Assembly (NCBI RefSeq): GCF_003018115.1 | Contig: NZ_CP027457.1 | Reading direction: 5' to 3' (one strand) | Length of the DNA stretch: 64,000 nt | Origin: Escherichia coli | Lineage (GTDB): Bacteria; Pseudomonadota; Gammaproteobacteria; Enterobacterales; Enterobacteriaceae | Shown: piece by piece, positions 1 through 64,000 of the stretch | How the letters are laid out: every line of letters begins with the position of its first letter | Position numbering within the stretch: position 1 is the stretch's first letter | The notes under the pieces: generated by a model | The model's database searches: none | What the model saw: only the letters and a program-made list of their open reading frames with translations | What the model was told of the DNA's origin: nothing | Made by a program: the position numbers and the translations under genes

Positions 1-215
1 CGGCGCATCTCTGCGACCAGCTTCCTGACCACCGGGCGAACAACATCGAATTGTCCGCGATATTGCAGGGTGGTGTAGTTTGATAGCCAGTCATCCCATT
101 GCGACACTCGGCTAAAATACAGGTCATTTGTCGCCTCGGTTCTGGCTTCATCGCTCGCCATCCAGTCCGCGTCAAACTTACACAGAATGGAATTGAGTCT
201 GTTTTCGTCGGCCAT
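1..215 (-). CDS. Portal protein, N-terminal fragment (P22 gp1-like); gene continues beyond window start
   Basis: Minus-strand translation from ATG at 213-215 reads [63 protein letters not shown], recognised as a P22-type portal N-terminus; ATG abuts the terL stop. Confidence 0.75.
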
Positions 216-1715
216 TTAAGTTCTCCGTGCGATGGGCCTGATTGGGGCTGGTATCTTTTTCTCTTTTGGTTTTTTGATGTCGCGCATCATTTTGGCGAAG
301 CGGCGCATCATGTATGCATAGCGAACGGCTGAGAGAACGTCGTCGTTAAGCTTGACGATCTTCCCGTTTTCATCACGGTGATAGAGGCGGAATTCCTCAA
401 AGAATGGTTCACAGGTGTTGAATACCTTGAAGCGACCATCTAGCATCATGTCGCGCAATTCAGTGATTCCAGGCTCAACAGCATTACCGCCATCAGGCCA
501 TGTCGCATGCTCCTGCAACATCATAAATCCAGCGTCCGCATACTGCCCTTTGAGCTGCTCACCGCCGCCCTTCTCGTGCTGGTTTCCGTCATGGGGCCAT
601 GCGGTTGGCACTTTATGCGCCCATGGTTTAACGGCTCCCCACGCCTGAACGGCTGTCTTTTCTTTCGCCTTCCACACGCGTGAAAGGTAGATTATGTCTG
701 CGTCCTTATCCCACCAAAGCTGAACCTGCGCCTGTGGGTGATCCCATCCGAAATCCATCCCGCCAATTACGTAGAAGTGATCCGGACACTCGAACGGCTG
801 ACACTTAATCGTCTCTTCCGGTATCTGGAAGATTCGACCGCTACCCATCGTAGGAATACCGCGAGCACGCGCCTCTCTCTCATGCTCGGGATAGGATGCG
901 ATGATTTGCTCTTTTTGCTCGTCGGTGTAGTGCTCAGCGTCGTAGATGGTCATGTTGACCACTTTCTGCGACTTGCTGGGATTCTTCAGGAACTTGGTAA
1001 CAACGTCAGACATCCCCATCAGCGGGGTAAACGTCAGAATTGAGAATTGCCCGTATTTGTTGGTACGGGTAAGGCCTTCGCCATAAATGCTGTATGGTGG
1101 TTCTTCGTCAAACCACACGCCATGGATTGTATCACCCTGCCAGCGAGCACGGCCTTGCGAGTATGGCTTGAAGTAGCAGATTGAAATGCCATCTTCAACG
1201 CCATCAGCCGTGTGATGCTTAACCAGAAGATGATCAACAAGGTTCGGAAAGAAAGGAGACTTCTTCCAGCTAATGATGTCTTCTTTCGGTATGGAACCGT
1301 AGCCAGGCTCATCATTCTCTTCGATACGACCGCACAGGATGCGTTGAGTCGTTTTGGTTACCGTCTCGTTTGTCTCGCCGCCAATCCAGAAGACAACAGG
1401 CTCATAGAAACGCTTACCTTTCCACTCGCCGCCATATTTACCATCAGCAGGATAGCCTTTTGTGCCAGGATAACGCCCTGTAAGGTGAAACGCGACTTCA
1501 GCAGCGCCAGTAAATGACTTACCAAGCTGGTTACCAGCCATAAAACATCGCTCTGGATAGTCATGCCCGGCGTCGATGAACTCACGCTGTTTGCTGTATG
1601 GCGTAAATTCATACAGCAGGTGTGTGTTCCGGTAGTTCTCTTCTTCTTCGAGTAGATCGAGCAATTCGATTTGCTCTTCATCGCTCAGGTTATCAAGAAT
1701 CGCGTCCAGTTCCAC
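216..1715 (-). CDS. Terminase large subunit (P22 gp2-like, 499 aa)
   Basis: 499-aa ORF directly upstream of the portal; length and position match the P22 gene 2 arrangement; overlaps terS end. Confidence 0.85.
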
Positions 1716-2181
1716 GGTTGAATAGCTCCTTGATACGAGAGCGCCGCTTATCGCGATCTCCCTTATCAGGTGTCACGTCTTCAACTTGCGACTGCTCTTT
1801 GAGGCCCAAATCACGGGCGATGATGTTAGCGTTGAGAAGGTCAGCGGCTGCGCCAGAGAATTTCTGGTCGTAGATGACCTGCTCTGCTCGCGTAACGACT
1901 TCAGATAAATCTTCTCGCAGGCGATATGTGCGCCATGTTTCAAGCGTCACATCAATGAACAGAGTGAGGCCGGTGATGGTCATCGCTCGCATCTTGGCGA
2001 TAGGCTCTTGCATCACTTCCCCCTGATACGAGAACGCCTTCATCTCCCATAGCGGGTTAGCTTCCACCCACTCGAAGTATTCACAACAAGCAGCCCACAG
2101 CGCCTCAGGCGATTCGAATTTAGGGTTTCGCCCATGACTACTGCGGGCCTCCCAAAATCGGTTGCCCTTTGGTGCTGCCAT
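1693..2181 (-). CDS. Terminase small subunit (P22 gp3-like, 162 aa)
   Basis: 162-aa ORF immediately upstream of and overlapping terL; same size and position as P22 gene 3. Confidence 0.7.
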
Positions 2182-2260
2182 ATTGATTATTTCCCTTCTG
2201 CTTGCTTATCCCATTCATCGCGGAATTTGGATGGGTTGTCGAAACCTTGAGTTGCCATGA

Positions 2261-2503
2261 TTATGCTCCGGTGGTGAACAGGTCTAACACTTCCTTCGAT
2301 TTACGTACCGCTTCGATAGTGCGGGTCGTGATATCTGAATTAGCGCCGCCTGACTGGAAGTGAATTTTGAATAGCTCAAGCTTCAGCTCGTCAGTGCCAA
2401 TGAACTGAAATGCTTCTTCTGCGGCTGCGTTCTGGTTCATGACCAGTTTGTAAATCTCTAACTGGAATTTCTGTTCTTCAGTCATGGGAATAATCTCTGC
2501 CAT
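2261..2503 (-). CDS. Hypothetical 80-aa phage protein (orf80-like, upstream of terminase)
   Basis: 80-aa ORF between rha and terS, as in P22-like genomes; no function recognised. Confidence 0.5.
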   Translation of the reverse strand: MAEIIPMTEEQKFQLEIYKLVMNQNAAAEEAFQFIGTDELKLELFKIHFQSGGANSDITTRTIEAVRKSKEVLDLFTTGA

Positions 2504-2712
2504 TGTTGGCTCCGTTTATCCGTTAAAAGGGATATCAGTTAAGTTATCCCGTGCAGGGTATAAGCTATTGTCGAGACCACTCATTGAATGGTCTCTCCAT
2601 CAGTCCGCCACCACAAAGAATCTTTTTTGCCATAAGGCAGGAGGTTCATCTTTCAGTGGCTGCCAGTGTTATTTCCCCACTTACTGGCTTGGGTTGTTTC
2701 GTGGTACTGCCG

Positions 2713-3255
2713 TTAATTGGTGAGTCCGGGGATTACGGTTTGCCCGTGCTGTTCAAGGCGTTCAATTCTCGCCAGTAGCTGAGGCTTCTTAATTTTTCCC
2801 CAGCGATTAAGCAGGCGGCCTGACATGCTGGCAACATCCTTCTCTTTCATGTACTCCAGCATTACGGCATTTCTCTCTTCTTCAAATTGACGATGACCAA
2901 CCTGAAGCATGGCGTACATCCAGTTGAATGCGTTGATGTAAGCAATTTTGATACGCATTGCTTCTTTTTTGGTGTAGGACATAACCAAAAGCATCAACCC
3001 ATCCTTACGTAGCCGATAGAATTTTTGCGGCTTACCATTCTGTAACTCATTGTTTTTATAGCAAAGCTCAAAGTTGAGCTTTGTATCAAACTCAGGAGGG
3101 CAAGCTTCTATGGTTCGCTCAATGTCACGGACTACGTTCTTCGGCAGCTTTCCAAATGCTTTTGCCACCATAAAAGAATCTGTAACCGGATCGTTGTTTG
3201 CTACAAAAATTAGGTCTCTGAAATCTATATCGTTAACAACGGTTGGGTAGTTCAT
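2713..3255 (-). CDS. rha: Rha-family phage regulatory protein
   Basis: 180-aa ORF with motifs typical of the Rha family (KDGLMLLVMSYTKKEAMRIKIAYINAFNWM); sits between lysis cassette and packaging genes. Confidence 0.6.
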   Translation of the reverse strand: MNYPTVVNDIDFRDLIFVANNDPVTDSFMVAKAFGKLPKNVVRDIERTIEACPPEFDTKLNFELCYKNNELQNGKPQKFYRLRKDGLMLLVMSYTKKEAMRIKIAYINAFNWMYAMLQVGHRQFEEERNAVMLEYMKEKDVASMSGRLLNRWGKIKKPQLLARIERLEQHGQTVIPGLTN

Positions 3256-3601
3256 TGCGTCTTTACCTTTTAGAAAGATGAGCCTGTTCGCACAGAAAAG
3301 CCGTCCCCGAGATGGTCGCCACCATATACGGCAATTCTCAGGCTCAGCTTTCTGAAAGACTCGGGATTGTTACGCGCTGCGATGCGCGGTTTACTGCAGA
3401 TGTAAAAAAGCCCCGCTACTGCGAGGCTAAATCCTGGTGTTTGTGATGACTGGCCCTTATCTCAACGCAGCCCCTTACCGCGCGCCAGATGCTCAATATC
3501 AAGCATCAGCAATGAGATGTTTAATCTGGATTCACTCCAGAAGTGATCACCACCCTGTCTACAGAGCCAGATGTGAAGGATGATGAGTAGAATTATCGCT
3601 A

Positions 3602-4039
3602 TCATCGAAGGCATTGCGTCCTGATGTATTCCTGCAGGTAGTTAACCTGCGCGGTTATCCTGTCGATTCCACTTCGGAGACGGTAATAATTGAGTTCAGC
3701 ATCTGCTGTAAGTCTTGGGCTTTCTCCATCGCCCATGCTGCTGGCTCCGGTCGTTGACTTTGCACAGGTGGCGGAGACTTGCAGGCGCTTACGACCAACA
3801 GAAACATCAGCACGGAGACTTTCGATAGTCGCGTTAGCATCAGCAAGCTCCTTTGTGTATCTGGCGTCGAGTTCTGCTACATCACGTTGACGCTTCTGCA
3901 TATCAGCGATGATGGATGTGGCTTTGTCGCGCTGGTCTTTATAGGCGATGGCGTTATCACGGTAATGATTAACAGCCCATGACAGGCAGACGATGATGCA
4001 GATAACCAGAGAGGAGATAATCGCGGTTACTCTGCTCAT
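3602..4039 (-). CDS. Rz: Rz spanin (inner-membrane subunit)
   Basis: 145-aa ORF beginning [30 protein letters not shown] (lambda Rz-like N-terminus), overlapping the endolysin stop. Confidence 0.8.
3655..3846 (-). CDS. Rz1: Rz1 spanin (outer-membrane lipoprotein), embedded in Rz in another frame
   Basis: ORF nested inside Rz with signal peptide, lipobox cysteine (LLVVSAC) and proline-rich segment ([13 protein letters not shown]); true start probably an internal Met. Confidence 0.65.
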
Positions 4040-4512
4040 ACCTCAATCTCTCTGACCGTTCCACCTGCTTCTTTGAATTTTGCAATCAGGCTGTCTGCCT
4101 TATGCTCGAACTGACCATAACCAGCCCCCGGCAGTGAAGCCCAGATATTGCTGCAACGGTAGATAGCCTGACGAATATCGCCGCGATCAATCATCGGTAA
4201 AGCGCCACGCTCTTTAATCTGCTGCAGCGCAACAGCATCCTGGCTTTTCGGAGAGAAGTCTTTCAGGCCAAGCTGCTTACGGTAGGCATCCCACCAACGG
4301 GAAAGAAGCTGGTAACGTCCAGCGGCTGTTGATTTGAGTTTGGGGTTTAGCGTGACAAGTTTGCGAGGGTGATCGGAGTAATCAGTGAATAGCTCTCCGC
4401 CAACAATGACGTCATAACCATGATTTCTGGTTTTCTGACGTCCGTTATCAGTTCCCTCTGACCACGCCAGCATATCGAGGAACGCCTTACGTTGATTATT
4501 GATTTCCACCAT
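4036..4512 (-). CDS. R: Endolysin (lambda R-type lytic transglycosylase)
   Basis: 158-aa [42 protein letters not shown]..., recognised as lambda R. Confidence 0.9.
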
Positions 4513-4819
4513 CTTCTACTCCGGCTTTTTTAGCAGCGAAGCGTTTGATAAGCGAACCAATCGAGTCAGTACCGATGTAGCCGATGAACACGCTCGTTAT
4601 ATAAGCGAGATTGCTACTTAGTCCGGCGAAGTCGAGAAGGTCACGAATGAACCAGGCGATAATGGCGCACATCGTTGCGTCGATTACTGTTTTTGTAAAC
4701 GCACCGCCATTATATCTGCCGCGAAGGTACGCCATTGCAAACGCAAGGATTGCCCCGATGCCTTGTTCCTTTGCCGCTAGAATGGCGGCTAACAGGTCAT
4801 GTTTTTCTGGCATCTTCAT
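4496..4819 (-). CDS. S: Holin/antiholin (lambda S-type)
   Basis: 107-aa [37 protein letters not shown]..., recognised as lambda S including the dual-start MKM motif. Confidence 0.9.
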
Positions 4820-5225
4820 GTCTTACCCCCAATAAGGGGATTTGCTCTATTTAATTAGGAATAAGGTCGATTACTGATAGAACAAATCCTGGCTACTGTG
4901 TTTAGTAATCAGATTTGTTCGTGACCGATATGCACGGGCAAAACGGCAGGAGGTTGTTAGCGCAGCCTCTTGCCACCCGCTTTCACGAAGGTCATGTGTA
5001 GAAGGCCGCAGCGTAACTATCACTAATGAATTCAGGACAGCCAGTGGCTACGGCTCAGTTTGGGTTGTGCTGTTGCTGGGCGGCGATGACGCCTGTACGC
5101 ATTTGGTGATCCGGTTCTGCTTCCGGTATTCGCTTAATTCAGCACAACGGAAAGAGCACTGACTAACCAGGCTCGCCGACTCTTCACGATTATCGACTCA
5201 ATGCTCTTACCTGCTGTGCAGATAT

Positions 5226-5283
5226 AAAAAATCCCGAAACCGTTATGCAGGCTCTAACTATTACCTGCGAACTGTTTCGGGAT
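5226..5283 (-). terminator. tR'-type terminator of the late leader (6S) RNA
   Basis: Minus strand reads CCCGAAACAGTTCGCAGGTAATAGTTAGAGCCTGCATAACGGTTTCGGGATTTTTT (hairpin plus T-run), matching the lambda tR' context downstream of Q. Confidence 0.7.
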
Positions 5284-5424
5284 TGCATTTTGCAGACCTC
5301 TCAGCCTGCGATGGTTGGAGTTCCAGACGATACGTCGAAGTGACCAACTAGGCGGAATCGGTAGTAAGCGTCGCCTCTTTTTATCTCACTACCACAACGA
5401 GCGAATTAACCCATCGTTGGGTCA

Positions 5425-5453
5425 AATTTACCCAACTTTATTCAATAAGTCAA
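5425..5453 (-). promoter_or_regulatory. Late promoter pR' (-35 TTGACT, 17-bp spacer, -10 TAAATT) with overlapping Q-utilisation (qut) region
   Basis: Minus strand TTGACTTATTGAATAAAGTTGGGTAAATT just downstream of the Q stop. Confidence 0.65.
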
Positions 5454-5495
5454 TATTATGCCGTTAATATGTTGCCATCCGTGGCAATCATGCTG

Positions 5496-6119
5496 CTAAC
5501 GTGTGACCGCGTTAAAAATGTTGTCTGCGATTGACTCTTCCTTGTGGCATTGCACCACCAGAGCGTCATACAGCGGCTTAACAGTGCGTGACCAGGTGGG
5601 TTGGGTAAGGTTTGGGATTAGCATCGTCACAGCGCGATATGCGGCGCTTGCTGGCATCCTTGAATAACCGACGCCTTTGCATCTTCCGCACTCTTTCTCG
5701 ACAACTCTCCCCCACTGCTCTGTTTTTGCTATATCAACCGCACGGCCTGTACCGTGGCAATCTCTGCATCTTGCGCCCGGCGTCGCGGCACTACGGCAAT
5801 AATCCGCATAAGCGAATGTTGCGAGCACTTGCAGCACCTTTGCCTTAGTATTTCCTTCAAGCTTTGCCACACCACGGTATTTCCCCGATACCTTGTGTGC
5901 AAATTGCATCAGATAGTTGATAGCCTTTTGTTTGTCGTTCTGGCTGAGTTCGTGCTTACCACAGAATGCAGCCATGCCGAATCCGGCTTGTGATTGCGCC
6001 ATCCCCATAGCAGCCATCACATCAGTACCGGAAAGAGAGTCAGAAGCCGTGGCCCGTGGTGAGTCGCTCATCATCGGGCTTTTTGGCGAATGAAATTTAG
6101 CTACGCTTTCGAGTCTCAT
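5496..6119 (-). CDS. Q: Late-gene antiterminator Q (lambda Q-type, 207 aa)
   Basis: 207-aa ORF with zinc-binding motif CRDCHGTG...CGRCKG, positioned immediately upstream of pR' and the lysis genes. Confidence 0.85.
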   Translation of the reverse strand: MRLESVAKFHSPKSPMMSDSPRATASDSLSGTDVMAAMGMAQSQAGFGMAAFCGKHELSQNDKQKAINYLMQFAHKVSGKYRGVAKLEGNTKAKVLQVLATFAYADYCRSAATPGARCRDCHGTGRAVDIAKTEQWGRVVEKECGRCKGVGYSRMPASAAYRAVTMLIPNLTQPTWSRTVKPLYDALVVQCHKEESIADNIFNAVTR

Positions 6120-6304
6120 GGTCTTCCCCTCTTGCCCTGTTTGACCATCAGGACGCCGTTAACTATTACGTGACGCTCGCCTTTGCTGTCTCGGTTGTAC
6201 TTGAGCACTGTTCCTCTTGCGCAGGAAAGCATCCTCGCCACTTCGGTCTGATTGCCTCGTGTCTGGATAAGAAGCTCTGGTATCGTTTGAATTGTGGCGT
6301 TCAT
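6116..6304 (-). CDS. ninH: NinH-like protein
   Basis: 62-aa ORF with YGNQTEVARxLxCxRGTVxKY motif resembling lambda NinH; adjacent to Q. Confidence 0.6.
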   Translation of the reverse strand: MNATIQTIPELLIQTRGNQTEVARMLSCARGTVLKYNRDSKGERHVIVNGVLMVKQGKRGRP

Positions 6305-6663
6305 ACGTTCTCCAGTTCGGTGATTTTTATTCCAAGCCTTCCGCCTGGTACTTTCACACCACGAATTACGCGAATGTCATCGAATTGCTCGTCGTCTTCC
6401 GCAAATCCGGCGTGGATAAGGGAGTCGAGTAAACCCTTCAGGATGTTATCGAGGTCGCGGCGGCGGGAGTCTGGAACGTCTGCGATGACTTTGATGCGGA
6501 GTCGTGATTTGGTGAAAATATCTAACTTGAGTTGGCGGATGATTTGCTGAACGTCTTTTCGGTATTTCTGGCCTTTATCGCTGATGTAGTATTGGCTTCC
6601 CCGTCTTCGCCAGTAGGTATTCACCGACGGCGGGTATGGAAGCACAAACCGATATTCATTCAT
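6301..6663 (-). CDS. rusA: RusA-family Holliday junction resolvase
   Basis: 120-aa ORF with RusA signature (PPSVNTYWRRRG...RRRDLDN...GGRLGIKITE). Confidence 0.8.
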   Translation of the reverse strand: MNEYRFVLPYPPSVNTYWRRRGSQYYISDKGQKYRKDVQQIIRQLKLDIFTKSRLRIKVIADVPDSRRRDLDNILKGLLDSLIHAGFAEDDEQFDDIRVIRGVKVPGGRLGIKITELENV

Positions 6664-6950
6664 GACTTAACCTTCCCCTCCTTCAGCAATACCGCCTGCG
6701 TCCTGATCACGCCTTCGAGGTGGTAAAGTCTGGCGTCTTTGTTGTCGAGGTTATGGGTGCGTCGGTCGATTTCATCGTGACACGCGCTACAAGCCCATGC
6801 GCCGATCAGGTCGTCAGGCTTCATTCCCGTTCCGCAAATTCCAGCCATCCGGTAATGTGCCAGAACTGTAGTTTCAGGATTGCCATTGCATACGCCGTAA
6901 ATACGTACCTGGCATTCTCTGCCGCGTGCTTCTTTGCGTAGGTTAGCCAT
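6660..6950 (-). CDS. Cysteine-rich nin-region protein (DUF1364-like)
   Basis: 96-aa ORF with several Cys/His pairs, start/stop overlaps with neighbours. Confidence 0.5.
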   Translation of the reverse strand: MANLRKEARGRECQVRIYGVCNGNPETTVLAHYRMAGICGTGMKPDDLIGAWACSACHDEIDRRTHNLDNKDARLYHLEGVIRTQAVLLKEGKVKS

Positions 6951-7219
6951 TATGGTTCACTCCAGTAATTCTCAATTGCAGCAGCCATTCTCTGCATCCA
7001 CTCAGCCAGCTTTAACGCGGCTTCTCTTTCAGAACCACATTTAGGGAAATCCTTCATTTCCATGCTGGCCTTATATGTTCTGAATGCCAGGTCTCCGGTA
7101 ATAACCAGCTCCTGATCAAGCACCGAGCGTTTATTCCGGTGTTGAACGTAATAGACAGATTCAGTCCGCATTTCTTCTCTGTCTTTTTTGAAGGAAATAA
7201 GCTCAGAGAAATCACTCAT
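6950..7219 (-). CDS. Hypothetical nin-region protein (89 aa)
   Basis: ORF with ATGA start/stop coupling to neighbouring genes. Confidence 0.5.
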   Translation of the reverse strand: MSDFSELISFKKDREEMRTESVYYVQHRNKRSVLDQELVITGDLAFRTYKASMEMKDFPKCGSEREAALKLAEWMQRMAAAIENYWSEP

Positions 7220-7388
7220 CGTCTTCTTCCTCGTACATTGAGCTATTCGGATCGCTCATCAGTTCTGCGCAGCAGTGCTCACATACGTGAACTTCCAGCA
7301 CATGCAGCTTCTGACCGCAGTTAGCGCACGTTAAAGCCCGCTCGACGCTTTCTTTCTGGTATTGAAGGGATTGGGATGGGCTAAGCAT
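7212..7388 (-). CDS. ninF: NinF-like small zinc-ribbon protein (58 aa); absent from the supplied ORF track (below its length cut-off)
   Basis: Hand translation of minus strand: [58 protein letters not shown]; ATG overlaps upstream stop (TAATG) and stop overlaps downstream ATG. Confidence 0.55.
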   Translation of the reverse strand: MLSPSQSLQYQKESVERALTCANCGQKLHVLEVHVCEHCCAELMSDPNSSMYEEEDDE

Positions 7389-7753
7389 TATTGGATTCTC
7401 TGCATCATGAGAAAGACAATCATGGCGGCGCGGAGGGGATTTTCATGTATAACTCGCTTAGATTTACAGTAGGCCACACCGCGTGCACCCCACTCGTCTT
7501 CATCGAGATTGATAATGCTAATCCTGTATTTTTCAATAATCGGCCATGCGTCTGCTGGGTTTGCGCATGGGTTAAAGGATCCGCGCTCAACTTCTACTTC
7601 AACTGCGTCTCCGTTTACAATGTCTCCCTCAAATGAGACAAACACCATATCGCCATTCTCACCTTCTTTGTAATCCGGTGATCCGTTATGAATGGCTTCG
7701 AATACCGCCACGTTAATTTCAAAATCACTTAACTGTGAATAATCCATTGTCAT
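7388..7753 (-). CDS. Hypothetical nin-region protein (about 121 aa from internal Met; ORF extends to 7789)
   Basis: ORF 7388-7789; likely start MTMDYSQ at 7753 overlapping the ninE stop. Confidence 0.5.
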
Positions 7754-7926
7754 TTCCTCGCACGATGTCTTAGCCACCGGATATCCCACAGGTGAGCCGT
7801 GTAGTTGAAGGTTTTTACGTCAGATTCTTTTGGGATTGGCTTGCGTTTATTTCTGGAGCGTTTCGTTGGAAGGTATTTGCAGTTTTCGCAGATGATGTCG
7901 GTGATACTTCGTCGCTGTCGTCTCAT
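7750..7926 (-). CDS. ninE: NinE-like protein (58 aa)
   Basis: [51 protein letters not shown]... starting at ATG overlapping the ninB stop; recognised as lambda NinE-like. Confidence 0.5.
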
Positions 7927-8333
7927 TCGTACCTCCTGTCGGTAAATCTGACACCCTGACCAATAGCCCACGCTGTTGTGTACTCAATCAGACTTGCCAT
8001 ACGCTTTACACTCATCTGCGCGCTGCTTTCGCGGATGTTGACGTATTCGCCTTCAAGCCCGGGCAAAACATCAGCTTCCTGCTTTGTTGCCACTGCATGA
8101 CCGCTGATCAACAAAACCTTCCATTGTTCTGGTTTTAACCATTTATCGCGCCACTGAACTTGCCTGGCGATATCTGCGACCATCGCGTGAAATTTTGCGT
8201 TCTGGTCAAGATTTCGCTTGTAGTCAGTAATGCGGATGGTGACTGGCTTGTCTTTATCGAGTGGTGTTGCGAGGATGGCATTTATTGCGGCTTGCTGTTG
8301 TTGCTTAGTTCGGAGGAAGATTGTTTGCTTCAC
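7923..8333 (-). CDS. ninB: NinB (Orf-family recombination mediator)
   Basis: 136-aa ORF in the nin region, recognised by similarity to NinB/Orf. Confidence 0.7.
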
Positions 8334-8344
8334 TGAATACTCCT

Positions 8345-8536
8345 TTATTTTTTATGCCTGTAACCCCATTCTTCCAGCAACCTTGCGGCGTACCACCCAA
8401 GAAACAAAGGAAAGAACATTACAATGAGATATTCCCCGCCACGGTCAATGTTCGAAATTGACCAGATTACGATGTAACCAGTGCAGGACAGGAATATTAC
8501 AAACCCCAAAAAGCTACTTCGTCGACTCATGCTCAC
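8345..8536 (-). CDS. Small hydrophobic protein (63 aa)
   Basis: ORF with two predicted transmembrane stretches; stop overlaps next gene. Confidence 0.4.
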   Translation of the reverse strand: MSMSRRSSFLGFVIFLSCTGYIVIWSISNIDRGGEYLIVMFFPLFLGWYAARLLEEWGYRHKK

Positions 8537-8853
8537 TCCTTCACTTTGATTCCAGCAGCGCGGATGTTTTCCTCATAAGCATCCATTGCATCACCGAAGC
8601 CATTGGAATAATCAACAGTAAACCCTTTGGCTAAGGCTTCTCTGCTGTCGATAAACTTTGGCGCGGTTATTTCAATAGCTGCTCGCGATGCCTGCCACGT
8701 TTGCCAGTGGCCTTGAACATCGTCCATCACGTATTGACCACCAATATTACCGCTGCCAATTTCATGGTGATTTTCAGGGTAACGGATAAGGTCTGAAGAT
8801 TCGCCCCCACGTCGTAACCAACTCTCTTCAAACTGCTTTCTTGATTCGTCCAT
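8533..8853 (-). CDS. Hypothetical phage protein (106 aa)
   Basis: ORF in operon context between helicase and ninB. Confidence 0.5.
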   Translation of the reverse strand: MDESRKQFEESWLRRGGESSDLIRYPENHHEIGSGNIGGQYVMDDVQGHWQTWQASRAAIEITAPKFIDSREALAKGFTVDYSNGFGDAMDAYEENIRAAGIKVKE

Positions 8854-8870
8854 CGATACTTATCCTCAGT

Positions 8871-9077
8871 TCAACTCACAAAACGCCACGCCATTTTTGC
8901 AACAGCGACAGGCGCAACACCGATAATCACCCACATGAGAGTGCTACCGAAAAGCACACCCACCATGTCTTTACCTTCACCTACCAACCGGATAAAACTG
9001 CTGGCAATCACAATGAACGTCACCACCATCCACGACGCACCGAGAAGCCTCAATGCAGAGAAAATTAACTCAGCCAC
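8871..9077 (-). CDS. Small membrane protein (68 aa)
   Basis: Hydrophobic ORF just downstream of the helicase gene. Confidence 0.4.
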   Translation of the reverse strand: MAELIFSALRLLGASWMVVTFIVIASSFIRLVGEGKDMVGVLFGSTLMWVIIGVAPVAVAKMAWRFVS

Positions 9078-9149
9078 GATTTACTCTCCCCCAAATAAAA
9101 AGGCCTGCGATTACCAGCAGGCCTGTTACAAGCTCAGTGATGTAGATGG

Positions 9150-10526
9150 TCATACGTCAGCCCCTTGTGCATATCGTCTGCCACGCGCAGCAGGTGCATT
9201 TGATGCTGTGCAAATCTGTCTGGCTTCATCCTGGTCACATGCAACAAAGTGTCCGTTACAGAACCGCTGGTAAACCGTACCAAGCGAGCCAAAACGGTTT
9301 TTCGTCACAATGATTTCAGCAAATGGTGCGGCGCTACTGTTCTCGTCATATACCGCTTCCCGATAGAGCATGATGATTGAGTCTGCGTCCTGCTCAATGC
9401 TTCCTGAATCACGCAAATCTGCGTTTGTCGGGCGTTTGTTTGGTCGCTTCTCAACATCGCGCGAAAGCTGACTCAGGGAGATAACAGGCGTTTTCAGGTC
9501 TTTCGCCATCGCCTTCAGGCTTCCGGAGATGTGAGCAATTGCAAGGTCGTTGCGGTCTGCTTTCGGCTTCTCAATCAGGCCAAGATAATCCGCCATGATG
9601 AGTGACAGGTTTGGATTTTCCTGTTTGTGCCGTTCTGCGATTGAGCGTATTTCTTCGACCGATAAACGCGAGGCATCGACTACCCATACATCCAAATCTG
9701 CGAGCTGACTCATGCCGTTAGCAACACGCGCCCAGCCTTCGTCATCCATCGATGCAGGATTTCGCAGTACGCTAACCGACATCCTCCCGGCGTTGGCAAT
9801 GCTTCGCTCTGCAATCTGCAATGCGCTCATTTCCATTGAGAAAATCAATACCCCGCGCCGGACGTCAGAACCAGGAATAACGCGGCTTGCAACGCCTTCG
9901 GCAATCTTCAGCGCCAGTTCGGTTTTCCCCATACCAGGACGAGCGGCGATAATCACCAGGTCTTCCGCGTTCATCCCTCCGGTGATAGCGTCAAGTTCTT
10001 CGATTCCGGTCTTCAGGGTATCTGACTCTTCTCCGTTCCTCAGACGCCTGTCAAGCGTGTCAGTGTAGTCGGTGATGATTTCCCCTAACCGTACCGGTTT
10101 AACCTCGTCACGGGGCTTTCTGATGGCTGAAAGACGCTTTACAAGCTCATCCATCGCCTGACTAGATGCGTCGATGGTTCCGCTCTGAATTGGTTCACGC
10201 ATTTCGTCCATGATTTCCAGCACCAGACGGCGGTGATAGTTATCCGCGACCATTCCGGCATATCCCTTCAGGTTTGCGGCACTCGGGCAGTTTTTGCTGG
10301 TCATCAGGATTGACGTGAAATGCTCCTCTCCGCACGCCTCGGCAACCATCAGCGCGTCGATTAGGTTTCTGTTTCGCGCCTGCTTGCGGATAACCTCGAA
10401 GGCTTTCCGGTAGAGCGGAATTGAAAACGCTTCCGGCTCAAGCGTTGCCAGAACGTCACTGGCGGTTGGAGTTAATCCACCAATCAGCAGGCCACCGATA
10501 ACGCTCGCTTCGATATCCTGTCTCAT
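9150..10526 (-). CDS. Replicative DNA helicase, DnaB family (P22 gene 12-like; replaces lambda P)
   Basis: 458-aa ORF with Walker A (GMGKT) and DnaB-type motifs; start overlaps O stop. Confidence 0.85.
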
Positions 10527-11344
10527 GCAATCCCCCTGTCTGCAAACTTCCCTTCCCGAACTCCCGTTAACGAGTCTTCCCTCAGCAGGTAATCAAAATC
10601 AGCCGTCCAGCCCGTGTCGTTGTCTCCGAAGTAAAACGGCTTGGCCTGATGCACAAACGCCCTGACATACGCTCTGAAACCGTCCACATTTGGCGTTTTC
10701 AGTTGCGGGATGATTTTCTTCAGGCGGCGTTTGCGTTTCTCGTTGACCGCAACAGCGTGTGGCAGTCTGTCACCGACTTCGGTGTTGTAGGCGTTCAGGA
10801 AGGATTCGTAGTCGATTCGTTCTGCCTTGCGACGTTCAGGTTTAACCTGCCCATCGCCACCCCCGTTAGGGGGTAAGGGGGTATTTGTATTTATTGTCTT
10901 TTGTATATTGTCTTTTGTGTTTAGCTGACTTGGCTTATACCCATTAGCCGACTTGGCTAATGTTTTATTAGCTGTTTTAGCTAATGTTAAGCTGTCATGG
11001 CTAATCCACTGAGAAACCACCTTGTTCACTCCGATTTTCACGCCATCAGCAATGAGGAATTTACGCTCGATAAGCTGGCGCTTGGCAGCGCAAACATGAG
11101 TGTGATGAATACCTGTCATGGCTGCTATCTGCGTGTTTGTGAGTCGATCCATCGGCTTATTGAATCCGTATGTCTTGCGCATGATAGCGAGCATCACCTT
11201 CATCTGCCGGACGGTTAAATCAGCCATCAGCAGACTGTCGGTAATCTCGTTAGCAACGCGCATGAAACCATCTTCGGTATCTGCCACGCGATGCTCCACG
11301 ACCTCCAGTTGAGGCCTGTAATCAGCTAACTTAACGACGCCCAT
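10523..11344 (-). CDS. O: Replication initiator O-like protein (contains the origin iterons)
   Basis: 273-aa ORF with HTH N-terminal domain; iterons and AT-rich tract lie within the coding sequence as in lambda O / P22 gene 18. Confidence 0.75.
10880..11007. repeat. Phage replication origin: four ~19-bp iterons (TTAGCYGNYTTGGCTAAT-like) at about 10921, 10944, 10968 and 10987, plus adjacent AT-rich tract (10880-10920)
   Basis: Direct repeats TTAGCTGACTTGGCTTATA / TTAGCCGACTTGGCTAATG / TTAGCTGTTTTAGCTAATG / TTAAGCTGTCATGGCTAATCC read from the sequence. Confidence 0.7.
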
Positions 11345-11502
11345 GTTTCACTCCTGCTTTGGCTAGTCTGTAAACACCAACAAGGCGCTCTGCGAACGCC
11401 CTGTTATTTGCTGCGGCTACCACTAATCCCTCAGGTGAATCAGGGTGTCGAATCTCTTCTTTTTCCTGGTATTTCTTACGACGTTTTGTCATAATTACTC
11501 CT

Positions 11503-11566
11503 GTGGATTGATCCAGTCTTTCTACATCAGGCCTCGAAGAATTCGCCGTTCTTCGGGGCTTTTTCT
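11503..11566 (+). ncRNA. oop: Putative OOP-like antisense RNA overlapping the 3' end of cII
   Basis: Plus-strand hairpin CGAAGAA-TTCGCCG-TTCTTCG followed by a T-run (11535-11566) inside the cII 3' end; upstream GTGGATTGATCCAGTC resembles the lambda oop 5' end. Confidence 0.45.
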
Positions 11567-11805
11567 TTTGTCAGCATTCTGGCTACTTTCTTAGCCAGTT
11601 CCGCCAACTCCTCGTCTTCAACACCCCATTCAAGAACAGCCAGAAGCATTCCCATTTTTGGGATGAAGCTGTCTTTCCATCGCGAAATTTGCGATTCATT
11701 AATTCCTAACGCGTCGGCAACCTTTCGCTGGCCACGTACAGCAATTCGATTCAGGATGTTGCTTGTAATTGCATTCGCTTTCTTGCGAGTACTTGTAAGT
11801 TCCAT
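11527..11805 (-). CDS. cII: CII-like transcriptional activator
   Basis: From internal ATG at 11805: MELTSTRKKANAITSNILNRIAVRGQRKVADALGINESQISRWKDSFIPKMGMLLAVLEWGV, lambda CII-like. Confidence 0.75.
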   Translation of the reverse strand: MELTSTRKKANAITSNILNRIAVRGQRKVADALGINESQISRWKDSFIPKMGMLLAVLEWGVEDEELAELAKKVARMLTKEKAPKNGEFFEA

Positions 11806-11864
11806 ATGTAAGTATTTCCTTAACAAATAAGAAGTTATGCGCATCAACTTATGCGCGTTGTATT

Positions 11865-11907
11865 CCCGCATTTCGGCGGGAATGAGGACCATGACTGTTA
11901 AAGAGCG
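11865..11907 (-). promoter_or_regulatory. nutR (boxA-like CGCTCTTTAACA plus boxB hairpin CCCGCCGAAATGCGGG)
   Basis: Downstream of cro on the minus strand; boxB is identical to the one at nutL. Confidence 0.6.
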
Positions 11908-11913
11908 GTGTTA

Positions 11914-12114
11914 CTATTTGTTTTTCTTGTTGCTTGGGAAAGGACGAACTTCCTCTCCAATCACACTGCCATCAGGCTTTACCGTAACCATGATGTTACG
12001 GCCTGCCAGAATGGCCTTGCTGATAGCGCACTGGATTACACCAAAGTCACTGGCTGCTTTAGCCTGTCCATGGATTTTGGCGTAATCGGCAAGTGTCATT
12101 CGAATCATATGCAC
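11914..12114 (-). CDS. cro: Cro-like repressor
   Basis: 66-aa [67 protein letters not shown], lambda Cro-like, divergent from cI. Confidence 0.8.
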
Positions 12115-12139
12115 TCTCCGTTATTAACCATGAACAAAG

Positions 12140-12179
12140 AATACTACAGGTATTCAAAGCAATCAATACTCAGGGTATT
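12140..12179. promoter_or_regulatory. oR operators: two 15-bp palindromes AATAC-N5-GTATT (12140-12154, 12165-12179) in the cI-cro intergenic region (pR/pRM)
   Basis: AATACTACAGGTATT and AATACTCAGGGTATT read directly from the sequence. Confidence 0.65.
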
Positions 12180-12214
12180 TTTAGTTTAAGTACCTTAGCT
12201 ATTAGAATTAAGCT

Positions 12215-12931
12215 ATGGAAAATAAAAAATCACTGACGACAGAACAGCTCGAAGACGCTAAGCGGCTTAAGGCTTTGTATGAGTCAAAAAAGAAAGAATT
12301 GGGAATAACCCAATACTCAATCGCTGATGAACTGGGTATCACCCAAGGAGCGGTAGGGCATTATCTTAATGGCAGAAACGCGCTAAACGTTGAGGTCGCA
12401 TCTGGTTTTGCACGTTTGTTGCAAGTCTCAATTGCTGATTTTAGCCAGTCAATTGCTGCCAAGGTTGCAGAACAGGCAGAAAGCCTTAAGAGCGATGCCA
12501 ACGTAAGGTATGCAGGGGAATACAGAGCAGGAAAGAGGTATCCGGTGTTAAGCAGTATCCAGGCTGGCTCGTGGTGTGAAGCATGCGAACCATACACCAT
12601 TAAAGACATAGATGTTTGGCTTGAGTCTGACGCGCATATTCAAGGTAATGCGTTCTGGCTTAAAGTGGAAGGTGATTCAATGACGGCACCGGTTGGGTTA
12701 AGCATTCCAGAGGGAACATTCGTTCTTTTCGATACCGGAAGGGAGGCGATCAACGGCAGCTTGGTCATAGCAAAACTTTCTGACTCTAACGAAGCAACAT
12801 TCAAGAAGCTGATAATCGACGGCGGAAATAAATACCTCAAGGGACTTAATCCTGCATGGCCTCTCGTGCCAATCAATGGAAACTGCAAGATTATAGGCGT
12901 TGCAATTGAGACAAAACTAAGGCTGGTTTGA
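12215..12931 (+). CDS. cI: CI-type prophage repressor (HTH plus LexA/S24-like C-terminal domain)
   Basis: 238-aa ORF; N-terminus MENKKSLTTEQLEDAKRLKALYESKKKELGITQYSIADELGITQGAVG parallels lambda CI; C-terminus AFWLKVEGDSMTAP...FKKLI is the autocleavage domain. Confidence 0.85.
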   Translation: MENKKSLTTEQLEDAKRLKALYESKKKELGITQYSIADELGITQGAVGHYLNGRNALNVEVASGFARLLQVSIADFSQSIAAKVAEQAESLKSDANVRYAGEYRAGKRYPVLSSIQAGSWCEACEPYTIKDIDVWLESDAHIQGNAFWLKVEGDSMTAPVGLSIPEGTFVLFDTGREAINGSLVIAKLSDSNEATFKKLIIDGGNKYLKGLNPAWPLVPINGNCKIIGVAIETKLRLV

Positions 12932-13317
12932 TCACGCAAGGGGCGATTATGGTTGGAACCGCTATAGCAAGCTTTTTTGGGATGTTGGCAATCTCGACAA
13001 TTTACGGCTTAGCGCATGCTTTTATTGCGAAATCTCTATCAGAAAAAATAAGCCAGGCTTGGGCGCATAGATCAGCTCGTTTCATGATTCTGGTGATCAT
13101 AGCAATACAAGGGATATCTGCATTTATCCTCTATGGATCAAGCTTATACCTATTGTATCAAGGCGCGACATTTACGCCTTACACCAGTGATTACGGAACT
13201 CTATACGATGGTAGTGAAGACATCACTGTGGCTTGGATCGTCTTTGGTTTATCTATGGCCGTGTCTGTTGTAGCAGACATCATTAAGGTAATTCTCGTCT
13301 TAACCTTCGCTGACTAA
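12928..13317 (+). CDS. Integral membrane protein (about 4 TM helices) co-transcribed with cI, at the rex position
   Basis: 129-aa hydrophobic ORF whose ATG overlaps the cI stop (ATGA); lower GC than surroundings. Confidence 0.6.
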   Translation: MITQGAIMVGTAIASFFGMLAISTIYGLAHAFIAKSLSEKISQAWAHRSARFMILVIIAIQGISAFILYGSSLYLLYQGATFTPYTSDYGTLYDGSEDITVAWIVFGLSMAVSVVADIIKVILVLTFAD

Positions 13318-13403
13318 CCTATAATCCCGGCAGCAATAGCTATCGGGATCCACTTCACATATCCCGCATAAAAAGCACTGAACAAGCAGACACCGAAAAA
13401 ATA

Positions 13404-13488
13404 AATATCCTTTGTATTCATTTGCTTATCATTATTTCACCAAAAATAAATACCTTGGGTATTTACACAATAAAATACCTACAGTATT
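13404..13488. promoter_or_regulatory. oL operators: AATAC-N5-GTATT palindromes at 13449-13463 and 13474-13488, plus a degenerate AATAT-N5-GTATT at 13404-13418 (pL region)
   Basis: AATACCTTGGGTATT, AATACCTACAGTATT and AATATCCTTTGTATT read directly; same half-sites as oR. Confidence 0.6.
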
Positions 13489-13536
13489 CTTTAGCCATCA
13501 GCAGGACGCTGGAAGCCAAACGGAACAGATTGGCAG

Positions 13537-13576
13537 GCTCTTTAACATTGATGGGATTGTCCCGCCGAAATGCGGG
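13537..13576 (+). promoter_or_regulatory. nutL (boxA-like GCTCTTTAACA plus boxB CCCGCCGAAATGCGGG)
   Basis: Same boxB hairpin as at nutR, in the pL leader upstream of N. Confidence 0.6.
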
Positions 13577-13684
13577 AACCAAAGAGTAGTTGGCTTTGGG
13601 GTGACGTGAAGTGCAGCTGCACGACGGCAACCGGAAGATAAGCACCCGGCGCGTCACCGCCAAAGTCAATCATCGGAGGTCAAC

Positions 13685-13990
13685 ATGACAGTAGTCATTA
13701 CATATCTGGCTGACGATAACGCCAGAAATCGCCGCAGAGCACGCAGACAGGCTCAACGTGAACAGGCAATGCAAGAGCAGCGACTGGCGCGAAAAATTGC
13801 GCTAAAGCTCTCTGGTTGCGTCAGGGCAGACAAAGCAGCATCACTCGGAAGCCTTCGCTGCCAGAAGGCAGAAGAAGTCGAGCGTAAACAGAACCGTATT
13901 TACTACCGCAAGCCACGCAGTGAAATGGGTGTGACATGCTCAGGCCGCCAGAAGCAACGCGGAAAATCAATTCCAGCTTATTACGATTGA
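13685..13990 (+). CDS. N: N-type antitermination protein (arginine-rich motif)
   Basis: 101-aa ORF with N-terminal ARM (NARNRRRARRQAQREQ); first gene after nutL; central region resembles phage-21-type N as recalled. Confidence 0.6.
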   Translation: MTVVITYLADDNARNRRRARRQAQREQAMQEQRLARKIALKLSGCVRADKAASLGSLRCQKAEEVERKQNRIYYRKPRSEMGVTCSGRQKQRGKSIPAYYD

Positions 13991-13995
13991 GGTTA

Positions 13996-14265
13996 ATGAT
14001 GAAATTCAAATTGAACGATGAAGTTAAATGGTCTAGCTCATCAAACGGTGTAACGAAGGTAAAAATCGGGTTTATCGTTGAGGTGATTCCTCCTGGTGTC
14101 AACGTAAAAAAATTCGAACTAGGCCGTCTGCTAGATGCACCTGGCCTTCCGAGGAAAGAAGAGAGCTATATAGTTTGTGTAGGTCCAAGACCAGGATCTC
14201 GTGCCAAGCCAAAATATTACTGGCCGCGAGTTAATAACCTGCGTCGCTTACACGATGACAAATAG
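13996..14265 (+). CDS. Hypothetical early protein (about 89 aa)
   Basis: ORF with RBS GAGG before ATGATG at 13996; frame open from 13936. Confidence 0.5.
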   Translation: MMKFKLNDEVKWSSSSNGVTKVKIGFIVEVIPPGVNVKKFELGRLLDAPGLPRKEESYIVCVGPRPGSRAKPKYYWPRVNNLRRLHDDK

Positions 14266-14320
14266 AAGTGAGTATCCTTGTTTTACTTTTTCGCAGCAAA
14301 CCACTTATTTGAGGTGAGAT

Positions 14321-14572
14321 ATGGAATTTCATGAAAGTGCGATTTGTGATTTTCGCGCTAACGCAAATTCAGTAAAACCACAGCCAATTGCAGTTCTTTT
14401 TAAAACAATGGGTGCGTGGGCTGTTTTATGCTTCGCCGCTGATGACACTGACGCAAGAATGGCAATAGGCCAAGAGATGGAGATGGACCCGACAAACGAT
14501 GAATTCATAATTTATGGCGCTCCATCTAATTACTTACTTGATACCTGCAACATTTACAACAAGGCTGCCTGA
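14321..14572 (+). CDS. Hypothetical early protein (83 aa)
   Basis: ORF in pL operon between N and cIII. Confidence 0.5.
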   Translation: MEFHESAICDFRANANSVKPQPIAVLFKTMGAWAVLCFAADDTDARMAIGQEMEMDPTNDEFIIYGAPSNYLLDTCNIYNKAA

Positions 14573-14611
14573 TGGTGGCCTTTATTTTTGGCATAAACAA
14601 CAGAGGCTAAC

Positions 14612-14908
14612 ATGGAATTTAAAGGTACTAAAGGTAAGTGGGAAATAATGATTGATGGCGATGAGATTAAAATCATCCAGGCAGACTCACTTGAAAATGG
14701 CGCAGGCTGGCGTTCGTATATTGCAATCTGTGAGGAAGTTCAATGCATTGAAGATGCCAATCTAATAGCGGCAGCGCCTGACCTTCTCGAAGCACTTCAG
14801 TTATTACTTAAGCAAACCAAAAATAGAACAACGACAACATATCCAGAATGGTATGGAGCTGTTAATAAAGGTATCGCAGCAATCAGAAAAGCTCTTGGGG
14901 ATAAGTAA
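14612..14908 (+). CDS. Hypothetical early protein (98 aa) with IAAAPDLLEAL motif
   Basis: ORF in pL operon; motif recurs in lambdoid Ea22-like proteins. Confidence 0.5.
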   Translation: MEFKGTKGKWEIMIDGDEIKIIQADSLENGAGWRSYIAICEEVQCIEDANLIAAAPDLLEALQLLLKQTKNRTTTTYPEWYGAVNKGIAAIRKALGDK

Positions 14909-15096
14909 TGAAAGTAAAAATAACTGCTTCTAATACCAGTTTTGTTAGTGTTGGTGATATTACAGAAGTAATAACAAACCATGATGGAACACAAGTTATG
15001 TGGTCTGATTTTTGTAAAAGATATGAGCGAGTCACTTGGTGTAAACTCGTATGGGGAGTCGAATACGAAGAATTACCTGAAATGCATGACGAATAA
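14908..15096 (+). CDS. Hypothetical early protein (62 aa)
   Basis: ORF whose ATG overlaps the upstream stop. Confidence 0.45.
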   Translation: MKVKITASNTSFVSVGDITEVITNHDGTQVMWSDFCKRYERVTWCKLVWGVEYEELPEMHDE

Positions 15097-15191
15097 GCAC
15101 TGTGTATTCATTCCAACGAGTGAATACACGGAGCAATGTTGCTCGTAACTAAACAGGAGCCGACTTGTTCTGATTATTGGAAATCTTCTTT

Positions 15192-15216
15192 GCCCTCCAG
15201 TGTGAGGGCTTTTTTA
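15192..15216 (+). terminator. Intrinsic terminator (tL-like) between the small-ORF cluster and cIII
   Basis: GCCCTC-CAGTGT-GAGGGC hairpin followed by TTTTTT. Confidence 0.6.
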
Positions 15217-15281
15217 TATGCATACCAATAACGCTTCACTCGAGGCGTTTTCGTTATGCAATCAAACAGAAGGAGCATCCT

Positions 15282-15452
15282 ATGCAACAGTTCGCTATTG
15301 CAGGGGCGGCATCGGTTCGCCCTTTCAACCCGATTTTATCGGTACAGCATTCACGAAAAAACATTCTAACCGGAGCAGACTTTAAACAACCAAGAATGAA
15401 AAGTTTGCTCGAAAAGCTTTGGGATATTTTGAAACAACAAGGCCGCCCATGA
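15282..15452 (+). CDS. cIII: CIII-like protein (FtsH inhibitor)
   Basis: MQQFAIAGAASV...SLLEKLWDILKQQGRP parallels lambda CIII (MQYAIAGWP...LLERITRKL...); start is an internal ATG of the listed ORF. Confidence 0.65.
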   Translation: MQQFAIAGAASVRPFNPILSVQHSRKNILTGADFKQPRMKSLLEKLWDILKQQGRP

Positions 15453-15533
15453 GTTTTACAGATAGCTGGTCAGACGAAGAATTCATTCGTCAGATGAACA
15501 AAATGCTCAATCAGCACAAAGAACAGGAGAAAG

Positions 15534-15845
15534 ATGATGATTCTGACTCTGAATGATAAGCGTGAAATATCGCAAATAATCGCAAGTTTTACTGATGAAG
15601 ATTACGAACGAATCAACAGTGAAGTTGATCGCCTCTGCAAACGTTGCGACCCAATAAGCGAAATGCTTCGATCATATAAACCAGATGAACACACTAAGGA
15701 CGCTATCGACTGGCTGGAAGATGATGACTGTAACTATCAGGAAAAAGCCGCTGAATGGTTCTGGGATGCAATAACCGAAAGAGTTAAGGCTGAATATGCC
15801 TTCGCAATATTCAAACGCAGACATATTTATGGAGAAGCTGCATGA
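15534..15845 (+). CDS. Hypothetical protein (103 aa) at the gam/kil position
   Basis: Acidic ORF immediately upstream of and overlapping recT. Confidence 0.5.
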   Translation: MMILTLNDKREISQIIASFTDEDYERINSEVDRLCKRCDPISEMLRSYKPDEHTKDAIDWLEDDDCNYQEKAAEWFWDAITERVKAEYAFAIFKRRHIYGEAA

Positions 15846-16744
15846 GCAATATCGTTGAATTCGTTAAACAGCAAGAGCAGTTATTCTGCGGAGCATTGAC
15901 TGAACAGACGGTGACATGGGCTAAGGAAAGCCAGTTTGCAATTCAGTATTTCCAGAAAAACGATTACCTGGCTAAAACAGCACTGGCAAATCCAACCAGC
16001 GCACAGAACGCCATCATCAATGTTGCGGCGATCGGCATCACCTTAAACCCGGCCAGCAAACTGGCTTATCTGGTTCCTCGCGACGGCATGGTGTGCCTTG
16101 ATATCAGTTACATGGGATTACTTCATCTTGCGCAATCGACAGGATCAATTAAGTGGGGGCAATGCAAACTGGTGTACTCAAACGACACCTATGAATCAAA
16201 TGGCCTTGATTCAGCACCAACCCACAAATACAACGCATTTGGTGAGCGAGGCTCTATTGTTGGAGGTTATTGCACGGTTAAAACAGCAGATGGTGACTAC
16301 CTGACTGAAGAAATGAGTCTGGCAGAAATTAAAGCTGTGGAAGCAACGAGCAAGGCAAAGAATGGACCGTGGAAAACATTCTGGGAAGAGATGGCGCGTA
16401 AAACAATAGTTAAACGCGCCAGCAAATACTGGCCTAAAGCCCAGCGACTGGATAATGCCATTCACCTGCTTAACGAAGATGAAGGTGTGCATCAGGAACC
16501 AGTTATGCCGCACAAATCAGAGGAAGATATCCGCGAAGATGAACGGAAACGCCAGCAGGAAATAATGGATAAAGCACAACTTCTTTGCGATGAAATGTCT
16601 CAGGCAGAAAACATGGATGATTTGAAGCGATATTTTGCAGAAGCATATCGCCTGACATCTGGAATGAAATTGCAGCAGAACGTACAAGCCATTTACATAG
16701 AATGCAAAGCGAAACTGGAGGTTGCCAGTGAGCAAACTGTATGA
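15842..16744 (+). CDS. recT: RecT-family single-strand annealing protein
   Basis: 300-aa ORF; motif NGPWKTFWEEMARKTIVKRASKYWP matches the RecT signature. Confidence 0.8.
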   Translation: MSNIVEFVKQQEQLFCGALTEQTVTWAKESQFAIQYFQKNDYLAKTALANPTSAQNAIINVAAIGITLNPASKLAYLVPRDGMVCLDISYMGLLHLAQSTGSIKWGQCKLVYSNDTYESNGLDSAPTHKYNAFGERGSIVGGYCTVKTADGDYLTEEMSLAEIKAVEATSKAKNGPWKTFWEEMARKTIVKRASKYWPKAQRLDNAIHLLNEDEGVHQEPVMPHKSEEDIREDERKRQQEIMDKAQLLCDEMSQAENMDDLKRYFAEAYRLTSGMKLQQNVQAIYIECKAKLEVASEQTV

Positions 16745-17210
16745 AATAGCCAATGAATACGCAAAGCTGATGGATTCAGATTTAGAGCCAGAGATGATTG
16801 CTGACACAATAGAAGGCATGGAAGGAGAATTTACCGATAAAATAGAGCAACTTCTCGCCATTATTAAAAATGAATCTGGTTATGCTGAACGCCTCAAGGA
16901 AGAGGCAAAGTCACTAAATGAGAGAGCCGCAGTAATTCAAAATAAGATTGACAGCATTATGGCGTATATAGCGTCATCGCTTGAAATGGTTGGCAAGAAA
17001 AAGATTCGAGCAGGTATTCACCAGGTAACAATCCGCAAACCGTCAGAAACTGTAGAAATCATCGACTCAAGCGCCCTTCCTCCTGAATACGTTGAATTTG
17101 AAACGACAATTAAAGCCGACAAACTGGCAATCAAACACCAACTAAAAGCAGGAATAAATATCCCCGGCGCTCAACTCAAAGTTGGGAAACCTTCACTTCT
17201 TATCAAATAA
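16722..17210 (+). CDS. Siphovirus Gp157-family protein
   Basis: About 160-aa ORF overlapping recT end; resembles Gp157-family proteins that commonly accompany RecT/Erf genes; probable GTG start at 16728. Confidence 0.45.
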   Translation: MPVSKLYEIANEYAKLMDSDLEPEMIADTIEGMEGEFTDKIEQLLAIIKNESGYAERLKEEAKSLNERAAVIQNKIDSIMAYIASSLEMVGKKKIRAGIHQVTIRKPSETVEIIDSSALPPEYVEFETTIKADKLAIKHQLKAGINIPGAQLKVGKPSLLIK

Positions 17211-17221
17211 CGGTATCGCCT

Positions 17222-17536
17222 ATGAAAAAGACTCCATGGGAGAAATGGGAAGTCGATTTCTTGCGCGAAGTGGCGGCGACAATGCCAGTTGAAGTTATCG
17301 CTGAAAAACTGGAAAGGACTGAAAAAGCAGTAATGGCGAAAGCAACAAGGATTGGAGCTGACATTGTTAGCCGACTTCGTGGAAGACGCTGGACAAGAGC
17401 CGAAGTATCACTTTTCGGTAAGTTCTCCGCAGAAGAAATAGCAATTGCAACCTGCCGCTCAATTTATTCAGTAAGAGCTATGAGATACAAGCTAAAAAAA
17501 CTCGATGAAGAAAGAGCAGGCATACGAATAAATTAA
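17222..17536 (+). CDS. Hypothetical protein (104 aa) with two internal repeats (possible DNA-binding)
   Basis: Two similar segments (WEKWEVDFLREVA...AEKLERTEKAVMAKATRIG and RRWTRAEVSLF...TCRSIYSVRAMRYKLKK). Confidence 0.5.
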   Translation: MKKTPWEKWEVDFLREVAATMPVEVIAEKLERTEKAVMAKATRIGADIVSRLRGRRWTRAEVSLFGKFSAEEIAIATCRSIYSVRAMRYKLKKLDEERAGIRIN

Positions 17537-17552
17537 CATGGAGTAATTAACA

Positions 17553-17834
17553 ATGAAGCTAAACATAGACCTAGGCAAATATGTTATTACAGGAACCAAA
17601 CACGACCTGATTCTTAGTGAAAGAGGAATTATCAAAGAAGGTGAGAATGCAGGGAAAGAAACACTAAGCCGTATCGGTTATTACAGCAAGTTTGAGCATC
17701 TGGTTAAAGAGTTATGTAACCGTGAAATCCTGTTATCTCAGGCGCAGACGCTACAGGATATTCAGCAGCATATCGAAACTTTAGGTATGTCACTTAGCAT
17801 GGCTATTGACCAGTTCGTGGAGAGTAAATCATGA
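17553..17834 (+). CDS. Hypothetical protein (93 aa)
   Basis: ORF with RBS, in the early leftward operon. Confidence 0.5.
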
Positions 17835-17973
17835 GAGGACTTGCATACAATCCCGGCATTCTTCCGGCAGAAATGATTATTCGCCAACGCGTAAAACCAA
17901 TGCCATCGAGAGAGGAATTGCTTAAGAGAAATTCTTTTCCATCAGTGAATCAAAACAAATATCTGAATGCTAT

Positions 17974-18468
17974 GTGGCGGAGTGGGAAGAAATGAAACTA
18001 ATGTCACTAATTGAGATGGATGGTTTTCTGAAAGGTAAATGCATCCCACGAGATTTAAAGGTTAACGAAACAAACGCTGAATATCTGGTGCGTAAGTTCG
18101 GTGAGCTTGAATCAAAACTGGAAACGGCGTTGCGGGAGTGTCGTTCTGCTGGAATCACGATTGATAACCTTGAGGCTAAATGCGCGAAGATGGCTGCTGA
18201 AAATACCTCGCTTAAGCAATCTGAGAAGGAATTTAATGACTTTTGTCGTGAGGAGTTTAGCGAATGGGAAGATGATGTTACTGAACCCCAAGCCACCGAT
18301 GCTTTCCTGGCTGAAGTCCGGGCTAAGGCGTTTGATGACCTTTGCGCGGCGTTCGTTAAGCACGCGTCGGTGTCCGGGCTGGACGATGGCGACTGCGTTA
18401 CGGTGAAAGAGGCGACTGACGCCCTGCTGCATTGTGCGGAACAGCTTCACGAGGGAGTGCATTCATGA
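17974..18468 (+). CDS. Hypothetical acidic coiled-coil protein (about 158-164 aa)
   Basis: ORF; stop overlaps the next gene's ATG (ATGA). Confidence 0.5.
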
Positions 18469-18707
18469 GCAACCTACTACCATGTCCATTCTGTGGCGGC
18501 GCAGCGCACGTTGCCAGCGAAGCAGATCACCCTGAATATGGCTCTGGCGGTCGATTCTATTTCGTTCGATGCGGTACGTGTCGCGCTCAATCTGGTAGCA
18601 AATATGCAGCGCCTGGAAATGACTGCGCGATTTTTTATTCAGAGGTTAGAGCAGAGTGGAATCAGCGAGCAAAGGAGGCAACCAGTGAGCGGAAAAAGAA
18701 TGACTAA
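18465..18707 (+). CDS. lar: Lar-like restriction alleviation protein (CPFCGG zinc-finger)
   Basis: From ATG 18465: [42 protein letters not shown]..., the Cys pattern of the Lar family. Confidence 0.5.
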   Translation: MSNLLPCPFCGGAAHVASEADHPEYGSGGRFYFVRCGTCRAQSGSKYAAPGNDCAIFYSEVRAEWNQRAKEATSERKKND

Positions 18708-18909
18708 CAGAGAGCTTGTTGATGCCGCCATTAAGCTTGCTGGTGATTTTTATTCAATGATGGGGTACACGCATCGCCCAGGCTTCAAATATTGGGAGTC
18801 TCCGCACCCGCAAGAGCAACTGGTATTTCAAATGGCCTGCCGTGCTTTTGAGGTTATTCGCGGTTCTGATGTGATGGACGCCGTTGCCGACTTGGAGGAT
18901 GAAGAGTGA
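18685..18909 (+). CDS. Hypothetical protein (about 74 aa)
   Basis: GTG at 18685 preceded by AAAGGAGG; overlaps the Lar 3' end in another frame. Confidence 0.45.
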   Translation: MSGKRMTNRELVDAAIKLAGDFYSMMGYTHRPGFKYWESPHPQEQLVFQMACRAFEVIRGSDVMDAVADLEDEE

Positions 18910-19358
18910 GCAAGATTGACTATCAGGCACTGCGTGAAAAGGCAGAGAAAGCAACGTGTGGGGTGTGGTCGCTCGAATATGGAGAGGAGAGATTTGATGC
19001 TGATGATGCGCTAATTCATCGTGAAGTTGTTGGATATCTTCCCATTTGCAGAATTGAAGGAGCGCATCCAGAAAGCGGTTTCGATGAAGATTTCCAAATG
19101 GAACAGCAGGCCAATGCTGAATTCATCGCCGCAGCCAATCCAGCTACCGTGCTGGCGCTGCTGGATGAGCTGGAAGCCAAAGACAAGCGGATTGCTGACA
19201 TGGAGGCGCGGGAGGTTGTACTGCCGCGTGCGCACGATGTTCACCCATTAGGGCCGCAGGCGGCGAAAATTTTTTGTGAGTTTCACCGGAGTATCGTGAA
19301 CAGATGCGCCGATGAGATTCGCAAGGTTGGCATCAAAGTCAGCATCAAGGGGAATTAG
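18906..19358 (+). CDS. Ea22-like early protein
   Basis: 150-aa ORF with AAANPATVLALLDELEAKDKRIADME motif typical of Ea22-family proteins. Confidence 0.45.
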   Translation: MSKIDYQALREKAEKATCGVWSLEYGEERFDADDALIHREVVGYLPICRIEGAHPESGFDEDFQMEQQANAEFIAAANPATVLALLDELEAKDKRIADMEAREVVLPRAHDVHPLGPQAAKIFCEFHRSIVNRCADEIRKVGIKVSIKGN

Positions 19359-19362
19359 GGAT

Positions 19363-19896
19363 ATGGCTGAACTAACCAAAGAATGGCTGAAGCAAACTAT
19401 CGCTGAATACGAAGCCAATCGTGATGAATTACCGTTTGGACTGGATACCAACAGTGCCATTGGGCTTCAGGCGTTCAAGTTGGCGCTGGCATCGCTGGAA
19501 GCAGAGCCGGTGGCGTGGGAGGTAACCTTCACGCAAATTGACCGTGAATATAACACGTTCACTGGTATGTATCCTGACAAAGCAGAAGTCGAACGGTGGG
19601 TGCGTCTGCATAAAGCATGTAATTTTCGGGCAGATATAACACCGCTTTATACCGCCAAGCCAGTGCCGGTAACTCCGGATGGTTGGATAAGCTGTAGTGA
19701 GCGAATGCCGGAAAAGAATCAGAACGTGCTTATTTCGGTGAATTTCGATAGCTCTCTGGTTGAACCGCTAATATGCTCCGCACGCTATACAGGAAGCACA
19801 TTCCGGCGAGGGGAAGCAACGATTAAGCCGGGTAATGGTATTGAGCAGGCAACTCACTGGATGCCGCTACCAGAACCGCCGCAGGAGGCGAAATGA
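19363..19896 (+). CDS. DUF551-like phage protein
   Basis: About 177-aa ORF with C-terminal ATHWMPLPEPP motif seen in DUF551 prophage proteins. Confidence 0.5.
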   Translation: MAELTKEWLKQTIAEYEANRDELPFGLDTNSAIGLQAFKLALASLEAEPVAWEVTFTQIDREYNTFTGMYPDKAEVERWVRLHKACNFRADITPLYTAKPVPVTPDGWISCSERMPEKNQNVLISVNFDSSLVEPLICSARYTGSTFRRGEATIKPGNGIEQATHWMPLPEPPQEAK

Positions 19897-20153
19897 TGGA
19901 TGTAAAAGAGAAGGTTTTGCAGGTGATGCGTTCCCGGGCTGCCCTGCAAGATAAAGCTCTCGGCGGGGAATATCAATTCAGGATGGCAACCTGGAATCTG
20001 CGGTTGGCAATGGAGAAGGAATTTCCTGATGAAGAATGGCGTTCGGCAGATTTGCGCAAAATTCTTATGGAGCTGGCTAAAGACGGAGCAGTATCCAAAG
20101 ATACCTATGCCAGCCGGATTGGTCAGGCGGTATGGAGACTGGAGGTGCGGTAA
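19893..20153 (+). CDS. Hypothetical protein (86 aa)
   Basis: ORF with ATGA overlap to upstream gene. Confidence 0.5.
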   Translation: MMDVKEKVLQVMRSRAALQDKALGGEYQFRMATWNLRLAMEKEFPDEEWRSADLRKILMELAKDGAVSKDTYASRIGQAVWRLEVR

Positions 20154-20247
20154 TGGCTAACCTGCAACTTGCCGTCAAAGGTGAATAACAATCCTCGCAC
20201 TCGCGGGGATTTCTTTTATCTGAACTCGCTATGGCGGGTTTTGTTTT

Positions 20248-20559
20248 ATGGAGATGATTATGGCCTATTCAACATTCAACCCTTTAACGTTACAGAAATA
20301 CCAGACAGACCCTGAAGATTTATGCTCACTGTGTGGCGGAAATCATGGTAAAGCAGCCATGATCGAATGTAAGGACAAAATCCACATTTGCCTTAATTGC
20401 GTTGATGTCCTCGTTGATATCAAAAATGAAAGAGAAGATAAAAAGCGTAGCGAGGCTATTCGCGCCTTAGATTCATGGATGCGAGATGGGTATAGTGCTG
20501 CGCAAATTTATGACTTAGCCATTTCAAAAGGCGAAATACCAGGTGTGCGAATCGAATAA
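20248..20559 (+). CDS. Small Cys-rich protein (CxxC...CxxC; about 99-103 aa)
   Basis: Motifs CSLCGG and CLNCVD. Confidence 0.5.
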   Translation: MEMIMAYSTFNPLTLQKYQTDPEDLCSLCGGNHGKAAMIECKDKIHICLNCVDVLVDIKNEREDKKRSEAIRALDSWMRDGYSAAQIYDLAISKGEIPGVRIE

Positions 20560-20594
20560 GAAGCGCACTCAAGCATCTTTTGGAGAAATCACAA

Positions 20595-20762
20595 ATGCAC
20601 TTCCGAGTCACAGGTGAATGGAATGGAGAGCCATTCAACAGAGTTATCGAAGCAGAGAACATCAATGACTGCTATGACCACTGGATGATATGGGCGCAGA
20701 TAGCACATGCAGAAGTAACCAATATTCGAATTGAAGAACTGAAAGAACACCAAGCCGCCTGA
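20595..20762 (+). CDS. Hypothetical protein (55 aa)
   Basis: ORF MHFRVTGEWNGEPF... ending in an intrinsic terminator. Confidence 0.4.
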   Translation: MHFRVTGEWNGEPFNRVIEAENINDCYDHWMIWAQIAHAEVTNIRIEELKEHQAA

Positions 20763-20776
20763 TGGCGGTTTTTTCT
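20753..20776 (+). terminator. Intrinsic terminator upstream of xis
   Basis: GCCGCC-TGAT-GGCGG hairpin followed by TTTTTTCTT. Confidence 0.65.
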
Positions 20777-20801
20777 TGCGTGTAATTGCGGAGACTTTGC
20801 G

Positions 20802-21020
20802 ATGTACTTGACACTTCAGGAGTGGAACGCACGCCAGCGACGCCCAAGAAGCCTTGAAACAGTTCGTCGATGGGTGCGCGAATGCAGGATATTCCCACCA
20901 CCGGTTAAGGATGGAAGAGAGTATCTGTTCCACGAATCAGCGGTAAAGGTTGACTTAAATCGACCAGTAACAGGTAGCCTTTTGAAGAGGATCAGAAATG
21001 GGAAGAAGGCGAAGTCATGA
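20802..21020 (+). CDS. xis: Excisionase (lambda Xis-type)
   Basis: 72-aa ORF MYLTLQEWNARQRRPRSLETVRRWVRECRIFPPPVKDGREYLFHESAVKV..., recognised as lambda Xis; overlaps int start. Confidence 0.85.
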   Translation: MYLTLQEWNARQRRPRSLETVRRWVRECRIFPPPVKDGREYLFHESAVKVDLNRPVTGSLLKRIRNGKKAKS

Positions 21021-22068
21021 GCGCCGGGATTTACCCCCTAACCTTTATATAAGAAACAATGGATATTACTGCTACAGGGACCCAAGGACGGGTAAAGAGT
21101 TCGGATTAGGCAGAGACAGGAGGATAGCAATCACTGAAGCTATACAGGCCAACATTGAGTTATTTTCAGGACACAAACACAAGCCTCTGACAGCGAGAAT
21201 CAACAGTGATAATTCTGTTACGTTACATTCATGGCTTGATCGCTACGAAAAAATCCTCGCCAGCAGAGGAATCAAGCAGAAGACACTCATAAATTACATG
21301 AGCAAAATTAAAGCAATAAGGAGGGGGCTGCCTGATGTTCCACTTGAAGACATCACCACAAAAGAAATTGCGGCAATGCTCAATGGATACATAGACGAGG
21401 GCAAGGCGGCATCAGCCAAGTTAATCAGATCAACACTGAGCGATGCATTCCGAGAGGCTATAGCTGAAGGCCATATAACAACAAACCCGGTCGCTGCTAC
21501 TCGCGCAGCAAAATCAGAGGTAAGGAGATCAAGGCTTACGGCTGACGAATACCTGAAAATTTATCAAGCAGCAGAATCATCACCATGTTGGTTAAGACTT
21601 GCAATGGAACTGGCTGTTGTTACCGGACAGCGAGTTGGTGATTTATGCGAAATGAAGTGGTCTGATATCGTAGATGGATATCTTTATGTCGAGCAAAGCA
21701 AAACAGGCGTAAAAATTGCCATCCCAACAGCATTGCATGTTGATGCTCTCGGAATATCAATGAAGGAAACACTTGATAAATGCAAAGAGATTCTTGGCGG
21801 AGAAACCATAATTGCATCTACTCGTCGTGAACCGCTTTCATCCGGCACAGTATCAAGGTATTTTATGCGCGCACGAAAAGCATCAGGTCTTTCCTTCGAA
21901 GGGGATCCGCCTACCTTTCACGAGTTGCGCAGTTTGTCTGCAAGACTCTATGAGAAGCAGATAAGCGATAAGTTTGCTCAACATCTTCTCGGGCATAAGT
22001 CGGACACCATGGCATCACAGTATCGTGATGACAGAGGCAGGGAGTGGGACAAAATTGAAATCAAATAA
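20998..22068 (+). CDS. int: Tyrosine integrase (lambda Int-type, 356 aa)
   Basis: 356-aa ORF MGRRRSHERRDLPPNLYIRNNGYYCYRDPRTGKEFGLGRDRR..., recognised as lambda Int; transcribed toward the att junction. Confidence 0.9.
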   Translation: MGRRRSHERRDLPPNLYIRNNGYYCYRDPRTGKEFGLGRDRRIAITEAIQANIELFSGHKHKPLTARINSDNSVTLHSWLDRYEKILASRGIKQKTLINYMSKIKAIRRGLPDVPLEDITTKEIAAMLNGYIDEGKAASAKLIRSTLSDAFREAIAEGHITTNPVAATRAAKSEVRRSRLTADEYLKIYQAAESSPCWLRLAMELAVVTGQRVGDLCEMKWSDIVDGYLYVEQSKTGVKIAIPTALHVDALGISMKETLDKCKEILGGETIIASTRREPLSSGTVSRYFMRARKASGLSFEGDPPTFHELRSLSARLYEKQISDKFAQHLLGHKSDTMASQYRDDRGREWDKIEIK

Positions 22069-22141
22069 TGATTTTATTTTGACTGATAGTGACCTGTTCG
22101 TTGCAACAAATTGATAAGCAATGCTTTTTTATAATGCCAAC

Positions 22142-22156
22142 TTAGTATAAAAAAGC
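22142..22156. other. attL core (lambda 15-bp common core, complement of GCTTTTTTATACTAA) at the prophage-host junction
   Basis: TTAGTATAAAAAAGC preceded by lambda P'-arm-like sequence and followed by host AGGCTTCA. Confidence 0.8.
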
Positions 22157-22202
22157 AGGCTTCAACGGATTCATTTTTCTATTTCATAGCCCGGAGCAAC
22201 CT

Positions 22203-23486
22203 GTGAACACATTTTCAGTTTCCCGTCTGGCGCTGGCATTGGCTTTTGGCGTGACGCTGACCGCCTGTAGCTCAACACCACCCGATCAACGTCCTTCTGA
22301 TCAAACTGCGCCTGGTACCTCTTCTCGCCCGATTCTGTCGGCAAAAGAAGCGCAGAATTTCGATGCTCAACACTATTATGCATCCCTGACACCAGGTGCT
22401 GCAGCGTGGAATCCGTCCCCGATAACCCTGCCTGCGCAACCTGACTTTGTTGTCGGCCCGGCGGGTACTCAAGGTGTAACGCATACCACGATTCAGGCGG
22501 CGGTAGATGCGGCAATTATCAAGCGCACCAACAAGCGCCAGTATATTGCCGTGATGCCTGGTGAGTATCAGGGAACGGTGTATGTCCCTGCTGCTCCAGG
22601 TGGAATTACTCTGTACGGTACAGGTGAAAAACCGATTGATGTGAAGATTGGGCTTTCCCTTGATGGGGGCATGAGCCCTGCCGACTGGCGTCACGACGTC
22701 AACCCGCGCGGCAAATATATGCCAGGTAAACCAGCGTGGTATATGTACGATAGCTGCCAGCGCAAACGCAGCGACAGTATCGGTGTTCTGTGTTCTGCGG
22801 TCTTCTGGTCACAAAACAATGGCCTGCAACTGCAAAATCTGACCATCGAAAACACGCTGGGCGATAGCGTAGATGCAGGTAACCATCCGGCGGTGGCACT
22901 GCGTACTGACGGTGACCAGGTACAGATTAACAACGTTAACATTCTCGGTCGTCAGAACACCTTCTTTGTCACCAACAGCGGTGTGCAGAACCGTCTGGAA
23001 ACGAATCGTCAGCCGCGTACGCTGGTGACCAACAGCTACATTGAAGGGGATGTGGATATCGTTTCTGGTCGCGGCGCAGTGGTGTTCGATAACACCGAAT
23101 TCCGCGTGGTGAACTCACGTACTCAGCAAGAAGCGTATGTGTTTGCACCGGCTACGCTGTCCAACATCTATTACGGTTTCCTCGCCGTAAACAGCCGTTT
23201 CAATGCTTCCGGTGATGGCGTGGCGCAACTGGGCCGCTCGCTGGATGTTGATGCCAATACCAACGGTCAGGTGGTGATCCGTGATAGCGCCATCAACGAA
23301 GGTTTTAACACGGTTAAACCGTGGGGCGATGCGGTGATCTCTAATCGTCCGTTTGCGGGTAATACCGGCAGCGTTGACGATAGCGACGAAATACAGCGCA
23401 ATCTGAATGACACTAACTACAACCGCATGTGGGAATACAATAACCGCGGCGTGGGTAGCAAAGTGGTTGCAGAGGCGAAGAAGTAA
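22203..23486 (+). CDS. ybhC: Pectinesterase-like outer-membrane lipoprotein YbhC
   Basis: 427-aa ORF with lipoprotein signal (LTACSS); position adjacent to attB-lambda. Confidence 0.9.
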   Translation: MNTFSVSRLALALAFGVTLTACSSTPPDQRPSDQTAPGTSSRPILSAKEAQNFDAQHYYASLTPGAAAWNPSPITLPAQPDFVVGPAGTQGVTHTTIQAAVDAAIIKRTNKRQYIAVMPGEYQGTVYVPAAPGGITLYGTGEKPIDVKIGLSLDGGMSPADWRHDVNPRGKYMPGKPAWYMYDSCQRKRSDSIGVLCSAVFWSQNNGLQLQNLTIENTLGDSVDAGNHPAVALRTDGDQVQINNVNILGRQNTFFVTNSGVQNRLETNRQPRTLVTNSYIEGDVDIVSGRGAVVFDNTEFRVVNSRTQQEAYVFAPATLSNIYYGFLAVNSRFNASGDGVAQLGRSLDVDANTNGQVVIRDSAINEGFNTVKPWGDAVISNRPFAGNTGSVDDSDEIQRNLNDTNYNRMWEYNNRGVGSKVVAEAKK

Positions 23487-23501
23487 GAGCTATTAACTAT
23501 T

Positions 23502-23612
<111 letters not shown>

Positions 23613-23626
23613 TCACATGGCGCTTT

Positions 23627-25888
23627 TTACATCTGACGGTTTTTATTGAAGTTAATCAAACTACCCGCCTTGATAATCTCGCGCTCTTCAGCAGTCAGAC
23701 TTTCCATATAGAGCGTAATTTCCGTTACCGGCGCATCTTCATGGATCACATAACCTTTAAACGTCGTACCCGGATTATCCAGCGCCGCTTTAATGCCAGG
23801 GATGTAAATGTAATCCCCCACTTCAAAGGTTGGCACTTCCGCCATTTGCAGCGGTAACATCCCCCAGTTGATGACGTTAGAACGATAGCGTTTAGTCGCG
23901 TACTCCTCGGCAATATTCGCCAGACCGCCAATCACACGCTGGCAGCTCGCCGCCTGTTCACGCGCAGAACCATCGCCTGGTTTCACCGCATAGACCATGC
24001 TGCCAATTTCAGTTTGCAGCGGATCAATATGCTCCTGACCAGCAATCTGCTTAATGCGCGCAAACACCTCTGTCAGCTCGCTGACATTCCCCGCCAGACG
24101 CTGATTTTCCAGCTCAGCAGTCGCTTTACTTCTGCCAACATAACCGGGATCGCGGCGAGACAGGGTAAACTCCGCCAGACCAATCGGATTTGAACGATAA
24201 GAAGAGGTTTCACCGGAAGGGATCAGTTCGTCGGTGGTGGTCACTTCGTCGAGGATCTTCGAGCACACTTTGAGGACGATATTGTCAGTCAGCGCACCTA
24301 ATTCCGGCCAGTCTTTAATGTTCGGTCCGTAAATCAGCGGTTGCTGAGTTGCCCCTTTCACAAAGCCCTGATAAACACGGTTTTTATACGGCGTTACATC
24401 GAAGGCGTACTCCGGCACGTTGTCCCAGCAATCGAGTTCGCTGGCAGAAGTTAAATAGCCACCGTTTCCCGCAGTCGCAGCGATAGAACGAGCGTCCATC
24501 AACGCCACCGCTGACATCTGCCCATTAGCTGGCTTAGAGCCTTCGCGGTTCGGGAAGTTACGCGTGGTGTGGCGAATACTTAAACCGTTGTTGATTGGCG
24601 TATCGCCCGCGCCAAAGCATGGGCCGCAGAACGCGGTTCTGATGATTGCGCCTGCGCCAATCAAATCTGCTACCACACCTTTTTTGGCGAGATCCATAAA
24701 CACCGGCTGTGATGACGGGTAAACCGCCAGCGAGAAGGTGTCATTGCCACAGGATTGACCGCGCAGTGCATTCGCCGCCGCGATGACGTTTTCGTAGTTA
24801 CCGCCAGAACAGCCCGCGATAATCCCCTGCTGCACTTTCAGGCGACCATTTTCCACTTTATCCAGCAGCGAGAGTTTGGCTTTACCGTGCGCCACGCGCT
24901 CGGACTCAATTTCAATCTCACGTAGAATGTCGGTCAGGTTCTGGTTCAGCGTGTCGATTTCATACACGTTGCTCGGGTGGAACGGCAGCGCAATCATTGG
25001 TTTGATGGCGCTTAAATCAACGCTGATGCAGCCATCGTAGTACGCCATCGGTTGAGGGTTAAGCTGGCAGTAATCCTGGCCGCGACCGTGCAGCGCCAGC
25101 CAGTTATGCACTTCTTCATCGGTTTGCCAGACAGAACTTAAACAGGTCGTTTCAGTGGTCATAACGTCAACACTGTTACGGAAATCGGTAGAGAGCGCAG
25201 CAATACCGGGACCTACGAATTCCATCACTTTGTTTTTGACGTAGCCGTTTTTGAACACGGCACCGATGATAGCCAGCGCCACATCCTGCGGCCCCACATA
25301 CGGCGCTGGTTTTCCGGTCAGATGCACCGCAACAACTCCCGGATAGTCGATATCCCAGGTGTCATTAAGCAATTGTTTTACCAACTCGCCGCCGCCCTCA
25401 CCGACTGCCATTGTCCCTAATGCACCGTAACGGGTGTGACTGTCTGACCCGAGGATCATTTTGCCGCCACCTGCCATCATCTCACGCATATATTGATGGA
25501 TGACCGCAATATGCGGAGGCACAAAAATACCGCCATAACGCTGAGCCGCCGATAAACCAAAAACATGGTCATCACCGTTAATGGTGCCGCCGACGGCGCA
25601 AAGTGAGTTATGGCAGTTGGTCAGCACATACGGCAGCGGGAAACGTTCCATACCGGACGCTTTAGCGGTCTGTACTATACCAACAAAGGTAATATCGTGA
25701 GAGGCTAATGAATCAAACTTAATTTTAAGTTTATCCATATTTCCGGACGTATTATGAGAAGAGAGAATAGACCAGGCAATAGTGCCTTTTTTGGCTTCTT
25801 CTTTTTTAATTTCGCCGGTGAAATGTTCTTCGGCAATTATTTCGTTATTACTGGCGAGAAACACGCCTTTTTCAGATAACTTGATCAT
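23627..25888 (-). CDS. ybhJ: Aconitase-family protein YbhJ
   Basis: ORF of about 753 aa (start MIKLSEKG) with aconitase-type Cys ligand motifs. Confidence 0.85.
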
Positions 25889-26070
25889 TAAATGCTCCAG
25901 ATATCTGCGCACCGTGAAGTGCGCAAAAAGATAATAAATGGATATACTCTAAATAATTCGAGTTGCAGGAAGGCGACAAGCGAGTGAATCCCCAGGAGCT
26001 TACATAAGTAAGTGACTGGGGTGAGCGAACGCAGACTCAGCACATGCAACTTGAAGTATGACGAGTATAT

Positions 26071-27504
26071 TTACAGCATGTTCCAGCCGATCAGCATATT
26101 CCACCACCACACTCCGAGGGTGATATGCACCAGGAAGGTTAATATCGTCAGTACCGCACCGACCAACCACCAGGATTTAATATCGTTATAACCCACGCCA
26201 AAGATGACCGGACCTGCCGCGCCGCCATAGTGAGTAACCATGCCGCCATAGGAGTTGGAGAACAACAGTGCCAGCGCGGTTAACATTAACGGTGCGCCGG
26301 AGACGTTCGCCAGCATGGCAAATACCGGTAACATAGCAACGATATAGGCACTACCGGAAGCGAAGAAATAACGCACGATGATGCTGAGGAAAATAATAAC
26401 GAAGAAAGCAACGTTACCGTGACCATCAAATGCCAGGTTATTTTTAAAGACTTCAGCTAACCATTCGAAAAATTTAACTTTCGATAATAAGGAGCTTAAG
26501 CCGATAATACCGCCGTACCAGATTAAGGTATTCCAGCCGCCTTTATTTTTAACCACGTCTTCCCAGGTAACGATACCCAGCAGCAGCATAGTCGCCATAA
26601 CAACGATTGCCACGGTGGATTCATCAACCCCCAGAGACTTACTGAAAATCCAGCCCAGCAGCGCCAGCACAAAGACACCGAGCAGCATTTTTTCGCGGAT
26701 TTTCATCGGTCCCAGTTCGGCAAGGCCCGCTTTAGCGATGGTTTTGTTATCCACCTTCTTAATTTCTGGTGGATACATGGTGTAAATCACCAGCGGGGTG
26801 ACCAGCAGCATAATGATGCCCGGCAATCCGGCGGCCAGCGCCCATCCACCCCAGCTAATTTGCAGGTGCAGAATGTCGTTGATCATTTTCAGCGCCAGAA
26901 TGTTCCCCGCCATTGCGGTAAAGAACATATAGCTGGTGGTTTTGGTGACCATGTAAATGGACATCATCAGGTAATGTCCGACACGACGCGGACTTTTTTC
27001 CGGTTCGGACCCCAAAGCCACCGCCACGCTGTTGATGATCGGTAACACAATGCCGCCCGCACGCGCGGTGTTAGACGGTGTTGCCGGAGCCAGTACCAGA
27101 TCGAGGAATACCGTAACGTAACCCAGACCCAGCGTGGTGTTACCGATTTTACCAATCAGCAGATAGGCAATACGTTTACCTAAACCGGTGGTCACAAATG
27201 CGGCGCTTAAGGTAAACGCCGAGAACACCAGCCAGGTAGTACCTGAAGAGTAACCGCTTAATACGGCGGTGGTTTTAAACGCACCGTCGGATAAGTTACC
27301 GACCACCACCATGGAGGCAGCAACGGCAATTAACAGTACGACAGGTTCCGGGAAAGGCTTGATAACCAGCCCCACAATGGCCGCCAGGTAAATACCAAAA
27401 AGCACCCACGCCAGTTCGCTTAATCCTGCCGGAGCTGGCATAAAGCCAATAATACATGGGATCGCTAATATGAGAATTAGCTTCCATAACGATTTCTTAT
27501 TCAT
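26071..27504 (-). CDS. ybhI: Anion (DASS-family) transporter YbhI
   Basis: 477-aa polytopic membrane ORF in conserved position. Confidence 0.85.
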   Translation of the reverse strand: MNKKSLWKLILILAIPCIIGFMPAPAGLSELAWVLFGIYLAAIVGLVIKPFPEPVVLLIAVAASMVVVGNLSDGAFKTTAVLSGYSSGTTWLVFSAFTLSAAFVTTGLGKRIAYLLIGKIGNTTLGLGYVTVFLDLVLAPATPSNTARAGGIVLPIINSVAVALGSEPEKSPRRVGHYLMMSIYMVTKTTSYMFFTAMAGNILALKMINDILHLQISWGGWALAAGLPGIIMLLVTPLVIYTMYPPEIKKVDNKTIAKAGLAELGPMKIREKMLLGVFVLALLGWIFSKSLGVDESTVAIVVMATMLLLGIVTWEDVVKNKGGWNTLIWYGGIIGLSSLLSKVKFFEWLAEVFKNNLAFDGHGNVAFFVIIFLSIIVRYFFASGSAYIVAMLPVFAMLANVSGAPLMLTALALLFSNSYGGMVTHYGGAAGPVIFGVGYNDIKSWWLVGAVLTILTFLVHITLGVWWWNMLIGWNML

Positions 27505-27579
27505 TTAAAATCCTGTTCTTTCTGTATGACTCATACAGAAGTCCTTTATTGATTGTCCTTATCCTGACAACGAATCTTT

Positions 27580-28632
27580 TCAGGGAAGATAAACTTCACC
27601 GGAAAATATTTTTCTGGTCGTCCGAATAACAGATGCGCGTAACGTCGTGGCATCCTGACCTTCATTAGTTAAATGAACGTCGAGCGCACCACTGGGGTGT
27701 TCAATATTGATATTGCCATATCCTACAGAAGGGATGATTTGTCGGGTGACGGTGCCTTCCAATGCACAACTACTGGAAATAGCAATAGCACCGGTTATCG
27801 CCAACGCGCGATGGCAAGAATGCGGCATAAAATAACGCACATTAATTGCCCCGCCTTTCTGCGCTGGAGAAATAAGCACAGGTTTAGGGATAACCATATT
27901 ACTGACATCACCTAAGCCCATTGCTTTACCCGCTTGTAGACGGATAGATTCAATGCGGGCTAATAATGCTTTGTCGGCATCCAGTTCCGCCGGTAATTCA
28001 TAGCCTGTTTTTCCCAGATATTCAGCCGGAATAATGACGACTGGCATCGCCATATCGATACAGGTCACCGGGACATCGTCAAAATAATCAATCTGATTAT
28101 CAGTCGGGAAAACTTTTCCGGTTTTGGTTCCAGCGGCATTCAGGAAAGTGAGCGCAACCGGTGCGGCAGTACCCGGTACGCCGTCAATTCTGGCGCTACC
28201 CTCGTACTCGACAACACCATTTGGCGTTTGCACATCAGCTTCGATGAACGTACCCGTATTGACGTTGCGGATACGTACACGGGTAACTGGCGAAGTCGCT
28301 GCAATCAAACCATTTTCAATGGCGAATGCGCCAACGCCAGACAGCATATTGCCGCAGTTAGGCGTGGTATCGACACGTTGCTCATGGACGATAACTTGAG
28401 CAAACAGATAATCAACATCAGCACGCGGATCGCTGGAACGGCTAATAATGGCGACTTTACTAGTCAGCGGATTACCGCCGCCAATACCGTCAATTTCCAG
28501 ATCGTTACCGGAACCCATAATTGCCATCAATATTTTATCGCGCTGCGTTTGATCTTCGGGTAAATGTTCCGCTAACAGGAACGCGCCCCTCGAGGTTCCA
28601 CCTCGCATCATCACGCAGGGTATTTTTTTCAT
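27580..28632 (-). CDS. ybhH: PrpF/AcnD-accessory-like isomerase YbhH
   Basis: 350-aa ORF, conserved neighbour of ybhI. Confidence 0.8.
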   Translation of the reverse strand: MKKIPCVMMRGGTSRGAFLLAEHLPEDQTQRDKILMAIMGSGNDLEIDGIGGGNPLTSKVAIISRSSDPRADVDYLFAQVIVHEQRVDTTPNCGNMLSGVGAFAIENGLIAATSPVTRVRIRNVNTGTFIEADVQTPNGVVEYEGSARIDGVPGTAAPVALTFLNAAGTKTGKVFPTDNQIDYFDDVPVTCIDMAMPVVIIPAEYLGKTGYELPAELDADKALLARIESIRLQAGKAMGLGDVSNMVIPKPVLISPAQKGGAINVRYFMPHSCHRALAITGAIAISSSCALEGTVTRQIIPSVGYGNINIEHPSGALDVHLTNEGQDATTLRASVIRTTRKIFSGEVYLP

Positions 28633-28815
28633 AATAATGCCCTCAATTTAAAAACATAACTTATTGCGATATGGTTACATTAAGGACAAAGCATCTCTAA
28701 TGACTTTAGCTCAACGATTAATAACATTTTTTCATTAATTTAAGTTGGCTAAATGCAGTTAAAATTTTTAACGACCAGCCACCCAAAATCGTCGCTTCCA
28801 TTTTCCGGAGTAATA

Positions 28816-29769
28816 ATGAAGCATGAATTATCAAGTATGAAGGCATTTGTCATACTGGCAGAGTCCAGTTCATTTAACAATGCCGCTAAATTACTCAACA
28901 TTACGCAACCTGCATTAACGCGAAGAATAAAAAAGATGGAGGAAGATTTACATATTCAACTATTTGAGCGTACAACTCGCAAGGTTACGTTAACAAAAGC
29001 AGGAAAAAGGTTGCTCCCGGAGGCGCGGGAATTAATAAAGAAATTCGATGAAACGCTTTTTAATATTCGTGATATGAATGCTTATCATCGTGGTATGGTG
29101 ACGTTAGCGTGTATTCCGACCGCAGTATTTTATTTTTTACCGCTGGCAATCGGTAAATTTAATGAGCTGTATCCCAATATTAAAGTGCGGATTCTGGAAC
29201 AAGGCACGAATAATTGCATGGAATCGGTGCTATGTAACGAATCAGACTTTGGCATAAACATGAACAACGTCACAAATTCATCCATTGATTTTAGCCCACT
29301 GGTCAACGAGCCGTTCGTGCTGGCCTGTCGGCGTGACCATCCATTGGCCAAAAAGCAGCTTGTAGAATGGCAGGAGTTAGTGGGTTACAAAATGATTGGC
29401 GTACGCTCCTCCAGCGGCAACCGACTGTTGATAGAACAACAGCTAGCCGACAAGCCCTGGAAGCTGGACTGGTTTTACGAAGTGCGTCATCTTTCGACGT
29501 CATTAGGACTGGTGGAGGCAGGACTGGGGATTTCAGCGCTTCCTGGTCTGGCAATGCCCCATGCGCCCTATTCTTCGATTATTGGTATCCCACTGGTGGA
29601 ACCCGTTATACGTCGGACATTGGGGATTATTCGCCGCAAAGATGCCGTGCTTTCTCCGGCAGCTGAACGCTTTTTTGCCTTGCTGATTAATTTGTGGACT
29701 GACGATAAAGACAATTTGTGGACCAATATCGTCGAACGCCAGAGACATGCGTTACAGGAGATAGGTTAA
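28816..29769 (+). CDS. ybhD: LysR-family transcriptional regulator YbhD
   Basis: LysR HTH (MKAFVILAESSSFNNAAKLLNITQPALTRRIKKMEE); start at internal ATG 28816 for 317 aa. Confidence 0.85.
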   Translation: MKHELSSMKAFVILAESSSFNNAAKLLNITQPALTRRIKKMEEDLHIQLFERTTRKVTLTKAGKRLLPEARELIKKFDETLFNIRDMNAYHRGMVTLACIPTAVFYFLPLAIGKFNELYPNIKVRILEQGTNNCMESVLCNESDFGINMNNVTNSSIDFSPLVNEPFVLACRRDHPLAKKQLVEWQELVGYKMIGVRSSSGNRLLIEQQLADKPWKLDWFYEVRHLSTSLGLVEAGLGISALPGLAMPHAPYSSIIGIPLVEPVIRRTLGIIRRKDAVLSPAAERFFALLINLWTDDKDNLWTNIVERQRHALQEIG

Positions 29770-29809
29770 TACACCGGCGCAGGAGAGACTGCGCCGGGTA
29801 AATCAGCGG

Positions 29810-30841
<1,032 letters not shown>

Positions 30842-30959
30842 CTAAAATTAGTCGCTTTTGGCGGTGAATGCTGAATTAAAACGCAGAATTTTGTCCGATA
30901 GTGGTATCGGTGTACCATTCGCGCAGACGAAAATTCTTAACCTTAATCTGGAATACGCC

Positions 30960-31778
30960 ATGACCACACGCGTGATTGCTCTCGACTTAGACGGCACCTT
31001 ATTGACCCCGAAAAAGACCCTGCTTCCTTCATCGATAGAAGCCCTGGCCCGTGCTCGCGAAGCAGGCTATCGATTAATCATCGTCACAGGTCGCCATCAC
31101 GTCGCTATTCATCCTTTTTATCAGGCGCTGGCGCTGGATACACCTGCTATTTGCTGTAATGGCACCTATTTGTATGATTATCATGCAAAAACCGTGCTGG
31201 AAGCGGACCCAATGCCCGTTAATAAAGCCCTGCAACTCATTGAGATGCTGAATGAACACCACATTCACGGTCTGATGTATGTGGATGATGCAATGGTCTA
31301 TGAGCACCCGACCGGGCATGTCATTCGCACGTCTAACTGGGCGCAAACCCTGCCGCCGGAACAGCGTCCGACTTTCACACAAGTCGCTTCTCTGGCTGAA
31401 ACGGCGCAACAAGTTAACGCCGTATGGAAGTTCGCCCTGACGCACGATGACCTGCCGCAATTGCAGCATTTTGGTAAGCATGTCGAACATGAACTGGGAC
31501 TGGAGTGTGAATGGTCCTGGCACGATCAGGTTGATATTGCACGCGGCGGCAACAGCAAAGGTAAACGTTTGACGAAATGGGTTGAGGCGCAAGGCTGGTC
31601 GATGGAAAACGTCGTGGCGTTCGGCGATAACTTTAATGATATCAGTATGCTGGAAGCCGCTGGTACAGGCGTGGCGATGGGCAACGCCGATGACGCGGTA
31701 AAAGCGCGCGCCAACATTGTGATTGGTGATAACACCACCGACAGCATTGCCCAGTTCATTTATAGCCACCTGATTTAA
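30960..31778 (+). CDS. ybhA: HAD-family phosphatase YbhA (pyridoxal phosphate phosphatase)
   Basis: HAD motif IALDLDGTLL after start MTTRVIALD (272 aa). Confidence 0.85.
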   Translation: MTTRVIALDLDGTLLTPKKTLLPSSIEALARAREAGYRLIIVTGRHHVAIHPFYQALALDTPAICCNGTYLYDYHAKTVLEADPMPVNKALQLIEMLNEHHIHGLMYVDDAMVYEHPTGHVIRTSNWAQTLPPEQRPTFTQVASLAETAQQVNAVWKFALTHDDLPQLQHFGKHVEHELGLECEWSWHDQVDIARGGNSKGKRLTKWVEAQGWSMENVVAFGDNFNDISMLEAAGTGVAMGNADDAVKARANIVIGDNTTDSIAQFIYSHLI

Positions 31779-32837
31779 TCAGGCGGTTATCGACACACTT
31801 TTAATTTGCGCGTACAGCCACAGGCCAGGTTTGATCGCCAGTTCATCCCTGGCCCACGGGCTGATACGCGCCCACAGCGTTTTACCGCCGACTTCCAGTT
31901 CCACTTCCACCTGGCCGTTGTCGTCATAACTATTAACAACTTTTGCCCGCAATACGTTACGAATGCTGGTTTGCTGCGGCGGTTGTAAAACCAGAGAAAC
32001 ATCGGAAGCCTGAATGCGGATACGTAGCGCAGCTTGCAGCGGTTCGTCCAGCTTATTGACCCACAAATGCTGATCGCCCAGCGCCAGCGCGGTCATCGCG
32101 TAATGCGGATGATGCTCAAGTACCGTCACTTTCAGAATGCTACTTTGTTGCTCTTTCGGCAGCCACGGATTCATCACGCTACTACCCCAGACTTCTTCCA
32201 GCGCGCCAAAGGCTTTCACCTGACCGTTTTCCAGTACCATCACTCTGTCTGCCAGATGGAGGATCTCATCCAGCGAATGGCTGACATACAACATCGGGAT
32301 GTTGATTTCCCGCGTCAGACGTTGCAGATAAGGCAACAGTTCGCGTTTACGCGGAATATCCAGTGACGCCAGCGGTTCATCCAGCAACAGCAATTCTGGT
32401 GCTGTCAGCAAAGCCCGACCAATCGCCACGCGCTGTTTTTCGCCTCCGGACAGGCTGCCTGGTAAACGGTCAAGCAACGGTTCAATGCCTAAAAGCGCCA
32501 CCAGCTTATCGAACTGATCGACCATACTTTTCGACATGCCGTAGCGCAGATTGCCACGCACTTTGTAATGCGGGAACAGCCGCGCATCCTGAAAAACATA
32601 GCCAACGCGACGCTTTTCCGGCGTCAGGCAGATACCTTTTTCGGCATCATTTAGTACCCGCCCATTGAGGACAATCCGCCCTTTTTGCGGGCGCGTCAGT
32701 CCACTGATGGCGTTAATCAGCGAAGTTTTTCCGGCACCGGAGACGCCAAAGATAGCAGTGATGCCATTGGCGGGCAGCGTTTCATTAATGGTCAGGCAAT
32801 GGTTGCCCAACGTCTGGGAAAAATTCAGCTCCAGCAT
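31779..32837 (-). CDS. modC: Molybdate ABC transporter ATPase
   Basis: 352-aa ABC ATPase (Walker [10 protein letters not shown]) downstream of modB. Confidence 0.9.
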
Positions 32838-32839
32838 GA

Positions 32840-33529
32840 TTAGCGCCCCGCCCGTTCACGGCTGATTCTGGCCAGCCATTCTGAAATCAACAGGGAGATC
32901 ATCGCCAGTGCAATAGAAATAATGCACAGTCTCGCCGCTCCACTTTCCCCGCCGGGGGTCTGGATCAGGGTATACATGGCAGAAGGAATGGTTCGCGTTT
33001 CACCAGGAATGTTCGACACAAAGGTGATGGTTGCACCAAACTCACCGAGAGAACGAGCAAAAGCCAGTACCGTACCAACAATAATGCCCGGTAATGTCAG
33101 CGGTAACGTGATAGTAAAGAAAACGCGCCAGCGCCCGGCCCCCAGTGTTCTTGCGGCCTGTTCCAGTTTGACATCAACCCCTTCCAGCGCCAGACGAATT
33201 GCCCGCACCATCAGCGGAAACGACATGACGGCGGCAGCGAGAACCGCGCCGCGCCAGCTAAAGGCGAAGGTAATACCAAACCAGTCATACAGACGTTCAC
33301 CGATAAATCCGCGCCGTCCCATCGAAACTAATAATAAGTAACCGACGACCACGGGCGGTAACACCAGCGGTAGATGCAGTACGCTGTCGAGCAGAGCTTT
33401 GCCCGGAAACGTGCATCGCACCAGTAACCAGGCAAAAAAGATCCCAAACGGCAGGCTAAACAGCACAGCCAGGGAAGAAACTTTCAGGCTTAATAAAACT
33501 GCCTGCCATTCTGGATCGGTCAGTATCAT
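32840..33529 (-). CDS. modB: Molybdate ABC transporter permease
   Basis: 229-aa permease in the modABC operon. Confidence 0.9.
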
Positions 33530-34302
33530 TACTTGGTTGTAAATCCGTAACGTTTAAAGATTTCCGCAGCCTGCGGTCCCTTCAGATAATCATAAAATGC
33601 TTTCACTGTCGCATTGTTATGCCCTTCCACAACAGCAACCGGATATTCCACTTTTTTATGTGAATCTTCCGGGAAGGTGGCAACCACTTTTACCCCTTTG
33701 CTGGCAACTGCGTCAGAACCGTAAACAATGCCCAACGGCGCTTCATTGCGTTCGACCAACGCCAGCGCCCCACGAACATCTTCCGCTGGGGCCAGTTTCG
33801 GAGAGAGCGTATCCCATGCGCCCAGTTTTTGCAGTGCTTCTTTTGCATAAATGCCAGCAGGGACATGTTCCGGATCGCCAACCGCGAGGCGACCGCCATT
33901 CAGCAGCGAAGTCCAGTTAGTTTTGCTGTCGATGATGAAATCTTTCTGCTCGCTGGCTTTCGGTGCTACAACGACCAGGCTATTGCCGAGCAGTGTCTGG
34001 CGCGAAGCCGTATCGATCGCTTTTTTATCAACCGCATAATCCATCCATTTCTGATCGGCAGAGATAAACAGATCCGCAGGGGCACCCGCTTCAATCTGAC
34101 GGGCGAGAGTAGATGACGAAGCGAAAGAAGAAACCACATCCACGCCTTTCTCTTTTTTATACTGCGTAGCAATGTCCTGCATTGCGTTAGTCAGTGATGC
34201 GGCGGCGAACACCGTGATTTTCCCTTCATCTGCCAGTGCATTGCCAGCAACAGCGAAAGAGAGTGCCGCCCCGGCAAACAAGTTCAACCATTTACGAGCC
34301 AT
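33529..34302 (-). CDS. modA: Molybdate-binding periplasmic protein
   Basis: 257-aa ORF with signal peptide; first gene of modABC. Confidence 0.9.
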   Translation of the reverse strand: MARKWLNLFAGAALSFAVAGNALADEGKITVFAAASLTNAMQDIATQYKKEKGVDVVSSFASSSTLARQIEAGAPADLFISADQKWMDYAVDKKAIDTASRQTLLGNSLVVVAPKASEQKDFIIDSKTNWTSLLNGGRLAVGDPEHVPAGIYAKEALQKLGAWDTLSPKLAPAEDVRGALALVERNEAPLGIVYGSDAVASKGVKVVATFPEDSHKKVEYPVAVVEGHNNATVKAFYDYLKGPQAAEIFKRYGFTTK

Positions 34303-34317
34303 TGGTAACCCCTTAAT

Positions 34318-34346
34318 GTAACGTTATGTAGGCGACAATATAACGA
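34318..34346. promoter_or_regulatory. ModE operator in the modA promoter
   Basis: Minus strand reads CGTTATATTGTCGCCTACATAACGTT, the characteristic ModE-binding motif as recalled. Confidence 0.6.
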
Positions 34347-34468
34347 ATAACTCGGAATTTTCCCAGCAGTTATTGCTAACCTTTGTGAGGTAGATAAGAA
34401 AAAATATCGGCAGGAAAAGCAGGAAGTTGAGAAAAAGAAAATGCCCGACTAAGCGGGCATTCAGGGAA

Positions 34469-34636
<168 letters not shown>

Positions 34637-34746
34637 TCATGAGACTATTCTAACCGCTAAGCACAGAAAAGCACTCCCCTTTTGTGCGGTCAGCTTTGCG
34701 TGGCGTTCGTTTTCCGTCACAATAAGACTTTTGCCAGGACATTGTT

Positions 34747-35535
34747 ATGCAGGCCGAAATCCTTCTCACCCTTAAGCTCCAACAAAAATTATTCGCCGAC
34801 CCGCGCCGCATTTCGCTACTAAAACACATTGCGCTTTCCGGTTCCATTAGCCAGGGAGCGAAAGATGCCGGTATCAGCTATAAAAGCGCCTGGGATGCCA
34901 TTAACGAGATGAATCAGTTAAGTGAGCATATTCTGGTCGAGCGCGCAACAGGCGGTAAAGGTGGCGGCGGCGCAGTACTGACCCGCTATGGTCAGCGACT
35001 GATTCAGCTCTATGACTTACTGGCGCAAATCCAGCAAAAAGCCTTTGATGTGTTAAGTGACGATGACGCCCTGCCGCTGAACAGCCTGCTGGCCGCGATC
35101 TCACGTTTTTCACTGCAAACCAGCGCCCGTAACCAGTGGTTCGGTACCATCACCGCCCGCGATCATGATGACGTTCAACAGCATGTTGATGTCTTACTGG
35201 CTGACGGAAAAACACGCCTGAAAGTCGCAATTACCGCACAAAGCGGCGCGCGTCTGGGGCTGGATGAAGGCAAAGAAGTGTTGATATTGCTAAAAGCGCC
35301 GTGGGTAGGCATTACTCAGGACGAAGCGGTCGCGCAAAACGCTGACAACCAATTACCGGGTATTATTAGTCATATTGAGCGCGGCGCAGAGCAGTGCGAA
35401 GTATTAATGGCGCTACCGGACGGGCAAACACTGTGCGCCACAGTGCCGGTAAATGAAGCGACTTCTCTTCAGCAAGGACAGAATGTCACGGCCTACTTTA
35501 ATGCCGACAGCGTGATTATCGCCACGCTGTGCTAA
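34747..35535 (+). CDS. modE: Molybdate-responsive transcriptional regulator ModE
   Basis: 262-aa ORF MQAEILLTLKLQQKLFADPRRISLLKHIALSGSISQGAKDAGISYKSAW... Confidence 0.9.
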   Translation: MQAEILLTLKLQQKLFADPRRISLLKHIALSGSISQGAKDAGISYKSAWDAINEMNQLSEHILVERATGGKGGGGAVLTRYGQRLIQLYDLLAQIQQKAFDVLSDDDALPLNSLLAAISRFSLQTSARNQWFGTITARDHDDVQQHVDVLLADGKTRLKVAITAQSGARLGLDEGKEVLILLKAPWVGITQDEAVAQNADNQLPGIISHIERGAEQCEVLMALPDGQTLCATVPVNEATSLQQGQNVTAYFNADSVIIATLC

Positions 35536-35602
35536 GCGTGTTGACAATTTGTTATGAAACACGTATCCCTGTCAGTAATCGCTGCACAAAATGGGATATA
35601 AA

Positions 35603-37075
35603 ATGTCATCGTTGCAAATTTTGCAAGGCACGTTTCGTCTTAGCGACACAAAAACGCTGCAATTGCCTCAGCTAACGTTAAACGCGGGTGATAGTTGGGC
35701 GTTTGTCGGTTCGAATGGAAGCGGGAAATCGGCCCTGGCCCGCGCGCTGGCGGGGGAACTTCCGCTTTTGAAAGGTGAACGGCAAAGCCAGTTTTCCCAC
35801 ATAACTCGTCTCTCCTTCGAGCAATTGCAAAAACTCGTCAGCGACGAATGGCAGCGGAATAACACCGATATGCTCGGCCCTGGCGAAGATGACACCGGAC
35901 GCACTACGGCTGAGATCATTCAGGATGAAGTAAAGGATGCACCGCGTTGCATGCAACTGGCGCAGCAGTTCGGTATTACCGCCCTCCTCGACCGACGCTT
36001 TAAATACCTTTCCACTGGCGAGACGCGAAAAACCCTGCTGTGTCAGGCGCTGATGTCGGAGCCTGACTTGTTGATTCTTGATGAGCCGTTCGATGGCCTG
36101 GATGTTGCCTCACGTCAGCAGCTGGCTGAGCGACTCGCCTCGTTACATCAGTCCGGTATTACTCTGGTACTGGTGCTCAATCGCTTCGATGAGATCCCGG
36201 AGTTTGTCCAGTTTGCTGGCGTGCTGGCGGATTGCACGTTAGCGGAAACGGGCGCTAAAGAGGAACTGCTCCAACAAGCACTCGTCGCGCAACTGGCGCA
36301 TAGTGAACAGCTTGAAGGTGTGCAACTGCCGGAGCCGGATGAACCTTCAGCACGTCACGCCTTACCCGCCAACGAACCGCGCATTGTGCTGAACAATGGC
36401 GTGGTTTCTTATAACGATCGCCCCATTCTTAATAACCTTAGCTGGCAGGTGAATCCAGGTGAACACTGGCAAATTGTCGGGCCAAATGGTGCAGGAAAAT
36501 CGACGTTATTAAGCCTGGTTACTGGCGATCATCCGCAAGGTTACAGCAACGATTTGACGCTTTTCGGCCGACGTCGCGGCAGCGGCGAAACCATCTGGGA
36601 CATCAAAAAGCATATCGGTTACGTCAGCAGTAGTTTGCATCTGGATTACCGGGTCAGCACTACCGTGCGTAATGTGATTCTTTCTGGCTATTTTGATTCG
36701 ATTGGCATTTATCAGGCCGTTTCGGATCGCCAGCAAAAACTGGTGCAGCAGTGGCTGGATATTCTCGGCATTGATAAACGCACGGCTGACGCTCCGTTCC
36801 ATAGTCTTTCCTGGGGACAGCAGCGTCTGGCGCTGATCGTCCGCGCACTGGTGAAACATCCGACGTTGCTTATTCTCGATGAACCACTACAGGGGCTTGA
36901 TCCGCTCAATCGCCAGCTTATCCGCCGTTTTGTTGATGTGCTGATTAGCGAAGGTGAAACGCAATTGTTGTTTGTTTCGCACCATGCTGAAGATGCACCC
37001 GCTTGTATTACCCATCGACTGGAGTTCGTGCCGGACGCTGGGTTCTATCACTATGTGCTGACAAAAATAAATTGA
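35603..37075 (+). CDS. modF: ABC-family ATPase ModF (two ATP-binding cassettes)
   Basis: About 490 aa from MSSLQILQG; two Walker A motifs (GSNGSGKS, GPNGAGKS). Confidence 0.85.
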   Translation: MSSLQILQGTFRLSDTKTLQLPQLTLNAGDSWAFVGSNGSGKSALARALAGELPLLKGERQSQFSHITRLSFEQLQKLVSDEWQRNNTDMLGPGEDDTGRTTAEIIQDEVKDAPRCMQLAQQFGITALLDRRFKYLSTGETRKTLLCQALMSEPDLLILDEPFDGLDVASRQQLAERLASLHQSGITLVLVLNRFDEIPEFVQFAGVLADCTLAETGAKEELLQQALVAQLAHSEQLEGVQLPEPDEPSARHALPANEPRIVLNNGVVSYNDRPILNNLSWQVNPGEHWQIVGPNGAGKSTLLSLVTGDHPQGYSNDLTLFGRRRGSGETIWDIKKHIGYVSSSLHLDYRVSTTVRNVILSGYFDSIGIYQAVSDRQQKLVQQWLDILGIDKRTADAPFHSLSWGQQRLALIVRALVKHPTLLILDEPLQGLDPLNRQLIRRFVDVLISEGETQLLFVSHHAEDAPACITHRLEFVPDAGFYHYVLTKIN

Positions 37076-37092
37076 GTCGGTAGTGCTAACCG

Positions 37093-37150
37093 TGCCGGAT
37101 GTGGCGTAAACGCGTTATCCGGCCCACGGTCAGACGCATCCAGGCATGAA
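37093..37150. repeat. REP element
   Basis: GCCGGATGTGGCGTAAACGCGTTATCCGGCC-type palindromic unit downstream of modF. Confidence 0.75.
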
Positions 37151-37242
37151 ACCGAGTCTTTTTTTCAGATAAAAAGCGCAATCATTCATAAACCCTCTGT
37201 TTTATAATCACTTAATCGCACATAAAAAACGGCTAAATTCTT

Positions 37243-37258
37243 GTGTAAACGATTCCAC
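37243..37258. promoter_or_regulatory. gal operator OE (GalR/GalS site) upstream of galE
   Basis: GTGTAAACGATTCCAC read directly; recalled as OE. Confidence 0.7.
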
Positions 37259-37336
37259 TAATTTATTCCATGTCACACTTTTCGCATCTTTGTTATGCTA
37301 TGGTTATTTCATACCATAAGCCTAATGGAGCGAATT

Positions 37337-38353
37337 ATGAGAGTTCTGGTCACCGGTGGTAGCGGTTACATTGGAAGTCATACCTGTGTGCAATTACTGC
37401 AAAACGGTCATGATGTCATCATTCTTGATAACCTCTGTAACAGTAAGCGCAGCGTACTGCCTGTTATCGAGCGTTTAGGCGGCAAACATCCAACGTTTGT
37501 TGAAGGCGATATCCGTAACGAAGCGTTGATGACCGAGATCCTGCACGATCACGCTATCGACACCGTGATCCACTTCGCCGGGCTGAAAGCCGTTGGCGAA
37601 TCGGTACAAAAACCGCTGGAATATTACGACAACAATGTCAACGGTACTCTGCGCCTGATTAGCGCCATGCGCGCCGCTAACGTCAAAAACTTTATTTTTA
37701 GCTCCTCCGCCACCGTTTATGGCGATCAGCCCAAAATTCCATACGTTGAAAGCTTCCCGACCGGCACACCGCAAAGCCCTTACGGCAAAAGCAAGCTGAT
37801 GGTGGAACAGATCCTCACCGATCTGCAAAAAGCCCAGCCGGACTGGAGCATTGCCCTGCTGCGCTACTTCAACCCGGTTGGCGCGCATCCGTCGGGCGAT
37901 ATGGGCGAAGATCCGCAAGGCATTCCGAATAACCTGATGCCATACATCGCCCAGGTTGCTGTAGGCCGTCGCGACTCGCTGGCGATTTTTGGTAACGATT
38001 ATCCGACCGAAGACGGTACTGGCGTACGCGATTACATCCACGTAATGGATCTGGCGGACGGTCACGTCGTGGCGATGGAAAAACTGGCGAACAAGCCAGG
38101 CGTACACATCTACAACCTCGGTGCTGGCGTAGGCAGCAGCGTGCTGGACGTGGTTAATGCCTTCAGCAAAGCCTGCGGCAAACCAGTTAACTATCATTTT
38201 GCACCGCGTCGCGAGGGCGACCTTCCGGCCTACTGGGCGGACGCCAGCAAAGCCGACCGTGAACTGAACTGGCGCGTAACGCGCACACTCGATGAAATGG
38301 CGCAGGACACCTGGCACTGGCAGTCACGCCATCCACAGGGATATCCCGATTAA
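37337..38353 (+). CDS. galE: UDP-glucose 4-epimerase
   Basis: 338 aa from MRVLVTGGSGYIGSH; NAD-binding Rossmann motif. Confidence 0.95.
   Translation: MRVLVTGGSGYIGSHTCVQLLQNGHDVIILDNLCNSKRSVLPVIERLGGKHPTFVEGDIRNEALMTEILHDHAIDTVIHFAGLKAVGESVQKPLEYYDNNVNGTLRLISAMRAANVKNFIFSSSATVYGDQPKIPYVESFPTGTPQSPYGKSKLMVEQILTDLQKAQPDWSIALLRYFNPVGAHPSGDMGEDPQGIPNNLMPYIAQVAVGRRDSLAIFGNDYPTEDGTGVRDYIHVMDLADGHVVAMEKLANKPGVHIYNLGAGVGSSVLDVVNAFSKACGKPVNYHFAPRREGDLPAYWADASKADRELNWRVTRTLDEMAQDTWHWQSRHPQGYPD
37356..37371. promoter_or_regulatory. gal operator OI (internal, within galE 5' coding region)
   Basis: GTGGTAGCGGTTACAT read directly; recalled as OI. Confidence 0.7.
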
Positions 38354-38362
38354 GGAACGACC

Positions 38363-39409
38363 ATGACGCAATTTAATCCCGTTGATCATCCACATCGCCG
38401 CTACAACCCGCTCACCGGGCAATGGATTCTGGTTTCACCGCACCGCGCTAAGCGCCCCTGGCAGGGGGCGCAGGAAACGCCAGCCAAACAGGTGTTACCT
38501 GCGCACGATCCAGATTGCTTCCTCTGCGCAGGTAATGTGCGGGTGACAGGCGATAAAAACCCCGATTACACCGGGACTTACGTTTTCACTAATGACTTTG
38601 CGGCCTTGATGTCTGACACGCCAGATGCGCCAGAAAGTCACGATCCTTTGATGCGTTGCCAGAGCGCGCGCGGCACCAGCCGGGTGATCTGCTTTTCACC
38701 GGATCACAGTAAAACGCTGCCAGAGCTCAGCGTTGCAGCATTGACGGAAATCGTCAAAACCTGGCAGGAGCAAACCGCAGAACTGGGGAAAACGTACCCA
38801 TGGGTGCAGGTTTTTGAAAACAAAGGCGCTGCGATGGGCTGCTCTAACCCGCATCCGCACGGTCAGATTTGGGCAAATAGCTTCCTGCCTAACGAAGCTG
38901 AGCGCGAAGACCGCCTGCAAAAAGAATATTTTGCCGAACAGAAATCACCAATGCTGGTGGATTATGTTCAGCGCGAGCTGGCAGACGGTAGCCGTACCGT
39001 TGTCGAAACCGAACACTGGTTAGCCGTCGTGCCTTACTGGGCTGCCTGGCCGTTCGAAACGCTACTGCTGCCCAAAGCCCACGTTTTGCGGATCACCGAT
39101 TTGACCGACGCCCAGCGCAGCGATTTGGCGCTGGCGTTGAAAAAGCTGACCAGTCGTTATGACAACCTCTTCCAGTGCTCCTTCCCCTACTCTATGGGCT
39201 GGCACGGCGCACCATTTAATGGCGAAGAGAATCAACACTGGCAGCTGCACGCGCACTTTTATCCGCCTCTGCTGCGCTCCGCCACCGTACGTAAATTTAT
39301 GGTTGGTTATGAAATGCTGGCAGAGACCCAGCGAGACCTGACCGCAGAACAGGCAGCAGAGCGTTTGCGCGCAGTCAGCGATATCCATTTTCGCGAATCC
39401 GGAGTGTAA
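38363..39409 (+). CDS. galT: Galactose-1-phosphate uridylyltransferase
   Basis: 348-aa ORF with the HPHGQ active-site motif. Confidence 0.95.
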
Positions 39410-39412
39410 GAA

Positions 39413-40561
39413 ATGAGTCTGAAAGAAAAAACACAATCTCTGTTTGCCAACGCATTTGGCTACCCTGCCACTCACACCATTCAGGCGCCTGGCCGCGTGA
39501 ATTTGATTGGTGAACACACCGACTACAACGACGGTTTCGTTCTGCCCTGCGCGATTGATTATCAAACCGTGATCAGCTGTGCGCCACGCGATGACCGTAA
39601 AGTTCGCGTAATGGCAGCCGATTATGAAAATCAGCTCGACGAGTTTTCCCTCGATGCGCCCATTGTCGCGCATGAAAACTATCAATGGGCGAACTACGTT
39701 CGTGGCGTGGTGAAACATCTGCAACTGCGTAACAACAGCTTCGGCGGCGTGGACATGGTGATCAGCGGCAATGTGCCGCAGGGTGCCGGGTTAAGTTCTT
39801 CCGCTTCACTGGAAGTCGCGGTCGGAACCGTATTGCAGCAGCTTTATCATCTGCCGCTGGACGGCGCACAAATCGCGCTTAACGGTCAGGAAGCAGAAAA
39901 CCAGTTTGTTGGCTGTAACTGCGGGATCATGGATCAGCTAATTTCCGCACTCGGCAAGAAAGATCATGCCTTGCTGATTGACTGCCGCTCACTGGGGACT
40001 AAAGCAGTTTCCATGCCGAAAGGTGTGGCTGTCGTCATCATCAACAGTAACTTCAAACGTACCCTGGTTGGCAGCGAATACAACACCCGTCGTGAACAGT
40101 GCGAAACCGGTGCGCGTTTCTTCCAGCAGCCAGCTCTGCGCGATGTCACCATTGAAGAGTTCAACGCTGTTGCACATGAGCTGGACCCAATCGTGGCGAA
40201 ACGCGTGCGGCATATCCTGACTGAAAACGCCCGCACCGTTGAAGCTGCCAGCGCGCTGGAGCAAGGCGACCTGAAACGTATGGGCGAGTTGATGGCGGAA
40301 TCTCATGCCTCTATGCGCGATGATTTCGAAATCACCGTGCCGCAAATTGACACTCTGGTAGAAATCGTCAAAGCTGTGATTGGCGACAAAGGTGGCGTAC
40401 GCATGACCGGCGGCGGATTTGGCGGCTGTATCGTCGCGCTGATCCCGGAAGAGCTGGTGCCTGCCGTACAGCAAGCTGTCGCTGAACAATATGAAGCAAA
40501 AACAGGTATTAAAGAGACTTTTTACGTTTGTAAACCATCACAAGGAGCAGGACAGTGCTGA
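39413..40561 (+). CDS. galK: Galactokinase
   Basis: 382-aa ORF with GHMP kinase motifs. Confidence 0.95.
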
Positions 40562-41595
40562 ACGAAACTCCCGCACTGGCACCCGATGGTCAGCCGTACC
40601 GACTGTTAACTTTGCGTAACAACGCAGGGATGGTAGTCACGCTGATGGACTGGGGTGCGACTTTACTTTCAGCCCGTATTCCGCTTTCCGATGGCAGCGT
40701 CCGCGAGGCGCTGCTCGGCTGTGCCAGCCCGGAATGCTATCAGGATCAGGCCGCGTTTCTGGGGGCCTCTATTGGTCGTTATGCTAACCGCATCGCCAAT
40801 AGCCGTTATACCTTTGACGGTGAAACCGTGACGCTGTTGCCAAGTCAGGGCGTCAACCAATTGCACGGCGGCCCGGAAGGGTTCGACAAACGTCGCTGGC
40901 AGATTGTGAACCAGAACGATCGTCAGGTGCTGTTTGCCCTGACTTCAGATGATGGCGATCAGGGCTTCCCGGGTAATCTCGGCGCGACGGTGCAATATCG
41001 TCTGACCGACGATAACCGTATCTCCATTACTTATCGCGCCACAGTTGATAAACCTTGCCCGGTGAATATGACTAATCACGTCTATTTCAATCTTGACGGC
41101 GAGCAGTCTGACGTGCGCAATCACAAGTTGCAGATTCTGGCGGACGAATATCTGCCGGTTGATGAAGGCGGCATTCCGCTCGACGGCCTGAAATCTGTCG
41201 CCGGAACGTCTTTTGATTTCCGCAGCGCCAAAATCATCGCCAGTGAGTTTCTTGCCGACGACGATCAGCGCAAAGTGAAAGGTTACGATCACGCATTCTT
41301 GTTACAGGCCAAAGGCGATGGCAAGAAAGTGGCGGCGCATGTCTGGTCAGCAGATGAAAAATTGCAGCTGAAGGTCTACACCACCGCTCCGGCTCTGCAA
41401 TTCTACTCCGGCAACTTCCTCGGCGGCACACCGTCGCGGGGAACCGAACCTTACGCCGACTGGCAAGGGCTGGCGCTGGAAAGCGAGTTTCTGCCGGACA
41501 GCCCGAACCACCCTGAATGGCCGCAACCGGACTGCTTCCTGCGTCCTGGCGAAGAGTATTCCAGCCTGACGGAATATCAGTTTATTGCTGAGTAA
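40555..41595 (+). CDS. galM: Galactose mutarotase (aldose 1-epimerase)
   Basis: 346-aa ORF, last gene of galETKM. Confidence 0.9.
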
Positions 41596-41600
41596 TGTTA

Positions 41601-41624
41601 AGCCCTCGTCATGAGGGCTTTATC
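41601..41624 (+). terminator. Possible intrinsic terminator after galM
   Basis: AGCCCTC-GTCAT-GAGGGCT hairpin followed by a weak T tract. Confidence 0.4.
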
Positions 41625-41796
41625 TCATATTGTTCAAATCACCAGCAAACACCGACATATTTGCAACTCAATATTCACAACAACCTTACACTGCGACACT
41701 ATTTTCGCTATGGTTATGCGTAAGCATTGCTGTTGCTTCGTCACGGCAATATAATGAGAATTATTATCATTAAAAGATGATTTGAGGAGTAAGTAT

Positions 41797-42549
41797 ATGG
41801 CTGTAACTAAGCTGGTTCTGGTTCGTCATGGCGAAAGTCAGTGGAACAAAGAAAACCGTTTCACCGGTTGGTACGACGTGGATCTGTCTGAGAAAGGCGT
41901 AAGCGAAGCAAAAGCAGCAGGTAAGCTGCTGAAAGAGGAAGGTTACAGCTTTGACTTTGCTTACACCTCTGTGCTGAAACGCGCTATCCATACCCTGTGG
42001 AATGTGCTGGACGAACTGGATCAGGCATGGCTGCCCGTTGAGAAATCCTGGAAACTGAACGAACGTCACTACGGTGCGTTGCAGGGTCTGAACAAAGCGG
42101 AAACTGCTGAAAAGTATGGCGACGAGCAGGTGAAACAGTGGCGTCGTGGTTTTGCAGTGACTCCGCCGGAACTGACTAAAGATGATGAGCGTTATCCGGG
42201 TCACGATCCCCGTTACGCGAAACTGAGCGAGAAAGAACTGCCGCTGACGGAAAGCCTGGCGCTGACCATTGACCGCGTGATCCCTTACTGGAATGAAACT
42301 ATTCTACCGCGTATGAAGAGCGGTGAGCGCGTAATCATCGCTGCACACGGTAACTCGTTACGTGCGCTGGTGAAATATCTCGATAACATGAGCGAAGAAG
42401 AGATTCTTGAGCTGAATATCCCGACCGGCGTGCCGCTGGTTTATGAGTTTGACGAGAACTTCAAACCGCTGAAACGCTATTATCTGGGTAATGCTGACGA
42501 GATCGCGGCGAAAGCAGCAGCCGTTGCGAACCAGGGTAAAGCGAAGTAA
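41797..42549 (+). CDS. gpmA: 2,3-bisphosphoglycerate-dependent phosphoglycerate mutase
   Basis: 250 aa from [17 protein letters not shown] (catalytic RHGE motif). Confidence 0.95.
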
Positions 42550-42574
42550 ACGTCATTCGTTTAAAAATGAGAAA

Positions 42575-42601
42575 GCCGACTGCAAGTGAGTCGGCTTTTT
42601 T
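42575..42601 (+). terminator. Intrinsic terminator after gpmA
   Basis: GCCGACT-GCAAGTG-AGTCGGC hairpin followed by TTTTTTG. Confidence 0.6.
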
Positions 42602-42714
42602 GTTTGTCGTTGCTAACAATGGAGCACATTGCCTGATGCGACGCTGCGCGTCTTATCAGGGCTATGGTGATTCATCGGATACGCCACTCTGGCGGTGCAT
42701 CCGACAATTAACCC

Positions 42715-43767
42715 TTACCCGCGACGCGCTTTTACTGCATTCGCCAGTTGACGTAACAGAGCATCGGTATCTTCCCAGCCGATGCAGGCATCGGTGATGC
42801 TCTTACCGTAGGCCAGCGGCTCCCCGCTCTCGAGGCTCTGATTGCCTTCCACCAGATGGCTTTCCACCATCACGCCAATAATGGCCTTTTCGCCACCGGC
42901 AATCTGCTGGCAAACGTCAGCACAAACATCCATCTGCTTTTTGAATTGTTTTGACGAGTTAGCATGGCTGAAATCGATCATCACCTGTGCTGGCAGGCCT
43001 GCTTTGTTCAGCCCTTCTTTCACTTCAGCAACGTGCTTCGCGCTGTAGTTAGGCTCTTTACCGCCGCGCAGAATGATATGGCAATCGCCGTTACCGCTGG
43101 TATTCACAATCGCCGAATGCCCCCATTTCGTTACGGACAGGAAGCAGTGCGGCGCACCGGCGGCATTAATAGCATCGATAGCCACTTTAATCGTACCGTC
43201 GGTGCCATTTTTGAAGCCGACCGGACAAGAAAGCCCTGATGCCAGTTCGCGGTGCACCTGCGATTCGGTGGTACGTGCGCCAATTGCGCCCCAGCTCATC
43301 AGGTCAGCGAGATATTGTGGGGTGATCATATCGAGAAACTCACCCGCCGCTGGCAGACCGCTGTCGTTAATATCAAGCAGCAATTTACGGGCTATACGCA
43401 GACCGTCGTTGATCTGGAAGCTGTTATCCATATGCGGATCGTTAATCAGCCCTTTCCAGCCCACCGTGGTACGCGGCTTTTCAAAATAGACGCGCATTAC
43501 GATTTCCAGCTCATCTTTCAGCTCTTCACGCAGCGCCAGCAAGCGAGTGGCATACTCTTTAGCCGCGACAGGATCATGAATTGAGCACGGGCCAATCACC
43601 ACCAACAGGCGATCATCATTACCTTTCAGGATCTTATGGATCGCTTTTCGGGCATGGGCAACCGTATTCGCGGCATTTTCAGTAGCGGGGAATTTTTCCA
43701 GCAATGCGACAGGAGGAAGTAACTCTTTGATTTCTTTGATGCGTAAATCGTCGTTCTGATAATTCAT
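42715..43767 (-). CDS. aroG: DAHP synthase, Phe-sensitive
   Basis: 350-aa ORF MNYQNDDLRIKEIKELLPPVALLEKFPATE... Confidence 0.95.
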   Translation of the reverse strand: MNYQNDDLRIKEIKELLPPVALLEKFPATENAANTVAHARKAIHKILKGNDDRLLVVIGPCSIHDPVAAKEYATRLLALREELKDELEIVMRVYFEKPRTTVGWKGLINDPHMDNSFQINDGLRIARKLLLDINDSGLPAAGEFLDMITPQYLADLMSWGAIGARTTESQVHRELASGLSCPVGFKNGTDGTIKVAIDAINAAGAPHCFLSVTKWGHSAIVNTSGNGDCHIILRGGKEPNYSAKHVAEVKEGLNKAGLPAQVMIDFSHANSSKQFKKQMDVCADVCQQIAGGEKAIIGVMVESHLVEGNQSLESGEPLAYGKSITDACIGWEDTDALLRQLANAVKARRG

Positions 43768-44082
43768 GTCTGTTCCAGTGTTGCCATACTTATCTTAGTG
43801 AATGCAATACTTCCAATCTATATCTTCCGTCAGAATGTGTAAACGGGGTTTTACACTATGAACGGATTAATCCTGGAATTAGCAAGAAAAACGCCAGATT
43901 GTCGCGAAAAACGAGATCTCTCCTACAATTTCTAACTGTAACTCCTTTGTTTGTTAATTATTTCAAGATTCTCTGCTGCGTTTCATAACCTGGCTGAAAT
44001 CTTAAACCAATGCCTTATATTCACCTGCAAATGCACTGTTGGAAGAGGTTATCCGACATAACGACCATAACAGGAGCATCCT

Positions 44083-44463
44083 ATGAAAATGACAAAACTG
44101 GCCACACTATTTCTGACTGCCACTCTAAGCCTTGCCAGCGGTGCCGCACTGGCTGCCGATAGCGGAGCGCAAACCAATAACGGCCAGGCAAACGCCGCAG
44201 CTGATGCGGGCCAGGTAGCCCCTGACGCCCGTGAAAATGTCGCGCCAAATAACGTCGACAATAACGGGGTAAATACCGGTTCTGGCGGCACTATGCTGCA
44301 TCCGGATGGTTCTTCAATGAACAATGACGGCATGACCAAAGATGAAGAGCACAAGAACACCATGTGCAAAGATGGTCGCTGCCCGGATATCAATAAAAAG
44401 GTACAAACCGGTGATGGCATCAATAATGATGTCGATACCAAAACCGACGGTACCACGCAGTAA
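44083..44463 (+). CDS. ybgS: Secreted low-complexity protein YbgS
   Basis: 126-aa ORF with signal peptide and Asn/Gly/Asp-rich sequence. Confidence 0.8.
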
Positions 44464-44484
44464 CCCTGCAAAATAGCCAATAAT

Positions 44485-44510
44485 GGGAGAGCGGAGTCTC
44501 TCCCTTTTAA
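44485..44510 (+). terminator. Intrinsic terminator after ybgS
   Basis: GGGAGAG-CGGAGT-CTCTCCC hairpin followed by TTTT. Confidence 0.6.
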
Positions 44511-44576
44511 TTTTTCCCTTCTAAAAGCAGTATGATGTCATAAAGTTAAGTGAGAATAATTAAGGGATGACTCGTC

Positions 44577-45518
44577 ATGGCGCACTCACACTCACACACG
44601 TCCTCACACCTGCCAGAAGATAATAATGCTCGTCGCTTGTTGTATGCTTTCGGCGTGACTGCCGGGTTTATGCTGGTAGAAGTCATTGGTGGTTTTCTTT
44701 CTGGTTCTCTGGCTTTGCTGGCCGATGCGGGTCATATGTTGACCGATACTGCCGCCCTGCTTTTCGCCCTACTCGCCGTGCAATTTTCACGTCGTCCTCC
44801 CACCATTCGCCACACTTTCGGTTGGCTAAGACTGACCACGCTCGCGGCGTTTGTGAATGCCATCGCCCTGGTGGTAATTACCATTTTGATTGTCTGGGAG
44901 GCGATAGAACGCTTCCGCACGCCGCGTCCGGTCGAGGGCGGCATGATGATGGCAATTGCCGTGGCTGGGTTGCTGGCAAATATACTTTCTTTCTGGTTAC
45001 TCCATCACGGCAGCGAAGAGAAAAACCTCAACGTGCGAGCAGCGGCACTGCATGTGCTCGGGGACCTGCTGGGTTCGGTTGGGGCTATTATTGCCGCGTT
45101 GATTATTATCTGGACCGGCTGGACACCTGCTGACCCCATTCTCTCGATACTGGTGTCGCTTCTGGTTCTGCGTAGCGCGTGGCGACTGTTGAAAGATAGC
45201 GTGAATGAATTACTTGAAGGTGCACCGGTATCGCTGGATATCGCTGAACTGAAGCGTCGTATGTGCCGGGAAATCCCGGAAGTCCGCAATGTGCACCATG
45301 TACATGTATGGATGGTAGGCGAGAAGCCGTTGATGACACTGCATGTGCAGGTGATCCCGCCACACGATCACGATGCCTTGTTGGATCAGATCCAACACTA
45401 CCTGATGGATCACTATCAGATTGAGCACGCCACCATTCAGATGGAATATCAACCTTGTCATGGGCCAGACTGCCACCTGAATGAAGGGGTGTCTGGCCAT
45501 TCACATCATCACCATTAA
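44577..45518 (+). CDS. zitB: Zinc efflux cation-diffusion-facilitator transporter
   Basis: 313-aa CDF ORF with His-rich N- and C-termini. Confidence 0.9.
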
Positions 45519-46234
45519 TGGGACAGCGCGCGTGAGCCTCTTTCACGTGCGCTGTTGATCCACATCCGGCTGCCGTTGAGCGCAATAAAGGTCAGGATGA
45601 TGTACTCCAGAGACATGGCGTAAACGCCCTGAAGTGCAAAAATAACGACGCTAATCACGTTAATAATCACCCACAACAGCCAGTTTTCCACATACTTACG
45701 CGTCATCAGAATCATTGCCACGATAGATAACACCATCATGCAAGAATCCCAGAACGGGAAAGCGTCCGGTTGCAGTTCAGGCATCACAACCTGTAATCCT
45801 AATGCTTGCATGATCATGACTGCCACGCGGGTCAAAAATGCAAACACCGGATTGATAAATACCGTCATCAGACCAATCGAAACAACGCAAACCGCCAACC
45901 AGCTGAGTGCCTTCGGCAATGGCAACCAGCGAATTTTCAACTCCGCCTCGTTCTGACTGGTTTGTCGCGACCACGCATACCAGCCGTAAATATTCGCGGC
46001 AAAGAAAAACACCTGTAATAGCAGGCTGGCATACAGCTGAATCTGAAAGAAAATAATGCCAAACAAGGTGACGTTGATCAGGCCAAAGAAGTAGTTGCTG
46101 ATCTTCTCCAGACTGGCAAGGCCAATACACAGCAACCCGGCGATCGTGCCTACCGCTTCGATCCATGAGAGATCATAACCGCCTGCCCCTATTGGTATAT
46201 GTACCAGGATATTCTGCACACTAAAAAAATCCAT
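45515..46234 (-). CDS. pnuC: Nicotinamide riboside transporter
   Basis: 239-aa membrane ORF downstream of nadA. Confidence 0.9.
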
Positions 46235-46271
46235 CTTTCCCCCAAAGCGTAACGTTACGCCTTATTATTCG

Positions 46272-47315
46272 TTATCCACGTAGTGTAGCCGCAAAATCCA
46301 GCATACGATTGAGCGGCACCAGCGCCCTCTCTCGCAGCCTTTCATCAACATGAACCTCGTGATTGCTTCCTTCCTGTTCTAATGCCTCTGCGATGGACTG
46401 AAGGCCATTCATGGCCATCCACGGACAATGCGCGCAGCTGCGGCAGGTTGCACCCTCACCTGCGGTTGGTGCTTCCAGTAACTCTTTATCTGGCACCGCC
46501 TGCTGCATTTTGTAGAAAATGCCCCGATCGGTTGCCACGATAAGCCGCTGATGTGGCAATGTTTTCGCAGCAGCGATCAGTTGACTGGTGGAACCGACCG
46601 CATCCGCCATATCGACAATAGCTTGTGGTGATTCTGGATGCACCAGTATGGCAGCATCCGGGTATTCTTCTTGCAAGCGGGTTAACGCCTGAGTCTTAAA
46701 TTCATCATGCACAATACAGGCACCCTGCCAGCATAAAATGTCTGCGCCCGTCTGTTTTTGCACGTAACGCCCCAGATGTTTGTCGGGTGCCCAGATGATT
46801 TTTTCACCCAAACTATCCAGATGATCAATAAGTTCGACGGCAATGCTTGAAGTTACCACCCAATCTGCGCGCGCTTTTACCGCAGCAGAAGTGTTGGCGT
46901 AGACGACGACAGTATGATCGGGATGGGCATCGCAAAATGCGTTAAATTCTTCAACAGGGCAGCCGAGATCCAGTGAACATTCAGCCTGAAGTGTCGGCAT
47001 CAGAATTGTTTTTTCCGGACTGAGAATTTTGGCGGTTTCTCCCATAAATCTCACCCCAGCGACTAACAACGTAGAAGCGGGATGCTTTGCACCGAAGCGC
47101 GCCATTTCCAGAGAATCAGAAATACAGCCACCGGTTTCTTCTGCCAGTTGTTGAATTTCGGGGTCGGTATAGTAGTGGGCAACCATCACCGCATTACGTT
47201 CTTTTAGCAGACGTTTTATCTTCTCGCGGTAATACGCTTTTTCATCAATGCTTAACGGCGTCGGCTTCGGGGGGAAAGGATAAATCGCCGTGTCTGGATC
47301 AAACATCACGCTCAT
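46272..47315 (-). CDS. nadA: Quinolinate synthase A
   Basis: 347-aa [37 protein letters not shown]... Confidence 0.95.
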
Positions 47316-47561
47316 CTTACCATCTCGTTTTACAGGCTTAACGTTAAAACCGACATTAGCGTGATATTCGCTGTTATCGGTGAAGTTTGTTTTATATGCT
47401 AAACAAGATAGTCGAATGGTGGGGAAAAGTCACTCGAATTACGTATGAGATGCCGAATGCCACACTTTGCGTCTTATTCCTCCGACGTAAAGTTGTTTAC
47501 GCAGCAAGCGCGTAGTATGTCATCAGGGTCAAGAATTGAAATTGAGAGATGCCTGAATAGC

Positions 47562-47588
47562 AAAAAATCGCCTTTAGGGCGCTTTTTT
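47562..47588 (-). terminator. Distal (second) copy of the lysT-operon terminator hairpin
   Basis: AAAAAATCGCCTTTAGGGCGCTTTTTT; duplicate of the hairpin at 47718-47744. Confidence 0.5.
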
Positions 47589-47717
47589 ACATTGGTGGGT
47601 CGTGCAGGATGACTCGCTTCGCTCGCCCTTCGGGCCGTCGCCGCGAGCGGCTCCGTTGTTTCGCTGCGCTCAACTCAAACCTGCTGCAGGTTCGAATCTT
47701 TGAGTATCGCAGATAGC

Positions 47718-47744
47718 AAAAAAGCGCCTTTAGGGCGCTTTTTT
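47718..47744 (-). terminator. Intrinsic terminator following lysQ (end of the tRNA operon)
   Basis: Minus strand AAAAAAGCGCCCTAAAGGCGCTTTTTT hairpin immediately 3' of the last tRNA. Confidence 0.7.
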
Positions 47745-47748
47745 ACAT

Positions 47749-47824
47749 TGGTGGGTCGTGCAGGATTCGAACCTGCGACCAATTGATTAAAAGTCAACTG
47801 CTCTACCAACTGAGCTAACGACCC
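47749..47824 (-). tRNA. lysQ: tRNA-Lys (UUU)
   Basis: 76-nt sequence (minus strand GGGTCGTTAGCTCAGTTGGTAGAGCAGTTGACTTTTAATCAATTGGTCGCAGGTTCGAATCCTGCACGACCCACCA). Confidence 0.9.
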
Positions 47825-47857
47825 CTTGCGGGATTATGATGCTTTAATCATTCAGGA

Positions 47858-47933
47858 TGGTGGGTCGTGCAGGATTCGAACCTGCGACCAATTGATTAAA
47901 AGTCAACTGCTCTACCAACTGAGCTAACGACCC
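47858..47933 (-). tRNA. lysZ: tRNA-Lys (UUU)
   Basis: Identical 76-nt tRNA-Lys sequence. Confidence 0.9.
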
Positions 47934-48079
47934 ATACGGGTGTTACCTGAAAGATTTTTACTCGGGGCCAATCTTTAAGATTGGTGGGTCGTGCAGGATG
48001 ACTCGCTTCGCTCGCCCTTCGGGCCGTTGCTGGCGCAACGTTATCCTTCACGCTTAACATCTGAGTTTGATGTTAAAAC

Positions 48080-48155
48080 TGGTGGGTCGTGCAGGATTCG
48101 AACCTGCGACCAATTGATTAAAAGTCAACTGCTCTACCAACTGAGCTAACGACCC
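48080..48155 (-). tRNA. lysY: tRNA-Lys (UUU)
   Basis: Identical 76-nt tRNA-Lys sequence. Confidence 0.9.
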
Positions 48156-48158
48156 GAG

Positions 48159-48234
48159 TGGTGGGTGATGACGGGATCGAACCGCCGACCCCCTCCTTGT
48201 AAGGGAGGTGCTCTCCCAGCTGAGCTAATCACCC
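48159..48234 (-). tRNA. valZ: tRNA-Val (UAC)
   Basis: 76-nt sequence (minus strand GGGTGATTAGCTCAGCTGGGAGAGCACCTCCCTTACAAGGAGGGGGTCGGCGGTTCGATCCCGTCATCACCCACCA). Confidence 0.9.
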
Positions 48235-48285
48235 GATACTGCGCTGGATACTACAAACTACTTCCACCGAACCCACCGTAATTAG

Positions 48286-48361
48286 TGGTGGGTCGTGCAG
48301 GATTCGAACCTGCGACCAATTGATTAAAAGTCAACTGCTCTACCAACTGAGCTAACGACCC
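48286..48361 (-). tRNA. lysW: tRNA-Lys (UUU)
   Basis: Identical 76-nt tRNA-Lys sequence. Confidence 0.9.
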
Positions 48362-48363
48362 GG

Positions 48364-48439
48364 TGGTGGGTGATGACGGGATCGAACCGCCGACCCCCTC
48401 CTTGTAAGGGAGGTGCTCTCCCAGCTGAGCTAATCACCC
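48364..48439 (-). tRNA. valT: tRNA-Val (UAC)
   Basis: Identical 76-nt tRNA-Val sequence. Confidence 0.9.
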
Positions 48440-48474
48440 GATACTACGCTGGATACTACAACTAACTAGGTTAG

Positions 48475-48550
48475 TGGTGGGTCGTGCAGGATTCGAACCT
48501 GCGACCAATTGATTAAAAGTCAACTGCTCTACCAACTGAGCTAACGACCC
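48475..48550 (-). tRNA. lysT: tRNA-Lys (UUU), first gene of the operon
   Basis: Identical 76-nt tRNA-Lys sequence. Confidence 0.9.
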
Positions 48551-48714
48551 ACTTTTTCGTTGCTTTCGGTTTGTTTGATATCCCGTGGCAACGGCGGCAT
48601 ATATTACTGATTTCAGACTTGAGCGCAACAAAAATTTCGATGTAGATCACTCAACTGCTTATGATTCGCACGACACGACCAGAAATAATGCGACTTCTGG
48701 TCGTGTGTTATGCA

Positions 48715-49506
48715 TTACATCGCGTTCAGACGTTTTTGTGCCTGTTTAGCGCCATCAGTACCAGGGTATTTACTGATAACCTGCTGGTATACGGCTTTCG
48801 CTTTTGCGGTGTCACCTTTGTCCTGCATGATGACGCCGACTTTAAACATCGCATCTGCAGCCTTTGGTGACTTCGGATAGTTTTTCACTACCGAAGCAAA
48901 ATAGTACGCCGCATCATCTTTTTTACCCTTGTTGTAGTTTAACTGACCCAGCCAATAATTGGCGTTTGGCAGGTAAGTTGAATCAGGGTAATTTTTGATG
49001 AAATTCTGAAATGCCACCATTGCGTCATCCTGGCGGGATTTATCCTGCACCAGCGCAATAGCTGCATTGTAATCCGTGTTTGCATCACCGCTTTTCACCG
49101 GCGCGCCAGCATTCGCAGTACCAGCATCAGCTGTCGGCGTCGTTGATGCCGCCGCACCGCTTTGATCACCGCTGGTTGATTGCGCCGCTGCACCACCGCT
49201 GCTGAGGCTGTCGATCTGCAACAGGATCTGCTTTTGCCGCTCCACGACCTGATTCAGTTGATACTGATTTTCCTGAATCTGACCACGCAGGGAATCAATA
49301 TCGGATTGATTATCAGAGAGTTGTTGCTGGAGTTGGGTTAAAAGCTGGCTGTGAGCATTAGAAATACGCTCAAGTTGAGTGACGCGGTCTTCGACCGAGC
49401 CTGAGCCGACACTACTGATTGGTGCCTGAGCAAAAGCGGCCCAGGGGGCCGCTATACCAACCAGTAACGACAGACTCAATAGTTGATGTCTGAAGTTACT
49501 GCTCAT
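48715..49506 (-). CDS. cpoB: Cell-division coordinator CpoB (YbgF), TPR protein
   Basis: 263-aa ORF with signal peptide, coiled coil and TPR repeats; last gene of tol-pal. Confidence 0.9.
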   Translation of the reverse strand: MSSNFRHQLLSLSLLVGIAAPWAAFAQAPISSVGSGSVEDRVTQLERISNAHSQLLTQLQQQLSDNQSDIDSLRGQIQENQYQLNQVVERQKQILLQIDSLSSGGAAAQSTSGDQSGAAASTTPTADAGTANAGAPVKSGDANTDYNAAIALVQDKSRQDDAMVAFQNFIKNYPDSTYLPNANYWLGQLNYNKGKKDDAAYYFASVVKNYPKSPKAADAMFKVGVIMQDKGDTAKAKAVYQQVISKYPGTDGAKQAQKRLNAM

Positions 49507-49515
49507 GCAATTCTC

Positions 49516-50061
<546 letters not shown>

Positions 50062-50071
50062 TTAATTATTA

Positions 50072-51364
50072 TCACAGATACGGCGACCAGGCAGGGAATT
50101 TGACCTGTCCATCAGTTGCCGGAAGACGCGCTTTGAAACGCCCATCTGTAGAAACCAAATTCAGCACGGATCCCATCCCCTGAGAAGAGCTGTAGATTAC
50201 CATAGTGCCGTTAGGTGCCAGACTTGGCGTTTCATCCAGGAACGTGGACGACAGAACTTGTACGCCTCCCGTTGCCAGATCTTGTTTGGCAATGTGCTGC
50301 TGCCCACCGTTGGAGCTGACCATTACCATAAATTTACCGTCGCTGCTGACATCCGCATCCTGGTTCTGCGAACCTTCCCAGGTAATACGTTGTGGCGCAC
50401 CGCCGTTGATATTCACTTTATAAACCTGTGGACGACCGGCCTGGTCAGAAGTAAATGCCAGGTTCTGGCTGTCCGGGAACCAGGTCGGTTCGGTATTGTT
50501 ACTGCGACCATCAGTCACCTGGCGGATCTGGCCAGAAGCCAAATCCATTACGTACAGGTTCAGGCTACCGGTTTTCGACAAGGCGAATGCCAGTTTGCTG
50601 CCGTCTGGCGAGAATGCAGGCGCACCGTTGTGACGCGGGAATGAAGCCACCTGACGTACAGCGCCATTTGCCAGCGTCTGAATAACCAGCGCGGAACGAC
50701 CGCTTTCGAAGGTCACATAAGCCAGTTTAGAACCGTCTGGTGACCACGCCGGGGACATCAGCGGCTGCGGTGAACGGTGAACGACAAACTGGTTGTAACC
50801 GTCATAGTCAGATACGCGCAATTCATACGGGAACTGACCGCCGTTGGTCTGAACAACGTAGGCAATACGGGTACGGAACGCACCTTTAATGCCGGTCAGT
50901 TTTTCAAACACTTCATCACTGGCGGTATGACCAGCATAACGCAGCCACTGCTTGTTCACTTTGTACGAGTTCTGAGCAAGTACAGTACCCGGTGCGCCGC
51001 CAGTGTCAACAAGTTGATAAGCAACATTGTAAGAACCATCCGGATTCGGAGTGACCTGACCGACAACTACAGCGTCAATGCCCAGTGCGGACCATGCAGC
51101 TGGTTGTACTTCCTGCGCACTACCCGGCTGCTGTGGCAGACGAGCGCGATCTAACGGATTAAATTTACCGCTGTTACGCAAGTCAGCAGCAACGATGCCG
51201 CCAATATCTTCAGGTGCCGCACCAGGCCCCGCCCACTGGAAAGGAACAACACCAATAGGACGACCGGAATCTACACCGCTGTCGATCACAATGCGGACTT
51301 CAGCATGCAGAACTGATGCCCACAGTATGAGAAAACCAAATGCTACTCGTAATGCCTGCTTCAT
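50072..51364 (-). CDS. tolB: Tol-Pal periplasmic beta-propeller protein
   Basis: About 430-aa [24 protein letters not shown]... Confidence 0.95.
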
Positions 51365-51496
51365 CATATCTCCCTTATCTGGACCGATGGCCCACGATAA
51401 TTTAGCAGAATGTTAACAAACTAAAATACACAAAACTACCAGAACCCCGTGGCAACCGGTGCCTGATGTTGACCGTCGGAACAGTCAACATCGCGA

Positions 51497-52762
51497 TTAC
51501 GGTTTGAAGTCCAATGGCGCGTTTTTGAACACTTCATATACTGCCTGGCTTGGTGGTTTCGGGATCTTCGCAAGTTTAGCTGCTGCCAACGCAGCCTGAC
51601 AAAGTGTGGGATCGCCACCTTCAGGTTTGATATCCAGTAACATGCCATCGGGTGCCAGTTTTATGCGCAGCGTACAGGTTTTGCCTGCATAGGACGATGC
51701 GTCATAGAACTTACTTTCGATAGCAGATTTAATCTGCCCGGCATAGTTATTGATATCGGCCCCTGATGCGCCATTGTTTTTAGTATTACCACTCCCGGCA
51801 GGCGAAGCATTGTTCCCTTTCGCCCCTCCCCCCGTTTTCGGTGCATTCTTACCAGAGCTTAGCTCACCGAAAATATCATCTGCCTCTGCGGCAGCTTTTG
51901 CTGCAGCGGCTTTTTCAGCTGCTGCTTTTGCAGCTGCCGCTTTTTTGTCTGCGGCGGCTTTTTCTGCCGCTGCTTTCTTATCAGCTGCTGCCTTTTCAGC
52001 AGCCGCTTTTTCTGCTGCTTTTTTGTCGGCTGCAGCTTTCTCTGCTGCCGCTTTCTTATCAGCTGCAGCCTTTTCAGCAGCCGCTTTCTTCTCAGCTTCT
52101 GCCTTGGCTTTTTCAGCAGCTTCAGTTGCCGCTTTCTTTCTTGCTTCAGCTGCAGCTGCTTCTGCCGCTTCCGCTTTCTTCTTCAGTGCCGCAGCGGCTG
52201 CCTCGGCTTTTTTCTGCGCTTCGGCTGCGGCTTTGGCGGCTTCTGCTTCTGCTTTTTTCTTCGCGTCTGCAGCCGCTTTCTTCGCTGCTTCTTCCGCAGC
52301 TTTAGCATCCGCTTCGGCCTTCGCTTTAGCATCTGCCGCCGCTTTCGCTGCCGCCTCTTCCGCTTGCTTCTGCTTTAACTCGGCCTGTTTTGCGGCTTCT
52401 TCAGCCTGCTTTTTCTGTTCCTGAGCAGCTAACCGCTCTTTCTCAAGTTGCTTCAGGCGTTCCTGTTCAGCCGCTTGTTTCTCACGCAGTTCTTCAGCAG
52501 CCTGCTGTTCCTTCATCTTGCGCTGCTCATCAGAACGCTTCGCGCTTGATTCCTGGCTTTGCATGCGTTTGTACTGCTCAACTACCGCACCTGAATCAAC
52601 CATGACAGCGTCGATGGACGAACCACCGCCGCCTCCAGCTGAAGCTTCTATATTCTCATCGAACGAACTCCAGATCAGCGCCGCAAATAAGATGACATGC
52701 AGCACTGCTGAAATAATTATCGCCCGCTTGAGCTTGTCGTTTTGTTCGGTTGCCTTTGACAC
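51497..52762 (-). CDS. tolA: Tol-Pal system protein TolA (Ala/Lys-rich repetitive domain II)
   Basis: 421-aa ORF with long A/K/E-rich helical repeat region. Confidence 0.95.
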   Translation of the reverse strand: MSKATEQNDKLKRAIIISAVLHVILFAALIWSSFDENIEASAGGGGGSSIDAVMVDSGAVVEQYKRMQSQESSAKRSDEQRKMKEQQAAEELREKQAAEQERLKQLEKERLAAQEQKKQAEEAAKQAELKQKQAEEAAAKAAADAKAKAEADAKAAEEAAKKAAADAKKKAEAEAAKAAAEAQKKAEAAAAALKKKAEAAEAAAAEARKKAATEAAEKAKAEAEKKAAAEKAAADKKAAAEKAAADKKAAEKAAAEKAAADKKAAAEKAAADKKAAAAKAAAEKAAAAKAAAEADDIFGELSSGKNAPKTGGGAKGNNASPAGSGNTKNNGASGADINNYAGQIKSAIESKFYDASSYAGKTCTLRIKLAPDGMLLDIKPEGGDPTLCQAALAAAKLAKIPKPPSQAVYEVFKNAPLDFKP

Positions 52763-52826
52763 TCTCGGTTTCCAAAAACTGTTCGCCTGTTACCCGCTCT
52801 CTTTCAAGCAAGGGAAACGCAGATGT

Positions 52827-53255
52827 TTAGATAGGCTGCGTCATTAAACCAACCGATTTCACACCCGCACTATGTAACAAGTTCAGTGCTTTAATTATTT
52901 CATCGTAAGGCACATCTTTTGCGCCACCGATCAGAAAGACCGTTTTCGGGTTGGCCTTGAAACGGCTGGACACTTCCGCCACCACCTGCTCTGGTGGTAA
53001 ACGCTCCAGGCGATCTTTCTCAACCACCACGGTGTACTGACCAATACCAGACACTTCAACAATCACTGGCGGATTATCGTTACTGCTCACCGCCTGTGAT
53101 TCAGTAGCGTCTGGCAGATCGACCTCCACGCTCTGGGTGATGATGGGCGCTGTCGCCATAAAGATCAGCAACAGCACCAGCAGTACGTCCAACAACGGTA
53201 CAATGTTGATTTCGGACTTGAGATCGCGACGACCTCGTCCACGCGCTCTGGCCAT
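52827..53255 (-). CDS. tolR: Tol-Pal system protein TolR
   Basis: 142-aa ExbD/TolR-family ORF. Confidence 0.95.
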   Translation of the reverse strand: MARARGRGRRDLKSEINIVPLLDVLLVLLLIFMATAPIITQSVEVDLPDATESQAVSSNDNPPVIVEVSGIGQYTVVVEKDRLERLPPEQVVAEVSSRFKANPKTVFLIGGAKDVPYDEIIKALNLLHSAGVKSVGLMTQPI

Positions 53256-53258
53256 GGC

Positions 53259-54352
<1,094 letters not shown>

Positions 54353-54501
54353 TTTACATCCCGGTAATGCAACAAAAGTTAGAGCTTTTAAACGCTGCTA
54401 CTATACGCGCGCGATTGAGGTTTGGGAATGAGGGCAAGTTAAGGGAGCGTAAAAATTTATGGGCCTGGCGCGGCCCATGATTTTTTAAAGAGAATTCTGA
54501 T

Positions 54502-54795
54502 TTAAAGGAAGAAGAAAATCAGCCCGACAATGAGAACAATATCGGCAAGCAATGGGCAAAAAATCCCTTGCCAAAGAACCTTCTGCGGACGAAAGCCCAC
54601 GCCGTGAATCACACCAGCACAGACGGCCCACATCAGCAATAAACCATGCCAGATTTCCAGTTCACTGGTCTTCGCGGCAAAACGAGATGGGTCCCAAAGC
54701 ATACATCCTGCTAACAGAAGCGCCATCACGAAGGAAAGCGCCCGCAGGGGGCGCTTGTCCATTACCGCATACAAGGTCGCGATAATCTTACTCAT
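54502..54795 (-). CDS. ybgE: Small membrane protein YbgE
   Basis: 97-aa hydrophobic ORF downstream of cydX. Confidence 0.85.
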   Translation of the reverse strand: MSKIIATLYAVMDKRPLRALSFVMALLLAGCMLWDPSRFAAKTSELEIWHGLLLMWAVCAGVIHGVGFRPQKVLWQGIFCPLLADIVLIVGLIFFFL

Positions 54796-54908
54796 CAGAT
54801 GTCTTCTTGACCGGCTTTGCCTGATTCGACGTGCTCAAGCGCCAGCGCGGTGATTACCCCAAACGAACAGGCAAGAAGCGTTCCCAGAATCCATGCGAAA
54901 TACCACAT
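54795..54908 (-). CDS. cydX: Cytochrome bd-I oxidase small subunit CydX (37 aa)
   Basis: Hand translation MWYFAWILGTLLACSFGVITALALEHVESGKAGQEDI; below the ORF-track cut-off. Confidence 0.85.
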   Translation of the reverse strand: MWYFAWILGTLLACSFGVITALALEHVESGKAGQEDI

Positions 54909-54922
54909 TTTTAGCTCCTTAC

Positions 54923-56062
54923 TTAGTACAGAGAGTGGGTGTTACGTTCAATATCTTCTTTGGTGATACGACCGAACATTTTCCAGTAACACCAGGCGGT
55001 GTAGAGCAGAATGATCGGTACCAGAACCACCGCAACCCAGGTCATGACGTTAAGCGTCAGCTGGCTGGAAGTTGCATCCCACATTGTCAGACTTGCGTTC
55101 ATCATGGTGCTGGACGGCATCACAAACGGGAACATTGCGATACCGGCAGTCAGGATGATGCAGGCCAGCGTCAGGGAGGAGAACACAAACGCCCACGCGG
55201 CTTTATCCATACGTGCAGTCAGGATGGTCAGCAGCGGCAGAACCACACCCAGTGCCGGAATAGCCCACAGAATTGGCGTGTTGTTGAAGTTAACCAGCCA
55301 TGCGCCAGCTTCACGAACCACTTCTTTATTCAGCGGGTTAGAGGCTGCGTAATGGTCCATTGTCGATTTCACGACATAACCATCGATACCGTACATCACC
55401 CATACGCCAGCCAGTGCGAAACAGACCAGTGTCACCAGTGCCGCCACCTGAGCCGTTGCACGGGTACGCAGGTGCAGTTCGCCCACGGTACGCATTTGCA
55501 GATAGGTTGCGCCCTGAGTAATGATCATCCCTACGCTCACCACGCCTGCCAGCAGGCCGAACGGGTTAAGCAGCTGGAAGAAGTTACCGGTGTAGTACAG
55601 ACGCAGATATTCATCAACGTTGAACGGTACGCCCTGCAACAGGTTACCGAACGCTACACCAATCACCAACGGCGGAACGAAGCTACCAATGAAGATGCCC
55701 CAGTCCCACATGTTACGCCAGCGGGTTTCTTCAATCTTGGAGCGGTAGTCAAAACCGACCGGACGGAAGAACAAAGACGCCAGCACGAGGATCATCGCCA
55801 CATAGAAGCCGGAGAACGCAGCGGCATAGACCATCGGCCAGGCAGCAAACAGTGCGCCGCCTGCGGTGATCAGCCATACCTGGTTACCGTCCCAGTGTGG
55901 CGCGATGGAGTTAATCATAATTCGACGCTCGGTGTCGTTACGACCGAGGAAACGGGTGAGCATGCCCACCCCCATGTCGAAACCGTCAGTGACTGCAAAA
56001 CCAATCAGCAGAACGCCAACCAGCAGCCACCAGATAAAACGCAATACTTCATAATCGATCAT
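54923..56062 (-). CDS. cydB: Cytochrome bd-I ubiquinol oxidase subunit II
   Basis: 379-aa polytopic ORF MIDYEVLRFIWWLLVGVLLIGFAVTDGFDMG... Confidence 0.95.
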   Translation of the reverse strand: MIDYEVLRFIWWLLVGVLLIGFAVTDGFDMGVGMLTRFLGRNDTERRIMINSIAPHWDGNQVWLITAGGALFAAWPMVYAAAFSGFYVAMILVLASLFFRPVGFDYRSKIEETRWRNMWDWGIFIGSFVPPLVIGVAFGNLLQGVPFNVDEYLRLYYTGNFFQLLNPFGLLAGVVSVGMIITQGATYLQMRTVGELHLRTRATAQVAALVTLVCFALAGVWVMYGIDGYVVKSTMDHYAASNPLNKEVVREAGAWLVNFNNTPILWAIPALGVVLPLLTILTARMDKAAWAFVFSSLTLACIILTAGIAMFPFVMPSSTMMNASLTMWDATSSQLTLNVMTWVAVVLVPIILLYTAWCYWKMFGRITKEDIERNTHSLY

Positions 56063-56077
56063 TTGACGACTCCTGTC

Positions 56078-57646
56078 TTAGCGTGCCGGCTGAGTAGTCG
56101 TGGAAGACTGCTCAAAGTGATAGCGACCGGTTTTCAGGCTGCTTGGGCCGAGGCGTGCAAACTTGAACATTAAGAACAATTCTGCCACCAGGAACAGGGT
56201 ATACAGGCCGCAAATCAGCACCATCGAGAAGATGAGGTCGCCTGCGGTCAGCGACGAGTTCGCCACGGCGGTAGGCAGCACTTCACCGATAGCCCACGGT
56301 TGGCGACCATATTCGGCAACGAACCAGCCCGCTTCTACAGCAATCCACGGCAGCGGAATACCGTACAGCGCGGCGCGCAGCAGCCATTTTTTCTCGCCAA
56401 TGCGGTTGCGGATGACACTCCAGAAAGAGAGCGCGATGATTGCCAGCAGCAGGAAGCCACACGCCACCATGATACGGAACGCGAAGTACAGCGGCGCTAC
56501 ACGCGGAATGGAGTCTTTGGTTGCCTGTTGAATCTGAGCTTCAGTCGCATCAGCCACGTTTGGCGTATAGCGTTTCAGCAGCAGACCGTAACCGAGGTCT
56601 TTCTTCATGCTATTGAACTGGTCACGAACCGCCTGGTCGGTAGAACCAGAACGCAGTTGTTCGAGCAGAGAGTACGCCTTCATCCCGTTACGAATGCGTT
56701 CTTCATGCTGCACCATCAGTTCTTTCAGGCCGATAACTGGAGTATCCACGGAACGCGTTGCAATGATGCCCAGCGCGTAAGGGATCTGGATCGCAAATTT
56801 GTTCGTCTCCTCTTCCTGATCAGGAATGCCGAACAGAGTAAAGGCAGCAGGCGCAGGTTGCGTTTCCCACTCGGCTTCAATAGCAGCCAGTTTGGTTTTC
56901 TGCACGTCGCCCATTTCGTAACCAGATTCATCACCCAGAACAATAACAGACAGAACGGCAGCCATACCGAAGCTGGCAGCGATAGCAAAGGAGCGTTTAG
57001 CGAAGGCGAAGTCACGACCTTTCAGCATATACCATGCGCTGATACCGAGGATGAACATCGCGCCAGTCACATAACCAGACGCTACAGTGTGAACGAATTT
57101 CACCTGAGCAACCGGGTTAAGCACCAGCTCGGAGAAGCTCACCATCTCCATACGCATAGTTTCAAAGTTGAAATCGGACGCGATTGGGTTTTGCATCCAG
57201 CCGTTCGCAACCAGAATCCACAGTGCGGACAGATTTGAACCGAGCGCCACCAGCCAGGTGACACACATATGCTGAACTTTACCCAGACGATCCCAACCGA
57301 AGAAGAACAGACCTACAAAGGTGGATTCGAGGAAGAAGGCCATCAGACCTTCGATTGCCAGCGGCGCACCGAAGATATCCCCTACATAGTGGGAATAGTA
57401 AGACCAGTTAGTCCCGAACTGGAACTCCATGGTCAGACCGGTAGCCACACCCAGAGCGAAGTTGATACCAAACAACTTGCCCCAGAACTTGGTCATATCT
57501 TTATAAATCTGTTTGCCGGAAAGGACGTAGACCGTTTCCATAATGGCCAGCAGGAACGCCATACCGAGCGTCAGTGGCACAAAAAGGAAGTGGTACATCG
57601 CGGTCAAGGCAAACTGTAAGCGCGACAGTTCGACTATATCTAACAT
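56078..57646 (-). CDS. cydA: Cytochrome bd-I ubiquinol oxidase subunit I
   Basis: About 522-aa [31 protein letters not shown]... Confidence 0.95.
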
Positions 57647-57983
57647 CATGACTCCTTGCTCATCGCATGAAGACTCCGAGAGTGAACCCCGTTAGAAAGG
57701 GTCACACGCATGCCCCAATACAAAATTATTTGCTCGCCTCTATCGTTGCCATTTCATCAAAAGAGGAAAAGACAATGATAAAAAAGTTACAAATATGTTA
57801 ATGAATAAACCAAATTGATCCCGTAATTATATTACGCCGCAAAATCCTTACAATAAACAGGTTTTTATTGAGCAAATTTGCATTTTTCGACAGTGATCAA
57901 TTTATAGCGAAATTGTCACGATCTCACCAATTTGATCTACGACAATTTATCGTGTTTTGCAGATTTTTTTCAAGAATTAAAAA

Positions 57984-57997
57984 TTGATTTATATCAA
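57984..57997. promoter_or_regulatory. FNR-type box (TTGAT-N4-ATCAA) in the cydAB upstream regulatory region
   Basis: Perfect palindrome TTGATTTATATCAA about 340 bp upstream of the cydA start. Confidence 0.55.
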
Positions 57998-58451
57998 AAT
58001 CAACCAAATATGTTAATTATGTATAAACCATAGATCATTGGTGATTTTATTGTTAATTTATTGTGAAATATTTATGCAACACAATTATTACAATGAAAAG
58101 GTATAGATAAAAAACCAGTATTTTATTTAACAGAACCGCCTTATCCACTTTTTATAATACCAATTGATTAGAGTAGCCAATTTGTTGCTATTTTACATAA
58201 CATATTTTTATCAAAGTTAATTGATTGTTGCCTTTATGAGCACCGACCGTAAGCCCGTTATGTTATTGTTTCATTAGTAATAATCACTTAAATGTATCGA
58301 TGAAACAGGTATGACTTACCGGGAGTGATTGTTTCTGAGTGAACAGAGGCCACTTTCGCCTGATAAATGAAAAATGAGCGATTTTTGCAAGTTAGTTTTT
58401 CTATAGCCGAGTACGCTCAGCGCCTCGCTTGATTACAATGAGGTTGCTGCT

Positions 58452-59396
58452 ATGAGTCCTGATAATATCGGTTCGGCTGTCAATCGCTTCTCAGGTTGGC
58501 CATCTAATGATCCTCTAAAAACAGATGAAGAATCAATGACATCACCCGTGACTGTGCAAGTAATAAAGATGATTGCCGCCATCCTTGACCCACATCGGAT
58601 AGTCGGTGGAATTGATACACTTTATACAACGCAGCGCGAAACATTTACCTCAGAGAGTCAACAGCTCATTGAATCAGCATTGCAAACACTTCATGTGATG
58701 AATTTAAATAATCTGGAAACAAATCGCGATGAAGAAGGTCACTATCTGGCTTTTGAATATAACGTTGACACCTCTGACAGAATAACCGTTTCTGCTTATA
58801 ATGAAAAAAAGCCTGGCTGCTATGGCCAATGTCTTTTAATACAGGATGACGAAACAGACTTATTTAACCTGATAAAAATTAAAATTTTCGAAGCCAGGCA
58901 TAATTATGTCGCTCAATTGATGAGCGATCCGGAATTTATGTTCAAATTCAGTTATAGCGCTCAACAAAATAGATTAGAACCTCATCTTCTGGTTCCCGCT
59001 TATTTCCCTCTAAAAACAAACGAACCGGTTACGCAAGAGGATGTACTGTTACTTTATCGTTTCTTTAAAATGAATGATGATTTTAATAAATTAACATCAG
59101 AGGAATACATGAGTATCATGACTCCTCTGATGAAGTGTGAGCGTAGCGTCCACGACAACAACAGGTATGTGACGGGCAAAGATACCCTTCTTCTGGACTA
59201 TCCTCCTTCTGGTAACCAGATACATTTCCATATTTTCCCTGACGAATCAGCAACACTAGTCCTTTATTTTTCAAACAATGACCTTGAATGTTTCGTCTTT
59301 GAAAGAGATATTCCTAGCCAGTATCGCTTTTTCAAAATGTTTACCAATCTGGCACTGGTTATAGATCAGTTAACCGAAGCCAATAAAATACTTTAA
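58452..59396 (+). CDS. Hypothetical protein (314 aa), AT-rich, no family recognised; internal YRFFKM repeat
   Basis: Long ORF in a very AT-rich segment; motif LYRFFKMNDDF / QYRFFKMFTNL occurs twice. Confidence 0.55.
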   Translation: MSPDNIGSAVNRFSGWPSNDPLKTDEESMTSPVTVQVIKMIAAILDPHRIVGGIDTLYTTQRETFTSESQQLIESALQTLHVMNLNNLETNRDEEGHYLAFEYNVDTSDRITVSAYNEKKPGCYGQCLLIQDDETDLFNLIKIKIFEARHNYVAQLMSDPEFMFKFSYSAQQNRLEPHLLVPAYFPLKTNEPVTQEDVLLLYRFFKMNDDFNKLTSEEYMSIMTPLMKCERSVHDNNRYVTGKDTLLLDYPPSGNQIHFHIFPDESATLVLYFSNNDLECFVFERDIPSQYRFFKMFTNLALVIDQLTEANKIL

Positions 59397-59476
59397 TTTT
59401 CTATATATCCCTATGGCAAATATTGCTAAACAATGCCTGGGGATTAATTTTTATTACTCACGGAAAGATTTAAATA

Positions 59477-59899
59477 ATGATACCATCTCAGATCTCTTTC
59501 AATACCCTTCCAGTCAATGCAACATACGCTTCAGAGACAACAGTTGACACACAAAAATTCTCTGACATCCTCTACTCAGCGGGGTGTTCCCTAAAGGATA
59601 TGGCTTATCTGAGCAGATGTCTGGCATCAATACACCCGACTCTCGCCAAAAACATTTATGAAACAGAAAATCTCAGCGATCAAAAATTACTGCATATTGA
59701 TTGCCGTAGTACAAATGACATCAAGATAAATATCTTTTTTGGTCAGCAACGAGAAGGATTAATTGAAATTAGTTCTGACACAGTTATTTTTTCGATACTG
59801 TCTTCATTGATTGACTCCGCCATTTCTAAATTTCAACATCAAAACCCCGTTAACGGTTCAGTTAATCCTGAACTATTGTATGAGGATTATACTGATTAA
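59477..59899 (+). CDS. Hypothetical protein (140 aa), AT-rich, acidic C-terminus
   Basis: ORF 80 bp downstream of the 314-aa gene, same strand. Confidence 0.5.
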   Translation: MIPSQISFNTLPVNATYASETTVDTQKFSDILYSAGCSLKDMAYLSRCLASIHPTLAKNIYETENLSDQKLLHIDCRSTNDIKINIFFGQQREGLIEISSDTVIFSILSSLIDSAISKFQHQNPVNGSVNPELLYEDYTD

Positions 59900-60446
59900 A
59901 CCCACCCAGTCGCGAAAAATGGCCTGCGTTATTGCCAGACGTAATAAAACCGTTGATTAACGTTACTCATACTGGTAGCACCTTCATGTACCTCTCTTTT
60001 TTACGAAAAATCAAAAGAGCTAACTAAGGTCATAATTCGCATGAATCATTAACCATTTGTTATTTTCAACATTATTTTTACATTAAGCAGAGATGAATTG
60101 CAGTGAAATTCGACTTAAATCTTATGAAATGCATTTACTCATGGCTAAAACCACGTCACAAAAATGCAAATTAGAAGTAGATCACAATTATCTCAATACA
60201 TTAAATCAAGTTAATTTTAAAAATTTAACATTCATGTCATTAGTTGACATAACACACTGAATTAACATGGAAATTTAAAAACACACTTTAAACAATCATT
60301 TCCCGAAAGACATTTTGAAAATAGATCAATTGCAACATTACGGTCAGATAAAGACACTCCTGTGATATTAAACCTGTGCCGTTATGAACGGCCATAAATA
60401 CGACGTGTGTAACTTATTTTACTCTCTGTCTTACAAAGGATTACCC

Positions 60447-60896
60447 ATGAAGAAAGCAACACTTGTGATTGGCGTTATTGGCGCGGACTGCCATGCAGTA
60501 GGCAATAAAGTTCTGGACCGCGTTTTTAGCAACCACGACTTCAGAGTCATTAATCTGGGCGTAATGGTCAGCCAGGACGAATATATTGATGCTGCCATCG
60601 AAACTGGCGCTGACGCGATTATCGTCTCCTCTATCTATGGGCATGGCGATATCGACTGTCTGGGCATGCGCGAACGCTGCATCGAGCGTGGACTGGGTGA
60701 CATCCTCCTCTATGTGGGCGGTAACCTGGTGGTCGGAAAACATGACTTCGCTGACGTGGAAACCAAGTTCAAAGAGATGGGATTTGATCGCGTCTTTGCC
60801 CCAAGTCATGACTTAGAAGATGTTTGTCAGCTGATGGCCCACGATATCAATCAACGTCATGACGTTGATACTCGTATTCTTGAAGAGGCTATCTGA
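60447..60896 (+). CDS. glmS: Glutamate mutase sigma subunit (methylaspartate mutase S; B12-binding domain)
   Basis: [27 protein letters not shown]... with the DxHxxG cobalamin-binding signature; about 149 aa from internal ATG. Confidence 0.85.
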
Positions 60897-62284
60897 TGCA
60901 AATCGTCTCTGTCGATATTGGATCGACGTGGACCAAAGCAGCCCTCTTCACCCGGGAGGGGGACGCGTTAACGTTGGTTAACCACGTACTGACCCCAACC
61001 ACCACCCATCATCTGGCGAAGGGGTTTTTCTCCAGCCTGAACCAGGTGTTAAACGTAGATAATGCCCTCCCCCTGTTAAACAGCGGTGAGGTTGCATTGA
61101 AGTATTCCTCCTCTGCCAAAGGTGGGCTGGCGGTTGCCGCAATGGGATTGGTGCCTTCTATCACCCTGGAAACCGCGAAAGTAACCGCTCACTCTGCGGG
61201 GGCTAAAATTGCGCAATATTACGCCTACAAGCTGAACCGCCGTGATATCCAGGCACTGGAAGAAACGCAGCCCGATATTCTCTTGTTCACCGGCGGCACC
61301 GACGGCGGAGAAGAAAGCTACGGACTGAATAACGCCCGTGTGCTGGCAGAATCCAAACTCGACTGCGCCATTATTTATGCCGGAAACCGGGATATTCAGG
61401 ACGAGGTGCAGGAGATCCTCGGGCATAAAGACCTGACCATCGTCGACAACGTTCTGCCCGATCTTGACCATCCGAACCCTTTAGCCGCACGCCAGGCTAT
61501 CTGCGACATATTCCTTAAACGCATCGTTAAAGGGAAAGGGCTGGATATCATTGTTGATAAAACAGGCGAAGAACCAATGCCGACACCGTGGACAGTCTTT
61601 GAACTGGTTAAGGCAATCAGTAATGTCGATCACAGCTGGAAAGAGTTCATGCTGATCGACATGGGTGGCGCAACCACCGATGTCTATTCCGCCTGTGCCA
61701 ACACGCTCTCGCCCGACACCGTTTTACACGGCGTACCGGAACCCTTCGTAAAACGGACGGTGGAAGGCGATCTGGGAATGCGCGTCTCGGCAATGGTGGT
61801 TGGTGAAAGTGCGAAAGAGTTAGTCAATGTGAATTTTGCTCAGCACCCCGCACAGCTGGACGCTTTTTATCATTACCTCCGTCATCTAGTCGCTCATCCC
61901 GACTACTTACCCGCAAATGCAGAAGAGAAATATTTCGATACCGTCCTGGCCGGACTGTGTGTGGGTTATGCCACCGAAAGACATGCGGGCACCAAAAAAG
62001 AGGTCTGCACCTGCGTCGGCAATGTCGATTTACAGATGGGACGTGACCTGACAACCGTGCGTAAAGTCGTCGGATCCGGCGGATGGCTCTCGCGTGCCTG
62101 TCAGTTCGATATGCATCACTGGTTGAAATACCGCGAGTTAAACGACGACGGTAAACGCATTCTCTTACCGACCGAATTTGAATATTACCGCGATTCCCGG
62201 GGGCTATTACCACTGCTGGCAAACGTCGCCAGAGTCGATCCGCTGGCCGCCGCGCGCACCAGTATTCAATGCTTAACCCTATAA
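60896..62284 (+). CDS. glmL: Glutamate mutase accessory protein (GlmL/MutL-like)
   Basis: 462-aa ORF between the S and E subunit genes with overlapping start (ATGA). Confidence 0.75.
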   Translation: MQIVSVDIGSTWTKAALFTREGDALTLVNHVLTPTTTHHLAKGFFSSLNQVLNVDNALPLLNSGEVALKYSSSAKGGLAVAAMGLVPSITLETAKVTAHSAGAKIAQYYAYKLNRRDIQALEETQPDILLFTGGTDGGEESYGLNNARVLAESKLDCAIIYAGNRDIQDEVQEILGHKDLTIVDNVLPDLDHPNPLAARQAICDIFLKRIVKGKGLDIIVDKTGEEPMPTPWTVFELVKAISNVDHSWKEFMLIDMGGATTDVYSACANTLSPDTVLHGVPEPFVKRTVEGDLGMRVSAMVVGESAKELVNVNFAQHPAQLDAFYHYLRHLVAHPDYLPANAEEKYFDTVLAGLCVGYATERHAGTKKEVCTCVGNVDLQMGRDLTTVRKVVGSGGWLSRACQFDMHHWLKYRELNDDGKRILLPTEFEYYRDSRGLLPLLANVARVDPLAAARTSIQCLTL

Positions 62285-62302
62285 CAATTAAGGCTGCAAT
62301 CA

Positions 62303-63748
62303 ATGGAACTTCGAAATAAGAAATTAACCCATGACGAATTCATGACCGAGCGGCAACAGGTACTGAAAACCTGGGAAACCGGCAAGGATGTTGAAAACTT
62401 TGAAGATGGCGTTAAATACCAACAAACCATTCCTGAGCATAAACGCTTCTCTCTTGCGCTGCTGAAAGCAGACAAGGAAGGTAAAACCCTTAGCCAACCG
62501 CGCGCAGGTGTGGCGCTGATGGACGAACACATCGAACTACTGAAAACACTACAAGAAGAGTGCGATCTGCTGCCGAGCACTATCGATGCATATACCCGTC
62601 TGAATCGGTACGAAGAAGCGGCTGTAGGAATTAAAAAATCCATCGAAGCCGGAACCTCTAAACTGAACGGTTTACCGGTAGTTAACCACGGCGTCGCAGC
62701 TTGCCGTCGCCTCACCGAAACCCTGCAAAAACCGCTACAGATCCGCCACGGCACGCCAGATGCGCGTCTGCTGGCTGAAATCTCGATGTCCAGCGGCTTT
62801 ACCAGTTACGAAGGCGGCGGCATTTCCTACAACATTCCGTATGCCAAACGCGTAACGCTGGAAAAATCGATCCACGACTGGCAGTACTGCGACCGTTTAA
62901 TGGGGATGTATGAAGAACACGGGATCCGCATCAACCGCGAACCGTTTGGCCCACTAACAGGTACGCTGATCCCGCCGTTTATCTCGCACTCTATCGCGAT
63001 AATCGAAGGCTTGCTGGCGCTGGAACAGGGTGTGAAATCTATCACCGTTGGTTATGGACAGGTCGGCAGCCTGACGCAGGATGTTGCGGCGATCCAGTCT
63101 CTGCGTGAACTTGCACACGAATATTTTCAGAGCTATGGCTATACCGACTATGAATTAAGTACCGTGTTTCACCAGTGGATGGGCGGCTTTCCGGAAGACG
63201 AATCGAAAGCGTTCGCTATTATCTCATGGGGCGCAGCCGTCGCGGGGATGTCTGGTGCCACCAAAGTCATCACCAAAAGTCCGCATGAAGCCTGGGGCAT
63301 CCCGACTGCCGCTGCCAACATTCAGGGGCTGAAAGCCTCCCGCCAGATGCTCAACATGGTCAACGAGCAGAAATTCCCGCCGTGCCCTGCGGTTGAACTG
63401 GAAATTGAACTGATTAAGAGCGAGGTTCGCGCGGTACTGAATAAAGTGTTCGAACTGGGTAATGGTGATATTGCGCGCGGTACGGTGCTGGCATTTGAAG
63501 CGGGCGTACTGGATGTGCCGTTTGCGCCAGCCGCCTGCAACGCGGGCAAAATTCTTCCGGTCCGTGACAACACCGGCGCGATACGCGTACTGGAAGCCGG
63601 AGCCGTTCCATTGCCAAAAGATATTCTCGACCTCCACCACGATTACGTTGCGGAACGCGCACGTTTTGAAGGACGCCAACCGACATTCCAGATGGTTGTA
63701 GATGACATCAATGCTGTATCCCATAGTAAATTAATAGGAAGACCATAA
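62303..63748 (+). CDS. glmE: Glutamate mutase epsilon subunit (methylaspartate mutase E)
   Basis: 481-aa ORF, TIM-barrel catalytic subunit by recognition; gene order S-L-E as in clostridial operons. Confidence 0.85.
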   Translation: MELRNKKLTHDEFMTERQQVLKTWETGKDVENFEDGVKYQQTIPEHKRFSLALLKADKEGKTLSQPRAGVALMDEHIELLKTLQEECDLLPSTIDAYTRLNRYEEAAVGIKKSIEAGTSKLNGLPVVNHGVAACRRLTETLQKPLQIRHGTPDARLLAEISMSSGFTSYEGGGISYNIPYAKRVTLEKSIHDWQYCDRLMGMYEEHGIRINREPFGPLTGTLIPPFISHSIAIIEGLLALEQGVKSITVGYGQVGSLTQDVAAIQSLRELAHEYFQSYGYTDYELSTVFHQWMGGFPEDESKAFAIISWGAAVAGMSGATKVITKSPHEAWGIPTAAANIQGLKASRQMLNMVNEQKFPPCPAVELEIELIKSEVRAVLNKVFELGNGDIARGTVLAFEAGVLDVPFAPAACNAGKILPVRDNTGAIRVLEAGAVPLPKDILDLHHDYVAERARFEGRQPTFQMVVDDINAVSHSKLIGRP

Positions 63749-64000
63749 TGAAAATAAAACAGGCCCTGTTCACCGCTGGCTATTCCTCATTCTATTTCGA
63801 TGACCAGCAGGCGATAAAAAACGGAGTGGGTCACGACGGCTTTTTTTATACCGGGGAGCCATTAACACAGGGGTTTAACGCCGTACGTCAGGCCGGGGAG
63901 TGCGTATCGGTACAGTTGATTCTGGAAAACGGCGCGGTCGCTGTAGGTGACTGTGCTGCCGTACAGTATTCCGGGGCAGGTGGTCGCGATCCACTGTTCC
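63748..64000 (+). CDS. 3-methylaspartate ammonia-lyase, N-terminal fragment (continues beyond window)
   Basis: MKIKQALFTAGYSSFYFDDQQAIKNGVGHDGFFYTGEPLTQGFNAVRQAGECVSVQLILENGAVAVGDCAAVQYSGAGGRDPLF; ATG overlaps glmE stop. Confidence 0.8.
   Translation, partial: MKIKQALFTAGYSSFYFDDQQAIKNGVGHDGFFYTGEPLTQGFNAVRQAGECVSVQLILENGAVAVGDCAAVQYSGAGGRDPLF

Follow-up and report, generated by a model that had tools for sequence, protein, structure and literature searches.

Putative HK620-type N utilization sites flank the immunity region of a lambdoid Escherichia coli prophage

Two identical hairpins in inverted orientation flank a phage immunity region in the 64,000-nt stretch of Escherichia coli DNA analysed here (the window; contig NZ_CP027457.1 of assembly GCF_003018115.1), and their sequence and context mark them, very probably, as nutL and nutR of a lambdoid prophage with an HK620 immunity region. 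We establish the sequence, position and orientation of the sites, the covariation of their hairpin, the homology of the N protein encoded beside them, and the co-occurrence of its arginine-rich motif (ARM) with the hairpin type. The HK620-type nut pair was already annotated, as putative, in the HK620 record of 2001, so that the finding is correct but ordinary; mildly new are the reading of boxB as a true GNRA tetraloop, its link to the P22 nutR site and a table of matched ARM/boxB cassettes.

Results

Sequence and position of the sites

The hairpin pair had been pointed out in a sequence-only reading, and an exact-match search agreed with it in every detail. The 16-mer CCCGCCGAAATGCGGG has exactly two copies in the whole 64-kb window, at 11865-11880 on the minus strand and at 13561-13576 on the plus strand, and these were still the only matches when up to two mismatches were allowed, with 0.04 expected and none of 100 shuffles giving two. 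The perfect inverted repeat around boxB is 19 nt long (TCCCGCCGAAATGCGGGAA, 11863-11881 and 13560-13578). The boxA that had been claimed to precede each hairpin was found as an exact GCTCTTTAACA at both sites, at 11896-11906 on the minus strand and 13537-13547 on the plus strand, and nowhere else in the window. Each boxA lies 5' of its own boxB hairpin on the transcribed strand, at a spacing of 15 nt for nutR and 13 nt for nutL.

The putative nutL thus consists of boxA (13537..13547, plus strand), which coincides with the start of the annotated HK620 nutL, a spacer read from the sequence (TTGATGGGATTG, 13548..13559) and the boxB hairpin U CCCGC / C-GAAA-U / GCGGG A (13560..13577), the latter delimited by repeat search and folding, and in relatives by stem covariation and a GNRA loop. 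The putative nutR, on the minus strand, consists of a boxA detected by the boxA search (CGCTCTTTAACA, 11896..11907), a spacer likewise read from the sequence (GTCATGGTCCTCAT, 11882..11895) and the hairpin AUU CCCGC / C-GAAA-U / GCGGG AAU with an 8-bp stem, found by repeat search and folding (11862..11883). The two spacers are unlike in sequence apart from a common ..ATGG. Folding of both sites, proposed earlier as a check, gave a stable hairpin at each (-10.5 to -11.7 kcal/mol for each hairpin alone, z = -3.3 to -3.8, about -3.5).

The sites lie in a region with the gene order P-O-cII-nutR-cro-OR-cI-hkaS-OL-nutL-N. On the minus strand are the P/DnaB-like gene (9150-10526), O (10523-11344), cII (11527..11805; Pfam Phage_CII, E = 1.2e-42) and cro (11914..12114; Pfam Cro, E = 3.6e-26), and on the plus strand the cI repressor gene (12215..12931; HTH_3 and Peptidase_S24 in Pfam), which corresponds to HK620 cI, a small membrane protein gene between cI and N, and N itself (13685..13990). 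A promoter scan gave a predicted PL (TTTACA-17-TATTCT, 13462..13490, plus strand) that overlaps the OL operators and is homologous to the annotated HK620 pL/OL, and a putative PR (TTGATT-17-TATTCT, 12138..12166, minus strand), overlapping the OR operators and homologous to the annotated HK620 pR, was read from the sequence, its 8 of 12 consensus positions placing it under the threshold of the scan. The two operator/promoter regions form an imperfect 45-nt inverted repeat (12136-12180 and 13448-13492). The remainder of the window shows a prophage in the E. coli chromosome: past an integrase-sized ORF at 20998-22068 come ORFs of host-like type and a Lys/Val tRNA cluster.

With respect to these genes, the nutR boxA lies 6 nt past the cro stop codon and the minus-strand hairpin 34 nt past it, and the plus-strand hairpin lies 109 nt ahead of the N start codon (13685). 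Given the positions of PL and PR, both hairpins fall within the first 100-270 nt of early transcripts that run in opposite directions, one shortly after cro and one shortly before N. This is the placement of the nut sites in lambda and P22. Position, orientation, boxA, hairpin and N gene all fit the assignment to nutR and nutL made in the sequence-only reading, and the HK620 record annotates the same sequences as putative sites.

In that record (GenBank AF335538, 2001) features 7753-7794 and 9423-9468 are nutL and nutR, described as "putative N-utilization", and boxA, spacer and boxB are identical to those of the window over both features. It also annotates tR1, pL, pR and the operators at the corresponding places. 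Positions 11400-14100 of the window are around 98.6% identical to HK620 and 97.5-99.5% identical to mEpX2, whose record marks both boxA sites, and to HK630, HK140, HZ41 and some Stx2c phages. The genes cro, cI, hkaS and cII and the operators are around 98.6% the same as in HK620, and the N-terminal two-thirds of N are shared, whereas its C-terminus is different. A 271-nt probe with nutL and the start of N had matches in 525 of 5426 complete E. coli genomes, covering at least 80% of the probe length in 410.

Predicted terminator-like sites are present downstream on both arms. Between nutR and cII, folding indicated a tR1-like hairpin (GCGCAU-AAGUUG-AUGCGC, hairpin at 11856-11839) with a U-rich tail (11822..11856, minus strand), a function suggested by the annotation of tR1 immediately after nutR in the HK620 record. 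The terminator scan called a strong intrinsic-terminator-like site past the P/DnaB-like gene, in a tR2-like position (9093..9124, minus strand), and two in the leftward operon downstream of N, a first one at 14561..14592 and a second, strong one at 15192..15219 (both plus strand).

Being stable, G+C-rich and located in early transcripts, the boxB hairpins themselves could be thought of as terminators, or as RNA-stability or processing elements that act without N, and nutR is indeed followed by the second hairpin with its U-rich tail. Such a role is highly improbable. Neither copy is followed by a U-tract (AACCAAAGAG and AAUACAACGC) and the terminator scan called neither of them, on which grounds the intrinsic terminator was rejected; in addition, boxA precedes both copies in all the 84 paired loci described below, and the loop co-varies with the ARM of N, which is not required of a terminator or stability element.

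Structure of the boxB hairpin

An Rfam scan of positions 9000-17000 with E up to 1 gave no match, a result that is uninformative since Rfam holds no nut-site family. Structure was examined in 22 distinct, aligned hairpins of the HK620-type boxB family, in which the percentage of paired positions is inflated by the fact that 18 of the 22 came from a filter demanding pairing. Two-sided changes were found in six of the nine stem pairs, a number reached by none of 500 shuffles, and slid controls scored far lower; examples are CCCGC/GCGGG versus CCUAC/GUAGG and CUCCGC/GCGGAG. This compensatory pattern is not easily explained by the pairing filter. In the same hairpins the loop follows the consensus [C/A]-G-N-R-A-U, in which G, U and the A before it never vary and the core is GAAA, GAGA or GCAA, and in three sequences the 5' C of the loop is changed to A, which gives an A-U pair with the invariant U.

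Because of the loop consensus, the C-to-A changes and the compensatory stems, the loop nucleotides of the window's boxB most likely form a true GNRA tetraloop (GAAA) on a non-canonical C.U closing pair (A-U in some relatives), and not a plain 6-nt loop. This fits the accepted view that the pentaloops of lambda and P22 imitate the GNRA fold by flipping out one base. Precedents for the fold are the GACAA loop of P22, whose looped-out C makes contact with a His and an Arg, and the C-UAAC-C loop of phi21 with its flanking C.C pair (bioRxiv 10.1101/2025.07.03.663028); in the latter, too, that pair encloses a core resembling a tetraloop.

The same data bear on the idea that the repeats act as DNA, either by bounding an immunity cassette able to invert or move, or as a palindrome to which a protein binds. 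The immunity genes do lie between the two arms of a perfect 19-bp inverted repeat, and among related loci the same pair spans at least eight inter-repeat distances, from around 1140 to 2975 bp, which indicates that immunity cassettes have been exchanged between the repeats. Recombination between conserved flanks would, however, yield such exchange as a by-product and is the simpler explanation, and no recombinase gene adjoins the repeats. Furthermore, the repeat has two parts, boxA and boxB, whose spacer has neither the same length nor the same sequence at the two sites, the loop is not palindromic and is CGAAAU in either transcript, and the stem shows compensatory substitutions while the loop stays GNRA. 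The mobile or invertible element was rejected for its conflict with this bipartite design, strand-specific loop and compensating stems, and a role as DNA is accordingly very improbable.

The N protein

The ORF of N encodes 101 aa, with the ARM at aa 12-25 (NARNRRRARRQAQR), a phi21/HK620-type centre and a lambda-like C-terminus, and matches the Pfam family N_peptide weakly (E = 0.004, below threshold). Lambda N 74-107, the segment that structure 6GOV shows lying on RNA polymerase, has its homologue in residues 62-98 (64% identity, E = 6e-13), and comparison with chain N of 6GOV, lambda N in the antitermination complex, gave E = 2.6e-6. The first 64 residues are those of HK620 N, and the sequences part after aa 64 (about position 13877): the tail is P22-like in HK620 N (LPNVAIYAAGYRKSKQLTAR) and lambda/phi21-like in the N of the window (ERKQNRIYYRKPRSEMGVTCSGRQKQRGKSIP). 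The centre and C-terminus are around 90% identical to N proteins bearing a phi21-type ARM, which in those proteins shows 100% identity with the phi21 N peptide in PDB 1NYB; the N of the window gave no match to 1NYB. N is thus a three-part mosaic, in which an HK620-type RNA-binding end is combined with a lambda/phi21-type polymerase-binding end and the independently varying part is the N-terminal ARM (NARNRRRARRQAQRE).

Pairing of N and boxB among related loci

The association between ARM and boxB was followed in three samples. In the first, 80 loci from viral contigs found through the N protein, every HK620-type ARM (NARNRRRARR) has an HK620-type boxB at both nutL and nutR, whereas ten phi21-type N proteins have phi21 boxB forms (CUCAACCUAACCGUUGAG, UCACCUCUAACNGGGUGA) despite the same C-terminus, a homologous leader and the same boxA. 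Where boxB is constant, the nutR spacer still varies among loci (CCT/CAT). Loops of the phi21 type (CUAACC) are confined to loci whose N has the 1NYB ARM, and the boxB of the window is not of the phi21 type.

The second sample comprised 120 loci found through the exact 16-mer CCCGCCGAAATGCGGG, whose invariance is weak evidence among related loci that are mostly near-identical. The inverted pair is present in 84 of the 120, with boxA before both copies in 84 of 84. The N proteins encoded downstream share just the ARM core [DN][NST]A[RK]NRRR[AE][RK]R and are strongly divergent otherwise, and the distance between copies falls into the at least eight classes mentioned above, which implies that one and the same nut pair encloses different immunity cassettes in different loci. 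Twelve of 36 single 16-mer matches in viral contigs lacked boxA and were set aside as chance or unrelated.

In the third sample the loci were found through boxA and the start of the spacer (GCTCTTTAACATTGATGG), leaving boxB free. This segment is common to leaders with at least five different boxB types. Taken together with the earlier loci, a tabulation of boxB types by ARM types has entries on the diagonal alone (198/14/8/1), these counts being instances and not independent events, as they include near-identical and re-fetched contigs: 198 GNRA-type boxB with NARNRRR-type ARM, 14 phi21 with phi21, eight of a third type and one of a fourth. Four apparent exceptions were a recombinant nutR, two ARM point variants and one truncated locus. 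Leaders with the same boxA and spacer also include at least two more ARM/boxB combinations for which no match to lambda, P22 or phi21 was found, one joining RRYLKRGELIAKRR with CCCGCCCUUGUGGG and the other KNRYRARR with a CUAGCA loop.

These comparisons support that the N-boxB pair of the window has a specificity of its own, as the sequence-only reading had supposed, mainly because ARM and boxB are swapped together between the phi21 and HK620 types while the rest is unchanged; across more than 200 related loci the HK620-type boxB always goes with NARNRRRARR, and other ARMs go with another boxB at both sites.

Comparison with lambda, phi21 and P22

Set beside the nut sites of lambda, P22 and phage 21, the boxB of the window is distinct from all three and nearest to P22 nutR. 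Its difference from lambda boxB, already noted from the sequence, is evident: the window has C-GAAA-U on a CCCGC stem, and lambda (GCCCU-GAAAA/GAAGA-AGGGC) has a 5-nt loop with U-A closure, a flipped-out fourth base and another stem. The boxA is CGCUCUUA in lambda and the full GCUCUUUAACA here, Trp18 of lambda N is replaced by Ala, and the central part of N is unrelated. Shared with lambda are the layout and positions of the nut sites, the ARM pattern A-x-x-RRR-x-RR, a loop beginning with GAA and the RNA-polymerase-binding segment at the C-terminus of N. Matches to a lambda-type boxB in the window (GCCCU-GAARA-AGGGC, up to two mismatches) were found at 11545-11559 and 32678-32692, neither preceded by boxA.

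With phi21 the resemblance lies in the centre and C-terminus of N, at around 90% identity, in a homologous nutL leader with the same boxA and spacer, and in a 6-nt loop that in both cases can be read as a tetraloop-like core plus a pyrimidine-pyrimidine pair. The ARM of phi21 (GTAKSRYKARRAELIAERR) is wholly different, the loop core is UAAC instead of GAAA, and the stem is another one.

The closest known boxB is that of P22 nutR (BK000583; CCGCCGACAACGCGG, CCGC-C-GACAA-C-GCGG; the N of P22 is gp24) minus its looped-out C. In both, the core of the stem is CCGC/GCGG and a mismatch of two pyrimidines closes a loop of the form G-A-(x)-A-A; both also have the boxA GCTCTTTA, an ARM that starts with NA[KR][TN]RR and a protein N-terminus MTV(V)ITY. 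They differ in the third loop base, a looped-out C in P22 that is absent here to leave GAAA, in the closing pair (C.C in P22, C.U here), in a longer stem here, and in the His of the P22 ARM, which is Arg here. A search of the window for a P22-type boxB found no GACAA loop and no match adjoining boxA.

Given this closeness, the sites could be true nut sites whose N-boxB pair is a minor variant of the P22 system, in such a way that P22-type or lambda N would work on this boxB and vice versa. Only the loss of the looped-out C, a closing C changed to U and one extra basal C-G pair separate the boxB from CCGCCGACAACGCGG, the N-termini are alike (MTVVITY..NARNRRRARR versus MTVITY..NAKTRRHERR), the nutL boxA and spacer resemble those of P22, and the boxB requirements of P22 and lambda reportedly overlap. 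The Arg in place of the P22 His, however, removes the residue that contacts the looped-out C in P22, the second half of the ARM differs (QAQREQA versus RKLAIER), the BLASTP likeness of the N-termini is weak (E = 0.059), and among around 220 leader instances, counted with the redundancy stated above, none joins an HK620-type boxB with a P22, lambda or phi21 ARM. We regard the P22-variant reading as unlikely, although some cross-recognition by P22-type N is possible, as the closest boxB is that of P22 nutR.

Discussion

Our literature search found no experimental work on HK620-type N or its nut sites, and by analogy with lambda, P22 and phi21 we infer binding, Nus factor use and antitermination at the sites of the window, and from sequence patterns the geometry of the tetraloop and its C.U pair. 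Upon loss of the repressor, RNA polymerase would start at PL (13462-13490, plus strand) and PR (12166-12138, minus strand) and transcribe outward, each nascent RNA carrying a consensus boxA (GCUCUUUAACA), a spacer of 12-15 nt and the boxB (U)CCCGC-C-GAAA-U-GCGGG(A). As in the studied systems, where boxA, spacer and boxB work through NusB-NusE, NusA and N, respectively (PMC3177189), boxA would recruit NusB-S10 and the spacer NusA, the arginine-rich helix at the N-terminus of the prophage's N (NARNRRRARRQAQRE) would attach to boxB, and the C-terminus of N, the homologue of lambda N 74-107, would grip RNA polymerase. The polymerase would then read through the tR1-like hairpin before cII and the predicted terminator after P (9124-9101, minus strand) on one arm, and through the two predicted terminators left of N (14561-14582 and 15192-15209, plus strand) on the other.

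The HK620-type boxB may represent a fourth class of N-boxB recognition after lambda, P22 and phi21, in which the target of the arginine-rich helix would be a real GNRA tetraloop with C.U (or A-U) as closing pair and no base flipped out; we give this proposal about an even chance. In lambda, the flipped-out base of boxB probably assists NusA in entering the complex. If the fourth class is true, its antitermination complex could contact NusA differently, and the class could be orthogonal to lambda, P22 and phi21.

The wider value of the finding is modest. The comparative table, in which ARM and boxB types are matched while boxA and spacer are conserved, offers natural swap experiments for peptide-RNA specificity, and it supplies N-boxB tethering pairs that may be orthogonal. 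For the prophage itself, the data predict a complete lambda-style early antitermination switch, one that belongs to the HK620 family.

Prophage boundary and N gene

An integrase-sized ORF was found near 21-22 kb (20998-22068), and the right boundary of the prophage with the host DNA appears to lie just past it. Further on there is a cluster of seven tRNA genes (47749-48550; five Lys-UUU and two Val-UAC). The window therefore covers a piece of the E. coli chromosome that carries the prophage at its left end.

The gene of the antitermination protein N (13685-13990) is a mosaic with a junction near 13877, in such a way that residues 1-64 match the N protein of phage HK620, whereas the tail is of the lambda/phi21 type in the window prophage and of the P22 type in HK620. 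The same hybrid was found in phages HZ41 and vB_EcoP-611R6. Between cI and OL, at the position taken in lambda by rexA/rexB, the prophage encodes on the plus strand a small hydrophobic hkaS-like protein of around 122 aa (12949-13317), for which no significant Pfam family was detected.

RNA structures around the nut sites

In the predicted fold of the nutL transcript, boxA (13537-13542) pairs with 13582-13587, a partner (AAGAGU) located 3' of boxB, where the motif ACCAAAG is conserved in all boxB types. Similarly, in the predicted fold of the nutR transcript, boxA (11904-11895) pairs with the downstream positions 11826-11817, whose sequence UUUGUUAAGG overlaps the cII Shine-Dalgarno sequence. 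These predicted pairings could be due to chance or could represent a regulatory alternative structure.

The N leader also contains a 20-bp long-range stem, formed by 13589-13608 and 13650-13670 (fold z = -3.0), which lies 3' of nutL and 5' of the ribosome-binding site of N. N leaders of the phi21 type and others maintain this stem, with compensatory changes, and it resembles the stem in the leader of lambda N that is sensitive to RNase III. In four of the related loci (L093, L167, L168 and L246), an insertion of around 290 nt separates the boxB of nutL from this stem; the sequence after boxB reads AACTGAGTTT... in these loci.

Directly 3' of nutR and before cII, a hairpin on the minus strand (11822-11856; GCGCAU-AAGUUG-AUGCGC) followed by a U-rich tail is likely the tR1 equivalent; in the HK620 record, tR1 is marked only as a 7-nt feature adjoining this position. 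Across the 3' end of cII, on the other strand, a 14-bp hairpin with a T-run (11529-11561, plus strand) has the appearance of an oop-type antisense RNA terminator, a candidate counterpart of the one annotated in P22.

Exchange around the nut sites

An identical boxA-spacer, GCTCTTTAACATTGATGG, also precedes other pairs of boxB and N arginine-rich motif (ARM). Behind it we found boxB CCCGCCCUUGUGGG with ARM RRYLKRGELIAKRR (L216-L218, L223, L227, L258, L259 and L263), a CUAGCA-loop hairpin with ARM KNRYRARR (L234), and GGGGAUGAUUCGUCCCC at nutL and nutR alike (L236), a locus in which the N search recognised no N.

Among the viral-contig loci found through the exact boxB 16-mer (L086-L205), the same nutL/nutR pair surrounds immunity regions of at least eight lengths (around 1140, 1234, 1267, 1381, 1414, 1682, 1725 and 2950-2975 bp between the sites). 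The nut sites are thus conserved boundaries of exchanged immunity cassettes.

Follow-up and report, generated by a model that had tools for sequence, protein, structure and literature searches.

AATAC-N5-GTATT palindromes as probable operators of a lambda-type lysis-lysogeny switch in an HK620-like prophage of Escherichia coli

The AATAC-N5-GTATT palindromes of an HK620-like prophage located beside ybhC are very probably the operators of a lambda-type lysis-lysogeny switch. The prophage is carried by the window, which is the whole 64,000-nucleotide stretch of Escherichia coli DNA that was analysed here. Both the operators and the switch are already known, being those of the HK620/mEpX2 immunity module that has been annotated since 2001. 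The region displays the features by which such a switch is recognized, namely divergent regulatory genes with a control gap between them, a repressor that combines a helix-turn-helix (HTH) with an S24 domain and has the Ala-Gly site and the Ser/Lys dyad, three oR operators placed over pR and pRM, and matching oL operators placed over pL upstream of N (Table 1).

Exact matches to AATAC-N5-GTATT occur four times in the window (12140-12154, 12165-12179, 13449-13463 and 13474-13488), and each of them lies either in the cro-cI gap or just 5' of N, with none elsewhere. The mean number of matches in 100 dinucleotide-preserving shuffles of the window was 0.06 and none of the 100 shuffles reached four. 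The site at 13404-13418 (AATATCCTTTGTATT) is the sole match with one mismatch in the window, 1.62 matches with at most one mismatch being expected per 64 kb, and when up to two mismatches are allowed the enrichment is gone (27 sites found versus 23 expected). The four exact sites supplied eight half-sites for a weight matrix. Scored over 63,984 positions, this matrix gave the exact sites themselves 21.7-24.5, and the runners-up at 13403-13419 (11.3, rank 5) and 12188-12204 (7.5, rank 7) were both found beside exact sites, such that ranks 1-5 and 7 all fall in oR or oL. The preliminary description, made from the sequence alone, had placed two palindromes between cI and cro and three in the pL region, one of them degenerate, and had proposed that the motif is confined to oR and oL; the exact search reproduces its coordinates and counts, and also the confinement. 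Its two oR palindromes stand, but the count is incomplete as the degenerate OR3 at 12188-12204 had been missed, while in the pL region both exact sites hold, and the site at 13404-13418 does have a single mismatch but is of uncertain status as a third operator.

Table 1. Features of the immunity region, in coordinates of the window
Feature	Position	Strand	Description	Basis
cII	11527-11805	-	lysogeny-establishment activator, downstream of cro	Pfam Phage_CII, 143 bits
nutR (putative)	11862-11907	-		carried over from HK620 record
cro	11914-12108	-	64 aa, recognition helix QCAISKAIL	Pfam Cro PF09048; lambda Cro 1cop
pR	12138-12166	-	-35 TTGATT (12166-12161), 17-nt spacer, -10 TATTCT (12143-12138)	read from sequence
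OR1	12139-12155		GAATACTACAGGTATTC; overlaps pR -10	exact motif; OR1 in HK620
OR2	12164-12180		CAATACTCAGGGTATTT; overlaps pR -35, abuts pRM -35	exact motif; OR2 in HK620
pRM (candidate)	12180-12208	+	weak -35 TTTAGT (12180-12185), 17-nt spacer, -10 TAGAAT (12203-12208)	read from sequence
OR3	12188-12204		AAGTACCTTAGCTATTA; degenerate (2 mismatches), overlaps pRM -10	matrix rank 7; OR3 in HK620
cI	12215-12931	+	238-aa repressor with HTH (N-terminal) and self-cleaving S24 (C-terminal) domains	Pfam; 3bdn match
hkaS-like ORF	12949-13317	+	between cI and oL, in place of lambda rexAB	hkaS in HK620
Third oL site (candidate, distal)	13403-13419		AAATATCCTTTGTATTC; 1 mismatch, 45 bp from OL2	matrix rank 5
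OL2	13448-13464		AAATACCTTGGGTATTT; overlaps pL -35	exact motif; OL2 in HK620
pL	13462-13490	+	TTTACA, 17-nt spacer, TATTCT	promoter scan; inside HK620 pL feature
OL1	13473-13489		AAATACCTACAGTATTC; overlaps pL -10	exact motif; OL1 in HK620
nutL (putative)	13536-13577	+		carried over from HK620 record
N-like antiterminator	13685-13990	+	first gene of pL operon	annotated N in HK620, mEpX2 (PV340544), phi296

The product of cI matches HTH_3 (39 bits) and Peptidase_S24 (84.6 bits) of Pfam and the full-length lambda repressor (PDB identifier 3bdn) with an E-value of 3e-52 over residues 3-232. Across an alignment with lambda and seven relatives, residues Ala117-Gly118, Ser155 and Lys197 do not vary, and the N-terminal domain, the DNA-binding one, is 53% identical to that of lambda. 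The divergent cro gene, separated from cI by a gap of 106 bp and preceded by the Shine-Dalgarno sequence GGAGAG 6 nt before its ATG at 12108 as read from the sequence, encodes a member of the lambda Cro family, with a score of 91.4 bits to PF09048 (gathering cutoff 32.7) and an E-value of 5e-19 to lambda Cro (1cop). Downstream of cro follow cII, O and a DnaB-like P. The hkaS-like ORF, for which a Pfam search gave no match, occupies the place where lambda has rexAB. The match of the N-like ORF to the Pfam N_peptide family is weak (18 bits, below the cutoff). This ORF is 101 codons long in the window, while the HK620 annotation gives it 90 and mEpX2 has 87, and its sequence past the common N-terminal part differs among the three.

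All three oR operators are positioned over promoter elements. The HK620 record has a pR feature that encloses the pR promoter of the window, whose -10 hexamer and spacing are identical to those of pL. While a simple promoter scan found pL, it did not call pR or pRM, and it returned fewer promoter-like sites over 11800-13750 than in shuffled sequence; pR and pRM were instead identified by visual comparison with lambda and the HK620 annotation. OR3 matches the motif weakly, with two mismatches, and among 28 unique relatives its right half GTATT is kept in 26-28 while its left half is degenerate. A TAGAAT, TACTAT, TAATAT or TACAAT hexamer is found at the place of the pRM -10 in most relatives. 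In lambda, as in the window, the pRM -10 overlaps the end of OR3 and sits 6 nt before the cI ATG, and the stretch from the end of OR3 through the pRM -10 to the start of cI aligns base for base between the two (lambda GATAGATTTAACGTATG, window TATTAGAATTAAGCTATG). Since the layout of pRM and the cI start aligns with that of lambda, the cI mRNA from the candidate pRM is probably leaderless by analogy.

The likeness to lambda extends to the gene order, to homologous cI and Cro, and to 17-bp operators with a central base pair, three of which are present at oR. The centre spacings OR1-OR2, OR2-OR3 and OR3-cI ATG are 25, 24 and 19 bp in the window and 24, 23 and 19 bp in lambda, and those of the 28 relatives are 24/25, 23/24 and 19/20 bp. 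The half-sites, in contrast, differ: N1 A2 A3 T4 A5 C6 Y7 in the window versus T1 A2 T3 C4 A5 C6 C7 in lambda, such that A2, A5 and C6 are common and positions 3-4 are AT instead of TC. Neither the lambda 17-mer consensus (up to two mismatches) nor an exact TATCACC was matched in oR or oL, and the window does not belong to the lambda immunity, whose operators are of the TATCACCGC half-site type. The phages 434 and P22 follow the same overall logic, with divergent repressor and cro genes and tripartite operators, but their operator patterns, ACAA-N6-TTGT and ATTTAAG-N4-CTTAAAT, are absent from oR and oL at up to one mismatch, and the Cro of the window belongs by Pfam to the fold family of lambda Cro and not to the all-helical 434/P22 type.

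The differences between the half-sites have counterparts in both proteins. The recognition helix of the window cI is QGAVGHYLNGRN and that of lambda cI is QSGVGALFNGIN; the equivalents of Gln44 and Asn55 of lambda are kept, whereas Ser45-Gly46 is changed to Gly-Ala and Ala49-Leu50-Phe51 to His-Tyr-Leu. In the structures of lambda repressor on its operator, A2 is read by Gln44 and base pair 4 by Ser45, and we infer by analogy that the changes in cI, with Gln44 kept and Ser45 altered, may fit the half-site pattern. The Cro helix is QCAISKAIL in the window versus QSAINKAIH in lambda, with Ser to Cys at H2 and Asn to Ser at H5. A recognition code for Cro was reportedly worked out by Hall et al. 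in 2005 and 2011. In this 'evolutionary code' Gln at H1 goes with A2, Ala at H3 with A5 and Lys at H6 with C6, and lambda Cro uses Ser at H2 to contact base pairs 4 and 5 (PMC6649833). Applied to the Cro of the window (QCAISK), the code predicts A2, A5 and C6, all three of which are observed.

Over 11500-13700, which spans cII-cro-cI-hkaS-oL-N, the window is 98.7-99.6% identical to phi296, mEpX2, HK620, HK630 and HZ41, and 97.7% identical to HK140. The cro-cI intergenic region containing oR is 100% identical to those of HK620 and mEpX2, and the oL region is about 99% identical to those of HK620-type phages, with all exact operator sites identical. The N-terminal 94 residues of cI are 100% identical to those of mEpX2 and HK140 and 98.9% identical to those of HK620. 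The GenBank record of HK620 (AF335538) annotates pR, OR1-3, pL, OL1-3, nutL, nutR and tIMM, and upon transferring its coordinates as window = locus + 2, its OR1, OR2, OL2 and OL1 are the four palindromes, each one base longer per side. This record of the immunity region is said to go back to Clark et al. 2001, J Mol Biol 311:657. With the same cI and Cro and the same operator sequences, the window belongs to the HK620/mEpX2 immunity type.

The module of the window differs from that of HK620 by a few substitutions and is carried in another genome background, beside ybhC and with late and early-right genes like those of HZ41. The prophage, which has an integrase and an excisionase, adjoins ybhC, and its rightward early and late genes resemble those of HZ41 and other HK620-like phages. 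At the prophage end, xis and int are next to ybhC and ybhJ (20500-24500), in the region of the lambda attachment site, and seven clustered tRNA genes (five Lys-UUU and two Val-UAC; 47749-48550) lie 25 kb further into the chromosome. Of 5,426 complete E. coli genomes, at least 145 carry the module. In one of the loci compared, on the E. coli H3 chromosome (L007; NZ_CP028732), the immunity region (query 12100-13520) is intact and 100% identical, and the neighbouring replication genes, O-like and DnaB-like, bear an annotation as truncated pseudogenes; the HK620-type switch here persists in a defective prophage.

Heteroimmunity of the prophage to lambda is supported by the properties of mEpX2. The latter is reported to constitute an immunity group separate from those of lambda, HK022 and phi80, and triple lysogens of lambda, HK022 and mEpX2 and of lambda, mEpX1 and mEpX2 have been built (PMC3442831); its separate immunity, together with the identical oR and the identical N-terminal domain of cI, supports the same for the prophage. 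No footprinting, gel-shift or reporter studies of binding by the HK620/mEpX2 repressor were found in the literature searched. The preliminary description had further held that cI is lambda-like in architecture but diverged in its DNA-recognition region, which agrees with a full-length homologue of 3bdn that has an altered recognition helix, and that the operators and the repressor form a heteroimmune pair. This pairing is supported by the co-variation of operator and repressor described below, by the lack of a lambda, 434 or P22 operator pattern and by the separate immunity group of mEpX2.

Variation among close relatives is marginally informative on the operators: among nine sequences that are at least 98.7% identical, none of the 11 variable non-coding positions falls in the 50 specified operator bases (p about 0.05). 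Hence, diverged relatives were compared. A set ascertained by protein, comprising 80 loci that were collected by homology to cI with peptide patterns that exclude the recognition helix, contains 31 combinations of helices. In the 130 bp upstream of cI, at least two copies of the motif (up to one mismatch) are present in 19 of 19 combinations in which cI has QG(A/G)VGHY(L/M)NGR and Cro has (I/H)Q(C/T)AIS(K/Q), versus one of the 12 other combinations (Fisher p 1.4e-7). The other combinations have different dyads at the same place, with palindromes that may also be described as TATAACC- or TAGTAC-type. For example, TATAACCGCTAGTTATT operators pair with a cI that has SQSAVAQIFAGKN and a Cro that has RQSAISK, and TAGTACT-N3-AGTACTA operators pair with a Cro that has TQIAISK. 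The matching group holds 28 unique oR sequences, and in all of them positions 2-6 and 12-16 of OR1 are invariant, whereas the five central bases and the flanks vary.

The relatives of the Fostie or TATAACC type (phage Fostie and IMG/VR loci L192, L197-L199, L204, L206, L207 and L209) have the same oR architecture as the window and a cI that is 62-69% identical overall. They differ in having TAGTACT-N3-AGTACTA or TATAACCGCTAGTTATT operators and a Cro with TQIAISK or RQSAISK, and some of their cI helices (QSAVGHY, SQSAVAQIF) differ from that of the window as well. Two of them, L192 and L206, have the QGAVGHY helix in cI and yet have sites of the TAGTAC/TACTAC type, and thus the recognition helix of cI (helix 3) does not by itself fix base 3. 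Phage Stx1a_10051 (L012) is a clean example of an immunity-module swap, as it shares the flanking cII and nutL-N with the window but has another cI and cro, and ATAACCTA-type palindromes at the place of OL1 and OL2. In L012 (approximately 2040-2346) the shared parts show 90% identity, and homology resumes around the pL -10 or the start.

When IMG/VR was scanned for pairs of motif copies separated by 8-12 bp, at least 120 loci were identified; being biased by the motif, this set was used for diversity only and for no statistics. Adjacent homologues of cI and cro are present in 88 of its loci, in 35 distinct protein combinations where cI and Cro are each 46-100% identical to those of the window. 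Three loci (L019, L041, L073) encode chimeric repressors with an N-terminal domain and helix of the HK620 type and a different S24-type C-terminal domain; their cI is 46-49% and their Cro 84-87% identical to that of the window, and their operators follow the N-terminal domain. Two different Cro helices, one of them VHQTAISKA(I/V)R (Cro 46-62% identical), occur with the same operators and the same cI helix (L013-L132, L133-L212). The double palindrome is also seen in stretches whose fetched DNA holds no cI/Cro homologue or one that is 29-35% identical (L036, L043, L077, L079 and L118, and about 20 with no cI match, for example L016, L022, L035, L037, L045 and L056). Some of these stretches are oL halves of split contigs, and others might encode unrelated repressors that use a similar motif.

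These comparisons also bear on whether the repeats are mainly duplicated promoter sequence, with the palindromes as a by-product of the -10/-35 design of pR and pL. The two promoters do share TATTCT as their -10 and a 17-nt spacer, the right halves of OR1 and OL1 contain this -10, and the two operators owe some of their likeness to common promoter sequence. A duplication of promoters, however, leaves the dyad symmetry unexplained. In the spacer or the -35, where OR2 and OL2 lie entirely and OR1 and OL1 with their left halves, the same 5-mer is nevertheless repeated in inverted form; the ten symmetric positions are the invariant ones in the 28 diverged relatives, where the central five vary; and the motif switches with the type of repressor and Cro while the promoter layout stays. 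We therefore regard an origin of the repeats from promoter duplication as highly improbable.

The identity of the third oL operator is less clear. The OL3 annotated in HK620 corresponds to 13426-13442 of the window (TTATCATTATTTCACCA), about 22 bp from OL2. Apart from carrying the 'OL3' label in AF335538, this segment has a lambda-like spacing, the third oL site of lambda being about 20 bp from OL2 in contrast to 45 bp for the distal candidate at 13403-13419, and in some relatives (L181, L187, L202 and L205) a third site lies roughly 21 bp away from OL2. However, it does not resemble the operator motif, as its matrix score of -35 (rank 40,838 of 63,984) is below the window mean, and it is variable among close relatives, holding two of their 11 variable non-coding positions, one of which is an indel. 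That this segment is the third operator is thus unlikely; the OL3 of the GenBank record of HK620 is probably misplaced, judging from its sequence, and its placement looks to have followed the spacing of lambda by analogy. The site at 13403-13419 is instead fifth in the matrix ranking and shows no variation among close relatives; diverged relatives of the subgroup with an IQCAISK Cro keep a conserved AATAC left half at -45 from OL2, other relatives having a third oL site at -21 or -30. It may equally be asked whether oL has any functional third operator, in which case 13404-13418 would be conserved for another role, for example as a terminator or an element ending the cI-hkaS transcript. The 'tIMM' of the HK620 record corresponds to 13399-13429, a spacing of 45 bp is unlike that of known OL3 sites, and the surrounding block AAAAAATAAAT...TTCAT is also kept where the copy of a relative has no AATAC half-site (for example, L166). 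On the other side, a site with at most one mismatch would occur by chance within approximately 100 bp of oL with a probability near 0.005, given 1.62 per 64 kb; several diverged relatives keep the AATAC left half at this offset with changed spacer bases; and a stem-loop terminator was looked for in the region of 13404-13418 and not detected. The absence of a functional third oL operator is in our view a possible but doubtful reading.

From its sequence, 13403-13419 is a plausible operator, and we consider it possible, at somewhat less than an even chance for the two proposals jointly, that this distal site and not the GenBank OL3 is the functional third oL operator of HK620-type phages and that the lambda-cI clade forms a natural series at half-site positions 3-4, namely TC, TA, AT and GT. 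If the former holds, the geometry of oL for any looping between OL3 and OR3 would differ from that of lambda. An unannotated ORF for a hydrophobic protein of 35 aa (MNTKDIYFFGVCLF...; 13314-13421, minus strand) starts inside the candidate site. Coding constraint from this ORF was considered and rejected as the cause of the conservation of 13403-13419, since in relatives the ORF is frameshifted or 3-40 codons long, whereas the DNA block is kept. The frameshifts come from changes in the length of A-runs, and the ORF is probably not a gene. The block AAAAAATAAAT...TTCAT (13394-13421; loci L162-L205) is conserved across diverged relatives regardless of reading frame.

Judging from the co-variation, the repressor and Cro are predicted to bind the operators and to repress pR and pL, and we envisage the following course for the switch, in which the occupancy of oR and oL by cI, its order and its cooperativity would be analogous to those in lambda. 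Dimers of cI and of Cro would each recognize 17-bp sites with the core AATAC-N5-GTATT, one subunit per half-site. By occupying OR1 and OR2, cI would mask the pR -10 and -35 and turn off cro and the rightward early genes, while the dimer on OR2, situated beside the weak pRM -35, would stimulate the synthesis of cI's own, probably leaderless, transcript. Binding of cI to OL1 and OL2 would cover pL and turn off N. The degenerate OR3 over the pRM -10 would allow Cro, or an excess of cI, to stop the synthesis of cI. Upon the SOS response, activated RecA would promote self-cleavage of cI at Ala117-Gly118 through the Ser155/Lys197 dyad, leading to induction of the prophage. Because half-site positions 3 and 4 differ, the repressor of lambda is not expected to bind the operators of the window, nor the repressor of the window those of lambda, which would make the two phages heteroimmune.

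As a discovery these operators carry little weight, since they have been public in the HK620 annotation since 2001 and follow the textbook design of lambda. What is added here is that the annotated OL3 probably needs correcting, together with a comparative display of how operator and repressor co-vary in the lambda-cI clade. Placing the prophage in the HK620/mEpX2 immunity group makes it possible to predict the superinfecting phages that it would exclude. Among lambda-cI relatives, operator positions 2, 5 and 6 are fixed and positions 3-4 switch with the recognition helices, and from the series TC, TA, AT and GT, if borne out, a specificity code for cI could be read like the one published for Cro. 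The comparative set may thus serve as a test bed for the engineering of repressor specificity.

Follow-up and report, generated by a model that had tools for sequence, protein, structure and literature searches.

Four exchangeable accessory cassettes in the N-cIII interval of a lambdoid early region in Escherichia coli

Results

Analysis of a 64,000-nucleotide stretch of Escherichia coli DNA (contig NZ_CP027457.1, assembly GCF_003018115.1; hereafter the window) revealed that the interval between its N and cIII genes is the lambdoid N-cIII accessory slot, and that the four small ORFs within it are accessory cassettes, exchanged independently of one another, in the leftward early (pL) operon of a lambdoid prophage; they keep their position and are mosaic in composition. 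The fuller reading, namely that these exchangeable cassettes encode small binding proteins made early in lytic growth, has in our judgement about an even chance of being correct; the proposed expression timing would follow from the layout, and the binding or counter-defence role of the four products is a reasoned guess. Swap-prone accessory slots of this kind are known, and the locus is an unremarkable instance; PHROGs already includes all four proteins, and homologues are publicly available as hypothetical proteins.

Organization of the interval

The operon context was defined by the identification of cI, of the N antiterminator gene (13685-13990, + strand; phrog_271, anti-termination protein N-like, E = 7.4e-36) and of cIII (15282-15452, + strand; phrog_550, E = 1e-22). 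A pL-like promoter (13462-13490, + strand; TTTACA-17-TATTCT), recognized by its consensus match alone, lies where expected, with the cI-side genes to one side and N to the other, and a nutL-like site (13537-13577, + strand) combines boxA GCTCTTTAACA (13537-13547) with a boxB-like hairpin of a 6-bp stem and a 6-nt loop (13560-13577). The exact boxA is also mirrored after cro, in the nutR position (11896-11906, - strand), and by the known lambda layout the site at 13537-13577 would be nutL. The four ORFs, of 89, 83, 98 and 62 amino acids, are all on the + strand between N and a tL-like intrinsic terminator ahead of cIII (15192-15215, + strand; GCCCTC-6 nt-GAGGGC at 15192-15209, then TTTTTT), an arrangement on which the coordinates and the PHROG matches agree with the original prediction. 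This terminator is conserved among VT2-Sakai-type phages. The G+C content of the four-ORF region is 38-43%, as compared with 54% in N. Promoter-like matches within the interval are no commoner than in shuffled sequence, and an Rfam scan of positions 13300-15600 gave no match.

All four ORFs match PHROG families of unknown function from end to end (E = 5e-31 to 1e-61), and comparison with diverged homologues (45-75% identical) gave pN far below pS in every case, with dN/dS values of 0.14 for ORF1, 0.12 for ORF2, 0.13-0.56 for ORF3 and 0.25 for ORF4; on these grounds, all four are real genes. Each is preceded, at a distance of 4-8 nt, by a ribosome-binding site of the GAGG/GGGG type, and the ORF lengths and start sites are kept across genera. 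The reading frames, whose conservation in related prophages had been named as a test, proved to be conserved. Antisense and overlapping ORFs of the interval matched no family. It is scarcely credible that the four are decaying or non-functional ORFs hitch-hiking in a recombination-prone region: the rarity of each ORF (1-7% of genomes), the frequent skipping of ORF1 by PGAP and the lack of a listed phenotype for ORF2 in one large screen would suit such a view, but the pN/pS contrast, the conserved lengths and starts, the intact ribosome-binding sites and the confident structural model of ORF3 all speak against it. The deduced proteins have theoretical pI values of 10.0, 4.2, 4.9 and 4.8 for ORF1 to ORF4, respectively, and negative GRAVY values throughout. 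Scans against Pfam (in a copy apparently lacking PF27050), NCBIfam and PADLOC gave no match for any of them, sequence searches of the PDB with each of the four returned nothing meaningful, and no enzyme-like match was found in these four resources.

The view of the interval as a lambdoid accessory slot is borne out by its contents in related phages, which comprise ral, sieB, P22 gene 17, Nmad5, pentapeptide-repeat genes and HNH genes. Among 5426 complete E. coli genomes, ORF1, ORF2, ORF3 and ORF4 were present in 49, 402 (about 7%), 159 and 93, respectively, and only two genomes hold at least 80% of a query composed of N, the four ORFs and the tL terminator. A conserved terminator hairpin divides the array: ORF1 and ORF2 are grouped with N on its upstream side, and ORF3-ORF4 form an insert on its downstream side. 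In particular, ORF3-ORF4 are missing from Sakai-type phages, the gap falling precisely between ...AACAGA and GCACTGTG, and the junctions share GAATAA. The right-hand edge of the insert is a long near-perfect hairpin without a U-run (15097-15134, + strand; dG -21.7 kcal/mol, z-score -5.85), whose counterpart in Sakai-type phages is found a few bases 3' of the ORF2 terminator hairpin. Finally, one related locus (L001) carries ORF1 to ORF3, with a different gene of 52 amino acids replacing ORF4.

ORF1 and ORF2

ORF1 (13996-14265, + strand; phrog_11941, E = 4.7e-46) encodes a basic protein of 89 amino acid residues, or of 88 when read from the second ATG (13999), where its homologues start. These homologues fall into 31 clusters, all from Enterobacterales and all labelled hypothetical, in which the C-terminal motif PGSRAKPKYYWPR is invariant; three other prophages carry them in the same N-cIII slot, and a PF17420 gene neighbours one of the homologues. 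ORF1 is a conserved gene often overlooked by automatic annotation. The AF2 model of ORF1, obtained together with ORF2 and ORF4 in a single job with arbitrarily concatenated alignment rows, is beta-rich and of moderate confidence (pLDDT 51-74). A Foldseek search of this three-ORF model against the PDB, which reports matches without telling which ORF or domain was matched, yielded SH3, Tudor and KOW barrels at non-significant values (E ≥ 0.05). A barrel of the SH3/Tudor/KOW kind is therefore only suggested for ORF1, given the moderate model confidence, and the protein is a candidate nucleic-acid or ribonucleoprotein binder.

ORF2 (14321-14572, + strand; phrog_2471, E = 1.4e-61) encodes an acidic protein of 83 residues with a net charge of about -7, for which AF2 prediction failed (pLDDT 19-41). 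The protein is 100% identical in at least 49 phage records, among them H0090 (Sap20) of VT2-Sakai, gp34 of mEp234 and hypothetical proteins of HK106 and HK633. In these phages the gene directly follows N and precedes the tL region, whereas in the window it is separated from N by ORF1 and from the tL region by ORF3-ORF4. VT2-Sakai/mEp234-type phages also share a terminator hairpin at the ORF2 stop codon. In the window this tL1-like hairpin (14561-14591, + strand) has a 9-bp stem (dG -13.9 kcal/mol, with a modest z-score of -2.2), bears the TGA codon of ORF2 in its loop and is followed by UUUAUUUUU. Among 80 ORF2 loci, nearly all retain it with hardly a change, irrespective of the downstream sequence, and its counterpart is annotated in mEp234 as a rho-independent terminator. 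The G+C-rich stem-loop, the U-run and the conservation are those of a putative intrinsic terminator; the hairpin is a second terminator-like element, inside the interval, that the original prediction had not included. A single weak promoter-like match was noted within ORF2 (14484-14511).

Members of the ORF2 and ORF3 families were present in a published screen of 200 accessory genes, performed in MG1655 with lambda and in about 20 wild hosts with conditional lethality and phage sensitisation as read-outs (Silas et al., bioRxiv 10.1101/2023.04.06.535777). The library contained a copy identical to ORF2 (UDP0060) and a protein of the Y8K6 family (UDP0123), and was without ORF1, ORF3 itself and ORF4. 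Both UDP0060 and UDP0123 are absent from the list of genes with a phenotype, which makes a counter-defence role less likely, at any rate towards the defence systems that those hosts carry. In the restriction arm, which used MG1655 (EcoKI) and unmodified lambda, only ArdA, Ral and Ocr are named as hits in the screen log (bioRxiv 10.1101/2023.04.06.535777), and EcoKI, a type I restriction system, is an improbable target of ORF2. None of the four ORFs is related to orf184, the trigger gene that the same study places in the ral accessory region.

These data bear on classical anti-restriction, in which at least one of the ORFs would act in the manner of Ral or Ocr and relieve restriction of type I or type III. 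The slot is occupied by ral in lambda, P22, BTP1 and many relatives, and Ral of lambda and P22 (PF11058) has a similar size and the same early-operon position; moreover, ORF2, ORF3 and ORF4 are acidic, and ORF1 and ORF2 would be very early products. We nevertheless consider this explanation quite improbable. Ral has no sequence similarity to the four ORFs, none of which matched Ral or known anti-restriction families in Pfam, PHROG or PADLOC, the charge of ORF2 is modest for a DNA mimic, and the EcoKI arm named neither of the two library proteins. Anti-restriction and exclusion functions had originally been proposed from position alone, and no ORF resembles Ral, SieB or gp17.

ORF3 and ORF4

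ORF3 (14612-14908, + strand; phrog_1273, E = 5e-31) encodes a protein of 98 residues which sequence and profile comparisons identify as a homologue of the catalogued Y8K6/XkdD family (PF27050, Phage_P22_Y8K6; named 'XkdD/Y8K6 family phage-associated protein' by NCBI). It displays the architecture of this family, namely a length of 80-110 residues, an N-terminal TxGxW, a central ANAxLIAAAPxLLEAL helix and a C-terminal AIxKALG, and shares its length, this succession of motifs and the N/ral-cIII position with the family of P22 orf78 (Y8K6) and PBSX XkdD. Comparison by hhalign of the ORF3 alignment with a 99-aa protein of a related locus (L092), whose PF27050 label was taken from precomputed gene tables, gave a probability of 99.3% (E = 3.3e-20, 90 columns, 40% identity), and a phmmer search of 1.84 billion proteins retrieved the P22-orf78-like P0026 (E = 1.9e-7); P22 orf78 is a member of the ORF3 family. 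Identity to a labelled Salmonella Y8K6 member is only about 40%, and the beta-meander sequence of ORF3 is unrelated to that of P22 orf78. Since the Pfam copy used apparently lacks PF27050, the absence of a Pfam match for ORF3 and for 121 aligned relatives is misleading; likewise, NCBIfam gave no match for ORF3 or even for P22 orf78 itself, which indicates that the copy has no Y8K6 model. No record was returned when the exact ORF3 sequence was looked up; near-identical copies in RefSeq bear the name 'hypothetical protein', and a literature search for XkdD/Y8K6 found nothing relevant. The statement that none of the four ORFs is recognizable is only partly correct: it goes too far for ORF3, as a Y8K6/XkdD homologue, and for ORF2, as identical to VT2-Sakai and mEp234 proteins.

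In ORF3, TxGxW near the N-terminus is followed by a variable beta meander that leads to the ANLIAAAPDLLEAL helix, and a second variable segment then connects to the AIxKALG helix. The conservation profile shows two hypervariable segments between conserved frame elements. The near-invariant columns (T6, G8, W10, A49, L51, I52, A55, P56, L58, L59, L62, I91, K93 and A94) are mostly hydrophobic or structural. The homologues of ORF3 number 133 representatives, three of which are spurious repeat proteins. The AF2 model of ORF3 is confident (pLDDT 91.7), and the chain ends after a three-helix unit. Loci of the family are preceded by cI, cII and N and followed by kil, cIII and recombination genes, with members in the same slot in mEp043, BTP1 and ST104; relatives are also found in Klebsiella, Cronobacter and Proteus phages of about 145 kb, which from their taxonomy we take to be virulent. 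P22 gene 17 was considered as an ORF3 homologue because of its shared position: this gene (PF17420), which permits growth on Fels-2 lysogens, encodes about 100 amino acids and lies directly before the terminator preceding c3, like ORF3/ORF4. The candidate was rejected, the hhalign probability against P22 gp17 being 0.2%, and none of the four ORFs matched PF17420.

The motif LIAAAPDLLEAL (ORF3 residues 51-62, 14762-14797) had been described as recurrent in lambdoid early proteins, and it does mark a domain shared with Ead/Ea22 proteins. Within the window, the sole other site resembling it is in an Ead/Ea22-like ORF (18906-19358; PF13935, E = 6.6e-22), and a literature search with the motif string returned no papers. 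Ead/Ea22 proteins, including this ORF and lambda Ea22, share with ORF3 an N-terminal domain comprising G-x-W, a beta region and an ANAxFIAAxNP...LLxxLE helix. The ORF3 profile aligned significantly by hhalign only when an alignment of Ead N-domains served as target (88.4%, E = 2.8e-6, 61 columns), the match to the single Ead sequence of the window being weak (34%, 13 columns). Foldseek against AFDB50 gave many 'Ead/Ea22-like family protein' matches to ORF3 (probability 1.0, E = 3e-9 to 0.1), and the PF13935 profile matched neither ORF3 nor its 121 relatives. The comparisons support homology to the Ead/Ea22 N-terminus at the domain level only, with ORF3 as a stand-alone form of that domain. Both are early, non-essential and mosaic; however, ORF3 lies in the N-cIII slot and Ead/Ea22 in the exo-xis region, and ORF3 is devoid of the central coiled coil and variable C-terminal domain that characterize the Ea22 plan (PMC10834534).

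This relationship raises the alternative that ORF3, perhaps with the coupled ORF4, modulates the lysis-lysogeny decision in a pro-lysogenic direction like Ea22, a role that we regard as unlikely. The homology with the Ead/Ea22 N-terminal domain in hhalign and Foldseek and the location of ORF3/ORF4 just upstream of cIII favour it, as does the fact that the sole characterized relatives of ORF3 are the Ea22 proteins, which favour lysogeny and act on the lysis-lysogeny decision, not on defence (PMC7093339, PMC10834534). Conversely, the Ea22 coiled coil and C-terminal domain are missing from ORF3, and the family also occurs in the large phages, for which, if virulent as presumed, there is no lysogeny decision. 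To our knowledge, lambda Ea22 itself is without the beta-meander part, which also counts against the comparison. The C-terminal domain of Ea22 alone fails to reproduce its effect, the active region being unmapped (PMC10834534).

ORF4 (14908-15096, + strand) encodes an acidic, beta-rich domain of 62 residues, matching phrog_10407 (E = 1.5e-45) and the C-terminal part of phrog_16117. Its start overlaps the end of ORF3 by 1 nt (TAATG), which suggests that the two are translationally coupled; in Salmonella prophages, a 73%-identical ORF4 copy stands behind a Y8K6 gene with the same 1-nt overlap. The AF2 model (pLDDT 78-90) has four to five strands and one helix. The ORF4 domain is also found in RB49-like Straboviridae: RB49ORF076c (119 aa) and its relatives in Krischvirus (T4-like; phrog_16117) are 55-59% identical to ORF4 over their C-terminal 54 residues, but are longer (119-144 aa) by an extra N-terminal part, and they sit in the small-early-gene cluster of a virulent phage without an adjacent Y8K6 gene.

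Homologues in virulent phages argue against a further alternative, that the four are moron-like exclusion or defence genes expressed from the prophage in the manner of sieB or rexAB and protecting the lysogen. The presence of sieB in this region in lambda and P22, the low G+C content of the four ORFs, typical of acquired cargo, and the promoter-like match inside ORF2 would fit such genes. We judge the explanation to have little probability, as all four ORFs are on the pL strand and the promoter signal is not above chance, PADLOC found no match, and the library proteins are absent from the superinfection-exclusion hits listed in the screen. None of the four ORFs is predicted to have the membrane character or the own promoter of a SieB-type gene: GRAVY is negative for all, and TMHMM gave 0 for the ORF2-identical protein (bioRxiv 10.1101/2023.04.06.535777).

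Discussion

In the reading that we prefer, the four ORFs would be silent in the lysogen and made only after infection or induction; silence is expected because pL/nutL precedes them on the strand that carries N, and no separate promoter was detected for them. ORF1 and ORF2, ahead of the first terminator-like hairpin, would be made together with N as immediate-early products, and ORF3 and ORF4, beyond the hairpin at 14561-14591, would need N-mediated read-through. All four products are small soluble proteins without conserved catalytic-type residues, and each would bind stoichiometrically a host or competitor macromolecule early in lytic growth, in the service of host takeover or counter-defence. 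Their proposed character as binding proteins draws on the absence of enzyme-like matches, on the mostly hydrophobic or structural near-invariant residues and the two hypervariable segments of ORF3, and on the pI values. A role in lytic growth rather than in the lysogen is based on the ORF4 domain of RB49-like phages and the ORF3 relatives of large phages. As a long shot, Y8K6/XkdD and the Ead/Ea22 N-domain might represent a very widespread phage binding scaffold of a 'frame-and-variable-loop' type, whose hypervariable beta meander and second variable segment are exchanged through recombination at the conserved LIAAAPxLLEAL-coding stretch, so that it is redirected to different immunity or regulatory proteins of the host, with the immediate-early N-ORF1-ORF2 unit supplying new inhibitors of defences that act before the N-dependent stage.

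For the field at large these results change little, as the N-cIII interval was already recognized as a lambdoid accessory region. Y8K6/XkdD and the Ead/Ea22 N-terminus emerge as one domain, with a confident predicted fold and no solved relative, and this shared domain links two sets of uncharacterized lambdoid early proteins. ORF2 is carried by Shiga-toxin phages and is apparently co-transcribed with N ahead of the first terminator. Should any of the four ORFs prove to be a counter-defence factor, it would be relevant to the host range of Stx phages.

Organization of the N-cIII interval

In layout, the plus strand of the window resembles a lambdoid prophage's leftward early operon. A LexA-family cI repressor gene (12215-12931) is followed here by a gene for a hydrophobic, membrane-like protein of 129 aa (12928-13317; phrog_6534, unknown function). 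Next come a match to a pL-like promoter (13462-13490), an exact boxA (13537-13547; GCTCTTTAACA) where nutL would be expected, a boxB-like hairpin 3' of it (13560-13577) and N (13685-13990). Four small ORFs follow N. They are separated from cIII (15282-15452) by a G+C stem and its U-run (15192-15209), and cIII is itself followed by a kil-like ORF and the gene of a RecT recombinase. A second exact boxA, GCTCTTTAACA, was found mirrored after cro, at the expected nutR position (11896-11906, minus strand). The membrane-like gene, whose first codon overlaps the stop codon of cI (ATGA), occupies the rexAB position of lambda, so in the lysogen it may share a transcript with the repressor gene; a very hydrophobic 35-aa ORF (MNTKDIYFFGVCLFSAFYAGYVKWIPIAIAAGIIG; 13314-13421, minus strand) lies between it and pL. 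At the kil position, a 45-aa ORF (15419-15556, plus strand) overlaps the 3' end of cIII and matches only phrog_17766 and phrog_2123, while a 103-aa protein of phrog_3486 (unknown function) is encoded downstream of cIII (15534-15845, plus strand).

The four plus-strand ORFs, namely ORF1 (13996-14265; 89 aa), ORF2 (14321-14572; 83 aa), ORF3 (14612-14908; 98 aa) and ORF4 (14908-15096; 62 aa), have exactly the sizes and positions given in the original prediction. All are preceded by a Shine-Dalgarno-like sequence and each matches, over its full length, one PHROG family of unknown function (E 5e-31 to 1e-61); alternative-frame and opposite-strand ORFs of the interval gave no match. The dN/dS values, obtained by comparing each ORF with diverged homologues of other prophages, were 0.14, 0.12 and 0.25 for ORF1, ORF2 and ORF4, respectively, and 0.13-0.56 for ORF3, with the upper values coming from recombinant pairs; in all four, non-synonymous differences are far rarer than synonymous ones. 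This pattern of substitution indicates that all four are real protein-coding genes.

Among 5426 complete E. coli genomes, ORF1, ORF2, ORF3 and ORF4 are carried by 49, 402, 159 and 93, respectively, and the entire segment from N through the four ORFs to the tL terminator is at least 80% present in only two. Sakai-type phages lack ORF3-ORF4, which in the window form an insert of about 490 bp, from ...AACAGA (14604) to GCACTGTG (15097), with GAATAA common to its junctions. In phage mEp234, N is directly followed by ORF2, whereas ORF1 is inserted between them in the window; the related locus of E. coli ZF8-1 has ORF1-3, but its ORF4 is replaced by a different 52-aa gene. These three differences show cassette behaviour. 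The G+C content of the interval is 38-43%, versus 54% for N. The right-hand limit of the ORF3-ORF4 insert is marked by a long near-perfect hairpin without a U-run (15097-15134, plus strand; dG -21.7 kcal/mol, z about -5.9). Sakai-type Stx phages have kept this hairpin, which may serve in RNA processing or mark a boundary of recombination.

ORF3 and its relation to the Y8K6/XkdD and Ead/Ea22 families

A HMMER scan of 1.84 billion representative proteins with ORF3 yielded 133 matches, three of them spurious repeat proteins and most of the others proteins of 85-115 aa. The 122-sequence alignment revealed a conserved frame (T6, G8, W10; A49-L62, ANLIAAAPDLLEAL; I91, K93, A94) interrupted by two hypervariable segments, residues 11-45 and 64-85, and the confident AlphaFold2 model (pLDDT 91.7) has a beta meander of five strands and, after it, three helices. 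The Pfam library scan gave no match for ORF3 or any relative; in precomputed gene tables, the PF27050 (Phage_P22_Y8K6) label is attached to a Salmonella protein of 99 aa that is encoded in the corresponding slot. Based on the alignment of this protein with the ORF3 profile (99.3% probability, E 3e-20) and on the identical architecture of P22 orf78, the Y8K6 protein encoded between ral and gene 17, ORF3 is a homologue of the catalogued, uncharacterised Y8K6/XkdD family. Near-identical copies in RefSeq still carry the name 'hypothetical protein'.

The original prediction that ORF3 contains a motif recurring in lambdoid early proteins proved correct by Foldseek, PF13935 and profile evidence, and the relation to Ead/Ea22 goes beyond a common motif to the level of the domain. 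Foldseek comparison of the ORF3 model with AFDB50 returned many 'Ead/Ea22-like family protein' entries with probability 1.0, and an alignment built from the N-terminal parts of Ead proteins matched the ORF3 profile over 61 columns (88% probability, E 2.8e-6). ORF3 is therefore the stand-alone form of the Ead/Ea22 N-terminal domain, without the coiled coil and C-terminal domain of that family. The window also encodes an Ead/Ea22-like PF13935 member (18906-19358, plus strand; E 6.6e-22). ORF3 and the N-terminal domain of this protein are distant paralogues, which gives the prophage two copies of the domain. Ea22 is reported to favour lysogeny (PMC7093339, PMC10834534), and an Ea22-like lysis-lysogeny role for ORF3 is a serious rival to the binding role considered below.

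One ORF3 homologue (P0003) is 86% identical to ORF3 in its N-terminal part and 23% in its C-terminal part, with the reverse pattern in two others, P0020 and the P22-orf78-like P0026. E. coli genomes with partial matches to the gene contain only nt 1-174 or only nt 178-297 (the 3' 120 nt). Modules are thus exchanged inside genes of this family, with the conserved motif as the site of exchange. The motif-coding stretch 14762-14797 (residues 51-62) coincides with the break points.

ORF1, ORF2 and ORF4

A basic protein (pI 10.0), ORF1 has an invariant stretch, PGSRAKPKYYWPR, in its C-terminal part; its model is beta-rich, at moderate confidence. Its family is small and confined to Enterobacterales, and tblastn against the phage-genome collection gave no match. 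Homologues share the N-cIII slot in three other prophages, with Nmad5, gp17-family (PF17420), Y8K6 and HNH genes among their neighbours. The gene is intact in E. coli ZF8-1 (3397-3663 of the L001 locus; 98.9% identical), yet unannotated by PGAP, and of six RefSeq genomes sampled, four likewise have nothing annotated where ORF1 matches; ORF1 thus looks like a conserved gene missed by automatic annotation.

ORF2 is acidic (pI 4.2), without a reliable predicted fold (pLDDT 19-41), and 100% identical to hypothetical proteins of VT2-Sakai, other Stx phages, mEp234, HK106 and HK633, within a narrow family restricted to Enterobacteriaceae (at least 56% identity). Its TGA stop is part of the loop of a hairpin (9-bp stem) that precedes UUUAUUUUU; this hairpin is annotated in mEp234 as a rho-independent terminator and kept in nearly all of 80 loci irrespective of downstream content. 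The expression check originally proposed for these ORFs has, for ORF2, been published: the library of Silas et al., whose 200 accessory genes were expressed both in MG1655 and in wild strains of the ECOR set, includes an entry identical to ORF2 (UDP0060) and a Y8K6-family protein (UDP0123), both absent from the genes with a reported phenotype, and the MG1655/lambda screen log has only ardA, ral and ocr as hits (bioRxiv 10.1101/2023.04.06.535777, Supplementary File 3). ORF2 is thus no listed hit, at least for EcoKI and in the hosts of that study. A classical anti-restriction role, for which sequence gives no support in any of the ORFs, is disfavoured for ORF2 by this screen.

ORF4, also acidic, has a confident model (pLDDT 78-90) of four to five strands and one helix, and its domain shares 55-59% identity with the C-terminal end of RB49ORF076c (119 aa) and its relatives in T4-like phages. 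It overlaps ORF3 by one base, and in Salmonella prophages a 73%-identical copy overlaps a different Y8K6 gene, located just before it, in the same way. The ORF3-ORF4 pairing is not specific: an overlap of 1 or 4 bases with the following gene is seen in 27 of 64 distinct ORF3-family genes, and the downstream partners come from many unrelated families. Foldseek comparison of the combined ORF1/ORF2/ORF4 model with the PDB gave only non-significant KOW, Tudor, chromo-barrel and SH3-barrel matches with no assignment to an ORF, so that an SH3-like barrel is no more than suggested for ORF1 or ORF4.

Possible role of the locus

The evidence supports the view that the pL operon carries here an array of early accessory genes that are open to exchange. 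By their placement, ORF1 and ORF2 would be made with N, ahead of the first terminator, and antitermination would be needed for ORF3 and ORF4. Exclusion by products expressed from the prophage is unlikely, since promoter signals do not rise above chance for any ORF, membrane segments and matches to defence systems are lacking in all four, and relatives are present in virulent phages. Enzyme-like conservation was found in none of the four, and as a reasoned guess, they would most likely act by stoichiometrically binding macromolecules of the host or of a competitor at an early stage of lytic growth. The original observation is confirmed, and its interpretation is supported in part only. The locus brings together, in an accessory slot that is already known, catalogued but uncharacterised genes in a new combination.

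Follow-up and report, generated by a model that had tools for sequence, protein, structure and literature searches.

Background

In phage P22, the genes that correspond to the present locus run in the order erf-abc1-abc2-orf56 (DUF2737)-eaE. The product of the second, Abc1 ('anti-RecBCD protein 1', gp35), aids recombination and is non-essential, and its role is unknown (PMC12315714, PMC9836394). [quoted passage not shown] In the same screen abc1 showed a counter-defence phenotype and increased the fitness of phage in a number of wild E. coli hosts, and AP-MS of Abc1 gave no clear target or partner (PMC12373910). In phage HK620, a gene labelled 'abc1' by position alone proved to be an SSB (PMC5928155), and for this reason homology to Abc1 was tested in the present work and not assumed. 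Two further systems bear on the locus. The D5 protein of phage T5 carries the annotation of a DNA-binding protein on which replication, late transcription and shut-off depend, and genes of the exo-xis region of phage lambda influence the lysis-lysogeny decision (PMC3824215, PMC7093339).

Here we analyse four small genes that follow the recombination genes of an Escherichia coli prophage and describe the product of the first of them, a basic protein of 104 aa with two predicted HTH modules, as a probable remote homologue of Abc1.

Four packed genes of an early operon

The window, a stretch of 64,000 nucleotides of E. coli DNA (GCF_003018115.1, NZ_CP027457.1), carries a lambdoid (lambda-like) prophage. 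After the cI-type repressor gene, an unbroken run of genes on the + strand extends to xis and int at 20802-22068, and this run is the PL ('early-left') operon, read rightward in window coordinates. A reading made from the sequence alone (the sequence-only reading) had assigned the genes at 17222-18468 to an early leftward operon, and the assignment is borne out by the position of the cI-type repressor gene, by the continuous gene run, and by the finding of no sigma-70-like promoter and no + strand terminator-like site within 17222-18468. The region consists of four tightly packed genes of this operon just past the recombination genes, in the order recT-gp157-104aa-DUF5405-DUF2737-EaE-like. From the 104-aa gene region through Lar, three of the five junctions are ATGA start/stop overlaps, namely those from DUF5405 to DUF2737, from DUF2737 to the 158-aa gene, and from the 158-aa gene to Lar. 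The features are collected in Table 1.

Table 1 Features of the prophage region, in window coordinates
Feature	Position	Strand	Evidence or remark
cI-type repressor gene (HTH_3 + Peptidase_S24)	12215-12931		
RecT gene	15842-16744	+	Pfam RecT E 2.7e-33; start of recombination module 15842..17210
Gp157 family gene	16722/16728-17210	+	Pfam Sipho_Gp157 E 1e-36; phrog_253
104-aa basic protein gene, two predicted HTH modules, probably Abc1-like	17222..17536	+	ORF; phrog_323 E 2.8e-20; AF2 pLDDT 86.3
Predicted HTH repeat 1 (residues 5-45; helices 8-17, 23-30, 34-44)	17234..17356	+	Array-repeat profile E 1.7e-12; AF2
Predicted HTH repeat 2 (residues 55-93; helices 59-66, 70-77, 81-99)	17384..17500	+	hhalign vs repeat 1, vs Abc1; AF2
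93-aa DUF5405 protein gene (Sf6 gp24 family)	17553..17834	+	
54-aa DUF2737 gene (P22 orf56 / HK97 gp38 family)	17831..17995	+	Pfam 107.7 bits; ATGA overlap with DUF5405 stop
158-aa P22 EaE-like / HK97 gp37-like gene	17992..18468	+	phrog_614 E 2.1e-54; ATGA overlap with DUF2737 stop
Lar-family restriction-alleviation gene	18465..18707	+	Pfam Lar_restr_allev 38.1 bits
Ead/Ea22-family gene	18906-19358		After Lar
Lambda-type excisionase (xis) gene	20802-21020	+	
Lambda-type integrase (int) gene	20998-22068	+	

The sequence-only reading had listed three genes in this interval. The ORFs of 104 and 93 aa are present exactly as it described them, and a fourth gene, the 54-aa DUF2737 gene, had been missed. 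For the last gene, given as roughly 160 aa, the end at 18468 was correct and the exact product is a protein of 158 aa; its start is most likely the ATG at 17992 and not the GTG at 17974, since the ATG overlaps the DUF2737 stop as ATGA and is also the start used by RefSeq. To call these genes unrecognised was too strong, as they belong to the families phrog_323/Abc1-like, DUF5405, DUF2737 and phrog_614/P22 EaE, respectively. None of them showed clear homology to structural or housekeeping proteins. Among the neighbouring genes, the Lar gene was matched below the cut-off by NCBIfam, and phrog_253, the family of the Gp157 protein, carries the PHROG label 'Mu Gam-like end protection'. The 104-aa protein (pI 10.0) and the DUF2737 protein (pI 11) are basic, and the 158-aa protein is acidic (pI 4.7).

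The annotations of E. coli JCKP02 and of phages HK140, mEpX1, Louie and Gally show the same gene arrangement, and the copies of the 104-aa protein in HK140 and mEpX1 are 99-100% identical. The gene was found in 298 of 5426 complete E. coli genomes, where the annotation is always 'hypothetical protein'. Comparison with the copy in Salmonella phage SEN22 gave a dN/dS of 0.065, and the ORF is a real coding gene under strong purifying selection. The region as a whole is ordinary, widespread lambdoid accessory DNA, and its genes are members of known, uncharacterised families.

A predicted duplicated helix-turn-helix module in the 104-aa protein

Two similar helical segments and a tandem HTH-like fold had been proposed for the 104-aa protein from its sequence. 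At the level of the raw sequence the similarity is at chance level, with a best Smith-Waterman score between the two halves of 21 against 22 +/- 4 for 1000 shuffles. At the level of family profiles it is clear, since hhalign aligned the N-terminal half with the C-terminal half at a probability of 95.7% and an E value of 8.8e-9 over 40 columns with one 4-residue gap. A narrow, gap-free HMM of the repeat matched repeat 1 and not repeat 2, because repeat 2 has a 4-residue deletion, its span from helix 1 to helix 2 being shorter than that of repeat 1 by 4 residues. Across the family alignment, W6 and W57 are invariant. The AlphaFold2 model, built from a 23-sequence alignment, has a mean pLDDT of 86.3 and contains two three-helix bundles with the helices listed in Table 1; its pTM of 0.50 leaves the mutual orientation of the two bundles undefined. 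The proposed tandem fold is thus upheld by the comparison of the halves, by the model and by the kind of protein at the top of the structural search, in which the matches to the PDB with Foldseek, none of them with E < 0.1 and hence non-significant, were led by bipartite HTH DNA binders, including the CRISPR-repeat-binding protein Cbp1 (2lvs), the Pax6 paired domain, Tc3/Mos1 and LuxR-type proteins. Pfam returned HTH_12 as the sole match to the 104-aa protein, below threshold. No significant match in the PDB was obtained for the 104-, 93- or 158-aa protein by sequence or profile search, the best profile matches of the 104-aa protein being weak ones to NarL/RcsB (E 0.006-0.1).

The relatives of the protein extend the picture of a repeated unit. 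In relatives of 152 aa the HTH unit is present a third time, and an exhaustive HMMER search collected 532 representative proteins at E<=1e-3, many of them 200-900 aa long and matching through 3-10 separate stretches. In the array proteins that were examined among these 532 representatives, the unit is ~45 residues long and is recognised by Pfam as Myb_DNA-binding, GcrA or Sigma70_r4_2; one of them (P0055) matched Myb_DNA-binding at E 2e-41 in 7 stretches. Some of the array relatives are fused to a helicase or an integrase. A profile made from the repeats of two array proteins matched residues 5-45 of the 104-aa protein with an E value of 1.7e-12. The HTH module is also present in 3-10-copy arrays of other phage and mobile-element proteins.

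By profiles and the predicted model, the module is a ~40-residue three-helix HTH of the Myb/SANT, GcrA-N and sigma-region-4 type, and it is present in duplicate. The alternative of a single novel helical domain, in which the duplication would be a chance likeness between amphipathic helices, would agree with a raw self-alignment no better than shuffles and with a gap-free HMM that matched repeat 1 alone, and it is made highly improbable by the profile-profile comparison of the halves, by the existence of three-repeat and many-repeat relatives, by the match of half 2 alone to the C-terminal repeat of Abc1 (E 2.6e-8), and by the two separate bundles of the model.

Probable remote homology to P22 Abc1

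A protein identical to the 104-aa protein is annotated in phage Gally as 'Anti-RecBCD protein 1, similar to P22 Abc1'. Pairwise searches did not connect the two, as BLASTP of the 104-aa protein against P22 Abc1 gave no alignment, and tblastn against 50,697 phage records recovered near-identical copies only and did not reach P22. Both proteins match phrog_323, the 104-aa protein with an E value of 2.8e-20 and P22 Abc1 with 1.3e-23. When the families were compared with hhalign, residues 16-93 aligned collinearly with Abc1 residues 13-93 over 76 columns, with a probability of 96% and an E value of 4.7e-9. The score of 50.8 compares with 11.0 +/- 2.6 (maximum 21.4) for 200 column-shuffled Abc1 alignments and with 8.6 for the reversed alignment. 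The HTH controls scored 30 (NarL C-terminus), 26 (GcrA N-terminus), 20 (c-Myb R2R3) and <=18 (Cro/cI/Xis), the four external ones among these control sequences being approximate. The signal comes mainly from the C-terminal repeat, with half 2 of the 104-aa protein matching Abc1 residues 50-93 at E 2.6e-8 and the N-terminal halves being weakly similar (E 0.0085).

The two proteins are also alike in other respects. They are similar in length (94 aa in Abc1, 104 aa here) and in pI (10.28 and 10.0), both appear to have two HTH modules, those of Abc1 being read from its sequence and Pfam matches only, and both have a W-x2-E...IA..(L/T)xR(S/T)..(A/S)V repeat in the C-terminal half. In P22 as in the window, the gene immediately follows the recombinase module, and DUF2737 and an EaE-type gene lie downstream of it. 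They differ in that the N-terminal module of Abc1 is without the W/E signature, and in their partners, as P22 pairs Abc1 with Erf and Abc2, whereas the partners here are RecT and Gp157; Abc2 (PF11043) is absent from the window, and the gene that follows the 104-aa gene is DUF5405. These comparisons suggest that the 104-aa protein is a remote, collinear homologue and the positional equivalent of P22 Abc1. HTH repeats are promiscuous, and common ancestry of the module is no proof of common function.

Gene order and the mosaic boundary

The genes of divergent relatives of the 104-aa protein (38-59% identity) immediately follow the final gene of recombination modules of other kinds. The arrangements, with the length of the relative in brackets, are RecT-YqaJ-[99 aa]-DUF2737, Gam-x-YqaJ-[152 aa]-Dam, DUF3799-x-[95 aa], YqaJ-[99 aa] and, in SEN22, exoVIII-x-[104 aa]-DUF2737. 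In every context examined, the gene comes straight after the last gene of a recombination module, and these modules are of several types; in the window it closes the conserved RecT-Gp157 block.

The boundary of the conserved block was followed in 80 viral contigs from IMG/VR, which carry near-identical alleles and are not independent. Gp157 lies immediately upstream of the 104-aa gene in 80/80 of these contigs, and DUF2737 is likewise present in 80/80. Between the two genes, DUF5405 is found in 36/80, and it is followed by DUF2737 in all 36. Past DUF2737 the content varies, with EaE-like genes in 39 of the 80 contigs, Ead/Ea22 in 51 and Lar in 2. By this pattern the mosaic junction falls behind DUF2737, and the 104-aa gene belongs to the conserved recombination block, the content being constant up to DUF2737 and variable beyond it. 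DUF2737 is always present as a partner, DUF5405 may or may not be inserted, and the EaE-like gene opens the variable 'ea' region.

The DUF5405, DUF2737 and EaE-like proteins

The 93-aa protein matched Pfam DUF5405 (PF17399) with 25.8 bits against a cut-off of 21.6 and phrog_154 with an E value of 1e-31, and DUF5405 was found in 341 of 5426 E. coli genomes. Its predicted structure is confident (pLDDT 90.8, pTM 0.75) and consists of four strands followed by two helices. For this model no solved structural relative was found, and the search of BFVD returned uncharacterised proteins of ~90-100 aa only, from phages of Salmonella, Morganella, Bacillus, Lactobacillus and Cellulophaga. The label 'replication initiation protein' that PHROG gives to phrog_154 receives no support from the fold comparison. 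DUF5405 was also considered as a positional replacement for Abc2, and this was ruled out by the order Abc2-DUF5405-DUF2737 in O104:H4 and O157:H7 prophages.

The 54-aa protein matched DUF2737 (PF10930) over its full length with 107.7 bits against a cut-off of 25, and P22 orf56 matches the same Pfam and PHROG families. The 158-aa protein aligned with P22 EaE by BLASTP (E 4e-20) over residues 60-133 only, and both proteins match phrog_614; its N- and C-terminal parts are mosaic relative to EaE, and its central part gave only weak matches of the coiled-coil type. NCBIfam returned nothing meaningful for any of the four genes, and a full-text literature search found no paper that mentions DUF5405 or DUF2737. 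P22-, HK97-, Sf6- and lambda-like phages repeatedly carry DUF5405, DUF2737 and EaE-like genes in this slot, and the three families are without known function.

Function of the 104-aa protein

Given the similarity to Abc1 and the position of the gene, we favour the reading of the 104-aa protein as an accessory factor of the recombination module that is of the Abc1 type and binds DNA with its two HTH modules, with a probability of roughly 0.5. Each module would contact duplex DNA with its third helix (residues 34-44 and 81-99), in the manner of bipartite HTH proteins, and the protein would, like Abc1, assist the phage recombination or RecBCD-handling module as a dispensable helper and not act as a classical operon repressor.

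Were the protein a free-standing regulator, the placement of its family directly after five kinds of recombination module, often with a start/stop overlap, would be difficult to account for. Such a regulator, sequence-specific, acting on phage, host or satellite promoters and having no direct role in recombination, would nevertheless fit the PHROG label of phrog_323 ('transcriptional regulator, D5-like') and the annotation of T5 D5, a protein with repeats of this type, as necessary for late transcription and shut-off, and the position after the Rec genes would then reflect the mosaic boundary. NarL/RcsB-type HTHs as the best, though weak, profile matches in the PDB and the NarL control at E 2e-5 point in the same direction, as do the GcrA-like matches of the array relatives and the proposal of Silas et al. 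that Abc1 disturbs P4 transcriptional control and so brings about P4-dependent death (10.1101/2023.04.06.535777). Neither an effector nor an oligomerisation domain is present in the 104-aa protein, and a non-exhaustive look for candidate operator repeats identified none; we regard a purely transcriptional role as rather unlikely.

A further alternative concerns all four small proteins, at least one of which could be an anti-defence or host-takeover factor that works through protein-protein contact, for example through a SANT-like use of the helical bundles or through inhibition of a host nuclease or defence system by the DUF5405, DUF2737 or EaE-like protein. The sequence-only reading had pointed to roles of this kind, for which the backing is indirect. 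The neighbourhood suits this idea, with Lar nearby and Ral and Abc2 in related phages as counter-defence genes, and with highly variable genes downstream, as is typical for accessory regions. Also in its favour are the gain in phage fitness that P22 abc1 conferred in several wild E. coli hosts (PMC12373910) and the DUF5405 protein, which has a confident fold without a solved relative and, at ~90-100 aa, a wide distribution in phages of Gram-negative and Gram-positive hosts. Against it, AP-MS of Abc1 yielded no clear partner (PMC12373910), and the 104-aa and DUF2737 proteins, with their high pI, look more like binders of nucleic acid than like mimics of DNA. PADLOC, which models defence and not anti-defence proteins, gave no significant match for the four genes, the only match being a weak one of the EaE-like protein to SspC with an E value of 0.02, and none of the four exact protein sequences was found in the supplementary files of the screen of Silas et al. 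Overall, a role through protein contact seems improbable.

Abc1-type double-HTH genes accompany at least five kinds of recombination module (Erf, RecT+Gp157, RecT+YqaJ, Gam/YqaJ and DUF3799), and this range hints that their role is independent of a specific recombinase or of Abc2. A bolder reading, which we put forward as a long shot, is that the Abc1-like double-HTH protein and the small basic DUF2737 protein together form an unrecognised, conserved terminal part of lambdoid recombination modules that is independent of the recombinase, the HTH protein either targeting the recombination or RecBCD-handling machinery to particular DNA or manipulating the host as a general regulator and, in doing so, also setting off abortive systems encoded by satellites or prophages. 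If this were true, the 99-100% identical copies in HK140 and mEpX1 would make the decades-old question of Abc1 tractable in E. coli phages. The current understanding of phage biology is unchanged by these results, as the genes are uncharacterised members of known families. The link to Abc1 improves the annotation of a gene that ~5% of complete E. coli genomes carry as a 'hypothetical protein'.

Comparison with other known systems

The slot between the recombination genes and xis/int is shared with the lambda exo-xis region (orf60a, orf61, orf63, ea22, ea8.5) and with the P22 'ea' genes, and the genes here are likewise early-expressed, small, mosaic and mostly of unknown function. The named families of those regions that occur here are limited to the EaE-like and Ead/Ea22 genes, and no match to the Pfam families that we take to represent the lambda exo-xis ORFs was obtained for the 104-aa, DUF5405 and DUF2737 proteins.

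In T5 D5, residues 141-230, which comprise two consecutive repeats, aligned collinearly with the 104-aa family in hhalign (probability 88%, E 3e-6), and by this remote homology D5 carries the same type of repeat. D5 differs in its length of 255 aa, in having about four repeats (counted by eye from the sequence) and in its setting among the replication genes of a lytic phage, and its similarity to the 104-aa protein is weaker than that of Abc1.

Among known folds, Myb/SANT (PF00249, PF13921), GcrA-N (PF07750) and the sigma-70 r4/LuxR HTH resemble the predicted module in the three-helix bundle, in a conserved aromatic residue that opens helix 1 and in a recognition-type third helix, and their Pfam thresholds are passed by the multi-repeat relatives and not by the 104-aa protein. 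Against approximate sequences of these proteins, hhalign gave moderate matches to the NarL C-terminus (E 2e-5) and the GcrA N-terminus (E 8.5e-5) and a weak one to c-Myb R2R3 (E 0.006). Unlike GcrA, the 104-aa protein is without a C-terminal sigma-binding domain, and unlike NarL, it is without a receiver domain. As in Myb R2R3, its two tandem repeats could contact adjacent grooves of the DNA.

Repeat architecture of relatives of the 104-aa protein

Three relatives of the 104-aa protein, P0055, P0057 and P0119, carry arrays of the same ~45-residue HTH unit, with up to 10 stretches matched. In P0055 (807 aa) the array is fused to a ResIII/Helicase_C helicase, while P0119 (651 aa) joins a shorter array to a tyrosine integrase; array proteins built on this unit are a large repeat-protein family. 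In a Salmonella prophage, a 152-aa variant with three repeats is flanked by a gene for a YqaJ exonuclease on one side and one for a Dam methylase on the other. The HTH module is similar to the DNA-binding domain of GcrA, a domain that reads methylated DNA, and because of this resemblance it is conceivable that the module would bind DNA in a methylation-dependent mode.

Neighboring genes and transcriptional context

The 103-aa ORF overlapping the start of RecT had no match in Pfam and was found alongside RecT in 76 of the 80 related viral contigs, which are not independent samples; it may therefore be an uncharacterized component of the recombination module. The window carries an intact DUF2737 gene and all 80 contigs have DUF2737, whereas in E. 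coli JCKP02, the closest complete genome, it is annotated as a frameshifted pseudogene (L001:5832-5995). The combination of the EaE-like gene with Lar is rare, as Lar occupies the corresponding place in only two of the 80. For the small ORF that follows Lar, also unmatched in Pfam, there are two possible starts, GTG at 18685, preceded by the strong Shine-Dalgarno sequence AAGGAGG, and ATG at 18700; in the mechanical ORF list it has a length of 138 aa and overlaps Lar.

At a great distance from the early region of the prophage, the G+C content of window positions 58001-60000 falls to 0.367 against ~0.50 in the flanks, and this segment may be an island or insertion.

Positions of features discussed in the text
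Feature	Position	Strand	Remark
103-aa ORF	15534-15845	+	Overlaps RecT start
Lar-family restriction-alleviation gene	18465-18707	+	ATGA overlap with EaE-like gene
Small ORF, 69-74 aa	18685-18909	+	Directly 3′ of Lar
Two terminator-like hairpins	20190-20241	+	Each followed by T-run; shortly 5′ of xis
One terminator-like hairpin	20752-20771	+	Followed by T-run; shortly 5′ of xis
Locus with 152-aa three-repeat variant	L006:4001-5007		Salmonella prophage locus

The position of the hairpins before xis is comparable to that of an annotated rho-independent terminator in HK140.

Follow-up and report, generated by a model that had tools for sequence, protein, structure and literature searches.

A Lar-like gene and the small gene that overlaps its 3' end in an Escherichia coli prophage are, in our reading, very probably two independent accessory cassettes that have become neighbors in a pL operon under N antitermination; the prophage is lambdoid and integrated at the lambda attachment site. 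The genes of the pL accessory region are packed head to tail, short conserved junctions provide the ribosome-binding site (RBS) and start codon of each next gene, and recombination at these junctions shuffles entire genes. A PhiV10p47-like cassette of 225 nt has been inserted between the Lar-like gene and ead. The Lar-like protein itself, to judge from distant homology, would lower EcoKI-type (type IA) restriction early in infection and favor modification of unmodified phage DNA.

The window, by which we mean the whole 64,000-nt stretch of DNA analyzed here, is E. coli chromosome in which a lambdoid prophage occupies the lambda attachment site. Early genes, among them those for N, RecT and a cI-like repressor, lie 5' of the locus; xis and int (20998-22068) lie 3' of it, and beyond them stands ybhC (22203-23486). 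The Lar-like gene and the downstream open reading frame (ORF) are placed between recT and xis/int, in the pL delayed-early accessory ("ea") region, in agreement with the early-operon location that an earlier note on this DNA had proposed, and no terminator-like site was found on the + strand between 17000 and 20190. Reading along that strand, the upstream cassette is an Eae-like gene (PHROG 614; 17974-18468), whose stop codon shares an ATGA with the start of the Lar-family zinc-ribbon gene (18465-18707; RefSeq WP_072019243.1). Inside the 3' end of the latter lies the shared cassette junction AAGGAGGCAACCAGTGAGC (18672-18690), which contains the Shine-Dalgarno sequence and GTG start of the next gene. 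That gene, the PhiV10p47-like member of PHROG 4132 (18685-18909; 74 or 69 aa; RefSeq WP_001350881.1), makes up the 225-nt cassette, and is followed by an ead/Ea22-like gene (18906-19358; Pfam PF13935, 4e-22), the next cassette, whose GTG start overlaps the preceding stop within a GTGA. The sequence confirms both ORFs of interest at the coordinates the earlier note had given.

Two E. coli chromosomes in RefSeq match a 701-bp stretch across both ORFs at 100% identity, and in them PGAP labels the products "Lar family restriction alleviation protein" (WP_072019243.1) and "hypothetical protein" (WP_001350881.1). Both genes and their family assignment are thus already public in RefSeq and PHROGs, and the locus is an ordinary one. 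Further along the operon, the ead/Ea22-like ORF (150 aa, 18906-19358) and a DUF551 ORF (194 aa, 19312-19896) share 47 nt and match successive parts of phrog_60 (columns 1-109 and 114-282 of 461); they may be parts of a single Ead-DUF551 gene that a frameshift or recombination joint has divided. Just past ybhC and outside the prophage, sub-threshold Rfam matches to naRNA4 (REP-like repeats) occur at 23489-23624.

Judged by its sequence, the Lar-like protein belongs to the Lar superfamily, as a divergent member. The ORF runs from ATG 18465 to TAA 18705-18707 and encodes 80 aa with a CPFCG...CGTC zinc ribbon followed by EWNQR. The protein matches PHROG 599 and exceeds the gathering cut-off of Pfam PF14354 (Lar_restr_allev; 38.4 bits against 28.6), with model positions 2-58 of 58 aligned to residues 3-69. 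The resemblance to Lar of the Rac prophage noted earlier therefore stands as a family relationship, backed by the Pfam match and by aligned invariant residues, but does not extend to the NCBIfam model TIGR03655 (anti_R_Lar), for which the protein scores 29.6 bits against a cut-off of 39.6 (Rac RalR reaches 55.3 in the same search), nor to close identity with Rac Lar/RalR from K-12 (26% over 42 aa by BLASTP). In an alignment of 11 homologues plus RalR, the invariant positions are P6, C7, P8, F9, C10, G11, C36, C39, G44, E60, W65 and R68; the set includes the four cysteines of the zinc ribbon (C7, C10, C36 and C39), which are the predicted Zn ligands, and W65 and R68 of the C-terminal W-N-x-R helix. 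An AlphaFold (AF2) model (pLDDT 83) has three strands and a C-terminal helix. The conserved core stops near residue 69 (EWNQRA), and residues 70-80 form a non-conserved tail that varies among homologues and is encoded by the junction and the beginning of the next cassette.

What the Lar-like protein does can be stated with moderate-to-low certainty: it probably targets restriction-modification enzymes of type IA early in infection, as first described for Lar. We infer restriction alleviation only from distant homology, given the 26% identity to Rac Lar and the score below the NCBIfam cut-off. Rac Lar is the sole experimental basis for the term "restriction alleviation" (King and Murray 1995, as cited in PMC11482910), and its function is itself disputed, since PMC4041452 reports no restriction inhibition and describes a DNase toxin, RalR, instead.

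The downstream ORF extends from GTG 18685 to TGA 18907-18909 and encodes 74 aa in the +1 frame relative to Lar. As the earlier note had described, this GTG has a strong RBS (GGAGG at 18674-18678, six nt 5' of the start) and lies within Lar in another frame, giving an overlap of 23 nt. For the start codon there is evidence on both sides. In favor of GTG 18685 are the strong RBS and the D6-type relatives that have an ATG at that place, 15 nt upstream, where it overlaps the upstream stop. In favor of the in-frame ATG at 18700, the start chosen by RefSeq/PGAP, are a nearly invariant Met6 preceded by five variable residues and several family members that begin there; this start would give 69 aa and an 8-nt overlap (ATGACTAA). 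A 138-aa ORF can also be drawn at 18493-18909; it is merely the downstream frame staying open 5' through Lar, found no independent support and was set aside.

The boundary between the two genes bears directly on the proposal of two independent cassettes. In Salfasec13b, ST104 and other P22-like Salmonella phages, ead/Ea22 comes straight after the Lar gene, without the 225-nt cassette between them. Compared with Salfasec13b, the difference is an exact 225-nt indel whose ends are GTGAGC direct repeats (18685-18690 and 18906-18911). The junction in the window is GGAGGCAACCAGTGAGC, with the RBS and start codon lying inside the non-conserved Lar tail; in Salfasec13b, where the cassette is absent, the junction directly precedes ead, and in HK629 and phiV10 the cassette follows unrelated genes with an identical junction, GCAAAGGAGGCAACCAGTGAGC. 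The P1-like phage D6 carries the cassette after a DUF4752 gene, with a different junction and an unchanged layout. The motif GGAGGN6GTGAGC (GGAGGNNNNNNGTGAGC) occurs twice in the window, against 0.03 occurrences expected, at 16717-16733 (RecT/Gp157) and at 18674-18690 (Lar/next gene), a recurrence that fits short conserved linkers acting as the recombination joints of a mosaic. A looser copy of this motif is present at 18894-18911.

The same junction accounts for the overlap. Most genes 5' of the junction end at the TGA of its GTGA, and Lar, in another frame, reads through; because of this frame offset, Lar gains seven extra codons into the next cassette, which produces both the 23-nt overlap and the variable tail. 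Before ead, the Lar tail reads KEATSEQD to the stop, for a total of 77 aa and a 14-nt overlap; before the cassette it reads KEATSERKKND, for a total of 80 aa. Overlaps are common in the operon: of the ten junctions examined, four overlap by 4 nt (ATGA/GTGA) and three by 22-23 nt. Since the junction is generic and overlaps are common in the pL operon, we view the overlap as a by-product of modular junctions, one that would give at most ordinary translational coupling, as at other operon junctions. At two other loci (L034 and L048), another small protein, ending in SFCPFCGESLKTWEAEATSEWKKND, reads through the junction into the cassette in a Lar-like way, and one further protein (P0010) looks recombinant, joining the domain of the downstream gene to the C-terminus of the SFCPFCGESLKTWEAEATSEWKKND-ending protein. 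Within the overlap, at 18690-18703, the Lar frame reads CGG-AAA-AAG, a shift-prone Lys-Lys run. We considered whether frameshifting could fuse Lar with the downstream ORF, which lies in the +1 frame, and rejected this: a -1 slip meets the TGA at 18701-18703 at once, and a Lar fusion product via slippage is not expected.

The distribution of the two genes is that of separate entities. Across 5426 complete E. coli genomes, the Lar allele of the window is found in 46 and the downstream gene in 149, where 87 of its 154 places are on plasmids; the two are juxtaposed in three genomes, and the other 43 of the 46 Lar-allele genomes lack the downstream gene. Viral genomes give a similar picture. Among 80 IMG/VR loci that carry the downstream gene, the ORF before it is readable in 78; it is Lar in one, DUF4752-like in 35, Eae-like in 34, DUF2737-like in three and something else in five. 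A second set of 80 IMG/VR loci, chosen for Lar-family genes of 25-99% identity, contains no clear PHROG 4132-family ORF within 2.5 kb of the Lar-family gene; one marginal PHROG 4132 match (E = 0.008) lies 1.6 kb away. Two distant PHROG 4132 members that were examined are surrounded by small phage genes lacking annotation, and Lar is not among their neighbors. Adjacency of Lar and PHROG 4132 genes, the mark of an obligate two-gene module, is not conserved, and the Lar-like gene and the downstream gene are not an obligate pair. Cooperation in the rare genomes where both genes are adjacent would be compatible with their independent occurrence.

These counts and the generic junction do not support the anti-defense pair envisaged in the earlier note: both genes are juxtaposed in three genomes, against 46 with the Lar allele and 149 with the downstream gene, and in one of 78 and none of 80 viral loci. 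In its fullest form, that idea would have a dedicated two-gene module in which Lar and the downstream protein act together, for instance as a complex against type I restriction, and the overlap matches their amounts. The two genes do lie next to each other in an early accessory region, where they overlap and are transcribed together; the downstream protein, like many phage inhibitors, is small and acidic (pI 4.6-4.9); and six distant PHROG 4132 members are fused to CxxC...CxxC zinc ribbons. We nonetheless find a dedicated module very improbable: the juxtaposition is rare (3/46 and 3/149 in E. coli, 1/78 and 0/80 in viral loci), and the overlap is made by a generic junction common to Lar and other downstream genes. 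The fused zinc ribbons were examined as a possible link to Lar and rejected, as neither Pfam nor a Lar HMM places any of the six in the Lar family.

We give equally little chance to a RalR-type toxin-antitoxin system, in which the Lar-like protein would serve as a DNase toxin, countered by an antisense sRNA of the RalA kind or by the acidic protein encoded downstream. The Rac prophage offers a precedent, with ralR followed by the 69-codon rcbA/ydaC at an 8-nt overlap and RalA on the opposite strand (PMC4041452), and the geometry in the window is identical if ATG 18700 is used. In RalR/RalA, however, the antisense sRNA RalA lies beside the toxin gene and is complementary to the mRNA of the toxin over about 16 nt, and the window locus has no counterpart of it. 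The Rfam model of RalA (RF02694) finds nothing between 12000 and 24000 at E <= 1, against 225 bits for the Rac positive control; the antisense strand of 18465-18909 is free of promoter-like and terminator-like sites; and the Lar coding region is not touched by any inverted repeat of at least 12 nt. Equal length and overlap also prompted a comparison of the downstream ORF with RcbA/YdaC, but neither BLASTP nor hhalign finds similarity, and this candidate homology was dropped. The Lar allele, moreover, is tolerated alone: of the 46 E. coli genomes that carry it, 43 lack the downstream gene. The NCBIfam equivalog model for RalR (NF007260), which scores RalR itself at 166 bits, does not match the window protein. 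Substitutions of RalR R49 and K52 reduce toxicity (PMC4041452), and these residues align with E64 and Q67 of the Lar-like protein (residues 64-68, encoded at 18654-18668), while the W-N-x-R motif is kept; the Lar branch in the window may therefore be without the DNase toxicity reported for RalR.

The downstream ORF is a real, conserved protein gene. Its product matches the PHROG 4132 profile over its full length (E = 8.7e-43) and has the core motif A-A-I-x-L-A-x-x-F-Y...G-Y...G-F-x-Y...S-x-H-P-x-E. Close relatives comprise 88 cluster representatives (61-100% identity) in Enterobacterales and their phages, and a profile search of 1.84 billion representatives retrieves 431 clusters (at 50% identity) with E <= 0.001, many of them longer proteins with the PHROG 4132 domain at the C-terminus. 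The domain occurs free-standing, in tandem copies (two members) or fused to varied N-terminal regions; distant relatives bearing it include P0089, P0129, P0124, P0128, P0154, P0185, P0217 and P0092. Against its most diverged close relatives, with up to 48 substitutions, the ORF has a pN/pS of 0.08-0.11 (about 0.09) and is under strong purifying selection, and its AF2 model is confident (pLDDT 91.6), with helices at 8-25, 42-59 and 63-73. The suggestion that it is a chance open frame in the Lar 3' region and adjoining intergenic DNA, which would suit a short ORF annotated only as hypothetical, belonging to no Pfam family and open upstream as far as 18493, is refuted by these conservation data, and is also at odds with the multi-domain and tandem-repeat proteins among the 431 clusters, the confident model and the fact that unrelated phages carry it as a discrete cassette equipped with an RBS.

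Searches of Pfam, NCBIfam and PADLOC with the downstream protein returned zero matches, and a Pfam run on long family members found nothing. No solved structure in the PDB is related to it by sequence profile, and the best Foldseek hit there has E = 1.7; in BFVD, Foldseek finds a single uncharacterized homologue, from Acinetobacter phage Presley. A literature search by accession or PHROG number found no papers on the protein. It may have a role of its own, apart from Lar, perhaps one of binding a host protein, although this is a weak inference. Tentatively, and with low confidence, we suggest that PHROG 4132 is a widespread uncharacterized phage domain whose invariant aromatic/His-Pro-x-Glu surface might bind a host defense or repair factor. 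If so, the PHROG 4132 protein would be a new anti-defense or host-takeover protein by itself, independent of Lar.

With its two adjacent, independent cassettes, this locus illustrates cleanly and on a small scale the shuffling of whole genes by lambdoid and P22-like phages at short RBS/start junctions, and shows that such junctions can give rise to overlapping genes and variable protein tails that mimic designed coupling. Beyond annotation hygiene, the significance is little; the remaining leads are modest, namely a divergent Lar branch that lacks two residues linked to RalR toxicity, and the role of the widespread PHROG 4132 domain.

Among known systems, the functional parallel is lambda Ral, likewise an early accessory protein of the pL operon. 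Ral has no sequence relationship to the Lar-like protein and occupies a different operon position: lambda ral adjoins N. By enhancing modification, Ral relieves restriction of type IA, which is what Lar was first credited with (PMC12707154). Closer in sequence is Rac Lar/RalR, which shares with the window protein its small size, a CPFCG...CxxC zinc ribbon and, after the ribbon, a helix bearing the W-N-x-R motif; the Rac gene also lies in a pL operon after recT and before xis/int, with its 3' end overlapped by the next ORF. RalR has 64 aa against 80 in the window, where insertions occur between the zinc knuckles and before the helix, and the Rac neighbor rcbA/ydaC is unrelated to the downstream ORF of the window despite its equal length (69 codons) and 8-nt overlap. 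The ralR/rcbA arrangement lies at 3532-3928 of the E. coli K-12 Rac locus in our set (L007).

The closest counterparts are found one gene at a time. ST104 ORF9, Salfasec13b gp033 and the E. coli prophage gene for WP_072019243.1 match the Lar-like gene of the window at 95-100% nucleotide identity, with the same Eae-like gene upstream and the same junction; in the two P22-like phages ead/Ea22 comes next and the protein ends in SEQD at 77 aa, whereas in the window the cassette stands between and the protein ends in SERKKND at 80 aa. PhiV10p47, HK629 gp34 and D6 orf95, all hypothetical proteins of PHROG 4132, are 88-99% identical in protein sequence to the downstream ORF and equal in length, and have the same start-codon layout, with a 4-nt overlap on their upstream gene. 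In these phages that upstream gene is Eae-like, HK620p08-like or DUF4752, and not Lar as it is in the window.

Follow-up and report, generated by a model that had tools for sequence, protein, structure and literature searches.

A lambda-specificity attL junction at the ybhC edge of a P22-like mosaic prophage in Escherichia coli

The DNA between a lambda-like int gene and ybhC in Escherichia coli raises the question of where the neighbouring prophage ends and by which integration system it entered the chromosome. We addressed this question in a stretch of 64,000 nucleotides, referred to here as the window. Our main reading, to which we give a probability of roughly 97%, is that 22066..22158 is a canonical attL (B-O-P'), formed by recombination between an attP of lambda specificity and E. 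coli attB(lambda), with the adjacent lambda-type Int as catalyst. Such a junction is a textbook feature, already known and ordinary. It places the right end of the prophage at 22142..22156, which matters for annotation only, and it identifies the integration module as one of lambda specificity.

Anatomy of the int-ybhC junction

The int-ybhC intergenic region corresponds exactly to 22069..22202 (Table 1). Its first 73 bp are P' arm, the 15-bp core follows, and the remaining 46 bp belong to the host. The lambda 15-bp core is present as a single exact copy within the window, on the minus strand, as the preliminary description had claimed; from the base composition of the window, with both strands counted, about 1.4e-4 exact matches would be expected by chance. 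A search with up to two mismatches found no second core elsewhere within the 64-kb window. The core had also been placed 74 bp downstream of int, and it does start 74 nt past the end of the int stop codon, 73 bases lying in between. The preliminary description further listed a sequence as the complement of the core; the pairing is right, but strictly speaking this sequence, TTAGTATAAAAAAGC, is the reverse complement. Directly after the core on the plus strand comes AGGCTTCA (22157..22164).

Table 1. Coordinates of prophage, junction and host features in the window, with the two arms expected at the partner site.
Feature	Position	Strand	Remarks
Prophage, visible part	1..22141	-	Extends past the left window edge
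Portal N-terminus	1..215	-	P22_portal
TerL	216..1715	-	Terminase_6N/6C
TerS	1693..2181	-	GP3_package (P22-type small terminase)
Lysis genes	Between Q and TerS
Q antiterminator	5496..6119	-	Antiterm
nin region	Between helicase and Q
DnaB-type helicase	9150..10526	-
Replication O	10523..11344	-	Phage_rep_O
cI-like repressor	12215..12931	+	Peptidase_S24 and HTH_3
Early-left/recombination genes, including RecT	Next after xis, right to left
xis	20802..21020	+	72 aa; shares 23 bp with the int start, like its lambda counterpart
int	20998..22068	+	356 aa; heterobivalent tyrosine integrase, lambda specificity
P'3 arm-type Int site AAAATCATTA	22066..22075	-	Exact; +74..+83 from core centre; overlaps int stop codon
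P'2 arm-type Int site CAGTCAAAAT	22076..22085	-	Exact; +64..+73 from core centre
P'1 arm-type Int site AGGTCACTAT	22086..22095	-	Exact; +54..+63 from core centre
H' IHF site TATCAATTTGTTG (consensus WATCAANNNNTTR)	22104..22116	-	Pattern match at +33..+45; same as lambda
C' core-type Int site CAACTTAGT	22138..22146	+	Exact
Common core GCTTTTTTATACTAA	22142..22156	-	Exact match and alignment
7-bp overlap TTTATAC	22145..22151		Within core
B core-type Int site CTGCTTTTT	22150..22158	-	Exact; straddles core and host arm
Host B-side DNA	22157..22202		ybhC-side half of the intergenic region between ybhC and ybhB, as far as the ybhC start codon
ybhC	22203..23486	+	GTG start; host outer-membrane lipoprotein/pectinesterase-like; co-directional with int
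B', reverse complement			Expected to read ...CCTTCCCGTTTCGCTCAAG; ybhB-bioA side
Lambda-like P arm, reverse complement			Expected to read TGAACGAGAAACG...; P2, X and H sites and tI hairpin

The Int and IHF sites of Table 1 were located by matching against the established protein-binding sequences of lambda attP. In addition, the junction contains a perfect 12-nt inverted repeat, TGCTTTTTTATA and TATAAAAAAGCA (22122..22133 versus 22146..22157), in which part of the core recurs in inverted orientation within the P' arm, a feature that derives from lambda attP. The repeat reaches 12 nt here because the B arm supplies one extra matching base. It also produces a core look-alike with three mismatches at 22123..22137 on the plus strand, which is present in lambda as well; this was considered as a second att core and rejected as the known inverted partial core of the P' arm. 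In general, core-like matches with three mismatches, including those at 15208, 22123 and 34151, occur at chance level (4 found versus 1.7 expected).

The genes flanking the junction were examined at the protein level. The Int protein is identical to lambda Int at 353 of 356 residues, and its three substitutions (A114V, H164P and I248V) are conservative and lie outside the catalytic residues R212, K235, H308, R311, H333 and Y342, all of which are present; Pfam assigns it Arm-DNA-bind_1 and Phage_integrase domains. Similarly, Xis matches lambda Xis at 71 of 72 positions (the change being G59S) and the Pfam family Exc with E=3.9e-41. Both int and xis are thus intact. On the host side, ybhC was identified by a Pfam Pectinesterase match and by its RefSeq annotation in K-12 and in strain F9792, the DNA of which is identical here. 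No terminator-like structure was found between the int stop and the ybhC start in 22069..22202.

Parental sites, the empty locus and the partner junction

To compare the junction with its presumed parents, the reverse complement of the window was aligned with two references: lambda attP, with its core at 27724-27738 of J02459, and K-12 attB, with its core between ybhC and ybhB-bioA (NC_000913.3 807328-807342). This alignment, which the preliminary description had put forward as a check, places the switch of parent inside the core, with the window following K-12 up to the core and lambda afterwards. From the core outward, the phage side is identical to lambda at 313/313 positions (25 mismatches in 1300 bp) and the host side to K-12 at 120/120 positions (27 mismatches in 1400 bp), while comparisons with the wrong parent were approximately 75% mismatched from the first bases. 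The 313 bp on the phage side represent the lambda P' arm running into int, with C', H', P'1, P'2 and P'3 all intact. What had been described as lambda P'-arm-like is therefore the lambda P' arm at 100% identity, beyond mere likeness, and the sequence assigned to the host is indeed the ybhC-side half of K-12 attB. Given this identity to both parental sites, together with the exact binding elements, we regard the junction as a canonical B-O-P' attL.

An empty site served as a control. By searching for the exact YbhC protein, we found a locus (L021, GCA_029652025.1) in which ybhB and ybhC are adjacent, without a prophage between them. On the ybhC side, this locus is identical to the window at 10,000/10,000 positions through the core, and from the very next base onward the two sequences differ, which confines the insertion boundary to the 15-bp core. 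A boundary finer than 15 bp is unobtainable, as phage and host share the entire core. The earlier statement that the boundary is fixed to the base thus holds in that the boundary falls within the core, but its resolution is 15 bp and a single base can be named only by convention. The conclusion that integration was site-specific, at attB(lambda) between ybhC and the bio side, agrees with the position of the K-12 core and with the empty site.

The flanking host haplotype at 22157..32156 (10 kb identical, same YbhC) was compared across four loci found through YbhC (L021-L024). On this one haplotype, the site was seen as an empty attB or occupied by a DLP12-like lambdoid prophage or by other lambdoid prophages. 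Since the same haplotype carries an empty or variously occupied site, attB(lambda) is polymorphic even inside one lineage. In total, the YbhC-anchored contexts comprised one empty site and three other prophages, the present prophage being absent among them.

The left edge of the window cuts through the prophage, and neither a P arm nor a second core was found within the window. Among relatives in which a P22-like prophage occupies this site, strain P393-F10 is the closest; its prophage is bounded by two cores in direct orientation, separated by 42.3 kb. The far junction of that prophage is of P-O-B' type: a P arm like that of lambda, with the tI hairpin region, leads into the core and K-12 B', and ybhB-bioA lies next to it. 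The tI/sib hairpin lies on the P-arm side of attP and hence at attR after integration, as seen in P393-F10. We infer that the present prophage has an attR at its far end and that its attL is functional.

We next consider occupancy of the site in the species as a whole. Symmetric 401-bp junction probes were searched against 5426 complete E. coli genomes. An attL-type junction was detected in 1918/5426 and an attR-type junction in 1919/5426 of these, and the empty B-O-B' site in 3486/5426, so that attB(lambda) is occupied in approximately 35% of complete E. coli genomes. Occupied and empty sites together account for 5404/5426 genomes. With nearly equal attL and attR counts and almost all genomes accounted for, attL without attR must be rare at the ybhC/ybhB locus.

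These observations fit a simple sequence of events. A circular temperate-phage genome with an attP of lambda specificity would have recombined with attB(lambda) between ybhC and ybhB-bioA, leaving attL as the gal/ybhC-proximal recombinant junction. If the lambda paradigm applies, Int bound at P'1 and P'2 would, upon induction, bridge the IHF bend at H' and thereby reach core sites C' and B. The attL complex would then synapse with an attR bound by Xis, Fis, IHF and Int at the far prophage end, and sequential strand exchanges at both edges of TTTATAC would restore attP and an empty attB. An attL architecture in which Int bridges P'1-C' and P'2-B has been described (PMC4880445), and in O157:H7 ybhC/ybhB is known as a place where prophages insert (PMC8190617).

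The prophage, its host background and alternative readings

From right to left, the prophage genes follow the order attL, int, xis, early genes, replication, lysis, terminase and portal, as Campbell permutation of a P22-like mosaic lambdoid phage would predict. On gene content, we classify the prophage as a phage of this kind that carries a lambda-type int/att cassette. Its best phage matches are P22-like and HK97-like mosaics, any single phage covering at most 56% of the query, and the best of the complete E. coli genomes covers 70% of window 1-24000. The match to lambda is limited to approximately 20680..22156.

Individual genes differed in their distribution. The exact TerL protein was absent from a large gene-position collection of NCBI genomes and JGI metagenomes, and a window-specific TerL 32-mer had no match in a viral contig collection. 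At the DNA level, TerL is approximately 97.5% identical to its relatives, with 31 window-specific substitutions in 1..2187, the region made up of the portal start, TerL and TerS. The exact TerS was found only in phages with a different replication module, and the rare RecT allele only in prophages at another site, beside sucrose-utilisation genes. The helicase is very widespread, being listed in 12,421 blocks.

Directly 3' of the cI-like repressor is a 129-aa open reading frame (12928..13317, plus strand) with a TTG start assigned by mechanical ORF calling. It occupies the position of lambda rexAB and is without a Pfam match; relatives have a similar hypothetical gene of 122 aa behind the repressor. 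We regard the 129-aa frame as a candidate for a moron or exclusion gene expressed during lysogeny.

On the host side, the window carries ordinary E. coli chromosome that extends from ybhC past gal and tol-pal as far as cyd and is collinear with K-12 across ybhC, mod, gal, aroG, nadA, the Lys/Val tRNA cluster, tol-pal and cydAB. This host DNA is 100% identical to strains of the ETEC O169:H41 lineage, in which the same site holds a different lambdoid prophage.

Two features of the host DNA were noted separately. The tRNA cluster at 47593..49615 (minus strand) contains seven genes in the order Lys-Val-Lys-Val-Lys-Lys-Lys, corresponding to lysT-valT-lysW-valZ-lysY-lysZ-lysQ; gene order is as in K-12, whereas the spacer arrangement differs, and RtT repeat elements and the CpoB/ybgF RNA thermometer were also recorded there. 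Just upstream of cydA, collinearity with K-12 stops (58023..64000). Here, a cluster encoding methylaspartate mutase (glmS/glmL/glmE) and methylaspartate ammonia-lyase replaces the K-12 genes mngR-mngA-mngB. This region is 100% identical to ETEC O169:H41 strains and is at least 80% covered in 1129/5426 complete E. coli genomes.

Several other readings of the junction were weighed. The most serious is that of a grounded prophage, in which attL is intact while attR has been deleted or mutated, so that excision is lost and only a fossil junction remains. E. coli often carries defective lambdoid prophages, and the window holds neither a second core nor a P arm. Against this, int, xis, repressor, replication, Q, lysis and terminase reading frames are uninterrupted in the visible 22 kb, and the survey counts (1918 attL versus 1919 attR, with 5404/5426 genomes accounted for once empty sites are included) mean that a lone attL must be rare; we consider a grounded prophage very unlikely. 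Less probable again is a tandem polylysogen, in which the next att site leftwards would be a P-O-P' (attP-like) site between two tandem prophages. The far prophage end does lie outside the window, but the closest relative holds a single 42-kb prophage, and tandem polylysogeny would in any case leave the identity of the site as attL unchanged.

The 98-100% identity of int, xis and the P' arm to lambda might suggest that the prophage is phage lambda itself. The lambda match, however, extends over 20680..22156 or thereabouts, the packaging and portal genes are of P22 type (GP3_package, Terminase_6 and P22_portal), and the closest phages are mosaics of P22-like and HK97-like type. Moreover, HK97, 434, HK629 and HK630 are annotated with the lambda att core, indicating that this module is exchanged among lambdoid phages. 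A prophage of Lambdavirus lambda was therefore rejected as highly improbable, there being no lambda backbone beyond the int/att module. As for a 15-mer arising by chance, or a secondary att-like sequence unrelated to integration, only the AT-rich, low-complexity nature of the core speaks for it. An expectation of some 1.4e-4 exact matches speaks against it, as does the location of the core exactly where 313 bp of lambda identity meet 10 kb of host identity. The identity to lambda, K-12 and empty site L021 refutes this reading, and its probability is negligible. A canonical attL thus remains the preferred reading by a large measure of probability.

A broader account of the prophage can be offered more tentatively. 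It may be a previously unsequenced P22-like podovirus with an acquired lambda int/att cassette, residing in an ETEC O169:H41-like backbone that otherwise has a different lambdoid prophage or an empty site; we hold this account, taken as a whole, to be plausible but somewhat short of probable. Part of it is that, with no terminator between the co-directional int and ybhC genes, phage transcripts passing through int could read into ybhC. Neither the unsequenced mosaic nor ybhC read-through affects the identity of the site.

Comparison with known systems

The junction closely resembles lambda attL in K-12 lysogens. The core, the 313 bp of P' arm (100%), the B arm and the position between ybhC and ybhB-bioA are the same, and Int and Xis are each 99% identical and arranged in the same way. 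In contrast to a lambda lysogen, the present prophage has P22-type packaging and portal genes and a mosaic early region.

Among sequenced genomes, P393-F10 (NZ_CP076274.1) shares the site, the core, the int/xis module and the overall gene order, with 96.6% identity over the 70% of window 1-24000 that it covers. Differences concern nin region genes and part of the early-left region, and its RecT region is only 93% identical. ETEC1701 (NZ_CP122938.1) has a prophage similar to the P22-like prophage of P393-F10 at ybhC/ybhB.

Phages HK97, 434, HK629 and HK630 have int-attP modules that are 98-99% identical to that in the window, with the core annotated as that of lambda, but they are siphoviruses with other late genes. 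Lederbergvirus Gally (OV696608.1) is itself P22-like and has a homologous Int; its att region, at 3850..4260, contains P and P' arms homologous to those of lambda, with arm-type sites, an IHF site and a tI hairpin. The core region of Gally, CCTTTAGGTGAATAAGTTG, is different, and its integration specificity thus differs as well. The Gally core presumably resembles that of HK022. The lambda 15-mer was absent from Gally, which we had considered as an isolated P22-like phage with a lambda att site and rejected on account of its different core. An HK022-type att site was likewise rejected for the window, the core of which is the exact lambda 15-mer, from which the alternative core of Gally differs. 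Gally thereby combines conservation of the arms with a switch of core specificity among P22-like phages.

As HK97, 434, HK629 and HK630 share the lambda core while Gally has the arms with another core, the int/att cassette behaves as a mobile lambdoid module. The junction described here illustrates both the heavy use of attB(lambda) in E. coli and a lambda int/att cassette that is common to morphologically different lambdoid phages.
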